This document shows positions 1 through 32,000 of a stretch of DNA of 32,000 nucleotides, piece by piece. A program made the translations under genes and the position numbers. Every line of letters starts with the position of its first letter. Position 1 is the first letter of the stretch. The DNA comes from Nitrosospira multiformis ATCC 25196. GTDB taxonomy: Bacteria; Pseudomonadota; Gammaproteobacteria; Burkholderiales; Nitrosomonadaceae. The DNA is taken from the NCBI RefSeq assembly GCF_000196355.1, contig NC_007614.1, forward strand, positions 1,650,001-1,682,000. Direction: 5' to 3'. The notes below the pieces were generated by a model. The model ran no database searches and was not told where the DNA came from. It saw only the letters and a program-made list of their open reading frames with translations.

Positions 1-565
1 TGTAGCCGAGCAATCTGAAAAACCGTGCGGCCTTATTAACTGTCTTTACGGTAATGTTGATTTCCCGGACGCCTAGCAATTTCATGGCATTCTCGACATA
101 CCTTACAAAACGCTTGGCAGTAGTGCCGCGTCGCGCCTCGGGCAAAAGATACAGCGTGTCTTCCGTGGCAATAAGTGTCTGCGTGTGAGCGCTCTTATCC
201 AGATACATGGCGCAATTGCCCAGCAACTTTCCTTCGCTTCTTACGGTAAAAAGAAGGTAGCGGCCCGCCTGCTCATACCGGATAAAAGTCTCGTAATCCG
301 GCTGGAACGGTAGCCGATGTCTGTGTCCTTCGGTTTCATTCCAGTGGGTGCGATGCAAATGCTTTATTTCTTCTGTAATGTCCTCAATACGCTCTACAGC
401 GAATACTATGCGGCCGTTATATCGAGGCTTGATTTGGGCAATATCTCTCGATTGCGCAAGCGTTTCCATGCGGTAGGCGGCAACGCAGATATCCGCGGCC
501 AGCTCAGATGTCAAGGTCAAGCCCATATTTCCCTTGAGCAGCGAAATCAGTTCAATATTCATCAT
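1..565 (-). CDS. GNAT-family N-acetyltransferase (3' end runs off the window)
   Basis: I translated the minus strand from ATGATG at 565/562: MMNIELISLLKGNMGLTLTSELAADICVAAYRMETLAQSRDIAQIKPRYNGRIVFAVERIEDITEEIKHLHRTHWNETEGHRHRLPFQPDYETFIRYEQAGRYLLFTVRSEGKLLGNCAMYLDKSAHTQTLIATEDTLYLLPEARRGTTAKRFVRYVENAMKLLGVREINITVKTVNKAARFFRLLGY. It stays open to position 1, so it is absent from the ORF track. LLPEARRGTTAKRF resembles GNAT acetyl-CoA motif A. The start overlaps the stop of 562..2082. Confidence 0.55.
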   Translation of the reverse strand, partial: MMNIELISLLKGNMGLTLTSELAADICVAAYRMETLAQSRDIAQIKPRYNGRIVFAVERIEDITEEIKHLHRTHWNETEGHRHRLPFQPDYETFIRYEQAGRYLLFTVRSEGKLLGNCAMYLDKSAHTQTLIATEDTLYLLPEARRGTTAKRFVRYVENAMKLLGVREINITVKTVNKAARFFRLLGY

Positions 566-2082
566 CCATCCATACGTGAAATAAGCTGTTCGAGAGAATC
601 GCGAACAGAATTTATGTACGCATACAATGCCTCGCATTCAGCCTGGGTGGGGGGAGCGGAGAATGTAAGCGCACGAAAGGCGGGAAGCGCTATTCGGTTT
701 CCGCGTCGTCCGGTCAGTATCTCAAGCATGGTTTTGAGCCATGGAGGTGTTCCGACCGGAATGCCAGGCTTCTTGATATAGGTTGCTTCAGCAGGTTGGC
801 TGAAAAGCGCGGATTCAATCACAACCCCGTCACTTATCGCTTCTGCGCTTGCTTTATTGATTTGGATGCAAAAAGTGGCGGAAAGAATGTGTATCTGGGT
901 AATTACGCCCGTTCCGCCAGCATTGGCTTGCATGGAGGGCGTCCCGACAAGCGTGCCACTGCCGATGGATATGGGGAGGGCATCGCCTGCGTTAGATTGC
1001 GCCAAGCCTGCTTCAATCAGGATATGAGTTTGCGTGATTGCGCCGCCTGGCAATATCTTCCCCTGGGCCAATGCGCCCATGCTGAGCATGTGCGCCTGAC
1101 TTACTTTCCCCGTGCTCAAGGTTCTGGCCGGCGCAACCAGGGCGCCCGCCAGGGCAATACCTCTGGTAACGCCGGCAGCGCTACCCAGGTTGGATTGAGC
1201 GAGGGAAGCGCCCGCAAGAATTTGATCCTGCTCGATCTTGCCCGTACTGGCGCCACCTGCCTGTGTTAATCCCGCAACAGCGAGCGTGTGATGTTGAGCA
1301 ATTTCTCCGGTGCTGCCCCTATTTGCCTGTATTGCAGCTACACCGCTTAATCCGGGTCCTGTATCAGCAGGCCACAGCTTTCTTGCAGATGCCTTGAATA
1401 GCTGCCATGGATTTTCATGAAAAGCCCGTGACTCAGCCGCTCCCCAGACTGAATCGGCAAAGCCGGCTATCAGTATCGTGCCGTCAAATTCCCATAGATT
1501 CCCACCGACGTACCGTCCAAGGTTGAAATTCTTGTTCCCCGCTCCCCAGGCTACCGGGGAACTTGTCCAGGTCAACCCGGCCTCTTTCCCATCGAGAAAA
1601 ACTTTGCACGTCGCTGCCGTACCCCCCGATACGAAAACGATACTCCGGCTTTTTGTGTTGAACCATGAAGAAAGGGTGCCGGAACTGGCGCCATTGGAAC
1701 CGATAGCTACTCTTAAGTCTGGATAAACCTGGTATGCGAAAGCATTGGGAGAAGAAGCCCCGAAGGGGCAGTGACCATAAGTATCGGGCCCACCCACAGT
1801 GGGGCACCACATAAAGAAGGTGCCGACATTGCCGGTCAGTTCCGGATAGCCGGTATAGGCGTAATAGTCATCGGCCCCATCAAACGAAAACACCTTGCCA
1901 TTTTGTGCTGGAACAATTGACGCATTGCCGCCCGCTGCCCAGCTTCGCCCGGTAACCAGATCGACCGGCCCCGCGGCAGGATTCCATAATATCCGCATTC
2001 CTCTGGCAAGGCCGGCATAGTCAATAAGTGCAGCGCGCTGCGGCTGGCTTGCAAATCTGTTTCGTAGGGTGATGAGGGACAT
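562..2082 (-). CDS. Fiber-like receptor-binding protein: N-terminal LamG/ConA-like lectin domain, eight 22-residue repeats, C-terminal helical tail
   Basis: 506-aa ORF. Residues ~60-225 show the LamG-like strand pattern (FSFDGADDYY, VGTFFMWCP, RSIVFVSGG..CKVFLDGKE, NFNLGRYVGGNLWEFDGTILIAGF). Residues ~256-431 have a strict 22-aa period (G..G.I.Q.H.L....LAQ...). The C-terminus contains LEILTGRRGNRI. Confidence 0.7.
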   Translation of the reverse strand: MSLITLRNRFASQPQRAALIDYAGLARGMRILWNPAAGPVDLVTGRSWAAGGNASIVPAQNGKVFSFDGADDYYAYTGYPELTGNVGTFFMWCPTVGGPDTYGHCPFGASSPNAFAYQVYPDLRVAIGSNGASSGTLSSWFNTKSRSIVFVSGGTAATCKVFLDGKEAGLTWTSSPVAWGAGNKNFNLGRYVGGNLWEFDGTILIAGFADSVWGAAESRAFHENPWQLFKASARKLWPADTGPGLSGVAAIQANRGSTGEIAQHHTLAVAGLTQAGGASTGKIEQDQILAGASLAQSNLGSAAGVTRGIALAGALVAPARTLSTGKVSQAHMLSMGALAQGKILPGGAITQTHILIEAGLAQSNAGDALPISIGSGTLVGTPSMQANAGGTGVITQIHILSATFCIQINKASAEAISDGVVIESALFSQPAEATYIKKPGIPVGTPPWLKTMLEILTGRRGNRIALPAFRALTFSAPPTQAECEALYAYINSVRDSLEQLISRMDG

Positions 2083-2091
2083 GCCGGCAGA

Positions 2092-2526
2092 TCAGGTGGA
2101 AAGACCGGTAATATCGGCCCTGTAAATGCTTCCTGAGCTGATTGCCACCCCCATGTCATTTTTTACGACCAGCTTCAGGTAACGGCTGATTGGCAGACCT
2201 TGCAGGCTGAAGAGCTTTCGGTGCACGTTCGTGTCATTGCACGGCAATGTGCCGATCCAATGGAGGTCAGCCTCGTTGGTGGCGTCGGTTCCGCTTTCCG
2301 GGCCACTCCCGAAATTCACATTATCGAGCGATAGTTTTGCGAATAAAATCAACTGGCGGCTGCCGGTGGGAGTGCCGTTAGGGTCGCATTCAATCTCTAA
2401 AGTAATATCCAACGGGATAGCAGGTCCGAGATCAATGGCGGACGAAGTTATGTAGGTGCCACTTGCCAGCGTTCCCATATTGAGCACGACGTTGCGCGCG
2501 CTCTGCGCTTGGGTAAATGTTGCCAT
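2092..2526 (-). CDS. Hypothetical virion-module protein (144 aa)
   Basis: Clean ORF, 10 nt upstream of the next gene and co-oriented with the fiber gene. I recognise no motif. Confidence 0.55.
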   Translation of the reverse strand: MATFTQAQSARNVVLNMGTLASGTYITSSAIDLGPAIPLDITLEIECDPNGTPTGSRQLILFAKLSLDNVNFGSGPESGTDATNEADLHWIGTLPCNDTNVHRKLFSLQGLPISRYLKLVVKNDMGVAISSGSIYRADITGLST

Positions 2527-2559
2527 TGTTTGATATCTGGAATATCGCCAGGAGTTGAG

Positions 2560-2943
2560 TTAGGTGGGTTGGGAACTCGTGTAGGTCAGGCTTGGGAAAT
2601 TGACTGTATTGCCGCTCGTTACCACCTGATCGGTGGTTTCATCGGTCACCAGCAATACCTTGCTCACGTTGTCCGTGAATGCAATGTGAAGATCCGGCGC
2701 GCTGCCCGAATTGGCCGAGGCTGTGCCACTGCGTGCCGCGACTGTCAGCACGCGGGCTGCGCCATCGGCACCTGACAATGCATAATCTCCGGGCGCCATT
2801 GCAACCGCACAAATTGCATTAGCATTAACGGTTGCATAACTGTCAGCAAAGGAATATGCCTTTAACAGCAGCATGCGGCCCGCATTGTTTTTTATCGCAT
2901 TCAATCCACCATCCAGCACATCGGAATGAACATACTTCGCCAT
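2560..2943 (-). CDS. Hypothetical virion-module protein (127 aa)
   Basis: ORF starting MAKYVHSDVLDGGLNAIKNNA, the first gene after the terminator at 2967..2995. I recognise no motif. Confidence 0.55.
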   Translation of the reverse strand: MAKYVHSDVLDGGLNAIKNNAGRMLLLKAYSFADSYATVNANAICAVAMAPGDYALSGADGAARVLTVAARSGTASANSGSAPDLHIAFTDNVSKVLLVTDETTDQVVTSGNTVNFPSLTYTSSQPT

Positions 2944-2966
2944 ACAAAATTCCTTTTCTTATAGTC

Positions 2967-2995
2967 AAAAAAAAACCGCCCGAACAGGGGCGGCT
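2967..2995 (-). terminator. Intrinsic terminator (minus strand)
   Basis: CCGCCC/GGGCGG stem at 2976..2993, followed on the minus strand by a run of 9 T (plus-strand A-run 2967..2975). Confidence 0.7.
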
Positions 2996-3125
2996 CGCGT
3001 TTGGGCGACAAAATCAGGAAGAAAAAACTGCTTGAAATATCTTTACCGGCCCGAGAACACTCCCTGGAGTGCCGTGATCTGCTTGGGTTTCCAGGGCCAT
3101 TCCGAGAGTTAGTTTTCGGCGCTGG

Positions 3126-3975
3126 TTAAACCCGGGCAAGGCTTGAAAGCCCCGCCCGGTGTGCAAATTCGGCTGGCGACAGGTCATTGAGAGTCGAGTG
3201 AGGTCGACTCTCGTTGTAGTCCCGTCGCCAGTCTTCGATGATCGTTTTGGCCTCTTCCAGCGTTTCAAACCAGTGCAAGTTAAGACACTCGTCCCGGAAT
3301 GATCCGTTAAACGTCTCGATGTGGCAATTGTCCGTCGGCTTTCCTGGCCGGCTGAAGTCGATCCGTGCCTGGTGATGGTACGCCCAGAGATCGAGCAACT
3401 GCCCCGAGAATTCGCTGCCATTATCGACAAAAAGATATTGAGGAGGACCCCGCCGCGGCCAGTCGATTTAACGTAGCGACCACATGGTCGCTTCGCAGAC
3501 GCTGACCCACTTCGATTGCCAATGCTTCCTTGCTGAAGACATCCACAATCGTCAGCGTACGGAACTTCATCCCGTTGGCCAGTTGGTCCGCCACAAAGTC
3601 CATGCTCCATGCTTCATTGGGTTTGGTCGGCTTGATCTTCGCCTGGCGTCTCACGACCATCTTGCGGCGCCTGGGCAGCTTTGAGCGAAGCTGTAGCTGC
3701 TCTTCGCTATAAAGCCGATACATCTGGTTTTTACCCAGCTGCCAGCCTTCACGCTTGAGAAGCACGTGGATGCGCCGGTAACCATAACGCACCCGTGTCT
3801 TTGCAATCTCCCGCATACGCCCTCGCAACGCCTGCTTCGGATCCTTGATGCTCCGATAGTACTGGACGCTGCGCGATTGCTTCATCAACCTGCAGGCCCG
3901 CCGCATGTTCAGGTCATGGTGGCTCACGATGTAGTCCACCACTTCGCGTTTCAGCGCGGGCCGGGCCACTTTTTT
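3126..3975 (-). pseudogene. IS3-family transposase OrfB (DDE), broken by an extra 1-nt frameshift
   Basis: The N-part (frame of 3421..4110) carries WSMDFV. The C-part (frame of 3126..3398, open upstream to RGPPQYLFVDNGSEFSGQLLDLWAY) carries the second D and ETFNGSFRDE. The two parts are in different frames, and the lesion lies in the GC run at ~3447..3460. Confidence 0.75.
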
Positions 3976-4229
3976 GATGCAACGTCCTGCAGGATCGCCC
4001 GGTCCAGGCTCAAGTCGGCTACCAGCTTCTTGAGCCGCCCATTCTCTTCCTGCAACTGCTTGAGCTCCCGCACCTGGTCCGACTGCATCCCGGCGTACTG
4101 CTTCTTCCAACGGTAGAACGTCTGTTCCGAGATTCCCACCTGCCGGATCAGATCCGCCACCGGCATCCCAAGCTCCGCCTGCTTTAATACCGCTACGATC
4201 TGTTCTATTGAAAACCGCTTCTTCTTCAT
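3951..4229 (-). CDS. IS3-family transposase OrfA (HTH)
   Basis: MKKKRFSIEQIVAVLKQAELGMPVADLIRQVGISEQTFYRWKKQY followed by a leucine-zipper-like LKQLQEENGRLKKLVADL. I prefer the ATG at 4229 to the track start at 4274. Confidence 0.85.
   Translation of the reverse strand: MKKKRFSIEQIVAVLKQAELGMPVADLIRQVGISEQTFYRWKKQYAGMQSDQVRELKQLQEENGRLKKLVADLSLDRAILQDVASKKWPGPR
3969..3975 (-). other. Programmed -1 ribosomal frameshift heptamer A AAA AAG (orfA to orfB)
   Basis: The minus strand reads gca tcA AAA AAG tgg in the orfA frame. Slipping -1 gives KKVARPALKREVV, which is the N-terminal part of the orfB ORF. Confidence 0.75.
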
Positions 4230-4338
4230 GGCAAACACCCCTCCTTTCAAGGTCAAGTTTGCCGAAAAACTCACTTTCTGTCTGGTCCTGAATTCCTAAA
4301 GCAGATCAGCCGACCCCGCCGTTCGAGCCTTATGGTAG

Positions 4339-6375
4339 CTATGCCTGCTTCAATCCATCCATTGTTTCAGCCAGGACGACGCTGTTTACCTTCACATTGC
4401 CGGATAGCACAAACTCTACGTTATCGGCCTTATAGCCACCGGGAAGCCGAAATGCCCTGTTATTCTTGACCTGTTTGGTAAATTTCGGCACGCCATCGCT
4501 CCATAATTGAAATTGCAGAGAATCTATGGATAAAAGGGGAATATCCTGAGTCGCATCACCCCCGATCTCGTATTCACCGAGGCATGTATCTGCCAGTCCG
4601 TCATCCATGGAATAAGAACTGATCAATGTCTGGTTGGCAGCGATAGTCTCCTTATAGGAGGATTGCGCCGCTGCTCTTTCTTCTTCCGTCATTTTAAAAT
4701 CGGCATCGATCTTCCCCGCACCATAATTAACCGGTGACGCAGTAACGAACCGTTTGCTTTTCCACTCATAGAAAAGCTTAGTTCCCGTATCCCCTTCCCA
4801 TTCGTAGATTTTCTTGTTTGTGGCGATGTAGAGCTTGCCGGTGATGGGATCCGTCCAGATGCAACTGATGTTCTGGTTGATTTTTGTAAAGGATGCATCC
4901 TCCGCCTTATCGATCACGAACATCAGGGAGCTGTCGCCAGCCGAATAGCCGCAGTAATAGCGGTTATCGGCAGAGGTCGCGATAAAGGTATCGGGGTTTA
5001 GTTCGGACCACTCCTTCTGGGTAAACAAATCTTTTGTGACAATATCGCTGCTTGTCCCGATCATTACCATCCCTTGCGGAGCGGGATACCCGATGCCAAA
5101 TGCAAAATTCGCTACTCCTCGTTTCGACATGCAGGGCCACGCCACTCCCAGCTTCTCCATTCCTCCGCCCATGGTTACGGGCTCAACGCCGGTCAGGGTG
5201 AAGGGATTGCCCCTGGTCATGCCGACGAGTGTGGTTCCCATTGCAGCGATGGCTACAATTTCCTGGTCGTATGTTTGCCGATACGAAGTGGGCCAGGCAT
5301 AAGGTTTGAACGGTTCCGAGAAAAGCACCTCATTGCCCGCGAATGCTGCGGCAATTCCATTCGCAAGTACAACGATGCCTCTCATGTTTGCCGGGGGCAT
5401 TTCCCAGTTTGTGGAGGGCAATGTTTCTCCCAGCGCAATAACCGTGTCAGGGACAGTATCGCTGTAGTTTTTTGTAATCCCGGAAAGTGTTGCGACATAG
5501 CGATATTCGGTCCCTGACGACGTGGTAAGCGTCCGGTAGATGCGCTTGTTCATCCCCCCGGTATTATGTGGAGCCTGCCGCTCCCACCTCCCACCTCCGG
5601 CGTAGAGCTGGTCTGTAGAAAGGGATATGGCCACCTTTTTGGTTACCGGATCCACGCTCATCAGAATGAATCGACCGTTCAAGTCAGTCATGCCCGACAC
5701 CGATTCAAACTGGATTTCCTCGTGCGCTCTTAAACCGAAGACGGTATCAAGGCTGATTTCCATTTGCCCGGCAACTGGAGAATTCCTGGAAACAGCAGTA
5801 ATTGCCCCGGAATTGGGGGGTGCTGCGTCCAGATTTGAAATCATCCAGGTTGCATCTATCTTTCCGCTGGTCACTATCGAAGCGGGGGAAGGTTGCGACT
5901 CTTCCCCCCATTGCGTGACAAATGTATATACATAGGCACGGGAAGTCGCTACTCCGCTGCCACCCGACGCGCTCACCAGCGGTTCGCTGACCGGGGGTGT
6001 AACCCCAAGTACATAGCAGGCGGACGGATGAGCATTGGCGCCCGCTGTTGCCATTTCAAAGTTGGAAGTGCGCGGCTCCCCGTCGCCCGTGTAGTAGAAT
6101 CGCTGAAGCGTATCCCCTGCAACAGGCGAACGGGCTACATCGACATCCCTGCTCCAGGCGAGCCACTTTTCGCTCCCATCCTTTTCCATCCTGAACATCG
6201 ACCGGATTTCTCCATCGATCTGGGGGGAAAAAACAAGTAGCGGCGCGTTTCGGGGCCGCAAGTCGCCTGCGGCAAGGTTGCAATTGGTCGCCGTCTGCGC
6301 CTGGTTCGAGCTGAGCAAGTGCTTTGCCAGCCGCGGAACAAGCCCGGAGAATCCGGAAATCCTGAATGCGCTCAC
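4339..6375 (-). CDS. Large virion (tail/hub-like) structural protein, 678 aa
   Basis: Long ORF with a GTG start overlapping the endolysin stop (GTGA). It is rich in short beta-strand repeats (RIYRT..G.EYRYV, LFSEPFKPYAWP). The functional assignment rests on size and context only. Confidence 0.65.
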   Translation of the reverse strand: MSAFRISGFSGLVPRLAKHLLSSNQAQTATNCNLAAGDLRPRNAPLLVFSPQIDGEIRSMFRMEKDGSEKWLAWSRDVDVARSPVAGDTLQRFYYTGDGEPRTSNFEMATAGANAHPSACYVLGVTPPVSEPLVSASGGSGVATSRAYVYTFVTQWGEESQPSPASIVTSGKIDATWMISNLDAAPPNSGAITAVSRNSPVAGQMEISLDTVFGLRAHEEIQFESVSGMTDLNGRFILMSVDPVTKKVAISLSTDQLYAGGGRWERQAPHNTGGMNKRIYRTLTTSSGTEYRYVATLSGITKNYSDTVPDTVIALGETLPSTNWEMPPANMRGIVVLANGIAAAFAGNEVLFSEPFKPYAWPTSYRQTYDQEIVAIAAMGTTLVGMTRGNPFTLTGVEPVTMGGGMEKLGVAWPCMSKRGVANFAFGIGYPAPQGMVMIGTSSDIVTKDLFTQKEWSELNPDTFIATSADNRYYCGYSAGDSSLMFVIDKAEDASFTKINQNISCIWTDPITGKLYIATNKKIYEWEGDTGTKLFYEWKSKRFVTASPVNYGAGKIDADFKMTEEERAAAQSSYKETIAANQTLISSYSMDDGLADTCLGEYEIGGDATQDIPLLSIDSLQFQLWSDGVPKFTKQVKNNRAFRLPGGYKADNVEFVLSGNVKVNSVVLAETMDGLKQA

Positions 6376-6926
6376 CCTGCCAGATCTCCGGTTCCGGGAG
6401 AGCTATCCTGCTGCAGATCAGTTACTCGTCCCTCGCATAATGCCCGTTCCTTGGCACGCCGCTTCACGAGCCCCGGCAGTACTTTTTTACCGGGGCCATA
6501 TTTGAATGCCTCTATGCGCGCACACGCTTCCGCATACCGTCCGGCATTGAGCAGGTCGATAAGATTAGGGGGTCTTCCAGGTAAGGCTTTTCGGCAGAAT
6601 GCAGCGACACCGATGTTATAAGCGAGGCTCACATACGCCTCATACTCGTGCTGATATAGAGGCACAGTCACGCAGCGTCTGACTCCAGCCGCATAAACCC
6701 CCTCGATTTCATCCAGCAACCGGATCAAAGACCTCTCGGGGGTTGTCCTGTCCCCCATTTTCACGCCCATGGTCGTACCAAACCCGATGGTGGGGACATC
6801 CCCGCGCAAAGGGATGTATGCTTCATCCTTATACCCCTCGTTCACCGCGATTCCAACCAGTGTTGACGCAGCCACCACCAATAATGCTACAGCGGACCTG
6901 CCTTGGCTAAACAATGGCTTACTCAT
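6372..6926 (-). CDS. SAR-type endolysin, GH24 phage lysozyme family
   Basis: NEGYKDEAYIPLRGDVPTIGFGTT matches the E...D...T(IGFG) lysozyme catalytic region. The N-terminal segment SAVALLVVAASTLVGIAV is weakly hydrophobic and Ala/Gly/Ser-rich, typical of signal-anchor-release domains. Confidence 0.85.
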   Translation of the reverse strand: MSKPLFSQGRSAVALLVVAASTLVGIAVNEGYKDEAYIPLRGDVPTIGFGTTMGVKMGDRTTPERSLIRLLDEIEGVYAAGVRRCVTVPLYQHEYEAYVSLAYNIGVAAFCRKALPGRPPNLIDLLNAGRYAEACARIEAFKYGPGKKVLPGLVKRRAKERALCEGRVTDLQQDSSPGTGDLAG

Positions 6927-6977
6927 CTTTCGATTCCTCGTGTTCCATGTTCATTTGTGCTTATCGGTATGCAGGCG

Positions 6978-7271
6978 TCAGGGAAGGGTTTCTGTGATGC
7001 AATCCAGTTTCGCCTTTATGGTCTCCTTTACATTGCCTGCATTCAGTGCGGCGCACGAGGATATTTCCGGAATGGGAGATGCCGGCTTGGATTTTGGCTT
7101 CGAGACCTCCACGGGATTCATCGATGTTTGCGGTTTTACCGTCGAAACGTGGGGGTCCACGGGGGTTTCGTTCGTCAGCGGGGGTTTGTTCGTCACCGCC
7201 GGTTCATTCGTCGCCAGGGGCGTAAGCATGGTGCACGACGCCAGAAGGGAGGCTCCCAGCAAATACCTCAT
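6978..7271 (-). CDS. Proline-rich lipoprotein, o-spanin-like
   Basis: Lipobox LLASC after MRYLLGAS. The mature part is Pro/Thr-rich and has two further Cys. Its ATGA start overlaps the stop of the upstream membrane/coiled-coil gene. Confidence 0.55.
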   Translation of the reverse strand: MRYLLGASLLASCTMLTPLATNEPAVTNKPPLTNETPVDPHVSTVKPQTSMNPVEVSKPKSKPASPIPEISSCAALNAGNVKETIKAKLDCITETLP

Positions 7272-7579
7272 GCCTTTCTCCCCCTAGCCCATTTCTCGAT
7301 GATTCTGTCGAGCTTGTCATTGAATTCCTTCATCGTTTCACGCTGCTCGGCTCTCACCGATTTGAGTTCCTCATCGAGGCGTTCATTGGTTCTTTCCTGA
7401 TACAGCTCTCCTCGTTTCAGCGTCGCGATATCATTTTGCACCGTGTTGTACGTGGCTACGCCAGATGCAACCAAACCCGCCACTGCAATAATTCCACCGA
7501 AGGATAATGTGTAGGTGGATGGTCCACGCCGCCTCTCGACCCTGTTCGCGATCTCTTGGTCGCCTTCATCTTCTGCCAT
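7268..7579 (-). CDS. Single-TM, coiled-coil membrane protein, i-spanin-like (or holin-associated)
   Basis: I prefer the ATG at 7579 (MAEDEGDQ...), 2 nt after the upstream stop. It has one TM segment (FGGIIAVAGLVASGVATY) followed by a charged helical region (RTNERLDEELKSVRAEQRETMKEFNDKLDRIIE). Confidence 0.5.
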   Translation of the reverse strand: MAEDEGDQEIANRVERRRGPSTYTLSFGGIIAVAGLVASGVATYNTVQNDIATLKRGELYQERTNERLDEELKSVRAEQRETMKEFNDKLDRIIEKWARGRKA

Positions 7580-7581
7580 GA

Positions 7582-7758
7582 TCAGGACAAACCCCATAAA
7601 ACTATTGCGAACACAACCGCACCCAGCAATATTGGAGCGGTCCATTTCGATTCCTTCAGCTTTTCCAATAAACCGTCTGCGCGGACTTCAGCTGCGGCAC
7701 GTTGACTTTCCACTTCTTCCTGGATGGCTTTGATGCGCTTGCGTTGAAACATGGTCAC
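7582..7758 (-). CDS. Small membrane protein, holin candidate
   Basis: AGGAGG at 7771..7766 lies 7 nt before the GTG at 7758. The product MTMFQRKRIKAIQEE...WTAPILLGAVVFAIVLWGLS has a C-terminal TM. The track start (TTG at 7803) would add a second hydrophobic segment, but it lies inside a terminator hairpin. Confidence 0.45.
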   Translation of the reverse strand: MTMFQRKRIKAIQEEVESQRAAAEVRADGLLEKLKESKWTAPILLGAVVFAIVLWGLS

Positions 7759-7783
7759 AATAATTCCTCCTAGGATGGTGAAT

Positions 7784-7823
7784 AAAAAAGCCCGTTCGGG
7801 CAAAAAAAAAGCGGCTATGCCGC
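7784..7823 (-). terminator. Tandem intrinsic terminators (minus strand)
   Basis: GCGGC-TAT-GCCGC (7811..7823) is followed on the minus strand by T9, then GCCCG-TT-CGGGC (7790..7801) is followed by T6. They sit just downstream of the stop at 7851. Confidence 0.7.
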
Positions 7824-7850
7824 ATCTTGTTCAAAAAATTTCGATCATGT

Positions 7851-8441
7851 TTACCACTTGATGTCATCCAGTTGCTGCCGAGTAGGAAAATCGCCAAGCG
7901 CAGCAACCCTCTCCTGTAATCTCTGCCTCTTGCCCGTCAGTTGACCATGCACTCTCGCAAATGCAGCAGCCTTGGCGATAATTTTGCCCGCAAGATCTGC
8001 CTTATTCATATTTCGAGCATCAGCAGCGCTGTCCAGCCAGGGAGTATGGGCTTGAGGATTCGAAAACCATGCTTTTGCTTCCCCTTCCTGTAATGCCCAG
8101 CTTTTGACTTCTTCCTCTGGATAAGCTGCTGTCAATTCCCTTATGTCGGACTGGTAAGCAGCGTTGATGCGGGCGACAGCCGCTGCTTTCATTTGATCCG
8201 GACCCGGTGCAGTTAACACGGTGATTTGTTCTGATGGCGCGGTTTTCCATAGATCCACAAATGGTTGAAACTCTGCCATGTTTGTGAGCAGCGTATTTGC
8301 AGTATCGTCATACTCTATATGGCCGCTTGTATCGTTCCACTGCACAGCGCGCACATTGGCCCTCAACGAGGACAAATCGATTCGCCTGAATACCCCATCG
8401 ATTCCAACCACGCTGTCGTCCCGAATGATTGTCACTCGCAT
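7851..8441 (-). CDS. Tail-fiber assembly/chaperone-like protein (196 aa)
   Basis: N-terminus MRVTIIRDDSVVGIDGVFRRIDLSSL..VQWNDTSGHIEYDD and C-terminal YPEEEVKSWALQEGEAKAW. From memory these resemble DUF4376-type phage proteins found next to fibers; this is unverified. Confidence 0.55.
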   Translation of the reverse strand: MRVTIIRDDSVVGIDGVFRRIDLSSLRANVRAVQWNDTSGHIEYDDTANTLLTNMAEFQPFVDLWKTAPSEQITVLTAPGPDQMKAAAVARINAAYQSDIRELTAAYPEEEVKSWALQEGEAKAWFSNPQAHTPWLDSAADARNMNKADLAGKIIAKAAAFARVHGQLTGKRQRLQERVAALGDFPTRQQLDDIKW

Positions 8442-8785
8442 ATCTCGCTCTGCTCCAATAAACCGTTACCCTGGACCTTCCTGTTGGCCATGTGCGCCGC
8501 CACGAGCAGCACTTGTTGCGTTTTCTCGCTGTGCTTCACCATCTCATTACGGAAAGATTCCGTAGCTGCAGCGCCCTTGCGGGATTCGTTGGCAGTGTTG
8601 ATCATCAACGTGGGCAGCCAGCCTATAGCGCACCCCCATGAATCGGTTTCCTGTCCCGTATTGGTATTTACCCCGCGCACCTGCACATACCATGGACATC
8701 GATAAAGGACGGGTTTGCTGTCCTCGATCTTAAGCTCTTCACATTTTGCCTCCAGCGGACAATTCGCTATGCGTATTTCCATCAA
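8432..8785 (-). CDS. Hypothetical Cys-containing protein (117 aa)
   Basis: The ORF overlaps both neighbours. It has four Cys (CPLEAKCE...RCPW...WGC). Function unknown. Confidence 0.5.
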   Translation of the reverse strand: MMEIRIANCPLEAKCEELKIEDSKPVLYRCPWYVQVRGVNTNTGQETDSWGCAIGWLPTLMINTANESRKGAAATESFRNEMVKHSEKTQQVLLVAAHMANRKVQGNGLLEQSEICE

Positions 8786-9678
8786 TCCTTACTCGCTATG
8801 ATTATGTCGATGTATTGCACGGCAAGGTTGATGGCCGTGCCGGTAAAAATATGGCTGTGGGAGCCACCACCCCCTGTGCCGGCATCTGTAATTGGCATCC
8901 CGGTAATAATTCCACCTCCTCCACCGCTGGGGTTAGCCCCTCCGCCTGATGTCCCATATACACTCAAACTATGCGTATGCGCCGGTATCTGCGCCGAAGT
9001 CAATGTCGTCGCACTGTTCCAACCCGAAACTGCCTGCGACGTGAAGGCTGACGTGAACGCGACTGACCCCCCCGAACCGCCACCGGCACTTCCTACAACA
9101 CGCAGCGCCTTATTGTGATGCGTCGTGACCTGAGTCCAGCCTGTCGGGGCCGTCGCCTGAAAAAATGACATAACGGTTCCAGGGGGAATGAGGCTCGCAG
9201 GCGCAGCGCCTAGAGTCTCTCTTGCGGTCGCTGCATTATCATCATCCAGCAAGCTCCGGATATAGGAACTCAGATTCGCCAATGCAGCTGTGCCTGGTCC
9301 AGTAAAATACGCCATCTTATCGGCTGACGTTTCCAGGCCGCCAAGCGCCTGGAGATTTGGATTTGCAAGAGATTCCTGCAAGGCGATGTTGGTCACGCCG
9401 GCAACGAAATAATCGCCTGCTGCCCAGGTACGGGGAGCCGTACCGTCCAGTCCTCGTCCTCCTTGCGCGATGGTTAAGCTGTCGCTGGTACGTGCCTCGA
9501 TTTTCACGATTTCCCGGTTGCCGGAAGCATCCTTGAATATCCCATAAAAATAATCGCCGATGCCGGGCGATGGAAAGAGAACGCCCTTTCCGGCCTCTAT
9601 TGTGAAGCTCAATCCCGTTGTTCCGCTCGGGGCAGAACTGATAATGGCCTTGCCAAAATTCGAGAACTTGAGTCCCAT
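8782..9678 (-). CDS. Tail fiber protein with C-terminal phage tail-collar domain
   Basis: N-terminal fiber-like region (FPSPGIGDYFYGIF.D.SGNREIVKIEARTSDSLTIAQGGRGLDGT). It also has an ARETLGA motif, a Gly-rich stretch, and PTGW...IPAHTHS...GGSHSH...YIDIIIASK, typical of tail-collar domains. Confidence 0.8.
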   Translation of the reverse strand: MGLKFSNFGKAIISSAPSGTTGLSFTIEAGKGVLFPSPGIGDYFYGIFKDASGNREIVKIEARTSDSLTIAQGGRGLDGTAPRTWAAGDYFVAGVTNIALQESLANPNLQALGGLETSADKMAYFTGPGTAALANLSSYIRSLLDDDNAATARETLGAAPASLIPPGTVMSFFQATAPTGWTQVTTHHNKALRVVGSAGGGSGGSVAFTSAFTSQAVSGWNSATTLTSAQIPAHTHSLSVYGTSGGGANPSGGGGGIITGMPITDAGTGGGGSHSHIFTGTAINLAVQYIDIIIASKD

Positions 9679-9681
9679 GTT

Positions 9682-10299
9682 TTATCCTCGTCTCAGGATC
9701 GCAGTCTGAAGGGGAGCTCTGGCATAGCTTCTGGCTACTCTCATGCCTGCTGCTGCCGTTTTGATAATGAACTGTTGCTGGTGATAGGGGGCTAGCTGGA
9801 TATTGGTATAGGGTTTTTTAGGTGACAGCATTAGCCGCCCCATCGCGCCGTGAGTGATGGCTTCGCGGTATTCGTGGAATAACTCGTCATCAATCCCTGC
9901 ACTGGTGGCCGAAGGTTTTAACGCGACCCTTATTGCCAATACTCCGTTACTATCGGGAGTTGGAATCAGGGTCAGCGAAGATGGACCACCAAGCACATAC
10001 CGCGGTTTGCCAGTTTGGCGGCTCCAGATCGTGATGTTCTTCTCGCAGGCAAAAGGCTCTATTTCTTCTCCATCCAGCACTGCATTTATGATGGCATGAA
10101 TTTCCGTGCCTTCAGGTGGAGAAAAGGAATACTCTGCAATGCCCCCCATTACCAGGACAGGCTGATGCTTGGTTTGCCAAGCCAGGGATTGCTCACAAAA
10201 CGCCACAGAAGATTGGCGCAACGCACTGTCGGCTGCCGCAGCAGGACACTCAGGCAAATCTGGCATAAGCAGATCATAAAAATCGCTCCAGAATTTCAT
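9682..10299 (-). CDS. Hypothetical virion protein (205 aa), neck/tail position
   Basis: Clean ORF overlapping the upstream gene by 4 nt. Assigned by context only. Confidence 0.6.
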   Translation of the reverse strand: MKFWSDFYDLLMPDLPECPAAAADSALRQSSVAFCEQSLAWQTKHQPVLVMGGIAEYSFSPPEGTEIHAIINAVLDGEEIEPFACEKNITIWSRQTGKPRYVLGGPSSLTLIPTPDSNGVLAIRVALKPSATSAGIDDELFHEYREAITHGAMGRLMLSPKKPYTNIQLAPYHQQQFIIKTAAAGMRVARSYARAPLQTAILRRG

Positions 10300-10628
10300 G
10301 GATGCGCCTCCAAGCCGAACAACTGCATGAAGAGTGCGGCACGGCCGGAATTGACGTGCTCATCGTCGGACATTTCTGCTCTGGCCGTAACATAATCCGC
10401 TACTGTCTGGAGGTATATAGGCGGTAATGGAAAAGCATCATCCAAGGCGCGTTCCCCATCAGGCAGGTTGTTGAAGCTGCCTATGAACAGATCCGGTCGC
10501 CGTTTGAGTATCTGCAGCATCCCCTGATTGGCAAAGGACAATAATACGGTGTCCGCATAACGCGTCTTGTCGTCATCATTGAGCGGAATGCGAGCCAGCT
10601 CGACAATTGAGTGATATGATAATGGCAT
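10296..10628 (-). CDS. Hypothetical protein (110 aa), possible head-tail connector by position
   Basis: Clean ORF with a 1-nt TGATG overlap with the upstream gene. No firm motif. Confidence 0.55.
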   Translation of the reverse strand: MPLSYHSIVELARIPLNDDDKTRYADTVLLSFANQGMLQILKRRPDLFIGSFNNLPDGERALDDAFPLPPIYLQTVADYVTARAEMSDDEHVNSGRAALFMQLFGLEAHP

Positions 10629-11002
10629 CAGTCCGGCATCTCGTTCTTGGAAAACAGGGCAATCACTTTATGCCGTATCGTTCCCTCGCTTTGGCGCTTG
10701 TCCAGTCGTTCGTTGTATTTGCGCTCGGCAAACTCGAGCAGTGCTTTTTTACCCATGGAATGAAAGTCGATCACCGGCAGGGGTTCTTCAACCGGTTTCT
10801 CTGCTTGCGCCAGCCCGATTGGCACAACGTTATCCAGCGTCTCATCGTGGAGGCGCACCCAGGTGTCGGGGTAAACGAGCAGCCTCTCGGAAACTTCAGC
10901 GCTTACATTCCGCACTTGACCCGGTTCCCAGCGCAATCCCACTCCATTGATGCTGTCAATCTTGATGCCGGCGGCAATATATTTGACTTTTGGCATATGC
11001 AA
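10628..11002 (-). CDS. Hypothetical protein (124 aa)
   Basis: Clean ORF, the first gene after the terminator at 11008..11045. Confidence 0.55.
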   Translation of the reverse strand: MHMPKVKYIAAGIKIDSINGVGLRWEPGQVRNVSAEVSERLLVYPDTWVRLHDETLDNVVPIGLAQAEKPVEEPLPVIDFHSMGKKALLEFAERKYNERLDKRQSEGTIRHKVIALFSKNEMPD

Positions 11003-11007
11003 TCCTC

Positions 11008-11045
11008 AATAAAAAGGCGATTCCCAGAAGCTGGGAATCGCTTTT
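11008..11045 (-). terminator. Intrinsic terminator with an 11-bp stem (T-runs on both strands)
   Basis: GCGATTCCCAG-AAG-CTGGGAATCGC (11017..11041). The minus strand continues CTTTTTATT and the plus strand continues TTTT. Confidence 0.75.
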
Positions 11046-11068
11046 GACTTCCTGATTACTGCTTGTTT

Positions 11069-11509
11069 TTACTTGATGCCTGTCGCCTCGCCCGTGACGA
11101 TTGCAGTGATATTGCCCGAAGCAAATGCAGTGGCGGGTGCGGTTACAGTCAGGATGACGTAGACATCTTTTTCGAATTTGATGGGTTGAAATCTCAGGTC
11201 GGTAAGACCCACACCGGATAAAATCGTTGTAGCAGCGGAAAAATAATCATCATCCTCGACAGGACCTTGCCCGGCGTCGACCGGGGTATAGCCGATTTTT
11301 ACAGCAAACGTGGTGCCGCTTGTATCCAGATCGTCATTTACTATCCGTAACGCCGTAACACTCATGCCAGCCGGAATTCTGACGGGACGATAGATGCTTC
11401 CGGCCACCCCTGACGAGGGCGTTGCTGTCCCATAAACCACTGCGGCATTGCCATAGTTGCCCATGGGCATCGCTTTGCTGTTCAGATCGGGTGCGCTAAA
11501 AGTAGCCAT
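11069..11509 (-). CDS. Hypothetical capsid-associated protein (146 aa)
   Basis: ORF directly downstream of the major capsid gene. A decoration or head-associated role is inferred from position only. Confidence 0.55.
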   Translation of the reverse strand: MATFSAPDLNSKAMPMGNYGNAAVVYGTATPSSGVAGSIYRPVRIPAGMSVTALRIVNDDLDTSGTTFAVKIGYTPVDAGQGPVEDDDYFSAATTILSGVGLTDLRFQPIKFEKDVYVILTVTAPATAFASGNITAIVTGEATGIK

Positions 11510-11587
11510 TTATATCTCTCGAAAAAGTGAGGATCGAAAGCGGGCATTAAAACTCCGCTTTCACTGTATCAAACTGGTTAAAAGGGA

Positions 11588-12859
11588 TTAAAGCGGCACA
11601 GCCGAGTCAACCGCAATCACACCAAAGTCGGTGGGTACCCTGAAACCTGTTCCATCGTCGATAGAGAAACGGGTTTTCGCTTTGCCGCAAACCTTCTCAC
11701 CCATCACTTCCAGGTTACTTTCAAAGTTATACCAATGCTCCTTCCATCCGAACTGCATTCCGCTGACCCTGGTTTTGCCATAAGCGACCCCCAGTGCTTG
11801 TGCGCCTAATAATAATCCGCGCTCGATCGCGTACCCGGCAGTCAACGCTCCATTGACAGCCTGATCGGTTTCTGTGGCAGTTGTCGCGTTTGCTGCGGTG
11901 ACTATCTTTGTGCTTTCCCCAGGCATAAAACGGATCGCACGCTCATTCTTGATCACCAGAATGCCATTCCACATCCCAACCTCACCGGCAAACAGGGGGT
12001 GGCGCTCGTCAAAATATGCCGCCCGATTGATGGCATTCTGCTGGAAAGCACGTAACGAACCTTCGGTCAAAAGGAGCGAATACTGATTGGGTGTGGCGAG
12101 AAATACCCACATCTTGGAAGTCTGAGCGGCTCGGTCCCCTGCCAGTTTGACGGATTGCAATGGCTGATCCATGTCATCAAGCCTCTTCCGCAGCAGATCC
12201 AGATGCGACAAGCGCAGGGCGTCCGTTGAAACGACGGATCCCAACTGCTGTCCCCCTGAAGTCAGATTGGCGCCGTTCACTACAAAATGACGATTATAGG
12301 TAGGGGCCTTCACGGGATTCACCATGATGGAACTGAAGTTCGGCGCGCTTTGAAGCGGTACTGTCCAGTCCGAACCGGTTTGCGAACCGCGTGCTCCTGC
12401 AAGATGCACCAGGGTTTCCTGAGCGTCGAGACGGGGGAAATAACCTGACAATTGCGCCAGGGCAATTTCCCGCAACTGATGCTTGGTGCGTTGCTGCGAC
12501 ATGCTGCCACCGGCATCGATAACCTTACTGGATAGATCGATCTTGATCTCCATCGAGGAAAACGAAAGCGCGCTGCCCCGTCCTTCACGATTGACGTCGC
12601 CCATCAATGGTTCACCGCCCACCGTATCGACCAGATCGAGCGATACGACATCGCCAGCACTTTTCATTAAATTATCGATTCGCACGATAGGCATGCCCGG
12701 ATTTGTTTGACCGGCAATTTTCTGCATTGCTACTGAAGGCTCGACCGGGCCCACAAGACTGTCAATCGCTGTGGATCCTTTGAGCGTGTTGGCGAAGAGC
12801 GCCGCGCTATAATGTTTGACTGCCAGTGAACTTCCGCTTGCTACGTTTGTTTCAGCCAT
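11588..12859 (-). CDS. Major capsid protein (HK97 fold; resembles the N4-gp56-type family)
   Basis: 423 aa, immediately after the scaffold gene. The pattern KHYSAALF...IVRIDNLMKSAGDVVSLDLV..GEPLMGDVNREGRGSALSFSSMEIKID matches, from memory, the N4-type capsid family. A weak hairpin follows at 11536..11562. Confidence 0.8.
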   Translation of the reverse strand: MAETNVASGSSLAVKHYSAALFANTLKGSTAIDSLVGPVEPSVAMQKIAGQTNPGMPIVRIDNLMKSAGDVVSLDLVDTVGGEPLMGDVNREGRGSALSFSSMEIKIDLSSKVIDAGGSMSQQRTKHQLREIALAQLSGYFPRLDAQETLVHLAGARGSQTGSDWTVPLQSAPNFSSIMVNPVKAPTYNRHFVVNGANLTSGGQQLGSVVSTDALRLSHLDLLRKRLDDMDQPLQSVKLAGDRAAQTSKMWVFLATPNQYSLLLTEGSLRAFQQNAINRAAYFDERHPLFAGEVGMWNGILVIKNERAIRFMPGESTKIVTAANATTATETDQAVNGALTAGYAIERGLLLGAQALGVAYGKTRVSGMQFGWKEHWYNFESNLEVMGEKVCGKAKTRFSIDDGTGFRVPTDFGVIAVDSAVPL

Positions 12860-12873
12860 TTAATCAATAATCC

Positions 12874-13836
12874 TTAATCAAGTTCGGCTCTCAGGGCTGC
12901 CGCCTGATGCGTGGGCATCTTCATCAGCTTCTGAGCAAGTTCAAATGGGCTCAGACTCTCAAGTTGCTCACGTTCAGAGGCTGGATTTGCTCCACCCTGA
13001 ATATCCGATAGAGTTACAGGCTTCCTCACCGGGGCTGCCTCAAGCTTGGCTTGCAAATCCGCTTTCATCATTCCCGGATCGGGTTTCTTTTTTGGAGTGG
13101 AGGCCTCGGGCATGATTGCCCTGACACGCCGGACAACCTCCTGGAACCGTTCCGCATAAGGCTTTCCTGCCCACTTTGTATTGGTTCTCAGAATTTCATC
13201 CTGCTTGAGTGCTTCTTCCCACGCGTCAGCGTCATTACTTTCCCAATGCGCGAGATCAGGATTATTGTCTTTTGCCTCTGCGACTTGCTCTGCAGTACTC
13301 AGCTGGTTTCTGCGCTCGGATTCCTCTTTTTCGCGCTCCAACTCCCGCAGTGTTTGCTCCAGCTTTTCGCCTTGCTTCCGGCTTCCCTCAAGCAGCGCGC
13401 TGAGTACCTGATGAAGTTGAGGCATTTCTTCTTTCAGAGCCTCCAGATGTATCTTGAGTTTTTCATCCAGCGCACCGGTCTCTACTTCCTTTGCTTCCTC
13501 TTTCCGTATCAGGAATTCATCGAGTTTGCCTTGGGCGGATTTTAGCTGCTCACGCAGCGCCGAGTTCTCTACCCGCAATTCCTTGTGCTTCTGGTAGGGA
13601 ATGGTCCCCTTGCCGCTTTTATTCAGAACGACAGGCTCATCTTCACTTTTATCCCCGCCCGCCTTGCCGGGCATGTCGTCGTTAACGGGGGAGCTGGATT
13701 TCTCCGTTTCCTTTTCCTCAGATGCTTCCTGCCTGCCTAGAATTTCTGCAAGCTTGTTCGGGTCGCTTTCCAATATTTCGATTTGTTCCGGCGTAAGATT
13801 TGCGATTTGCTCATCCGTAAGCTGATCCACTTTCAT
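12874..13836 (-). CDS. Scaffolding protein
   Basis: 320 aa, highly charged and helical (EE/KE-rich, LEQTLRELEREKEESERR), located just before the capsid gene. Confidence 0.75.
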   Translation of the reverse strand: MKVDQLTDEQIANLTPEQIEILESDPNKLAEILGRQEASEEKETEKSSSPVNDDMPGKAGGDKSEDEPVVLNKSGKGTIPYQKHKELRVENSALREQLKSAQGKLDEFLIRKEEAKEVETGALDEKLKIHLEALKEEMPQLHQVLSALLEGSRKQGEKLEQTLRELEREKEESERRNQLSTAEQVAEAKDNNPDLAHWESNDADAWEEALKQDEILRTNTKWAGKPYAERFQEVVRRVRAIMPEASTPKKKPDPGMMKADLQAKLEAAPVRKPVTLSDIQGGANPASEREQLESLSPFELAQKLMKMPTHQAAALRAELD

Positions 13837-13982
13837 CTTTCCTCCAAACTACTTAACCCAGTGAGCGGGCCTGCCTTGAGCAGGGTTCAAAAAAACCCCT
13901 GAACAACACAAGAAGTGCATTGATCAGAGGTTTCCAGGACTACTACTGCAATACTGCCGCTAGCGTTCGCATGAAAGCCAGT

Positions 13983-14010
13983 AAAAAACCGCCACTGTTT
14001 CCAGAGGCGG
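13983..14010 (-). terminator. Intrinsic terminator T1 (GAAA tetraloop)
   Basis: The minus strand reads CCGCCUCUG-GAAA-CAGUGGCGG followed by U6, 24 nt after the stop of 14034..14771. Confidence 0.8.
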
Positions 14011-14033
14011 CTCGATAGAGTCCGATTGAAACA

Positions 14034-14771
14034 TTATTTCTGCAGCATTTTTAAGGGCGACACTGGCACTTCCCCCATAACCGCCGGAAAACTTTCGTTG
14101 CCAGTCCATTGCCTGGCGTTCCGCACCCACATTCTCACCATGTCATAGTCCTGAGTAAGCGTTCTTGGCCCCACCTTGAAGTAAGGACCAGTTGCGTCCT
14201 CATAAGCCGTGGGCACGTTGTATTCCCCGAAAATCTTCATGCGGTCCAGATAAACCTCGCGCCAGCCGGTAGCGTTTGTTTGTAGATTTGCGCGAATCGT
14301 GACGTTATGCCACTTGCCTTTTTCCACCTTCCTTGCTGCTACAATCCTTCCGGTTGAAGTTACTGCCGGAAGCGTAGTCGCGGGGACGGCCACAAAAAGC
14401 GTTTCCTGGTCGACAATGCGCAAACCGATATTGACGTGCTTGACAGTCAATTCTTCGCCTGGGTCTGGTGTCGGATACCACGATCCAAGTCCCGAGAAAT
14501 TGTTTGTGGTCCATGAAGGATCGATCATGAAATCCAGCGAGGACCAGCATTCGCCGGAATTAGGAAATGCAGGAAAACTGACTTCGGTTCTGTGACCGAA
14601 ATTTGTTTCTGTATCTGGGCCGTACAGGGTCAGGCGTGCCGCTCTATCCACAATCTCGATACGATCCCTCATTCCGTCAAGCATCTTATTTCCGGGCCCC
14701 TCGACGCCATTTGCCTGTAAATACGTACCGGCGAAATCGACATCGAGAGGAAAATTGAATAACTGAGTCAT
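14034..14771 (-). CDS. Polysaccharide-lyase-like beta-jelly-roll protein, copy A (245 aa)
   Basis: The motifs HRTEV (res 60-64), KHVNIG, KWHNVTIR, GWREVYLD and YFKVG (res 197-201) recall the R-x-E-x-R / H / YFKAG signature of PL7-type lyases. The call is tentative and made by eye. Confidence 0.6.
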   Translation of the reverse strand: MTQLFNFPLDVDFAGTYLQANGVEGPGNKMLDGMRDRIEIVDRAARLTLYGPDTETNFGHRTEVSFPAFPNSGECWSSLDFMIDPSWTTNNFSGLGSWYPTPDPGEELTVKHVNIGLRIVDQETLFVAVPATTLPAVTSTGRIVAARKVEKGKWHNVTIRANLQTNATGWREVYLDRMKIFGEYNVPTAYEDATGPYFKVGPRTLTQDYDMVRMWVRNARQWTGNESFPAVMGEVPVSPLKMLQK

Positions 14772-15649
14772 CAGAACGCGCTCCTCAAAATGGGATTGCC
14801 CGGATTCGAGCGAAGCTGCTGAAAAACACTCGTCAGAGTTTTCACGGAGGGCATGGGATAGCTGGCGGGCAGCCTGAGTATTACCAAAGCCCTCGTAGCC
14901 GTTGCGATGCCCGAACTGGATCTGGCAGGCGCAGGGTACGATGTGCCGATATTGAAGGTGTTGGAATTGCGTGTATCTATCCCGCCGGTTAGCGGAGTAT
15001 ATGAGCCTTCAGAGAGTGAATACTCCTCGTCCACCCATATGCCGTGCTGCCCCCCCTGCCCACCCCCGCTTATGGCTATGCCAAAACTGTGCAAGCCGCC
15101 GGAAATGCTCTTGTGCCCATTTGAAGAGTAAACTTCGGTGGCACCTGACAGTACGAAACCGACACGTCCATTTGTTTGCAGTAAAATGTTAATCCCCCGT
15201 TGTCCTGGAGACGTACCATAACCATCGCCCATCATCGGGGTAGGGATTGTTTCTGCCGTAACCTTGCCAAGCCACCAGATAATCAGCTTCTCGCCACCTG
15301 CATAGTCATAGTTCAGATTGGGAATGCGCAATACGGAATCGGTTGCGCCAGTTGCCGGGTCAACCGTGGACGCATAGCCGGAATTCGGCGTCCAGAGTTG
15401 CGCGACCGACAGGTTCACGCCCCGCGAAGCATGGTTTATTCCTGTCAGATCGTAAAATTTCTCGTCGTCTGCAACCTGCTTTCCCGTGAAGCCGTGAAAG
15501 TGGTAATAAGGATGGAATCCGTCGGGATCGTAAGCTTCAGCACTCTCCAGTGTTATCAGAATGTCCTCAACACTTTTATCGAAGGATGCAACAGTTCCCT
15601 TCCCGTAAAGATATCCTGATAAAGTTGTGTTGCCCAGAAATCGAATCAT
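14771..15649 (-). CDS. MIRFL-N-terminus protein with LamG/ConA-like lectin domain, copy A (292 aa)
   Basis: LamG-like strand pattern (FYDLTG, KLIIWWLGKV, GRVGFVLSG, LHSFGIAISGG..HGIWVDEEY, NTFNIGTSY, RALVILRLPAS). The stop overlaps the start of the 245-aa gene by 1 nt (TGATG). Confidence 0.65.
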   Translation of the reverse strand: MIRFLGNTTLSGYLYGKGTVASFDKSVEDILITLESAEAYDPDGFHPYYHFHGFTGKQVADDEKFYDLTGINHASRGVNLSVAQLWTPNSGYASTVDPATGATDSVLRIPNLNYDYAGGEKLIIWWLGKVTAETIPTPMMGDGYGTSPGQRGINILLQTNGRVGFVLSGATEVYSSNGHKSISGGLHSFGIAISGGGQGGQHGIWVDEEYSLSEGSYTPLTGGIDTRNSNTFNIGTSYPAPARSSSGIATATRALVILRLPASYPMPSVKTLTSVFQQLRSNPGNPILRSAF

Positions 15650-15676
15650 ATATTTGCCCTTTCTGTTTATCCAAAT

Positions 15677-15706
15677 AAAAAAGCCGCCCCTGTTTCCAGA
15701 GGCGGC
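15677..15706 (-). terminator. Intrinsic terminator T2 (GAAA tetraloop, 10-bp stem)
   Basis: The minus strand reads GCCGCCUCUG-GAAA-CAGGGGCGGC followed by U6, 23 nt after the stop of 15729..16466. Confidence 0.85.
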
Positions 15707-15728
15707 TCAATAGAGTGCGATTGAAACA

Positions 15729-16466
15729 TTATTGCCGCAGCATTCTCGAGGGCGACACTGGCGCTTCCCTCATCACCGTCGAGAAACTTTCATTGCCAGT
15801 CCATTGCCTGGCGTTCCGTACCCACATTCTCACCTTGTCATAATCCTGGACGAGCGTTCTCGGTCCCATCTTGAAGCTGGGACCAGTCGCGTCCTCATAA
15901 GCCGTGGGCACGTTGTATTCCCCGAAAATCTTCACGCGGTCCAGATAAACCTCGCGCCACCCAACAGCAGTTGTTTGCAGATTTACTCTGATTGTTACAT
16001 TATGCCACCGTCCTTGTTGTATCTTGGCAATTGCAACTGTCTTGCCCGTACTACTTACAGCAGGCAATACCGCTGCAGGGACATTCACAAAGAGCGTATC
16101 TCTATTCACGAGACGCAAACCGATATTGACGTGCTTGACAGTCAATTCTTCGCCTGGGTCTGGTGTCGGATACCACGATCCAAGTCCCGAGAAATTGTTT
16201 GTGGTCCATGAAGGATCGATCATGAAATCTACCGAGGACCAGCATTCGCCGGAATTAGGGAATGTTCCGAGCTGTATTTCGGTTCTATAGCCGTAGTTTG
16301 TTTGCCGGTCCGTACCGTACAACGTTGTTCTGGCTGCTCCGTTTATGATCTCAAGTCGATCGGAAATTCCGCTCAGCATCTTATTTCCCGGGCCCTCGAC
16401 GCCATTTGCCTGTAAATACGTACCGGCGAAATCGACATCGAGAGGAAAATTGAATAACTGAGTCAT
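15729..16466 (-). CDS. Polysaccharide-lyase-like beta-jelly-roll protein, copy B (245 aa)
   Basis: Paralog of 14034..14771, with ~79% aa identity by hand alignment and a mosaic pattern. The YFKVG motif reads SFKMG here. Confidence 0.6.
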   Translation of the reverse strand: MTQLFNFPLDVDFAGTYLQANGVEGPGNKMLSGISDRLEIINGAARTTLYGTDRQTNYGYRTEIQLGTFPNSGECWSSVDFMIDPSWTTNNFSGLGSWYPTPDPGEELTVKHVNIGLRLVNRDTLFVNVPAAVLPAVSSTGKTVAIAKIQQGRWHNVTIRVNLQTTAVGWREVYLDRVKIFGEYNVPTAYEDATGPSFKMGPRTLVQDYDKVRMWVRNARQWTGNESFSTVMREAPVSPSRMLRQ

Positions 16467-17344
16467 CAGAACGCGCTCCTCAAAATGGGATTGCCCGGAT
16501 TCGAGCGAAGCTGCTGAAAAACACTCGTCAGGGTTCCCACGGAGGGCATGGGATAGCTGGCGGGCAGCCTGAGTATTACCAAAGCCCTCGTAGCCGTTGC
16601 GATGCCCGAACTGGATCTGGCAGGCGCAGGGTACGATGTGCCGATATTGAAGGTGTTGGAATTGCGTGTATCTATCCCGCCGGTTAGCGGAGTATATGAG
16701 CCTTCAGAGAGTGAATACTCCTCGTCCACCCATATGCCGTGCTGCCCCCCCTGCCCACCCCCGCTTATGGCTATGCCAAAACTGTGCAAGCCGCCGGAAA
16801 TGCTCTTGTGCCCATTTGAAGAGTAAACTTCGGTGGCACCCGACAGTACGAAACCGACACGTCCGTTTGTATATAATGCGATACGAATGCCTCCCTGTCC
16901 CGGGGACGTACCGTAACCATCGCCCATCATCCGGGCGGGGATTGTTTCTGCCGTAACCTTGCCAAGCCACCAGATAATCAGCTTCTCGCCACCTGCATAG
17001 TCATAGTTCAGATTGGGAATGCGCAATACGGAATCGGTTGCGCCAGTTGCCGGGTCAACCGTGGACGCATAGCCGGAATTCGGCGTCCAGAGTTGCGCGA
17101 CCGACAGGTTCACGCCCCGCGAAGCATGGTTTATTCCTGTCAGATCGTAAAATTTCTCGTCATCTGCAACCTGGTTTCCCGCGAAGCCGTGAAAGTGGTA
17201 ATAAGGATGGAATCCGTCGGGATCGTAAGCTTCAGCACTCTCCAGTGTTATCAGAATGTCCTCAACACTTTTATCGAAGGATGCAACAGTTCCCTTCCCG
17301 TAAAGATATCCTGATAAAGTTGTGTTGCCCAGAAATCGAATCAT
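16466..17344 (-). CDS. MIRFL-N-terminus protein with LamG/ConA-like lectin domain, copy B (292 aa)
   Basis: Differs from copy A at 9 of 292 residues by hand count, with the same TGATG coupling to its partner. Confidence 0.65.
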   Translation of the reverse strand: MIRFLGNTTLSGYLYGKGTVASFDKSVEDILITLESAEAYDPDGFHPYYHFHGFAGNQVADDEKFYDLTGINHASRGVNLSVAQLWTPNSGYASTVDPATGATDSVLRIPNLNYDYAGGEKLIIWWLGKVTAETIPARMMGDGYGTSPGQGGIRIALYTNGRVGFVLSGATEVYSSNGHKSISGGLHSFGIAISGGGQGGQHGIWVDEEYSLSEGSYTPLTGGIDTRNSNTFNIGTSYPAPARSSSGIATATRALVILRLPASYPMPSVGTLTSVFQQLRSNPGNPILRSAF

Positions 17345-17404
17345 ATTTGCCCTTTCCGTTTATCCAAATATTAAATGGTTCTCTACCCGAAACGCCTTTG
17401 TTTA

Positions 17405-17644
17405 TATAGGGAACAGTTCCCTTGCCACTTTTGTTCAGAATGACAGGCTCATCGTCACCTTCATCGTCGCTCTCCTTGCTAAGCATGGCATCCTTCACAT
17501 CGGGGGATTTCTCCTTTCCCTCTTCCTCCGGTGCTTCCTGCCTGGCTAGTACCTCCAAAAGCTTGCCCGGATCGCTTTCCGATATCTCGATTTGTTCCGC
17601 TGAAGGTTTACAATTTGCTCATCCGTAAGCTGATCTACTTCCAT
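17405..17644 (-). pseudogene. Scaffolding-gene 5' remnant (truncated and frameshifted)
   Basis: The minus strand from the ATG at 17644 gives MEVDQLTDEQIVNL, against MKVDQLTDEQIANL in the scaffold. A 1-nt deletion then shifts the frame. The other frame continues ...LEVLARQEAPEEEGKEKSPDVKD...DDEPVILNKSGKGTVPY, matching scaffold residues ~30-81. Homology stops after PY at ~17405. Confidence 0.85.
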
Positions 17645-17782
17645 CTTTCATCCAAATGCTTAACAGTGAGGCCTGCCTTAGCAGGATTGAAAAAAGAAAC
17701 CCCTGAACAGCACAAGAATTGCGTTATCCAGGGGTTTCAGGGATTACTACTACATTATTGCCACTAGCATTCGTATGAAAGC

Positions 17783-17814
17783 AAAAAAAAACCGCCAATG
17801 TTTCCAGAGGCGGT
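17783..17814 (-). terminator. Intrinsic terminator T3 (GAAA tetraloop)
   Basis: The minus strand reads ACCGCCUCUG-GAAA-CAUUGGCGGU followed by U9, 30 nt after the stop of 17844..19415. Confidence 0.8.
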
Positions 17815-17843
17815 GGCTCTTGATTGATTGTTTGGTTCGATCT

Positions 17844-19415
17844 CTATCTATATCTCAATGTATAACGCGGAGTGTTCGTTACGTCTTCCACTGCCCCAAT
17901 ATTGGGAGTGTTATAAAACTGTTTTCCGTAATAATCCTTGCCTCCAAGATAAGCTCCAGCCCGTTTTACTTTTGAAGAGTGGGGGCGATAATTGGGATCG
18001 AGGCCCGGGTTTACATTGAGACTGGAAGCATTTAAAGCTTGGGTTCCTGATTTGAAGCCAAAAAATACGTTGTTTGATTCTCGGTTCCAAGCTCCCGAGT
18101 CATACCGAATATCAAACGCCCCAAGATCTTTGGCTGTGAATATGTTGTTTTTGCAAAAATTGGAATCAGCGGGAAAGGTTGTTGGATTCCCGTATATCGC
18201 CGCTAGGTCACAATTTATGAATGTGTTATTGAAGATGTTGCTCACCCGCCCAGGAGTCTGGTTTCCGTAAAAAACTCCCATGTGACAATTCTTTATGACA
18301 TTCCCGTAGCAAGTGATGTTGGTAGCCTCATAGATGATTCCAATTCCGGCTCCGGCTGTGAAATTAGCGGGGCCCACCAAGTTTTCAAGGTAGTTACCAT
18401 AGGCGAGACATCCGTCTGCTCCGTGGTCAAACAGAAGACCACAGCCATCGTAGATAACTGAAGAGATGTTCTTCGCAGAGTTGTGCCTTATGATATAGCT
18501 TCCATACATAATATTGGCAAACCCGGTTGTACCCTGCAGGCCGTCCGCTATATTATTTTCGATTACATTCTGACCAAAGTCTGAGGTATCTGTTTGAATG
18601 AATCCCCCCACGACAATCCCCCCGCCAAGATCGCCTACTCTAGTTTGATTATTTATCTTATTCCCATAAATCTTCACACCCTTGTTACGACCAGTTTTGG
18701 GGACATACGCCTTGATCGCAGCGCCGCCGCAATTGGTAAATGTGTTTCTATGGATGTCGAGATCGTATATATGAACATTGGACGGATTTAATTCTGTTCC
18801 TAATGCGTTTGTGCTGGCGAGAAGCACAATCACTCCCTGCTGGGCCGAACATCCAGTGAAGGTATTGTTCGTAATTTTAAGGTTCTCGATATATGTATTA
18901 ATCCCACTTTGCGGCCACCAGCTAATTGCCGCTCCGGCACCTCCGCCAACTCCGCCATTGAACGTGTTGCCATCTATTGTGGTATTGATCCAGCTCCAAG
19001 TGTTTATCGAGAAAAATTCGATGCACGGGAAGGACGAACCGTAGAAGGTACAGTTTTTAATTACAAGACCGGTCTGGGGAGTTCCACTAGGCACAATGCA
19101 TCTGTTTTGAGATGTAATTGTCAGTGCCTCAACGGTTATTGAAGAACGATTTACATTGAAATAGATATTGTTGCCCCTAAAAGAAAGCGATCCAGACTCA
19201 GATGAGTGGTTCCCCCTGATAGTGACGCCAGTAACATTGCCTAGCGCAATAACTGAAGTATATGTGTGCGCTCCACAGATGTATAAAGTGTCTCCGGTAT
19301 TTACTCCTGAAGTGCCCCAAACAATCTCGGACCAGCCTCCCCAGGCAAAATCATAAGACTGCCCGTTGCGCGTTCCGCTGTGTGATGTGTCAGGACGAAT
19401 GAACCACTCCGCCAT
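17844..19415 (-). CDS. Right-handed parallel beta-helix protein (pectate-lyase-like tailspike/depolymerase candidate), 523 aa
   Basis: Repeated N-x-(I/F)-x-N-N/C turns (IKNCTFYG, IDGNTFNGG, ITNNTFTGC, IHRNTFTNC, IYGNKINN, IENNIADG, IRHNSAKN, YGNYLEN, YGNVIKNC, FNNTFINC, CKNNIFT). The N-terminus WFIRPDTSHSGTRNGQSYDFAW is typical of such enzymes. Confidence 0.75.
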   Translation of the reverse strand: MAEWFIRPDTSHSGTRNGQSYDFAWGGWSEIVWGTSGVNTGDTLYICGAHTYTSVIALGNVTGVTIRGNHSSESGSLSFRGNNIYFNVNRSSITVEALTITSQNRCIVPSGTPQTGLVIKNCTFYGSSFPCIEFFSINTWSWINTTIDGNTFNGGVGGGAGAAISWWPQSGINTYIENLKITNNTFTGCSAQQGVIVLLASTNALGTELNPSNVHIYDLDIHRNTFTNCGGAAIKAYVPKTGRNKGVKIYGNKINNQTRVGDLGGGIVVGGFIQTDTSDFGQNVIENNIADGLQGTTGFANIMYGSYIIRHNSAKNISSVIYDGCGLLFDHGADGCLAYGNYLENLVGPANFTAGAGIGIIYEATNITCYGNVIKNCHMGVFYGNQTPGRVSNIFNNTFINCDLAAIYGNPTTFPADSNFCKNNIFTAKDLGAFDIRYDSGAWNRESNNVFFGFKSGTQALNASSLNVNPGLDPNYRPHSSKVKRAGAYLGGKDYYGKQFYNTPNIGAVEDVTNTPRYTLRYR

Positions 19416-19991
19416 TTAATCCCCCACGAAATGCAGCACTCGATAGTATTCGAGTTTAAGCGCATCGCCATTGCTTGCTCTCTGTCCGGTAATATCGAAC
19501 GTGACACTGTTTGCAAAGTTAATAGTGTAAGTTGCTGGAGTATCCGATCCTGCCGTTACGTACGCATTGTCGTAAGGTTGTATTTGCGCCGTCAGGGAAT
19601 TACGATTTGCCAGAACGATGAGCGGCGCTTCTTTGACAGACATCGTGCGGGTGGCACCGTAAACTGTCACACCGTCAACCCTGACTTTCAGAATCTTGTT
19701 GTTCGCGCTACTGCTGAATGTCCACACCGGCTCGATCTGGAGGATGCTGTTGACGCCGATGATTCCCCCATGAACGGTAAACGACCCCAAAACCTCATCC
19801 GTCGCCGTCAAGGCGCATGAGGCAGCCACAGCCGAACTCGCCAGTACCTCTACCGGCTTAGTAACTGCCGGATAATCTTCGGCATCACCTTGAGCGATCA
19901 AAATCGCCTCAGTCACATCATCAAACCTGGAAATTGCGCCCTTACCGTATCTGTATCCCGCCACAGTTTCATCATTCAGAAACCGAATCAT
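19416..19991 (-). CDS. MIRFL-N-terminus protein (191 aa), partner of the beta-helix protein
   Basis: AAGGAG lies 7 nt before the ATG, 13 nt after the portal stop. The first ~40 aa align with the 292-aa proteins. The stop TAA abuts the ATG of the 523-aa gene. Confidence 0.65.
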   Translation of the reverse strand: MIRFLNDETVAGYRYGKGAISRFDDVTEAILIAQGDAEDYPAVTKPVEVLASSAVAASCALTATDEVLGSFTVHGGIIGVNSILQIEPVWTFSSSANNKILKVRVDGVTVYGATRTMSVKEAPLIVLANRNSLTAQIQPYDNAYVTAGSDTPATYTINFANSVTFDITGQRASNGDALKLEYYRVLHFVGD

Positions 19992-20004
19992 CTTGTTACT
20001 CCTT

Positions 20005-21999
20005 TTATGCGGATAATGCGTTACCTATCTGACAATCAGCAATCTTCTCCGCCTCCAGACGGAATTTAGCATCATCCATATCCTCTTTATGCGCCTGCGC
20101 ACGCGCTTTCAAGTCAAGTCCGCATGCCTTAAGCTGCAGCTCAGCCTCCCCCAATCTCTGCTGCAACTCCCCAATCCGCCCTTGCGCCTCCTGTATCATC
20201 TGCTGCACTTGCTGCTGCAAAGCCTGAAACGGGGAATTATCGTCAATGCCTGCCACTTGCCTTAATTGATGGGCCAACTCATGCCGGTTCGGGACATTGG
20301 ACAGCTCGAGCATTACCGGATAAAGTACGGCCTGAAACCGAGGGGGCGCGGCTTGTACGATTTGCGACATAGCTTGCAACTGCTGCGCGCGAAATGTCGG
20401 AGTAGCAGGAATATCCTCAAGCACGACTTTGACCATTGCAGAAGCAATGTCGTTGTGTACCAACCCGTCATCCAACTGGCGATTGAAATAAACCACCTTT
20501 GGTTTATTACCTTGCTGGACTGTAATTTGCGCGGGTCTTCCAATCAGGTCCTCCTTGATCAGCGCAAGAAGTTGCTGGCCAACAAGTCGGCGAGCATGTC
20601 GAAAATTATCATTGGGCTCCGCCAACACGGTCGACCCCTGTTCCACGAGACTGTTGATCGCCACACCGCTGCTTGCTGAGGTATGCGCTCCCAGCATAGT
20701 GCGGTAGATTCCGCCCACTTCCTCGATCCTGCGCTTGCGTTCCTGCACGAGCTGAAACACTTGAGCGGCAAGCTGGTGCTCGCGTATTACCCTGAAGCCA
20801 CTGGTATTCCTTCGCTGAGAGTTGAGGATGGTCATCGAGCGCAGACTGCTTATATTATTCGCCACCTCCTGATAGGAATTCTGGCTGAGATCAAGCGCAT
20901 CATTGTCCACTTCGACTTTTACCGAATTGAGGACTTCATAGAGAAGAATATCCAGATCGATAATCTGATCCTGCGGTCCCCGCATGTCACGAATCAATCC
21001 GTAGGGAGCTCGACTCCTATCCTTGCGAAAGCACCAGAATGGAACATATGGAAAATCTGAATGGGGTAATGGACTCGGAACATCCATGAGTTTATGCGGC
21101 CCCAACCAGATCGAGACCCGCATCCTGGTGAGAACCGATTTCTGGACCTGCACGAGACCTTGGGCAACCGCTGCCTGATGGTATGGGTTATCCTCGCGGT
21201 ATTCGATTATCTTTCCATCGGTCAATACCAGGACGTATGCATCCTCGAAATGCCGATACCACAACTCGGAGAGCCTGACCATACCCGAGTTCCGGTTCAG
21301 GTAATCTTCCTGGGTGCGATTCCATGCCTGCTCGATTTCATATGCTCGCGCCAAGCCGTTATCATAACCTTCATACACGTCAGTCCCATTCCACCCCTTC
21401 CAGCTATTTGCAATGATTTCCGCCCGGTCGGGGAACATGAGGGCGGCCTGAAGCCGGTCTATCCACTTATCGCGTCGCAAATATCGCGCATCGGACAAAT
21501 CCGGCTCCCTTGAACTCCAGTCCCAATAAATTTCGTTGCGGTGCACCTCCCGGACACGATATGGATATTTGAGCGCATCAAATTCCCGGGATATTTCTAC
21601 CCAACCAATGCCCGCCCGAATCATGCTGGAATACGCGTCTGACATGGCCCGGTCAGCGCGTGACTCGGTTTCGGCCTCCTTGATTTTTGCGGAAAGACCT
21701 TCCGCAATTTCTGCCTGACTCTCATCATCCGCCGTCACCCTGTAATCCGTTCGGCTACGCGCTTCCAATCCCAATACCGCGTTGATCGTCGGTTTGATCA
21801 GATTGGAATCCTGGGGCGGGATACCGGCCATCTTCAGTCGTCCGATCACCTCCGAGCTGGTCTGTGCGCCGTCGTAATAATCACAGTCCGTGTCCGAGTC
21901 CGACCGCCACTTCGGTTGATCCCGAATATCGCGGCATATTTTGTCGTAAGCCTCAATCGAAATATCTGCCGTAACACCTGCCTCAGTCATGCCCGCCAA
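20005..21999 (-). CDS. Portal protein (664 aa)
   Basis: Large ORF overlapping the terminase stop by 13 nt. The long C-terminal Gln-rich coiled coil (QALQQQVQQMIQEAQGRIGELQQRLGEAELQLK) resembles the P22-type portal barrel. Its position between terminase and head genes supports the call. Confidence 0.75.
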   Translation of the reverse strand: MAGMTEAGVTADISIEAYDKICRDIRDQPKWRSDSDTDCDYYDGAQTSSEVIGRLKMAGIPPQDSNLIKPTINAVLGLEARSRTDYRVTADDESQAEIAEGLSAKIKEAETESRADRAMSDAYSSMIRAGIGWVEISREFDALKYPYRVREVHRNEIYWDWSSREPDLSDARYLRRDKWIDRLQAALMFPDRAEIIANSWKGWNGTDVYEGYDNGLARAYEIEQAWNRTQEDYLNRNSGMVRLSELWYRHFEDAYVLVLTDGKIIEYREDNPYHQAAVAQGLVQVQKSVLTRMRVSIWLGPHKLMDVPSPLPHSDFPYVPFWCFRKDRSRAPYGLIRDMRGPQDQIIDLDILLYEVLNSVKVEVDNDALDLSQNSYQEVANNISSLRSMTILNSQRRNTSGFRVIREHQLAAQVFQLVQERKRRIEEVGGIYRTMLGAHTSASSGVAINSLVEQGSTVLAEPNDNFRHARRLVGQQLLALIKEDLIGRPAQITVQQGNKPKVVYFNRQLDDGLVHNDIASAMVKVVLEDIPATPTFRAQQLQAMSQIVQAAPPRFQAVLYPVMLELSNVPNRHELAHQLRQVAGIDDNSPFQALQQQVQQMIQEAQGRIGELQQRLGEAELQLKACGLDLKARAQAHKEDMDDAKFRLEAEKIADCQIGNALSA

Positions 22000-23240
22000 C
22001 CTTTCATATTAATACCTCGCGCACTCGCCGCCGGTTTATCCTCCTCGATTGCCATGGCAAAATAGCGAAAGGCATCGGCTGCATGGCTGTGATAATCATG
22101 TAAGGGCCTTGCGCTGAATTGACCGGAATCACGATCGACATCAAATCGATAATGTCTCAGGCTCTGCAGGCCTTCTGCACAATTCTGTTCATCAAAATAG
22201 CAACGTGGAAAGATGGTTCTCGCCGCGTTGATACCATCATGAATGGAGAGATTTGGCACGATTCTTACCTTTCTTCCCGCCGCAAGCATAATTTCCTCCA
22301 CGCTGCGCCCGGTTGCCAACGTTCGCGCTCTGGCATCGTGCGGCAACCAGTCTGTACCATACATATACCCTTTGTTTTGCAGCACTCCGATATAATGCTG
22401 AATTGGCATCTGGCTATTACTGTAGTAATCGATCAATCTGAGTTCGTTGCCAACAGTCTGCGCAAACCAGATGCTGGTGTTGTCTGCCCAACCAAGATCG
22501 AAGAAGGTGTGGACCGGCTTTGCCTCATCATATGGCACGCTTCGTATCCTTCCTTCTTCCTGCGCCAATCGAAGCTCCTTCGCATATACCGCTCCCTCCA
22601 GGGTTACCCTACAATTCCCTTCCCATACATTCTGGTAAGCATCCGGATCACGCGCTTTCAGTCCATCCTTCTCCCGTCGCAGTATCTCCGGAAACCACGG
22701 GTTGTCATTCCAATTGATTTTTACGACGACAGCGCCCGCAGGGGGATTGACTACAAATCGCTGATGAGTCTCGTCAGTATTGAGTTCAGGATTGTAGGTC
22801 ACCCAGATTTCCGACCCCTCTTTACGAATGGTCGGAATAAGCGTATCCCAACTTGTCTTGCTCACTGTCTGGGCTTCTTCCACCCAGACTCTATCCACAC
22901 CTTCAAACGACTTGATCCTGGTTACGTTGCTATGCAGACCGGCAAAGATGAACTCGGAACCGTTTATTCCCCGTATAACGTTATTGTGCACCTCGTAAAA
23001 TGAATTTAAGCCGATGGCTTCTATCTGTGCTTTCAATAAATGATGCACGGATTCGACGATAGAATTCTGAAACTCTCGTACGCATAAAATACGCAATGGA
23101 GTTGCAGCCGCCTGAATCAACAATGCCCTGGCAACACCCCAGCTTTTTGCACCCCCCCTTCCCCCGTATAAGATTTTGTAACGTGCCGGCTCAAACAGAA
23201 ACCTGAGCTTTATCGGAAATTCAGCTCTATGGGAAGTCAT
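21987..23240 (-). CDS. Terminase large subunit
   Basis: Walker A YGGRGGAKSWG near the N-terminus, then VWVEEAQ (Walker B-like), and a C-terminal nuclease-like region (DLGWADNTSIW...DWLPHD). Overall it resembles PBSX/Terminase_3-type TerL. Confidence 0.9.
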   Translation of the reverse strand: MTSHRAEFPIKLRFLFEPARYKILYGGRGGAKSWGVARALLIQAAATPLRILCVREFQNSIVESVHHLLKAQIEAIGLNSFYEVHNNVIRGINGSEFIFAGLHSNVTRIKSFEGVDRVWVEEAQTVSKTSWDTLIPTIRKEGSEIWVTYNPELNTDETHQRFVVNPPAGAVVVKINWNDNPWFPEILRREKDGLKARDPDAYQNVWEGNCRVTLEGAVYAKELRLAQEEGRIRSVPYDEAKPVHTFFDLGWADNTSIWFAQTVGNELRLIDYYSNSQMPIQHYIGVLQNKGYMYGTDWLPHDARARTLATGRSVEEIMLAAGRKVRIVPNLSIHDGINAARTIFPRCYFDEQNCAEGLQSLRHYRFDVDRDSGQFSARPLHDYHSHAADAFRYFAMAIEEDKPAASARGINMKGWRA

Positions 23241-23257
23241 AGCACTTGAGCCGCCAT

Positions 23258-23830
23258 TTACGATGATACATTTGGCTCATTGCCTCTATCTTCCGGAGCG
23301 ACAAAAGCTATCGCGATGTTATGCGCGGCTTTCCTGGCATCGGCGCCTTCGTTGGTAACAGGTAATTTGTCGCCATATTTCCTTGGTGCAAGTCTTGCGG
23401 CATACCATTTGCGGGCATCGATGCGCAATTGAGCACGCGCAATAACTTCCCGGTTTATGACCTCCCGTCCCTTTTCATCCACATACGTATCTCTCGATCC
23501 CTCGTCTGAAATTTCGATGATTTCCTCCGCATAGGCATCCACGCAAAGCTCCTTGGCGCGTTGATATTGGCGCATGAGTTCTTCATCACTCGCCAGCCAA
23601 TTCCATAAAACCCTCTGGCTGATACCGACCTCCACGCACATCGCACGAGCCGATTTTCCAAGTGAAATGCCAGCGAAGATCGCGTCAAGTGCTTCACGCC
23701 TCTTTATGGCTCGACTGCTCTTTTTCGGACTCGCAGGCTCTACGCTTACTGCACCTTTTTCTGCTTCCTCGCTGGATACTTCACCCACAAATTTACAAGT
23801 GCCCGGCTTTATCAGCGCTTCCCTTTCCAT
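23258..23830 (-). CDS. Terminase small subunit
   Basis: HTH-like ISLGKSARAMCVEVGISQRVLWNWL, then RAQLRIDARKWYAARLAPRKYGDK, a common TerS C-terminal signature. It lies directly upstream of TerL. Confidence 0.75.
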   Translation of the reverse strand: MEREALIKPGTCKFVGEVSSEEAEKGAVSVEPASPKKSSRAIKRREALDAIFAGISLGKSARAMCVEVGISQRVLWNWLASDEELMRQYQRAKELCVDAYAEEIIEISDEGSRDTYVDEKGREVINREVIARAQLRIDARKWYAARLAPRKYGDKLPVTNEGADARKAAHNIAIAFVAPEDRGNEPNVSS

Positions 23831-23836
23831 TTCCTC

Positions 23837-24196
23837 TTACATGCTCCTCATACCCTTCTTGCATCCTCTCAACGCGGCAAGTAGTTTGACTTCACACGCC
23901 GATCTTTCTTCTATTTCCGCACGCAGCGCTCTATTGATCGTCAGGGGGTCGTCCTTGATTGACACGCGATCAACCGCGTACGCTGATTTGCACTCGGGCG
24001 GACTGTCAACGAGACAAGGAACAGCAACAGGTTTCTCGATCACCTGAGTCTGAATCACTGGCTTCCCCGCGCAACCGGTTAATAGAGTCGCAAAAACCAG
24101 CGCCAGGTTGGTTGGCAGGCGACGATTGAATCGAAAGGAGCTCCTACGGGAATACGCGAGGTTAAATCTAATCGGTCTGATGGCGGCTCTGCACAT
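23837..24196 (-). CDS. Lipoprotein, o-spanin (Rz1-like) candidate
   Basis: Lipobox LLTGC. The mature part has Pro-rich and Cys-containing segments. It overlaps the 3' end of the upstream TM/coiled-coil gene by 29 nt. The exact start is uncertain because the N-terminal leader is long. Confidence 0.6.
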   Translation of the reverse strand: MCRAAIRPIRFNLAYSRRSSFRFNRRLPTNLALVFATLLTGCAGKPVIQTQVIEKPVAVPCLVDSPPECKSAYAVDRVSIKDDPLTINRALRAEIEERSACEVKLLAALRGCKKGMRSM

Positions 24197-24602
24197 ACTC
24201 TATCTGCTCTCTCGTGATTGCCTCATATTGATGTTCAGCTGCTACTGCTGGAAGGGCACGGGTTTTCTTTGCGCTACTCGTATGCTTTGCCGCAACAGCC
24301 GACGCATGACGCATTGCCTCAGTTGCATTCTTCTCTCTCTCAGCCGCTACTTCTGTCAGCGTAGTCATTGCTGTCCTCACCGATCGGATATCCAATGCGC
24401 ACTTTTCGCTGGCCGCCGACAATATCGCATTCTGCGAATTCAAGCGCTGCAGCTGAGATGCAGATCGCCAGTCACTGACAAGGTATCCGCCGGTAAAAGC
24501 AAGTGCTGCAAAAATGGCAGTCAGGATTACCGTAATCCTCGGTCTGATTGCCTCAATTACTGGTTGGATGGCGTTAATCACGGGTTTGAGTGACGGAATC
24601 AT
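24168..24602 (-). CDS. i-spanin (Rz-like) candidate, 144 aa
   Basis: I prefer the ATG at 24602 (MIPSLKPV...). It has one TM segment (ITVILTAIFAALAFTGGYLV) followed by a helical periplasmic region. The longer track ORF (to 24734) would have to read through two terminator hairpins. Confidence 0.6.
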   Translation of the reverse strand: MIPSLKPVINAIQPVIEAIRPRITVILTAIFAALAFTGGYLVSDWRSASQLQRLNSQNAILSAASEKCALDIRSVRTAMTTLTEVAAEREKNATEAMRHASAVAAKHTSSAKKTRALPAVAAEHQYEAITREQIEYVQSRHQTD

Positions 24603-24632
24603 TTTCTGGTAAACATTTGTATTATTGCCTCG

Positions 24633-24679
24633 AAAAATCCGCGAGAAGCGGACATAAAAAAACCCGCTCCAGGCGGGTT
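24633..24679 (-). terminator. Tandem intrinsic terminators (minus strand) just upstream of the spanin genes
   Basis: The minus strand reads AACCCGCC-UGGA-GCGGGUU followed by U7-8 (24656..24679), then UCCGC-UUCUC-GCGGA followed by U5 (24633..24652). Confidence 0.7.
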
Positions 24680-25089
24680 GACTGTTACTGCAAAGACCTG
24701 ATACGGGTTTAGGGTTAACTGAACGTGTAAACAACTGATCCTGGATTGTCCTCCTTTGTCTCTCATTCGCTCTGGTCCGAGTTTGTAAGGATCGAGGTGA
24801 TGAACGAGACGCAGGGGTGTTTATTGAAGCACCGAGCCTATCGCACTGCTTCAGCTTCGTCTTCTGACATCAATAATGAAGCTGTAAGGCCAATACCCAG
24901 GCACGACATACCGGTCATACCGGTTCAATTATTTCCTGACCCCCTAGCCAAGGCACAGTTTCTTGCAAACATTTTTATCTTCTGCCAAAGTTTTATTACC
25001 CCTGCTACTAGAAGTAAAAAACGGCTTACTTGCCAATTTTTCTTATTTGATGCTATGCATGGGAATGTTAGACTTCGACAGATCAGATA

Positions 25090-25140
25090 ATAAAAAGCCC
25101 GCTTAAAAAGCGGGCAATAAAAAACCCGCACGAGGCGGGC
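25090..25140 (-). terminator. Tandem intrinsic terminators (minus strand) ~65-110 nt downstream of the promoter
   Basis: The minus strand reads GCCCGCCUCGUGCGGG followed by UUUUUUAUU (25116..25140), then GCCCGCUU-UUU-AAGCGGGC followed by UUUUUAUUAU (25090..25115). Confidence 0.75.
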
Positions 25141-25208
25141 GATGTACAAGCGCTATAACGAGTTTTTAGTTTTGTGATCGTGCACGACAATCCACAATAT
25201 GGATGTGT

Positions 25209-25236
25209 ATTATACACCGTTACAGGGCATTGTCAA
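25209..25236 (-). promoter_or_regulatory. Consensus sigma70-type promoter whose -10 lies inside a 13-bp palindrome
   Basis: The minus strand reads TTGACA (25236..25231), a 16-nt spacer, then TATAAT (25214..25209). The -10 sits inside the perfect palindrome GTGTAT-A-ATACAC (25205..25217). Transcription would run toward the spanin and terminase genes. Confidence 0.65.
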
Positions 25237-25413
25237 GCTATTTGTTGCTACCAACTTGGTCTTAAGAGAAAGGAAAGGGATTTTTCCCTGAATTATCCAA
25301 CCACGGCAAAATTGGTTTTTTCCCCCCACCAGTGCTATAAATTAGAGGCCGTTGAGCCCATTAAACACCCCCTCTCTCCTGCAGGCTTTATCCCTACTTT
25401 TAAACGGAATTCT

Positions 25414-26016
25414 GTGATAAAAAAATTCGTAATGCTTCTTATATTTGGTCTGCCGTATTCAAACGCTACAGCACAAGAGGTGGGATCGAGGGAAATGGGC
25501 GTGCCAGAAGGCATTGTTCCGGTAGCCGGATCCACAGCGGAAGGGGCATCAAGTATCCTTGGCACCTCTTTTTACCCGCCCCTTTATTCTCCAGCCCTCA
25601 TAAATTCGCCGGGAGTATCCGCACACGCTCCCGGCACCCAGCTCGACGCGTATTCGCTTGGCCGCCCGGTCATTGTGCTGCCCATACAGCCTTATATTGG
25701 TACGGTATCCGGCTTTCAATATCCCGGCAGTTACATGCCGCACGGGACGCCTCTTCACAGATTCAATGGCTATATCGTTTGTAACCCCCCAAACCTTAAC
25801 AGAGATGCAGAAGCAGGGGCAGTGGCAGGAGCCGGTGGCCGACAAATAATCAAGATCACCTCAACGCGATCCCCCTCGATACCGGGGTATTCAGGACCAT
25901 GCCCTATCTACACGATAAACGGTGAGCTTCCACCGCAGAAAAGTCATAGCACGATTCGTCCTCGTGGAACGCCATCTACTCAACAACAAGGAAGGCACCA
26001 TAACAGCACTCAATGA
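25414..26016 (+). CDS. Possible secreted Pro/Gly-rich protein (low confidence)
   Basis: An in-frame GTG at 25414 gives MIKKFVMLLIFGLPYSNATA|QE, a plausible Sec signal peptide with an A-x-A site. The rest is low-complexity, and I saw no convincing RBS. The C-terminal 30 aa look like random read-through. Confidence 0.3.
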   Translation: MIKKFVMLLIFGLPYSNATAQEVGSREMGVPEGIVPVAGSTAEGASSILGTSFYPPLYSPALINSPGVSAHAPGTQLDAYSLGRPVIVLPIQPYIGTVSGFQYPGSYMPHGTPLHRFNGYIVCNPPNLNRDAEAGAVAGAGGRQIIKITSTRSPSIPGYSGPCPIYTINGELPPQKSHSTIRPRGTPSTQQQGRHHNSTQ

Positions 26017-26220
26017 CTATCTCTTTGCAGCCGGTCTGTCCATCAAAGGTGCCAAATCATATACGCAATGGTTAAGGGCGACGGACGGTGAATGGACTAC
26101 GGACTTACCAGCCGGAGGCTCTACTCGGAAGCGAAGCAGAGTGTCAGGTTTCCAACAACGCATTCACTACAAAACTGGATTGTGAGCCAAATTATCCGTG
26201 CTCCCACCATAAGAAATTGA

Positions 26221-27987
26221 TCAGGCGAAAATCTGCTTTACTGTCTCCCTGAATATTTCTCTCGAGTCTGAATCACCTTGCACGATTGCTGAGGCATAGG
26301 CTCTCGCCTGTTTGAAAGTGATATGGGGTGGCAACGGTGGTACGTTCGGGTCGGTACATGCCTCGAGCACCACCGGTCGATCTGCGGTCAAGGCACAATC
26401 CCATGCGCTGGCGATATTTTCTGGACGGTCGACGCGTATACCGTGCAGACCAATCAATTTTGCATAATCTGCGTATGGGACATCGGGAAGATCCTGAGCG
26501 GCATCGAATTTCGGATTACCCTCAGTGGCCCTCTGCTCCCAGGTTACCAGGTTCAGATCGCGATTATTCAAAACCAGTACCACGAGCCGGGGATCGCTCC
26601 AATGTCGCCAGTATTTGACGATGGTAATGAGCTCATTCATGCCGTTCATTTGCATCGCGCCATCTCCTGTCACGGCTATTACCACCCTGTCAGGATGCGC
26701 AAATTTAGCGGCGATTGCATAGGGCACGGCTGATCCCATCGTGGCAAGACCGCCGGAAAGCGAAGCCATCATGCCTTTACGGATTCGAATATCCCGCGCA
26801 TACCAGAATGTTGAAGAACCAGAATCGCCTGCGAGAATGCAATTATCCGGAAGCCGTGGCGATAATTCGTAGAATACGCGCTGGGGATTGATGGGATTTG
26901 CCGGCTCCATCGCCCTTGCCTCGATTTTCTTCCACCACTCGTCGACACTGCTCTCGATACGGTTTCGCCACGTACGGTCTTCCTTCCTTTTGAGTAACGG
27001 TATCAACAGCTTTAGCGTATCCTCACTATTCCCGACGAGGTTTACCTCCATCGGGTACCGCATGCTCATCATTCGTCCATCGATATCGATCTGGACGCCG
27101 CGTGCCTGCCCCTCCTCAGGCAAAAATTCGGAATAGGGAAAGCTGGAGCCGATCATCAGGAGTGTGTCGCACTCGGTCATCATGCTGTAGCTCGGCTTTG
27201 TGCCCAGCATGCCGATTGCCCCTGTCACATAAGGCAGATCGTCAGGGACCACAGTTTTTCCCAGTAGCGCCTTGGCAATTCCCGCGCCGAGCAGATCAGC
27301 CACCTGGAGAATTTCACTTGTTGCGTTCAGTGCCCCCGCGCCAACCAGAATCGCCACCTTCGACCCATCGTTCAGCACATCCGCGGCCCGTTGCAGGTCC
27401 TCAATCTCTGGAACCACACGGGGAGATCGATATCCTGCTCCCGAATAAATCGTGCCATGTTCGTGAGGGGGTTTCACAAACTCCATGTCCTGGATGTCAT
27501 TGGGAACAATAACGCAGCATACGTTATGCTCGGCCTTTGCAATACGCATAGCGCGATCGAGCACGTGGCGCACTTGCCCTGGCGTTGTCACAATATGAAC
27601 ATACTCATGCGCCACATCCTTGAAGAGCGAAACGAGATCGACTTCCTGCTGGTAGCTGCCCCCCAGAGCGGTACGTTTCTGCTGACCTACTATCGCCACC
27701 ACCGGCTGATGATCGAGCTTGGCATCATATAAACCATTGAGCAGGTGGATAGCTCCCGGGCCTGAGGTGGCCAGGCAAATACCAACTTCCCCCGTGAACT
27801 TGGCGTGGGCGCACGCCATGAACGCCGCCATCTCTTCATGCCTGATCTGGACAAATTCGAGCTTATCTGAAACTCGATTGATCGCCCCCATAATGCCGTT
27901 GATGCCGTCGCCAGGAAGGCCGAAGATACGTTTTACCCCCCATTCGGACAAACGCCGAACCAGGAAATCGCTGACCGTTTCTTTCAT
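26221..27987 (-). CDS. Thiamine-pyrophosphate-dependent enzyme, pyruvate oxidase/dehydrogenase (quinone)-like
   Basis: 588 aa. The N-terminus (GVKRIFGLPGDGINGIMGA...IRHEEMAAFMACAHAKFTGEVGICLATSGPGAIHLLNGLYDA) and the TPP-binding motif GDGAMQMN...NN are typical of the PoxB/acetolactate-synthase superfamily. Confidence 0.85.
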   Translation of the reverse strand: MKETVSDFLVRRLSEWGVKRIFGLPGDGINGIMGAINRVSDKLEFVQIRHEEMAAFMACAHAKFTGEVGICLATSGPGAIHLLNGLYDAKLDHQPVVAIVGQQKRTALGGSYQQEVDLVSLFKDVAHEYVHIVTTPGQVRHVLDRAMRIAKAEHNVCCVIVPNDIQDMEFVKPPHEHGTIYSGAGYRSPRVVPEIEDLQRAADVLNDGSKVAILVGAGALNATSEILQVADLLGAGIAKALLGKTVVPDDLPYVTGAIGMLGTKPSYSMMTECDTLLMIGSSFPYSEFLPEEGQARGVQIDIDGRMMSMRYPMEVNLVGNSEDTLKLLIPLLKRKEDRTWRNRIESSVDEWWKKIEARAMEPANPINPQRVFYELSPRLPDNCILAGDSGSSTFWYARDIRIRKGMMASLSGGLATMGSAVPYAIAAKFAHPDRVVIAVTGDGAMQMNGMNELITIVKYWRHWSDPRLVVLVLNNRDLNLVTWEQRATEGNPKFDAAQDLPDVPYADYAKLIGLHGIRVDRPENIASAWDCALTADRPVVLEACTDPNVPPLPPHITFKQARAYASAIVQGDSDSREIFRETVKQIFA

Positions 27988-28142
27988 GATCGAACTCTGT
28001 TAGGAATATTATTGCTCCCAAACATCCCATAAACGTGCACGAAACATTGTGCGGTAGCTCACGGTAGCAACATAAACCCGGCCTTTTGTCAGCATTTTCC
28101 CCTGCTATCGGGTTCGGAGTGCCAAATGCTATTGCATGGCTG

Positions 28143-28754
28143 TCATACGAGCCTCACTCTTATCACGTCGGGATCATCCGCAAACTCCAATAGCAGGCGG
28201 CGTACACGTTCCTGCCAGGCCTGGGCAAATGCTTCCCGCTGCAGGCCGTTGGCATCACCCTCCAGGATGGTCATCAGCCGCTCTCCCTGGGCAGGATCCG
28301 CCGGCACCGGGGAGACGTTGAGATGCACCGCTACACAAGCACCCGTATCGAGGCGTTTGAAGTTAATCGCCTCTCCTTCCCGTTGCTGCGCGAAAGTGAG
28401 CAGACCTTGTCGCCGGAATTGCCCCCGAATGCCGTGAAAACCATTGCTGGAAGCAGCGCCCGTGAGCAAAGTCAGCACCTGCGCCATGACACCCGTCACC
28501 CCTTCGTGCTCTGGCGCCGGCATATACACGGCAATATTACCGCGTTCCGCAGGCTCATCAGGGTACAGAGCGCCCAATGCTGCACGCCCCACCAGGAACG
28601 CGCCCGCAACTGTAGGGCAGGAATGTCCAGCAAGGCGTACGGCATCGACATAACGGTATTCAAGCACGCCGTCGCGCGCCGCCCCAAGCATAGCGGCGAA
28701 TGGATCGCGAGTGCGTATTACAGGCGCTTTTTCATAGAAATCGGGAAAATGCAT
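28143..28754 (-). CDS. Hypothetical protein, FmdE-like (tentative)
   Basis: 203-aa ORF. AGHSCPTVAGAF recalls the HGH-x-CPG motif of FmdE-domain proteins. The assignment is weak. Confidence 0.6.
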   Translation of the reverse strand: MHFPDFYEKAPVIRTRDPFAAMLGAARDGVLEYRYVDAVRLAGHSCPTVAGAFLVGRAALGALYPDEPAERGNIAVYMPAPEHEGVTGVMAQVLTLLTGAASSNGFHGIRGQFRRQGLLTFAQQREGEAINFKRLDTGACVAVHLNVSPVPADPAQGERLMTILEGDANGLQREAFAQAWQERVRRLLLEFADDPDVIRVRLV

Positions 28755-28808
28755 ACGTCTCCTTTTGACTAACAGGTTTTCTGGAAAAACGTGAACAGTC
28801 TGCGCAGG

Positions 28809-29258
28809 CTATACATCCGCATTGATAATGCATGAATGCGACTGCAACTGTGGAAAAGCGGTTCGTTCCTCGTAACGCACGTGCGAACCAAGAAGCTCGC
28901 CGAACCGGCGTAACCGGTCTATCGGAATGAGCTCACAGGTATTGGAGGCCAACCTTCGCAACTCTTCGTGTTCTGCGCGAATTCGTGCTGCCACTTCTGC
29001 ATCGAATGCGCTCCCCACGGTTTCCAGCAACCGTTCCTCCACCTCGAAATGCCGGACTAGAAGCGTAGCCCAATGGCGCTCGATATCCTTGATAGCTGCG
29101 GATAATACGGCTGGGTCGCCGGTATTGGCTGCACGGCGTGCATTCCGCGCCACTACAAGTGATGTATGGTGTTCGCGGGATAACGAAAGCAATGCACCGA
29201 TCCGGGGCATTTCAAAGTGATAATGGAGTTGACTACGATAAACAGGATTAAAGTTCAT
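28809..29258 (-). CDS. Hemerythrin-like (HHE cation-binding) domain protein
   Basis: Motifs LSREHHTSL, IERHWATLLVRHFEVEERLL and IRAEHEELRRL. I prefer the ATG at 29258, which overlaps the upstream stop (ATGA). Confidence 0.7.
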   Translation of the reverse strand: MNFNPVYRSQLHYHFEMPRIGALLSLSREHHTSLVVARNARRAANTGDPAVLSAAIKDIERHWATLLVRHFEVEERLLETVGSAFDAEVAARIRAEHEELRRLASNTCELIPIDRLRRFGELLGSHVRYEERTAFPQLQSHSCIINADV

Positions 29259-29839
29259 TGTCGCATTGTCTTCAATGCCACTGCCCATTTATGGAGTTCG
29301 TTGAGCAAGGATGTACCCGAACTCATATGGTGGTCGTTCGGAACGAAATTTTCGACATCATCCAGATGTGCCGACACATTCTGGATCGCAACCGCCTCCA
29401 TCATGGGCATCATTTTCAGTGTTGTAAGAGTAAGTTTTTCAACCAGCGCAGCGCGCATGCCACCTGAGACTCCGCCGTAACTTACCAATGCCGCAGGCTT
29501 ATAATTCCATTCTTTGTAAACATAGTTGAGCGCATTCAGGAGAGAAGGCGGGGCTCCGAAATTATATTCCGGCGTCACAAATACATAGGCATCTGCCGCA
29601 TTCACGCTCGCCGCCCATTTCTTCGTATGCTCATGCTGGTAGTGCTGACGGACCGGATGTTCGGGTTCATCATATACCGGCAGATTGAATTCCTCCAGAT
29701 CGACCAGCGCCGCCTCAAATTTTCCGTGCTGTACCGCAAATTCATGAAACCATCTGGCAACTGAGGGTCCCACCCGGCCAGGCCGGGTACTGCAGATAAT
29801 GATGTGAAGTCTAAGATTCATGTTTTTCCTCTCGTTCAT
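29255..29839 (-). CDS. NAD(P)H-dependent FMN reductase family oxidoreductase
   Basis: IIICSTRPGRVGPSVARW...ADAYVFVTPEYNFGAPPSLLNALNY...SYGGVSGG is typical of the FMN_red family. The true start may be the MNLRLH ATG at 29821. Confidence 0.8.
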   Translation of the reverse strand: MNERKNMNLRLHIIICSTRPGRVGPSVARWFHEFAVQHGKFEAALVDLEEFNLPVYDEPEHPVRQHYQHEHTKKWAASVNAADAYVFVTPEYNFGAPPSLLNALNYVYKEWNYKPAALVSYGGVSGGMRAALVEKLTLTTLKMMPMMEAVAIQNVSAHLDDVENFVPNDHHMSSGTSLLNELHKWAVALKTMRQ

Positions 29840-29988
29840 TGTGATAGCTAAAAGCGAAGGGACGATTCCTGCTATCCGCCCCCGGCCGATCCTGCATCCC
29901 TTGACCTGCGCAGGAATGGGCGATTGGACCGCAGGATCCTTGCCCGACTGAAAATAGCTGTCGCTTCGCCGGAAACAGCAAACCGGGA

Positions 29989-30855
29989 CTAATGTGTTAT
30001 TTGTCCGAAGCGACCACTGTTGAAATCATTCATGGCCTGGACAATTTCCTGCTGGCTGTTCATCACGAATGGACCGTGACCAACGATGGGCTCATCGATG
30101 GGTTTGCCGCTTAGCAGCAGTACTACAGCGTCATTGTTGGCTTCAATCGAGACGTCTCGACCCGCCCGATCCAACACCACCATCTGCGCCTCGCGAGCAA
30201 CTGTTTCGCCATTCACGAGCACGGTCCCATGCAGAACAATCACTGCCACGTTCCATCCTTCGGGAAGTGCCAATTCGCTCATCCCCCCCTGTTTCAACCG
30301 CAGGTCCCAGACATGCATTGGCGTGAAGGTTCTGGCTGGACCCGCCTGACCAGCATACTCGCCTGCAATCACGCGAACCGTTCCCGCCTCCTCAGGGAGC
30401 GCTACCCTTGGAATATCACGGTCGAGGATAGCTTGATAGCGGGGTGCAGTCATTTTGTTCCTGGCTGGCAGGTTCACCCACAACTGTACCATTTCAAGTA
30501 CGCCACCGGATTCAGTGAATGTGGGGGAGTGGAACTCCTCGTGCAAGATACCGCTACCCGCTGTCATCCACTGCACATCCCCTGGACCGATAGTTCCGCC
30601 TTGTCCGGTCGAGTCATGGTGCGCCACCTCGCCTTTGTAAACGATAGTGACCGTCTCAAAACCACGATGGGGGTGCTCACCCACACCACGAGGCGTGTCA
30701 GCCGGTGAAAAATCGGCTGGCCCTGCATAATCGAGCAACAGGAAAGGACTGAGTTGTTTGCCGTGACCTTGGTACGAGAACATGGAACGCACAGGAAAAC
30801 CATCTCCCACCCAATGGGAACGCGGTGCATTGTAGATACCGAGAATTCTTTTCAT
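29989..30855 (-). CDS. Pirin family protein
   Basis: GFPVRSMF..FLLLDYAGP...HPHRGFETVTIVYKGEVAHHDSTG..G.IGPGDVQWMTAGSGILHEE is the canonical pirin N-terminal cupin signature. Confidence 0.9.
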   Translation of the reverse strand: MKRILGIYNAPRSHWVGDGFPVRSMFSYQGHGKQLSPFLLLDYAGPADFSPADTPRGVGEHPHRGFETVTIVYKGEVAHHDSTGQGGTIGPGDVQWMTAGSGILHEEFHSPTFTESGGVLEMVQLWVNLPARNKMTAPRYQAILDRDIPRVALPEEAGTVRVIAGEYAGQAGPARTFTPMHVWDLRLKQGGMSELALPEGWNVAVIVLHGTVLVNGETVAREAQMVVLDRAGRDVSIEANNDAVVLLLSGKPIDEPIVGHGPFVMNSQQEIVQAMNDFNSGRFGQITH

Positions 30856-30920
30856 GTCGAACTCCTGCTTAATGGAATGTAGTAAAAGTATAGATTGGAA
30901 ACCATCACGTATGTAGACTG

Positions 30921-30950
30921 CTAAAATAGCTAGGAGAGTTCTATTTTTAG
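30921..30950. promoter_or_regulatory. Dyad CTAAAATAG-N11-CTATTTTTAG, a candidate LysR-type (T-N11-A) operator
   Basis: A near-perfect inverted repeat in the pirin/lysR divergent intergenic region, with an ATAG-N11-CTAT core. Confidence 0.45.
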
Positions 30951-30965
30951 GACGATAAGGTTGCA

Positions 30966-31871
30966 GTGCAAGATTTGAATGATCTTTACTACTACGTCCA
31001 GGCAGTCGATCATGGCGGCTTTGCCCAGGCAGGCCGAGCGCTGGGAATGCCGAAATCGAAGCTCAGCCGTCGCATCGCAACGTTGGAAGAGCGGCTAGGG
31101 GTGCGCCTCATCCAACGTTCATCACGTCGCTTTACAGTGACTGAAGTCGGACAAACCTATTACGAGCACTGCAAAGCGATGCTCGTGGAAGCAGAGGCTG
31201 CTCAGGAAGCAATAGAGGCAATGCAAGCGGAACCTCGGGGTGTCGTCCGTCTAACATGTCCGGTGGCGCTGCTGCATGTGAATGTCGGGGTGATGCTGGC
31301 CGACTTTATGGTGCGTTATCCGCATATCACGCTCCATCTCGAGGCCACCAATCGGCGTGTGGATGTGCTGAGCGAAGCAGTAGATGTAGCCATTCGCGTG
31401 CGACCGCCACCCTTGCAGGATAGTGATCTGGTCATGCGTGTCCTGGCTGATCGGGGACAGTGTCTGGTAGGAAGTCAGGCGCTTGTATGGCACTTCGGTT
31501 TTCCTCGCACCCCCGGCGAGTTGAGCAACTGGCCCAGCCTCGGACTGGGAACGCCTCAACAAATCCATAAATGGGTACTGCACGGGCCGAACGGTGCTCA
31601 GGCAACGCTTCATCACATGCCGCGTTTAATCACCACCGATATGATTACCTTAAGAAATGCGGCATTGGCCGGGGTGGGAATGGTACAACTGCCTGTTCTG
31701 ATGGTACGTGATCATTTGGCAGCAGGTTCGCTGGTCAGGCTGGTGCCTGATTGGACTCCTCACCGGGAAATTGTCCATGCTGTATTTCCATCTCGGCGCG
31801 GCCTTCTGCCATCGGTGCGAACGCTCATTGATTTTCTCGCAGAGCGTTTTCGCTTACTGCATGAGGAGTGA
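30966..31871 (+). CDS. LysR-family transcriptional regulator
   Basis: N-terminal wHTH (FAQAGRALGMPKSKLSRRIATLEERLGVRLIQRSSRRFTVTEVG) plus a LysR substrate-binding-type C-terminus. GTG start; divergent from the pirin operon. Confidence 0.9.
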   Translation: MQDLNDLYYYVQAVDHGGFAQAGRALGMPKSKLSRRIATLEERLGVRLIQRSSRRFTVTEVGQTYYEHCKAMLVEAEAAQEAIEAMQAEPRGVVRLTCPVALLHVNVGVMLADFMVRYPHITLHLEATNRRVDVLSEAVDVAIRVRPPPLQDSDLVMRVLADRGQCLVGSQALVWHFGFPRTPGELSNWPSLGLGTPQQIHKWVLHGPNGAQATLHHMPRLITTDMITLRNAALAGVGMVQLPVLMVRDHLAAGSLVRLVPDWTPHREIVHAVFPSRRGLLPSVRTLIDFLAERFRLLHEE

Positions 31872-32000
31872 GTGCAATATTCGCGGAAAGGGGTTTTCCC
31901 CTCCCTTTCCCGCATATGCAAGAAGCAGAAGCATAGGGTTCTTATAATGCCACCCTGATAATCGGCTTGATGGTAATACCCTTCTCACTATCCTCTGCCG

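Follow-up and report, generated by a model that had tools for sequence, protein, structure and literature searches.

The window, the whole stretch of 32,000 nt analysed here, is a Nitrosospira multiformis prophage, temperate and short-tailed, in which three translationally coupled gene pairs lie between the portal and scaffold genes, and we favour, with a probability of roughly 0.58, the reading that they encode virion-anchored adaptors or fibres with docked, exchangeable glycanases for host recognition and depolymerisation. The head and tail genes are of mixed type: P22-type portal, Sf6-type TerS, 933W-type capsid and SU10-type adaptors. The gene pairs (cassettes), their boundaries, and the terminator and pseudogene features given below are all on the minus strand. 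The slot is bounded on the left by the portal gene (20005..21999; PF16510 P22_portal, 1e-103; phrog_156) and on the right by a gene (12874..13836; phrog_479, 1e-53, function not annotated) which sits between the portal/cassettes and the PF13252 capsid gene, and for which position and composition suggest a scaffold role. The gap from portal stop (20005) to scaffold start (13836) measures 6168 nt, and the first cassette gene (ORF191) starts 13 nt past the portal stop; in one relative (L008) its counterpart overlaps the portal gene. The original prediction had described three coupled pairs with terminators in this gap, and ORF coordinates, junctions and hairpin/U-runs all agree with that description; its interpretation overall is partly supported. 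Because the prophage has an ordinary tail-fibre gene at the customary site (8782-9678; phrog_8469), the cassettes may not encode the primary receptor-binding proteins.

Cassette 1 consists of ORF191 (19416..19991), with a MIRFL N-terminal domain (aa 1-42) and a TNF-like jelly-roll knob, and ORF523 (17844..19415), a right-handed beta-helix without anchor and a putative glycanase; the two genes abut at GAT-TAA-ATG. The ORF191 model (AF2 pLDDT 85.5) matched the BC2L-C N-terminal lectin, Pgp3, the lambda gpJ receptor-binding domain and CBM6/36 in a Foldseek search of the PDB, and in BFVD the knob matched the C-terminal domains of fibre and spike proteins from phages, including KP34 and phi15. ORF191 has 232 homologues, and nearly all among the matches listed are 190-191 aa long. 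ORF523 itself had no Pfam match and no PDB sequence match; its family, conserved at both termini and variable in the centre, matched PF13229 Beta_helix in 14 of 24 members and NosD in nine, with a weak PL6 match. Cassette 2 comprises ORF292a (16466..17344; MIRFL domain and ConA/LamG-like lectin domain) and ORF245a (15729..16466), a homologue of PL20-like jelly-roll polysaccharide lyases (PF14099, 8e-13, 49 bits), and cassette 3 comprises ORF292b (14771..15649), 97% identical to ORF292a, and the diverged lyase paralogue ORF245b (14034..14771; PF14099, 4e-12, 47 bits; cut-off 29.9 bits). Both 292/245 junctions are one-base TGATG overlaps. In the PDB, the sequence match of ORF245 was the glucuronan lyase 2ZZJ (2e-4 for ORF245a); some proteins of the PF14099 fold, e.g., Cip1, are not active lyases (PMC3764139). 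ORF292 is modelled as a ConA/LamG-like jelly roll (AF2 pLDDT 94), and its best PDB structure match was the cyanopodophage Pan3 tailspike (9vyh_p; E 2e-7, TM 0.53/0.57), followed by lectin domains. The Pan3 protein (chain p, 269 aa) is similar in size to ORF292, with a sequence identity of just 11% and no sequence-profile match. The earlier calls of a lyase-like jelly roll, a LamG-like fold and, through the family profile, a beta-helix were thus borne out, and profile and structure searches likewise agreed that the cassette folds are glycan-binding or glycan-cleaving, like those known from the fibres and spikes of phages.

A comparison of about 69 related prophages (distinct regions) from Nitrosospira and Nitrosovibrio revealed that the portal-scaffold slot holds zero, one, two or three two-gene cassettes, drawn from at least five pair types, and that it is occupied in about 59 of the 69 regions. 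A second cassette slot lies downstream of the capsid gene, and nearly all relatives have one or more cassettes in slot 1 or slot 2. These prophages show that the portal-scaffold junction is the resident cassette slot of the lineage and is expandable, as had been proposed; carrying a cassette here is normal and no peculiarity of this element, and only the stack of three is unusual. The three-unit order also occurs in the independent, diverged genome of N. multiformis Nl7 (L011), so the arrangement is not an assembly artefact, a possibility that the original prediction had left for checking. The original prediction likewise pointed to no described equivalent; no published description was found, and the 292-aa family is absent from the cultured phages in INPHARED.

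The ~42-aa MIRFL domain is common to gene 1 of all three pairs (191, 292 and 292 aa), has an identical predicted beta-beta-beta-alpha-beta pattern in ORF191 and ORF292, and is joined, in the lineage, to C-terminal domains of at least four unrelated types. In slot 2 (L003, L100) the same C-domains carry the N-domain of the adjacent core gene o124 instead, and in other phage lineages the 292-type domain follows different N-termini, including PF07880 T4_gp9_10 and collagen. In two relatives (L039, L086) an Ala/Thr-repeat stalk is inserted between anchor and distal domain. Sequence comparisons and models suggest that the small ORFs are anchor-bearing fibre or adaptor proteins and not generic partners, and since the gene 2 enzymes have no anchor, the pairs point to a two-component design. 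The Sf6 tail needle has a TNF-like knob, and ORF191, with a similar knob on a short N-terminal domain, might be such a needle or plug and not a lateral fibre, the more so as some relatives have a helical-repeat shaft and K191 proteins are very widespread and strongly conserved. We regard this as extremely improbable, however, because the N-domain occurs on three paralogues in one phage (191, 292a and 292b) and a needle site accepts one trimer, K invariably comes with a coupled enzyme gene, its knob also occurs joined to an o124-type N-domain in slot 2 (L100), and the top Foldseek matches did not include the Sf6 knob.

Among the 133 homologues of the 292 family, N-termini are swapped, and many have hardly any N-terminal extension, so the 292-type domain can do without an anchor. 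This, together with enzyme sequences that have neither an anchor domain nor a signal peptide, could also mean that the glycanases and lectins are free products outside the virion, synthesised late and set free when the cell lyses, which would help progeny to disperse by loosening biofilm or EPS; the N-domain would then have a role other than virion docking. Such an explanation seems unlikely, because the N-domains are lineage-specific and swapped by slot and by phage, L039 and L086 have stalk insertions of a kind typical of fibres, fibre and spike proteins have C-terminal domains that match the knob, the top PDB match of the lectin domain is a phage tailspike, and the L+PL pair recurs beside tail-fibre genes of unrelated phages (L124, L125), in L124 after a gpJ-like gene, where Stf/Tfa would be.

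Most counted pairs have -4 to +5 nt between their two genes (a few have more than 11 nt), and because the junction frame differs among relatives, a read-through fusion of the two genes is unlikely. Pairing is strict, which could come from linkage alone: K goes with beta-helix or GH-like, L with PL, and Y5 with X6 or PL. In L091 one K gene is followed by two beta-helix genes. K191 proteins show a mean identity of 68% versus 39% for their beta-helix partners, and in 17 comparisons K was at least 85% identical while the partner was at most 55% identical; this pattern of a conserved gene 1 and a variable gene 2 was seen for K191 with beta-helix and was absent for L+PL and K200+X4. Tight coupling of two genes, the second right after a fibre-like gene, is the classic layout of a fibre and its chaperone, and this layout and the strict pairing would suit a gene 2 product that is no enzyme but a dedicated assembly chaperone or tip adhesin (in the style of Stf/Tfa or gp37/gp38). 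That is very unlikely, since gene 2 products are 245-600 aa long and belong to enzyme families (PF14099, PF13229/NosD), some have weak GH10/42/44 matches and a WNEPN motif, profile searches matched no chaperone family, and the K gene of L091 precedes two beta-helix genes.

In the reading that we favour, an anchored adaptor with a docked enzyme, the gene 1 product would be a small fibre or adaptor, probably trimeric, whose lineage-specific ~42-aa MIRFL anchor would dock it onto the virion and whose TNF-like knob or ConA-like lectin domain would bind glycan and/or the gene 2 partner. The translationally coupled gene 2 would encode an anchor-less glycan-degrading enzyme (beta-helix or PL20-like lyase; GH-like in relatives) which may ride on the distal domain of gene 1, as in anchor-branch receptor-binding complexes, and may cut host extracellular polysaccharide during adsorption; three enzyme specificities would broaden or secure host range. 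In podophage anchor-branch/adapter systems (G7C gp66-gp63.1, the K1-5/SP6 gp37 adapter, and the Klebsiella KP32, KP34 and JD001 groups), one protein is fixed to the virion by a conserved N-terminal anchor, and its partner, a depolymerase that has no anchor, is conserved in its terminal peptides and variable in its catalytic centre; in KP34 group A and the JD001 groups, a truncated anchor that includes no enzyme serves as the first protein (PMC6872550, Latka et al. 2019). The cassettes share with them adjacent genes for a putative anchor protein and an anchor-less enzyme, horizontal module exchange and the carriage of several modules, which would widen host range, and gene 1 is without enzyme, as in KP34 group A and JD001. 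Unlike these systems, the cassettes have no T4gp10-like docking domain, the presumed platform being the knob or lectin domain, and they lie at a portal-scaffold or post-capsid locus and not at the tail-fibre locus; the complex is a predicted one. Typical phage receptor-binding proteins such as the P22 tailspike have a central beta-helical domain (PMC6872550), whereas the enzymes here include small PL20-like jelly rolls. Single-chain tailspikes (P22 gp9, KP34 depolymerase, phi15 tail spike) have the same blocks, i.e., an N-terminal particle-binding domain, a beta-helix enzyme and a C-terminal beta-sandwich, but here anchor and knob are on one polypeptide and the beta-helix on another; both this split and the placement after the portal are unusual for such appendages. 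Lambda Stf/Tfa, Mu S/U and P2 H/G are likewise two-gene cassettes that recombine at conserved flanks and have lineage-specific N-terminal anchors, although their gene 2 encodes a small chaperone and not an enzyme-family protein.

Each pair is followed by a 28-nt GC-rich hairpin with a U6-U9 run (repeat family D6): T1 (17780..17813, hairpin 17786-17813; CCGCC..GGCGG and U9; -14.6 kcal/mol), T2 (15675..15708, hairpin 15681-15708; -25.8 kcal/mol) and T3, the backbone terminator (13977..14010, hairpin 13983-14010; -18.6 kcal/mol), with energies from 61-nt windows around the hairpins. Another hairpin with a U-run, T1b (17690..17738, hairpin 17696-17738; inverted repeat I9; -26.7 kcal/mol), stands ahead of the scaffold pseudogene described below and is a copy of an element of the scaffold leader (13849..13934), which has a second hairpin and U7 (13893-13934, aligning with T1b) and a small CCTGC/GCAGG hairpin before the RBS. 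A counterpart of T3 is present between portal and scaffold even in relatives with an empty slot, so the terminators are a feature of the backbone and not, as had been thought, insulators belonging to the cassettes; the extra copies arose during stacking by duplication of that backbone segment together with a scaffold 5' fragment. Morons are often located between late genes, and cassettes in a prophage that each end in a terminator might be morons for lysogenic conversion that the prophage expresses to alter the host surface, e.g., for superinfection exclusion. They do resemble lambdoid late-operon morons as extra genes among conserved morphogenesis genes followed by terminators, but we consider this origin highly improbable: ORF191, so close to the portal stop or, in L008, overlapping the portal, leaves no promoter room or signal (seven promoter-like sites versus 8.3 expected from shuffled sequence, i.e., not above expectation), the cassettes are translationally coupled to the portal gene, have no secretion signals and gave zero PADLOC matches, nearly all members of the lineage have them, and empty slots have the terminators as well.

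For these putative host-surface modules the lineage has its resident locus at the 3' end of the block of terminase and portal genes, immediately before the backbone terminator; the modules would be swapped between phages by recombination in conserved flanks, roughly at portal codon 590 and at the terminator or scaffold 5' end. Portal identity among relatives often ends at about residue 585-590, and the C-terminal ~75 codons are the variable edge of swapped segments. Behind cassette 1 lies a scaffold 5' pseudogene (17378..17644; codons 1 to ~83, interrupted by a deletion of 1 nt), 78-89% identical to 13564-13848 (repeats D4, D5, D8, D11), which reads MEVDQLTDEQIVNL and then runs out of frame; in relative L006 the scaffold-like fragment is covered by an unbroken ORF (called as 89 aa). 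The pseudogene is a scar left when recombination, probably an illegitimate join inside a scaffold gene, placed cassette 2 behind cassette 1. Cassettes 2 and 3 are a diverged tandem duplication of a 1695-bp unit (repeats D1, D2), through which the third module would have been gained, the lyase copies then diverging. ORF245b and ORF245a share 79% amino acid identity, with dN/dS 0.23 and dS 0.61; both copies are under purifying selection, and orthologous a and b copies are both kept in strain Nl7.

On the minus strand of the window, TerL (21987-23240) is followed by a P22-type portal gene (20005-21999; PF16510, 1e-103) and then, after a gap of 6168 nt, by a scaffold-position gene for an acidic protein of 320 aa (12874-13836; phrog_479) and by the capsid gene (11588-12859; PF13252). 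The gap holds three two-gene cassettes: ORF191 (19416-19991) with ORF523 (17844-19415) in cassette 1, ORF292a (16466-17344) with ORF245a (15729-16466) in cassette 2, and ORF292b (14771-15649) with ORF245b (14034-14771) in cassette 3; every gene of the portal-scaffold region is on the minus strand. ORF191 starts 13 nt past the portal stop and abuts ORF523 (TAA-ATG); both 292/245 pairs share a one-base overlap (TGATG). Each pair is trailed, 20-30 nt further on, by a copy of a 28-nt GC-rich hairpin with a U6-U9 run (repeat family D6; -14.6 to -25.8 kcal/mol), three copies in all. The original prediction of three coupled pairs with terminators in this gap was thus fully borne out in coordinates, junctions and hairpins. 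As listed, the portal ORF has a TTG start, and its first 13 nt (21987-21999) are shared with the end of TerL.

The hairpins had been taken for insulators owned by the cassettes, a view that we do not retain: a terminator-like hairpin is nearly universal among the relatives, 15-35 nt past the last gene before the scaffold gene, and phages with an empty slot carry one directly after the portal gene, indicating that this terminator is part of the backbone, where it marks the end of the terminase-portal block. The extra terminators in the window are copies of this element, made during the stacking of units. Since the cassettes lie upstream of the terminator, at the operon end, we infer that insertions there should be free of polar effects. 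Promoter-like sites were not enriched (7 found vs 8.3 expected from shuffles), and no such site was found upstream of ORF191. Lysogenic-conversion morons, as which the cassettes might be explained, are less consistent with these data, because the cassettes, unlike morons, have no promoter of their own and the terminator belongs to the backbone. The scaffold leader comprises the terminator, a second, strong hairpin with a U-run and a small CCTGC/GCAGG hairpin, and was copied whole before a scaffold pseudogene further upstream; the latter two hairpins lie between the terminator and the ribosome-binding site (13849-13982 and 17657-17785, minus strand). In an alignment both leader copies keep the hairpins, some of the changes being pair-preserving. 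An Rfam search of the intergenic hairpins gave no family and only one chance miRNA match; an attenuator, a processing site or an mRNA stabiliser are candidate functions of the leader hairpins.

We used the portal to collect 38 genome loci and 74 viral contigs, which yielded about 69 distinct portal-to-scaffold regions; the named genome loci were nearly all from Nitrosospira or Nitrosovibrio. The portal-scaffold gap (slot 1) was empty in eight of these regions (0.2-0.5 kb) and held at least one two-gene cassette in about 59, so that relatives are either empty or carry one to three cassettes, as anticipated for an expandable slot of variable content. Two-unit stacks occur in L006, L013 and L051-54 (a knob protein with a beta-helix partner, then a 292-type protein with a lyase), and also in L034 and L073; three units are found only in the window and in N. 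multiformis strain Nl7 (L011). The first gene in slot 1 almost always starts with MI[RK][FL], and the second gene lies at -4 to +5 nt from it in most counted pairs, with a few separated by more than 11 nt. Because the junction frame varies over this range among relatives, a read-through fusion of the two genes was discarded as unlikely. The pairs combine a TNF-like knob protein (K, 191 aa) with a beta-helix protein of ~520 aa or 601 aa, a K protein of 199-201 aa with a ~408-aa protein that shows weak GH10/42/44 matches and a WNEPN motif, a 292-type protein (L, 290-311 aa) with a PF14099 lyase, or a Y5 protein (~250 aa) with either a ~321-aa protein or a PF14099 lyase. In some variants an Ala/Thr-repeat stalk connects the N-terminal to the distal domain (422 aa in L039, 304 aa in L086). 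Other arrangements were also seen: in L027 (6009-8879) extra slot genes (for proteins of 273, 183 and 283 aa) bear no relation to the cassettes, L091 (5242-9472) has a single K gene followed by two beta-helix genes, and in L028 (12377-16562) the stack is rearranged and also encodes a 354-aa protein and a homologue of the lyases (273 aa).

The nearest proteins were those of Nitrosospira multiformis, and the portal is 100% identical on the IMG/VR contig UViG_2671180074 (L049). A megablast of positions 13000-21000 gave no match in the phage collection or in E. coli genomes. The capsid shares 37-50% identity, a distant relationship, with the capsids of Achromobacter phage CF418P1 and the Stx2 (933W-type) phages. 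CF418P1 has no genes between its portal gene and the scaffold-position gene, after which the capsid gene comes.

A second slot with similar cassettes is present in some relatives downstream of the capsid gene, between a 146-aa gene and the core gene o124 (124 aa), for example in L003 (311 aa plus a 246-aa lyase), L044, L076, L066, L067 and L100. Its first genes encode an o124-like N-terminal domain, instead of the ~42-aa MIRFL domain of the slot 1 proteins, fused to L or K distal domains. The o124 gene itself (10628-11002 in the window, minus strand) belongs to phrog_19474 and has homologues in Pseudomonas phage 8P and Achromobacter phage CF418P1; its N-terminal ~50 aa are those reused in the slot 2 proteins (L003, 14690-15625; L100, 7374-8057). 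Slot 2 is filled in four of the eight phages whose slot 1 is empty, so that almost all of the lineage carries one or more cassettes. The pair of an L protein and a PF14099 lyase was also found in unrelated phage contigs, its members always adjacent: behind the gene of a gpJ-like central fibre in L124, behind a tail-fibre gene in L125, and, in L123 (6399-11721), between TerL and a portal gene of a different family (phrog_12082), where it again neighbours the portal gene, on the opposite side.

Repeat analysis, reading and alignment identified a copy of the scaffold 5' end with its ribosome-binding site (13564-13848) at 17378-17656, with 78-89% identity. This copy begins at the ATG at 17644 and is put out of frame by a 1-nt deletion past about codon 14; it is therefore a pseudogene. 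Units 2 and 3 form a 1695-bp tandem duplication (13983-15677 and 15678-17372) with 89% identity overall. The duplication is a mosaic: the 292 proteins are 97% identical and the 245 proteins 79%, the 245 genes containing two patches at ~60% nucleotide identity. For the 292 genes dN/dS is 0.27 and dS 0.07, and for the 245 genes 0.23 and 0.61, respectively. The two lyase copies of Nl7 are orthologous to 245a (94%) and 245b (91%), which means that the duplication is older than the split of the window and Nl7 prophages. An assembly artefact was ruled out, because this independent, diverged genome has the identical order.

As read from these scars, stacking might have started with a phage of the order portal, K, beta-helix gene, terminator, leader and scaffold, cut inside the scaffold gene at about codon 83. 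The cut scaffold gene would have been joined to the region just 5' of the L and lyase cassette of another phage, giving the architecture of L006 and L013, in which an ORF (called as 89 aa) covers the scaffold-like fragment; in the window this fragment is frameshifted. Later, the unit of L gene, lyase gene and terminator would have been duplicated in tandem, after which the lyase copies diverged, or recombination replaced one of them, while the 292 genes remained nearly identical. In close relatives identity is typically lost at about portal residue 585-590 and regained at the scaffold start, suggesting that these flanks are used in cassette exchange.

The AF2 model of ORF292 (pLDDT 94, pTM 0.87) consists of a small beta-beta-beta-alpha-beta domain (residues 1-42) and a jelly roll with the ConA-like lectin/LamG fold. 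The structure had 217 PDB matches at E<=1e-3, with the tailspike of cyanopodophage Pan3 at the top, followed by trans-sialidase lectin domains, BoNT Hc-N, CBM40, pentraxins and PL7 lyases. The earlier LamG-like assignment therefore holds for the predicted fold and fails for sequence membership, as ORF292 had no match in Pfam (including LamG, PF13385), PHROG, NCBIfam or PADLOC. With at least 133 cluster representatives, the family of ORF292 is a previously undescribed one in which a distal domain of ~250 aa is conserved and the N-termini differ, being of the MIRFL type, the o124 type, a "MATIV..KGS.LT" type, PF07880 (T4_gp9_10), collagen, or almost nothing; a tblastn search of 50,697 phage records with ORF292 gave no match. 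In the model of ORF191 (pLDDT 85.5) the same N-terminal domain precedes a jelly-roll knob that resembles TNF-like lectins (the BC2L-C N-terminal domain, Pgp3), the receptor-binding domain of lambda gpJ and CBM6/36. Compared with viral models, the knob is like the C-terminal domains of fibres and spikes, some of them annotated as Mtd-N, collagen-repeat, KP34 depolymerase or phi15 tail spike. ORF191 likewise matched nothing in Pfam, PHROG, NCBIfam or PADLOC, and PDB sequence and profile searches with the ORF191 and ORF292 families gave no match. K, L, Y5 and K304 proteins all begin with the MIRFL domain (~50% identity between ORF191 and ORF292), and a profile search with 46 aa of it returned only three short proteins. 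Homology to the o124 N-terminal domain was unsupported (hhalign probability 1%, E 0.05); the two domains may be analogous anchors.

Among the second-gene products, ORF245a and ORF245b scored 49.2 and 46.9 bits against PF14099 Polysacc_lyase (PL20/PL13-type jelly-roll lyases), above the Pfam gathering threshold of 29.9 bits that defines membership, in agreement with the lyase-like jelly roll first proposed for them, and partially matched the PL20 glucuronan lyase 2ZZJ (E 2e-4). Cip1, a protein of related fold, showed no significant lyase activity (PMC3764139), and activity of ORF245a and ORF245b is thus not to be assumed; we refer to them as putative lyases. ORF523 itself had no match in Pfam (E<=1), among PDB sequences (E<=10) or in PHROG, NCBIfam and PADLOC, so that its beta-helix assignment is not carried by a profile match of its own; it is upheld through 23 slot partners with which ORF523 aligns at 18-90% identity, 14 of them matching PF13229 (best 4e-18) and 9 NosD. 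The profile of the ORF523 family weakly matches a PL6 lyase (E 0.0024), and ORF523 starts straight at a beta-helix cap-like sequence. The beta-helix partners are most alike over their first and last ~50 aa (63-74% identity, vs 23-50% in the centre). PADLOC models, searched for anti-phage defence, matched none of the cassette proteins.

The first-gene proteins are laid out like a short fibre or adaptor, in which a lineage-specific anchor is followed, in some cases after a stalk, by a distal knob or lectin domain. The second gene encodes an anchor-less protein of an enzyme family, which this adaptor would carry; virion attachment, complex formation, enzyme activity and substrate we infer alike. 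Mean identity is 68% for K191 vs 39% for its beta-helix partner, and 17 comparisons combine a K identity of at least 85% with a partner identity of at most 55%. A conserved K with a variable partner of conserved termini is the pattern expected of a conserved adaptor with an exchangeable enzyme; the pattern is absent for L with PF14099 lyases and for K200 with X4, and is therefore not to be generalised from the K191/beta-helix pairs. A conserved adaptor carrying an exchangeable enzyme has been modelled for G7C, K1-5 and, in Klebsiella phages, the KP32, KP34 and JD001 groups (PMC6872550). The cassettes resemble such anchor-branch systems (G7C/KP32/K1-5) in that an N-terminal anchor is common to first-gene proteins with different distal domains, and in that the second-gene proteins are anchor-less, with conserved terminal peptides around a variable centre in the beta-helix partners. 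They differ in that the T4gp10-like docking domain is missing from ORF191 and ORF292 (no PF07880 or Gp10 match); PF07880 occurs in only one distant 292-family homologue (P0105). By inspection, none of the cassette proteins has a signal peptide. Other explanations, namely that the enzymes are free and released at lysis, that the pairs encode a fibre plus a chaperone, or that ORF191 is a tail needle, are, like morons, less consistent with the data, since all four fit more poorly with the swapping of N-terminal domains, the enzyme families, the near-universal presence of cassettes and the lack of promoters and signal peptides. An extension of the adaptor-plus-enzyme model, which we consider unlikely, is that the MIRFL and o124-type domains are new virion anchors that fix conserved lectin or knob adaptors close to the head or the portal vertex and not at the tail tip, each with a non-covalently bound, freely exchangeable glycanase. 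Such anchoring would match the position in the head-gene block and the L and lyase pair beside the portal gene in L123, and, if true, would mean a stackable two-component depolymerase system encoded in the head module, with small PL20-like lyases as virion enzymes.

Modular receptor-binding proteins, an anchor with a docked depolymerase, and cassette exchange are already known, and literature searches found no described equivalent of the cassettes and nothing directly relevant on the biology of Nitrosospira prophages. New are the position in the head-gene block right after the portal gene and the second slot after the capsid gene, the undescribed anchor domain, knob or lectin adaptors that replace T4gp10-like domains, small PL20-like lyase partners, a stacking path documented with a scaffold pseudogene, and the host group of soil ammonia oxidisers. 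As ammonia oxidisers, Nitrosospira are drivers of nitrification in soil, and how phages recognise them is very poorly known; at least five cassette types in about 69 prophages make the locus a source of candidates for host-range determinants and for enzymes that degrade EPS. How phages gain specificities can also be studied here in a natural setting, with modules stacked at an operon end before a terminator, presumably at no polar cost. If the adaptor-plus-enzyme model is correct, the anchor-branch principle would reach further, to new docking folds and small lyases, and the slot might serve as a plug-in site in engineering. The locus is also a caution to annotators that a head-gene block can contain receptor-binding genes.

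Elsewhere in the window, an ordinary tail-fibre gene lies at 8782-9678, where a fibre gene had been proposed and phrog_8469 now matches (4e-18). The same proposal for the 506-aa ORF at 562-2082 (minus strand) was not confirmed, family searches giving no match; by eye, its middle part has degenerate ~20-aa repeats (G..Q....G.I.Q.H.L). Two neighbouring genes at 9682-10628 (minus strand; 110 and 205 aa) are SU10-type adaptor paralogues, both matching PF24175 (SU10_adaptor), so that the head-to-tail connection may contain two paralogous adaptor rings, like those described for Pseudomonas phage Pa223. Amid the structural genes is a lysis cassette (6372-7645, minus strand) encoding a PF00959 lysozyme, a lipoprotein-like product of 97 aa and a 125-aa membrane or coiled-coil protein, with the tail-fibre region on one side and the gene of a 678-aa virion protein on the other. 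This gene and a 127-aa ORF are the neighbours of an IS3-type transposase remnant (3014-4274, minus strand; HTH_21 and rve core), apparently frameshifted or truncated, because of which the window copy of the prophage may be damaged. At the packaging end the prophage is flanked by a host gene for a thiamine-pyrophosphate enzyme (26221-27987, minus strand), which is also present in L003 (457-2241), suggesting an integration neighbourhood common to the two prophages.

Follow-up and report, generated by a model that had tools for sequence, protein, structure and literature searches.

Short-tract gene conversion and spared islands as a probable history of tandem lectin-fold and lyase genes in a Nitrosospira multiformis prophage

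In a prophage of Nitrosospira multiformis, two successive copies of a two-gene cassette are nearly identical over most of their length and switch abruptly to far lower identity in a few short blocks. The question raised by this locus is which of the two kinds of sequence is the younger, and what process produced the mosaic.

Layout and divergence of the two units

The window (the whole 32,000-nucleotide stretch of DNA that was analysed) carries an N. multiformis prophage with a P22-type portal and an SU10-type adaptor. Three two-gene cassettes, all co-directional and within the structural operon, have accumulated at the portal–scaffold junction, where the two flanking genes adjoin each other in cultured relatives; other relatives hold one, two or three cassettes, some of them at other sites. 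The lectin/lyase pairs are cassettes 2 and 3. Each unit encodes a ConA-like lectin-fold protein of 292 aa and a 245-aa polysaccharide lyase (PF14099), whose start overlaps the 292 gene's stop by 1 nt in the downstream copy, and closes with the same terminator hairpin, which also ends the first cassette (17791-17814). The features are as follows, with the Pfam cut-off for PF14099 at 29.9 bits.

13983..15677, minus strand: downstream repeat unit (copy A), with 5' leader, 292-aa gene, 245-aa lyase gene and terminator (offset-1695 comparison and repeat finder)
15678..17372, minus strand: upstream repeat unit (copy B), same layout and methods; homology of its 5' leader reaches ~17375, with a 2-nt indel in the 5' flank
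14771..15649, minus strand: 292-aa protein, downstream copy (AlphaFold2, Foldseek)
16466..17344, minus strand: 292-aa protein, upstream copy (96.9% aa identity to the downstream copy)
14034..14771, minus strand: PF14099 lyase, downstream copy, type A (46.9 bits)
15729..16466, minus strand: PF14099 lyase, upstream copy, type B (49.2 bits)
14565..14678 (downstream) and 16260-16373 (upstream), minus strand: lyase island 1, codons 32-69 (paralog versus ortholog identity)
14289..14414 (downstream) and 15984-16109 (upstream), minus strand: lyase island 2, codons 120-161 (paralog versus ortholog identity)
14415..14564 (downstream) and 16110-16259 (upstream), minus strand: homogenised lyase block, codons 70-119 (paralog identity, site patterns)
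15170..15244 (downstream) and 16865-16939 (upstream), minus strand: remnant island of the 292 gene, codons 136-160 (paralog identity by genome)
16871..16904, minus strand: stretch of the upstream copy where sister strain L001 has downstream-copy sequence (window versus L001 differences)
13986..14013, minus strand: terminator hairpin and T-run after the downstream lyase (-18.1 kcal/mol, z -3.8)
15681..15708, minus strand: terminator hairpin and T-run after the upstream lyase, at the unit junction (terminator scan; -23.9 kcal/mol, z -6.3)
17374..17791, minus strand: junction scar upstream of the array (repeat families D3-D6; alignment, translation)
17844..19991, minus strand: the array's first cassette, a 191-aa protein gene and then a 523-aa beta-helix-like protein gene (BLASTP; faint PF13229 match, on the L002 ortholog)

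An ungapped comparison and a repeat finder confirmed the offset of 1695 bp given by an earlier sequence-only reading, and at that offset the units differ at 192 of 1695 nucleotides (88.7% identity). The 292-aa genes differ at 28 of 879 nucleotides (96.8% identity) and, as had been counted by hand, at nine of 292 residues, six of the nine lying where one copy reads IPTPMM..GQRGINILLQ and the other IPARMM..GQGGIRIALY; codons 136-160 are 72% identical between copies and the remainder 99.0-99.3%. The lyase genes differ at 143 of 738 nucleotides (80.6% identity), and their 79.2% amino acid identity agrees with the ~79% first given. Nucleotide identity between the lyase copies alternates along the gene, from 96.8% in codons 1-31 to 57.0% in codons 32-69, 96.7% in codons 70-119, 58.7% in codons 120-161, 88.1% in codons 162-228 and 80.4% in codons 229-245. 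This clumping of the 192 differences is not chance: identical runs never exceeded 130 nt in 10,000 permutations, whereas the longest one observed reaches 303 nt, and differences counted per 60 nt have a dispersion index of 9.2 where permutations give 0.9 (maximum 2.0), which bears out a sharply bounded mosaic and not uniform divergence.

Old and young sequence within the copies

The same tandem pair is shared by at least four genomes besides the window, and it is this sharing that settles the history of the copies. It is present in the sister strain N. multiformis GCA_900107715.1 (L001; 99.6% identical to the window), strain Nl7 (L019 = L025), JGI metagenome contigs (L002, L003) and a MAG (L020 + L021), which rules out an artefact in the assembly of a single record. 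Some of these genomes were assembled from metagenomes, where near-identical repeats may be mis-phased; the key pattern recurs with isolate genomes (window or L001 versus Nl7).

Within the lyase islands, paralogs are far apart and orthologs close. In each of the five genomes with the tandem, island 1 is 57% identical in nucleotides between paralogs (pS 0.83), and between orthologs it is 88-97% identical; island 2 is 57-59.5% identical between paralogs of the same five (pS 0.80) and 92-99% between orthologs. Across whole lyases the upstream copies, and likewise the downstream copies, are 91% identical in amino acids between genomes, whereas paralogs reach 75-79%. Given that synonymous sites in the islands are saturated between paralogs (pS 0.80-0.83, with dN 0.35-0.39) and that dN/dS among orthologs of four other genomes is 0.06-0.34, the island types are under purifying selection and are not diversifying, and the focused, ongoing diversification proposed earlier is not borne out. 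On these comparisons the islands are ancient.

The remaining blocks behave in the opposite way. Over the 292 gene, and over codons 1-31 and 70-119 of the lyase, identity is 95-99% between the two copies of one genome and 77-93% between orthologs, with dS of 0-0.09 between paralogs (0.09 in lyase codons 70-119) and 0.2-1.5 between orthologs; these near-identical blocks are therefore young and have been equalised by gene conversion. Nor are they simply more constrained than the islands, to judge from 17 distant lyase homologs in which entropy is 1.63 in codons 70-119 and 1.74-1.83 in the islands, the latter without indels. Patchwise gene conversion, one of the processes first suggested, is thus a process of the right kind, but the inference drawn from it has to be turned round, in that the near-identical blocks are the young, converted ones and the blocks of 53-62% identity the ancient ones.

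Site patterns among four sequences agree with this division. Against L002, 96 sites group the copies by genome, 105 by position and four by neither; against isolate Nl7 the counts are 68, 119 and four. In each comparison these sites fall into 17 runs where 101 (L002) and 87.5 (Nl7) are expected (z -11.9 and -11.2), and the block boundaries agree between the two. In lyase codons 70-119, 21 sites group the copies by genome and one or two by position. In both window copies this block shows 77-83% identity to each of the other lineages, L002 and L019 included, and recombination with a third allele, which had also been suggested, probably contributed at this one place; it would not be the source of the islands, which are kept at 88-99% across genomes.

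The 292 gene offers the closest view of the process. Its paralogs are 95-99% identical (dS 0.014-0.07, or 0-0.016 outside codons 136-160), and its orthologs 91-94% in nucleotides and 87% in amino acids (dS 0.21). Among the 51 differences between the window and L001 over 13 kb, 16 fall within 34 nt of the upstream 292 gene, and all 16 have the downstream-copy state; the L001 upstream copy carries one fresh conversion tract of 34-47 nt from the downstream copy. Paralog identity in codons 136-160 is 72-74% in the window, 79% in Nl7, 94% in L001 and 100% in L002, and the upstream patches of the window and Nl7 are 92.5% identical, a series that marks this stretch as the remnant of an island kept in Nl7, half erased in L001 and fully erased in L002. 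The 292 gene had been taken for a companion held constant, but between lineages it changes more than the lyase (13% of amino acids and dN/dS 0.3, against 9% and 0.14), and it looks constant because its two copies overwrite each other.

Predicted function and competing histories

The AlphaFold2 model of the 292-aa protein (pLDDT 94) has an anchor-like N-terminal module of ~45 aa, and the rest is a ConA/LamG-like jelly roll. Foldseek matched it to the BoNT receptor-binding domain, a trans-sialidase lectin domain, the cyanopodophage Pan3 tailspike (9vyh_p) and phage ConA-like proteins, so that its structural neighbours are tailspike, tail-fibre and lectin proteins; searches of Pfam, PHROG and NCBIfam gave no match. 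The same body with another N-terminus lies directly after tail genes in two other loci (L011, L015), a PF07484 Collar fibre protein among them, one homolog (P0098) carries collagen repeats, and the N-terminal 40 aa are common to the 191-aa protein of the first cassette (BLASTP E 1e-10, residues 1-40). The lyase profile matches the PL20 glucuronan lyase 2ZZJ (E 2e-5) in a partial alignment of 57 residues, and the predicted lyase structure has a pLDDT of 34. Both lyase copies are intact reading frames that keep every invariant column of the family alignment, orthologs show dN/dS of 0.14-0.15, and both copies are by these signs functional. Of the 23 full IMG/VR loci, ~20 have a lyase homolog adjoining the lectin gene, some of these loci being very distant.

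The best explanation, to which we assign a probability of roughly 0.75, is that the units are old tandem paralogs, predicted to bind and cleave glycans, in which short-tract gene conversion has homogenised most of the sequence and spared two lyase islands. Cassettes 2 and 3 already stood in tandem, with distinct upstream (B) and downstream (A) lyases, in the ancestor of at least four sampled lineages. Short-tract, non-reciprocal homologous recombination has since repeatedly replaced sequence of one copy by that of the other where identity is high, in the 292 gene throughout and in codons 1-31 and 70-119 of the lyase, so that these evolve in concert within each genome. Two stretches of the lyase, codons 32-69 and codons 120-161, have been spared, as has its C-terminal third in a less clear-cut way, each type being conserved across lineages. 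The islands may persist because 57-59% identity leaves no stretch long enough for recombination, and selection may also keep two differing lyase specificities. Each cassette would combine a lectin-fold protein bearing an exchangeable N-terminal anchor, a translationally coupled beta-jelly-roll lyase and a common terminator. The pairs are probably late-expressed, virion-attached glycan-binding and glycan-cleaving modules, and may serve as virion-borne receptor-binding depolymerases; if so, with two versions of the lyase the phage could cope with two variants of surface polysaccharide.

The same concerted evolution could have had another beginning, and it is possible, if doubtful, that type A and type B alleles, already diverged in different phages, came to lie head to tail through an unequal or illegitimate recombination event. 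The locus demonstrably grows in this way: the scar at 17374-17791 is a copy of the pre-scaffold intergenic region and the scaffold gene's first ~88 codons, frameshifted and ~80% identical to 13570-13987, and is the trace of an illegitimate join by which the first cassette was added to the stack. The type B lyase (91% identical in amino acids to the L002 upstream ortholog) resembles the single-copy allele of L004, at 83% overall and 79-91% in the islands, and the split between the saturated upstream and downstream islands is deeper than that between the upstream copy and L004 (dS 0.65-0.79). The varying number of cassettes in relatives (one to three), and their occasional presence at other sites, also fit such joining. 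However, between units 2 and 3 the terminator T-run passes cleanly into the leader with no such scar, as unequal homologous exchange or simple duplication predicts, and no phage turned up that carries type A independently as a single copy; the only candidate, L024, appears to be a deletion derivative of the tandem.

It is unlikely that the cassettes are instead morons, expressed from the prophage for the lysogen's benefit (e.g. in remodelling its own or its neighbours' exopolysaccharide) and not virion components. An intrinsic terminator for each cassette, the position between genes adjacent in cultured relatives and the lack of a match to a PHROG structural family would suit them. Against this, the cassettes have no convincing promoter (sigma-70-like sites are no commoner than in shuffled sequence, and just one lies near a cassette, where it overlaps the start codon), and their GC content of 0.49-0.53 equals that of flanking phage genes. 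In addition, the 292 protein swaps N-termini modularly and in other phages is encoded among tail-fibre genes, and by eye neither N-terminus resembles a signal peptide.

A recent tandem duplication, with foreign patches later pasted into one copy from a third allele, is improbable. In its favour, recombination is frequent among phages of this group, upstream-type islands resemble the L004 allele, and the distinctness of codons 70-119 in both window copies suggests one import. Yet both island types occur at the same positions and in the same order in five genomes, at 88-99% identity across them, and an identical set of imports would be needed independently in each lineage. The prophages of the tandem lineages are 91-96% identical outside the cassettes, with flanks differing by up to ~9%, and so are not one recent clone; 292 paralogs closer than orthologs would also be left unexplained. 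Least probable of all is focused positive selection on lyase surface loops after duplication, with purifying selection elsewhere, for although the last 17 lyase codons reach dN/dS of 1-1.4 in some comparisons (on very few sites) and the variable 292 residues 154, 156 and 158 alternate on a predicted strand as would fit one exposed sheet face, island synonymous sites are as saturated as non-synonymous sites are changed, island orthologs are under constraint, among distant homologs the variability of the islands does not exceed that of other blocks, and protein constraint cannot yield the near-zero dS of the identical blocks.

Relation to known systems

Interlocus gene conversion is known in duplicated bacterial genes such as tufA/tufB in Salmonella, flaA/flaB in Campylobacter and rRNA operons. 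The present copies resemble these in paralogs more alike than orthologs, short tracts, a mosaic of homogenised and non-homogenised sequence, and islands that escape homogenisation; they differ in forming a tandem two-gene phage cassette whose islands, at 57-59% nucleotide identity, are conserved as two types across lineages. Conversion rates between E. coli rRNA operons are the stated topic of PMC8022953. In the literature searched there was no account of such concerted evolution with islands in phage receptor-binding or depolymerase genes, and 50,697 GenBank phage records contained no relative.

Multi-enzyme virions and modular receptor-binding proteins include the dual tailspikes of K1-5/SP6, TSP1-4 of CBA120, the anchor-and-branch depolymerases of Klebsiella phages and the gp37/gp38 mosaics of T-even phages. 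Shared with these are a conserved N-terminal anchor with exchangeable distal domains, glycan-degrading modules side by side, and exchange at conserved segments. Here, however, enzyme and anchor-bearing lectin are separate polypeptides, the enzyme is predicted to be a small PL20-like jelly roll and not a beta-helix, and the genes lie between portal and scaffold and not in the tail module. The likeness to PF14099 lyases such as PL20 2ZZJ consists in the above-threshold Pfam match of both copies and the local profile match, catalysis and fold being predicted from sequence, and one lyase homolog is named 'heparin lyase I family protein' at NCBI; the present lyases differ from characterised enzymes of the family in their phage context and in having an obligatory lectin partner.

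Phage morons were described by Hendrix and colleagues. Like them, the cassettes are extra genes set between genes adjacent in related phages and followed by an intrinsic terminator, but they have neither a detected promoter of their own nor a compositional difference (morons are reviewed in PMC3594210). The modular anchor of the 292 protein points to a structural role.

A tandem gene pair between portal and scaffold

Every gene in this part of the window is carried on the minus strand, and the prophage genes surrounding the tandem pair are arranged as follows.

23258-23830, minus strand, small terminase
21987-23240, minus strand, large terminase
20005-21999, minus strand, P22-type portal
19416-19991, minus strand, 191-aa protein
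17844-19415, minus strand, 523-aa protein, beta-helix-like
16466-17344, minus strand, 292-aa protein, upstream copy
15729-16466, minus strand, 245-aa protein, upstream copy
14771-15649, minus strand, 292-aa protein, downstream copy
14034-14771, minus strand, 245-aa protein, downstream copy
12874-13836, minus strand, scaffold-like protein
11588-12859, minus strand, major capsid protein

Further downstream, past the capsid gene, lie an SU10-type adaptor, a 298-aa tail-fibre-like protein, a lysozyme and an internal virion protein, a complement that indicates a short-tailed phage. The region is 99.6% identical to that of another N. multiformis genome (GCA_900107715.1, locus L001). The prophage ends near 24.7-26.2 kb and host genes begin at about 26.2 kb, those within 24700-32000 encoding a TPP-dependent enzyme, hemerythrin, an FMN reductase, pirin and a LysR regulator; the element runs past the left end of the window (locus L047, an acetyltransferase-like gene and further genes). 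No tRNA genes were found in a scan of the whole window, no Rfam family matched 11-21 kb, and neither GenBank phages nor complete E. coli genomes gave a megablast match to the region.

Achromobacter phage CF418P1 and Pseudomonas phage 8P, which have related portals, have scaffold-like and capsid-like genes immediately after the portal gene. This junction is empty in cultured relatives and is therefore an insertion site specific to the present prophage group, where it holds one to three cassettes. In the window, cassette 1 consists of the 191-aa and 523-aa genes, and cassettes 2 and 3 are the tandem pairs of 292-aa and 245-aa genes. Two single-cassette relatives, L010 (6502-7068) and L012 (4503-5078), carry an HNH endonuclease gene between the large terminase and the portal, which the window lacks. 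In N. multiformis Nl18 (L008, 4533-6520) the portal ORF, 659-664 aa long in relatives, is shortened to 597 aa and accompanied by small fragments, which may mean that this strain's prophage is decaying.

The tandem duplication that had been noticed from the sequence by itself, with an exact offset of 1695 nt, was recovered as units 13983-15677 and 15678-17372, which are 88.7% identical and differ at 192 positions. Its protein-level description also held: the 292-aa proteins are alike at all but 9 of 292 residues, with six of the nine inside one 20-residue window, and the 245-aa proteins, put at about 79% identity, measure 79.2%. The sharp blocks in the latter gene are real, with nucleotide identities of 96.8% (codons 1-31), 57.0% (32-69), 96.7% (70-119), 58.7% (120-161), 88.1% (162-228) and 80.4% (229-245), and the 292 gene has a patch of its own at codons 136-160 (72%, against 99.0-99.3% in the rest of the gene). 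Divergence along the units is accordingly non-uniform; the longest identical run is 303 nt, whereas the maximum in 10,000 permutations was 130, and the index of dispersion of the differences is 9.2 against 0.9 in permutations. The differences are clumped far beyond chance.

The tandem pair recurs in L001, strain Nl7 (L019 = L025), two JGI metagenome contigs (L002 and L003) and a MAG (L020 and L021), and a single lectin-lyase cassette is found in relatives L004-L006, L008, L010 and L012. An assembly artefact was rejected on the strength of this recurrence in several independent isolate and metagenome assemblies, and an invertible segment or shufflon on a repeat search that gave no inverted repeats. 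Nor do the copies resemble the products of a diversity-generating retroelement: mismatches between them fall on all bases with no adenine specificity, synonymous sites in the divergent blocks are saturated, and the roughly 30 window ORFs scanned against Pfam included no reverse transcriptase.

Comparative history of the two copies

The age of the mosaic can be read from the genomes that share it. Across genomes the lyases (245-aa proteins) are 91% identical in amino acids when upstream is compared with upstream or downstream with downstream, and paralogs are 75-79% identical. The 292 protein has the reverse pattern, with paralogs 97-98% identical within a genome and orthologs 87%. The same opposition is resolved by segment in the table below; the comparison sequences include metagenome assemblies, and the isolate genomes give the same pattern.

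Table. Nucleotide identity in the five genomes with the tandem pair (segment; between paralogs; between orthologs)
Lyase codons 32-69; 57-59%; 88-97%
Lyase codons 120-161; 57-59.5%; 92-99%
292 gene outside codons 136-160; 95-99%; 91-96%
Lyase codons 70-119; 91-97%; 79-99% (79-86% for the window against other lineages)

Four-sequence site patterns tell the same story at the level of single positions. Between the window and L002, 96 sites group the copies by genome, 105 by position and 4 by neither; for the isolate Nl7 the counts are 68, 119 and 4. These sites alternate in long runs, 17 of them where 101 would be expected for L002 (z -11.9) and 87.5 for Nl7 (z -11.2), and the runs share their boundaries in both comparisons. 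Over the unit's first 960 nt there are 67 by-genome and 3 by-position sites, and the 105-119 by-position sites concentrate in the two lyase islands (codons 32-69 and 120-161), where the upstream and downstream types are kept in five genomes. Synonymous sites of the islands are saturated between paralogs (pS 0.80-0.83, dN 0.35-0.39), and island orthologs have a dS of 0.1-0.4 and a dN/dS of 0.06-0.34. For the 292 gene, dS between paralogs is 0.014-0.07, falling to 0-0.016 once codons 136-160 are left out, and between orthologs it is 0.21 with dN/dS of about 0.3.

Since the lyases are orthologous by position and the 292 genes group by genome, the pair, whether it arose by duplication or by two alleles being joined, predates the split of these lineages. 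On these comparisons, the parts that are alike have been homogenised repeatedly and independently in each genome, and the parts that are unlike are ancient and conserved. The sequence-only reading had taken the mosaic as patchwise conversion or recombination with a third allele, or else as focused diversifying selection on surface loops, with one partner seemingly diversifying and its companion held constant. Its conversion patches are real, but the divergent blocks are the old and conserved part, so that the direction of its inference is inverted. Block-wise dN/dS among island orthologs indicates purifying selection in place of focused diversification, and the 292 protein, at 87% between orthologs and 97-98% between paralogs, is homogenised rather than constrained.

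A conversion event has been caught in progress between sister strains. Over 13 kb, 51 positions distinguish the window from L001, and 16 of the 51 lie within 16871-16904 in the upstream 292 gene, where L001 has the downstream-copy base at 16 of 16 positions. Bases specific to the upstream copy are retained 6 and 9 nt away, which limits the tract to 34-47 nt. The upstream patch of the window is 92.5% identical to that of Nl7, which marks codons 136-160 as an ancestral position-specific island of the 292 gene. This island survives whole in the window and in Nl7, whereas half of it has been erased in L001 and all of it in L002.

Stronger protein constraint might be expected to underlie the identical lyase blocks, and this explanation was rejected: dS is near zero there, and conservation among distant homologs is ordinary (entropy among 17 of them is 1.63 for codons 70-119 against 1.74-1.83 for the islands, which are without indels in this set). 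Persistence of the islands fits an account in which an identity of 57-59% leaves homologous recombination without a substrate. It may also be that two lyase versions are kept by selection, an explanation favoured by purifying selection on both orthologous series, by both ORFs being intact with all family-invariant residues, and by the persistence of the array in several lineages despite its long direct repeats. Two 99%-identical direct repeats of 880 nt are expected to make such an array easy to lose. The two explanations are compatible and both fit.

Paralogs more alike than orthologs in the affected segments, positional orthology elsewhere and discrete tracts in close relatives together identify a known kind of phenomenon, the concerted evolution of tandem duplicates with escape islands. 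Literature searches on gene conversion in phage tail-fibre genes and on concerted evolution of receptor-binding proteins gave nothing directly relevant, and the literature searched holds no prior description of the phenomenon in this setting.

The encoded proteins and their place on the particle

The 245-aa proteins match the polysaccharide lyase family PF14099 at 46.9 and 49.2 bits, above its curated cut-off of 29.9, and the family profile has a local match of 57 residues (E 2e-5) to the PL20 glucuronan lyase 2ZZJ. Both copies retain the family-invariant residues H112, Y174, Y184, Y190, K111 and R118. An AlphaFold2 model of the lyase reached a pLDDT of 34 from a 14-sequence alignment. The 292-aa protein has no family assignment in Pfam, PHROGs or NCBIfam, but its structure, modelled from 84 homologs with a pLDDT of 94, is a ConA/LamG-like jelly roll. 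Its structural neighbours are the botulinum-toxin (BoNT HC) receptor-binding domain, trans-sialidase lectin domains, the tailspike of cyanopodophage Pan3 (9vyh_p, TM 0.53/0.56) and many phage proteins in BFVD described as "ConA-like", tail-fibre or structural, all of them fold-level matches at 6-18% identity. None of the four cassette proteins has a match in PHROGs or NCBIfam, the 292-aa and 245-aa proteins have no tblastn match in 50,697 GenBank phage records, PDB sequence searches with the 292 profile and with the 523-aa protein found none, and searches of the literature on Nitrosospira prophages and Pan3 gave nothing directly relevant.

The first 40 residues are common to the 191-aa protein (19872-19991) and the 292-aa proteins (15530-15649 and 17225-17344), with 53% identity (E 1e-10), and look like a common anchor module. 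A 291-aa protein in L010 bears the N-terminus of the 191 type. The remaining ~245 residues of the 292 protein have a different N-terminus in L011 and L015, where they directly follow tail genes including a PF07484 Collar fibre protein, and are preceded by collagen repeats in homolog P0098. No similarity was found between the 292 N-terminus and the 298-aa canonical tail fibre of the same prophage. The 191-aa family itself (19416-19991) is without annotation and very uniform. It has over 232 cluster representatives; in the 120 listed, length is almost always 190-193 aa and identity 60-88%, and among the matches listed the named members are almost all Nitrosospira and most others are metagenome sequences.

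The lectin-fold gene and the lyase are an obligate pair. A lyase homolog follows the lectin-fold gene in about 20 of 23 full IMG/VR loci, even at 28-33% lyase identity and with different surrounding genes, and in the window the 292 stop and lyase start overlap by 1 base. Each of the three cassettes is closed by the same terminator hairpin (CCGCCTCTGGAAACAnnGGCGG followed by a T-run). The two copies of the pre-scaffold spacer (13837-13985 and 17644-17790) have a second strong hairpin with a U-run and a small third hairpin, without an Rfam match; base changes between the copies keep the pairing, and the scaffold and capsid genes are thus preceded by two terminator-like structures.

There is reason to think that the cassettes are probably late-made glycan-binding and glycan-cleaving modules carried on the particle, given their co-directional position within the structural operon, a lectin fold whose anchor can be swapped, their location among tail-fibre genes in other phages and partners with polysaccharide-degrading folds. 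A conserved N-terminal anchor with an exchangeable distal domain, and likeness in fold to tail spikes, fibres and lectins, both seen here, are features of receptor-binding proteins and depolymerases. The cassettes would also fit the description of morons, as they have terminators and are inserted between genes that are adjacent in CF418P1 and 8P; however, promoter-like sites are not above shuffled expectation and none is usable, and GC is 0.49-0.535 in both units against 0.51-0.53 in the flanks, with only the 523-aa gene lower.

Other recombination at the locus

Conversion between the copies is not the only exchange suggested here. Lyase codons 70-119 are 96.7% identical between the window copies, yet 77-83% identical to every other lineage, and were likely imported from an unsampled allele that later passed into the other copy. 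Positions 17374-17791, lying between the 523-aa and the first 292-aa genes, hold a second copy of the pre-scaffold spacer and the first ~88 scaffold codons, frameshifted and ~80% identical to the genuine counterpart at 13570-13987. This scar, also present in L002, L004 and L008, looks like the mark of an illegitimate join that stacked the 191+523 cassette. The 523-aa gene (17844-19415) has a GC of 0.45 against 0.51-0.53 around it and is replaced by a 48-50%-identical allele in L002, Nl7, L024 and L029, where flanking genes are >90% identical, which suggests a recent allele swap in cassette 1. Lectin-plus-lyase cassettes also lie after the capsid gene and a 148-aa gene in L016 (12690-14365) and between large terminase and portal in L037 (6001-7478), and two strongly diverged ones stand side by side in Nitrosospira sp. 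Nl5 (L018, 5799-9613).

The metagenome contig L024 has a single cassette and is 97.5-99.3% identical to L002. Its 292 gene is upstream-like at the first six informative sites (5') and downstream-like after them (3'), and its lyase is of the downstream type, a configuration suggestive of an unequal-crossover deletion between two 292 genes. As L024 is a metagenome contig, an assembler that skipped the repeat loop could equally have produced this configuration.

The locus is a clean natural example of concerted evolution within a phage receptor-binding or depolymerase locus, with a history readable block by block over five genomes and one conversion tract between sister strains. It carries a warning that sharp mosaics of identity and divergence in duplicated phage genes can represent old, partly homogenised paralogs and not recent diversifying duplicates, which alters the reading of such patterns in surveys of host-range genes. 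It also defines a widespread, uncharacterised unit of two genes, in which a ConA-like lectin on a swappable anchor is paired with a PL20-like lyase, in prophages of ammonia-oxidising bacteria, hosts whose phage biology is barely known, and the portal-scaffold junction is an unusual site for accumulating one to three such cassettes.

We consider it rather unlikely that the array is a built-in device for shuffling specificity and not a passive duplicate; a further possibility on this reading is that the lectin-plus-lyase pairs might attach near the portal or neck and not at the tail tip. In such a device the homogenised 292 genes and conserved lyase blocks would act as recombination guides, their near-identity kept for expansion and contraction of the array, of which one single-cassette relative resembles a product by unequal crossover within the 292 gene, and for reassortment of the ancient lyase islands within and between co-resident phages. 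If true, this would allow rapid change of host range, and the array would resemble antigenic variation from silent cassettes or the swaps at conserved motifs in the adhesins of T-even phages.
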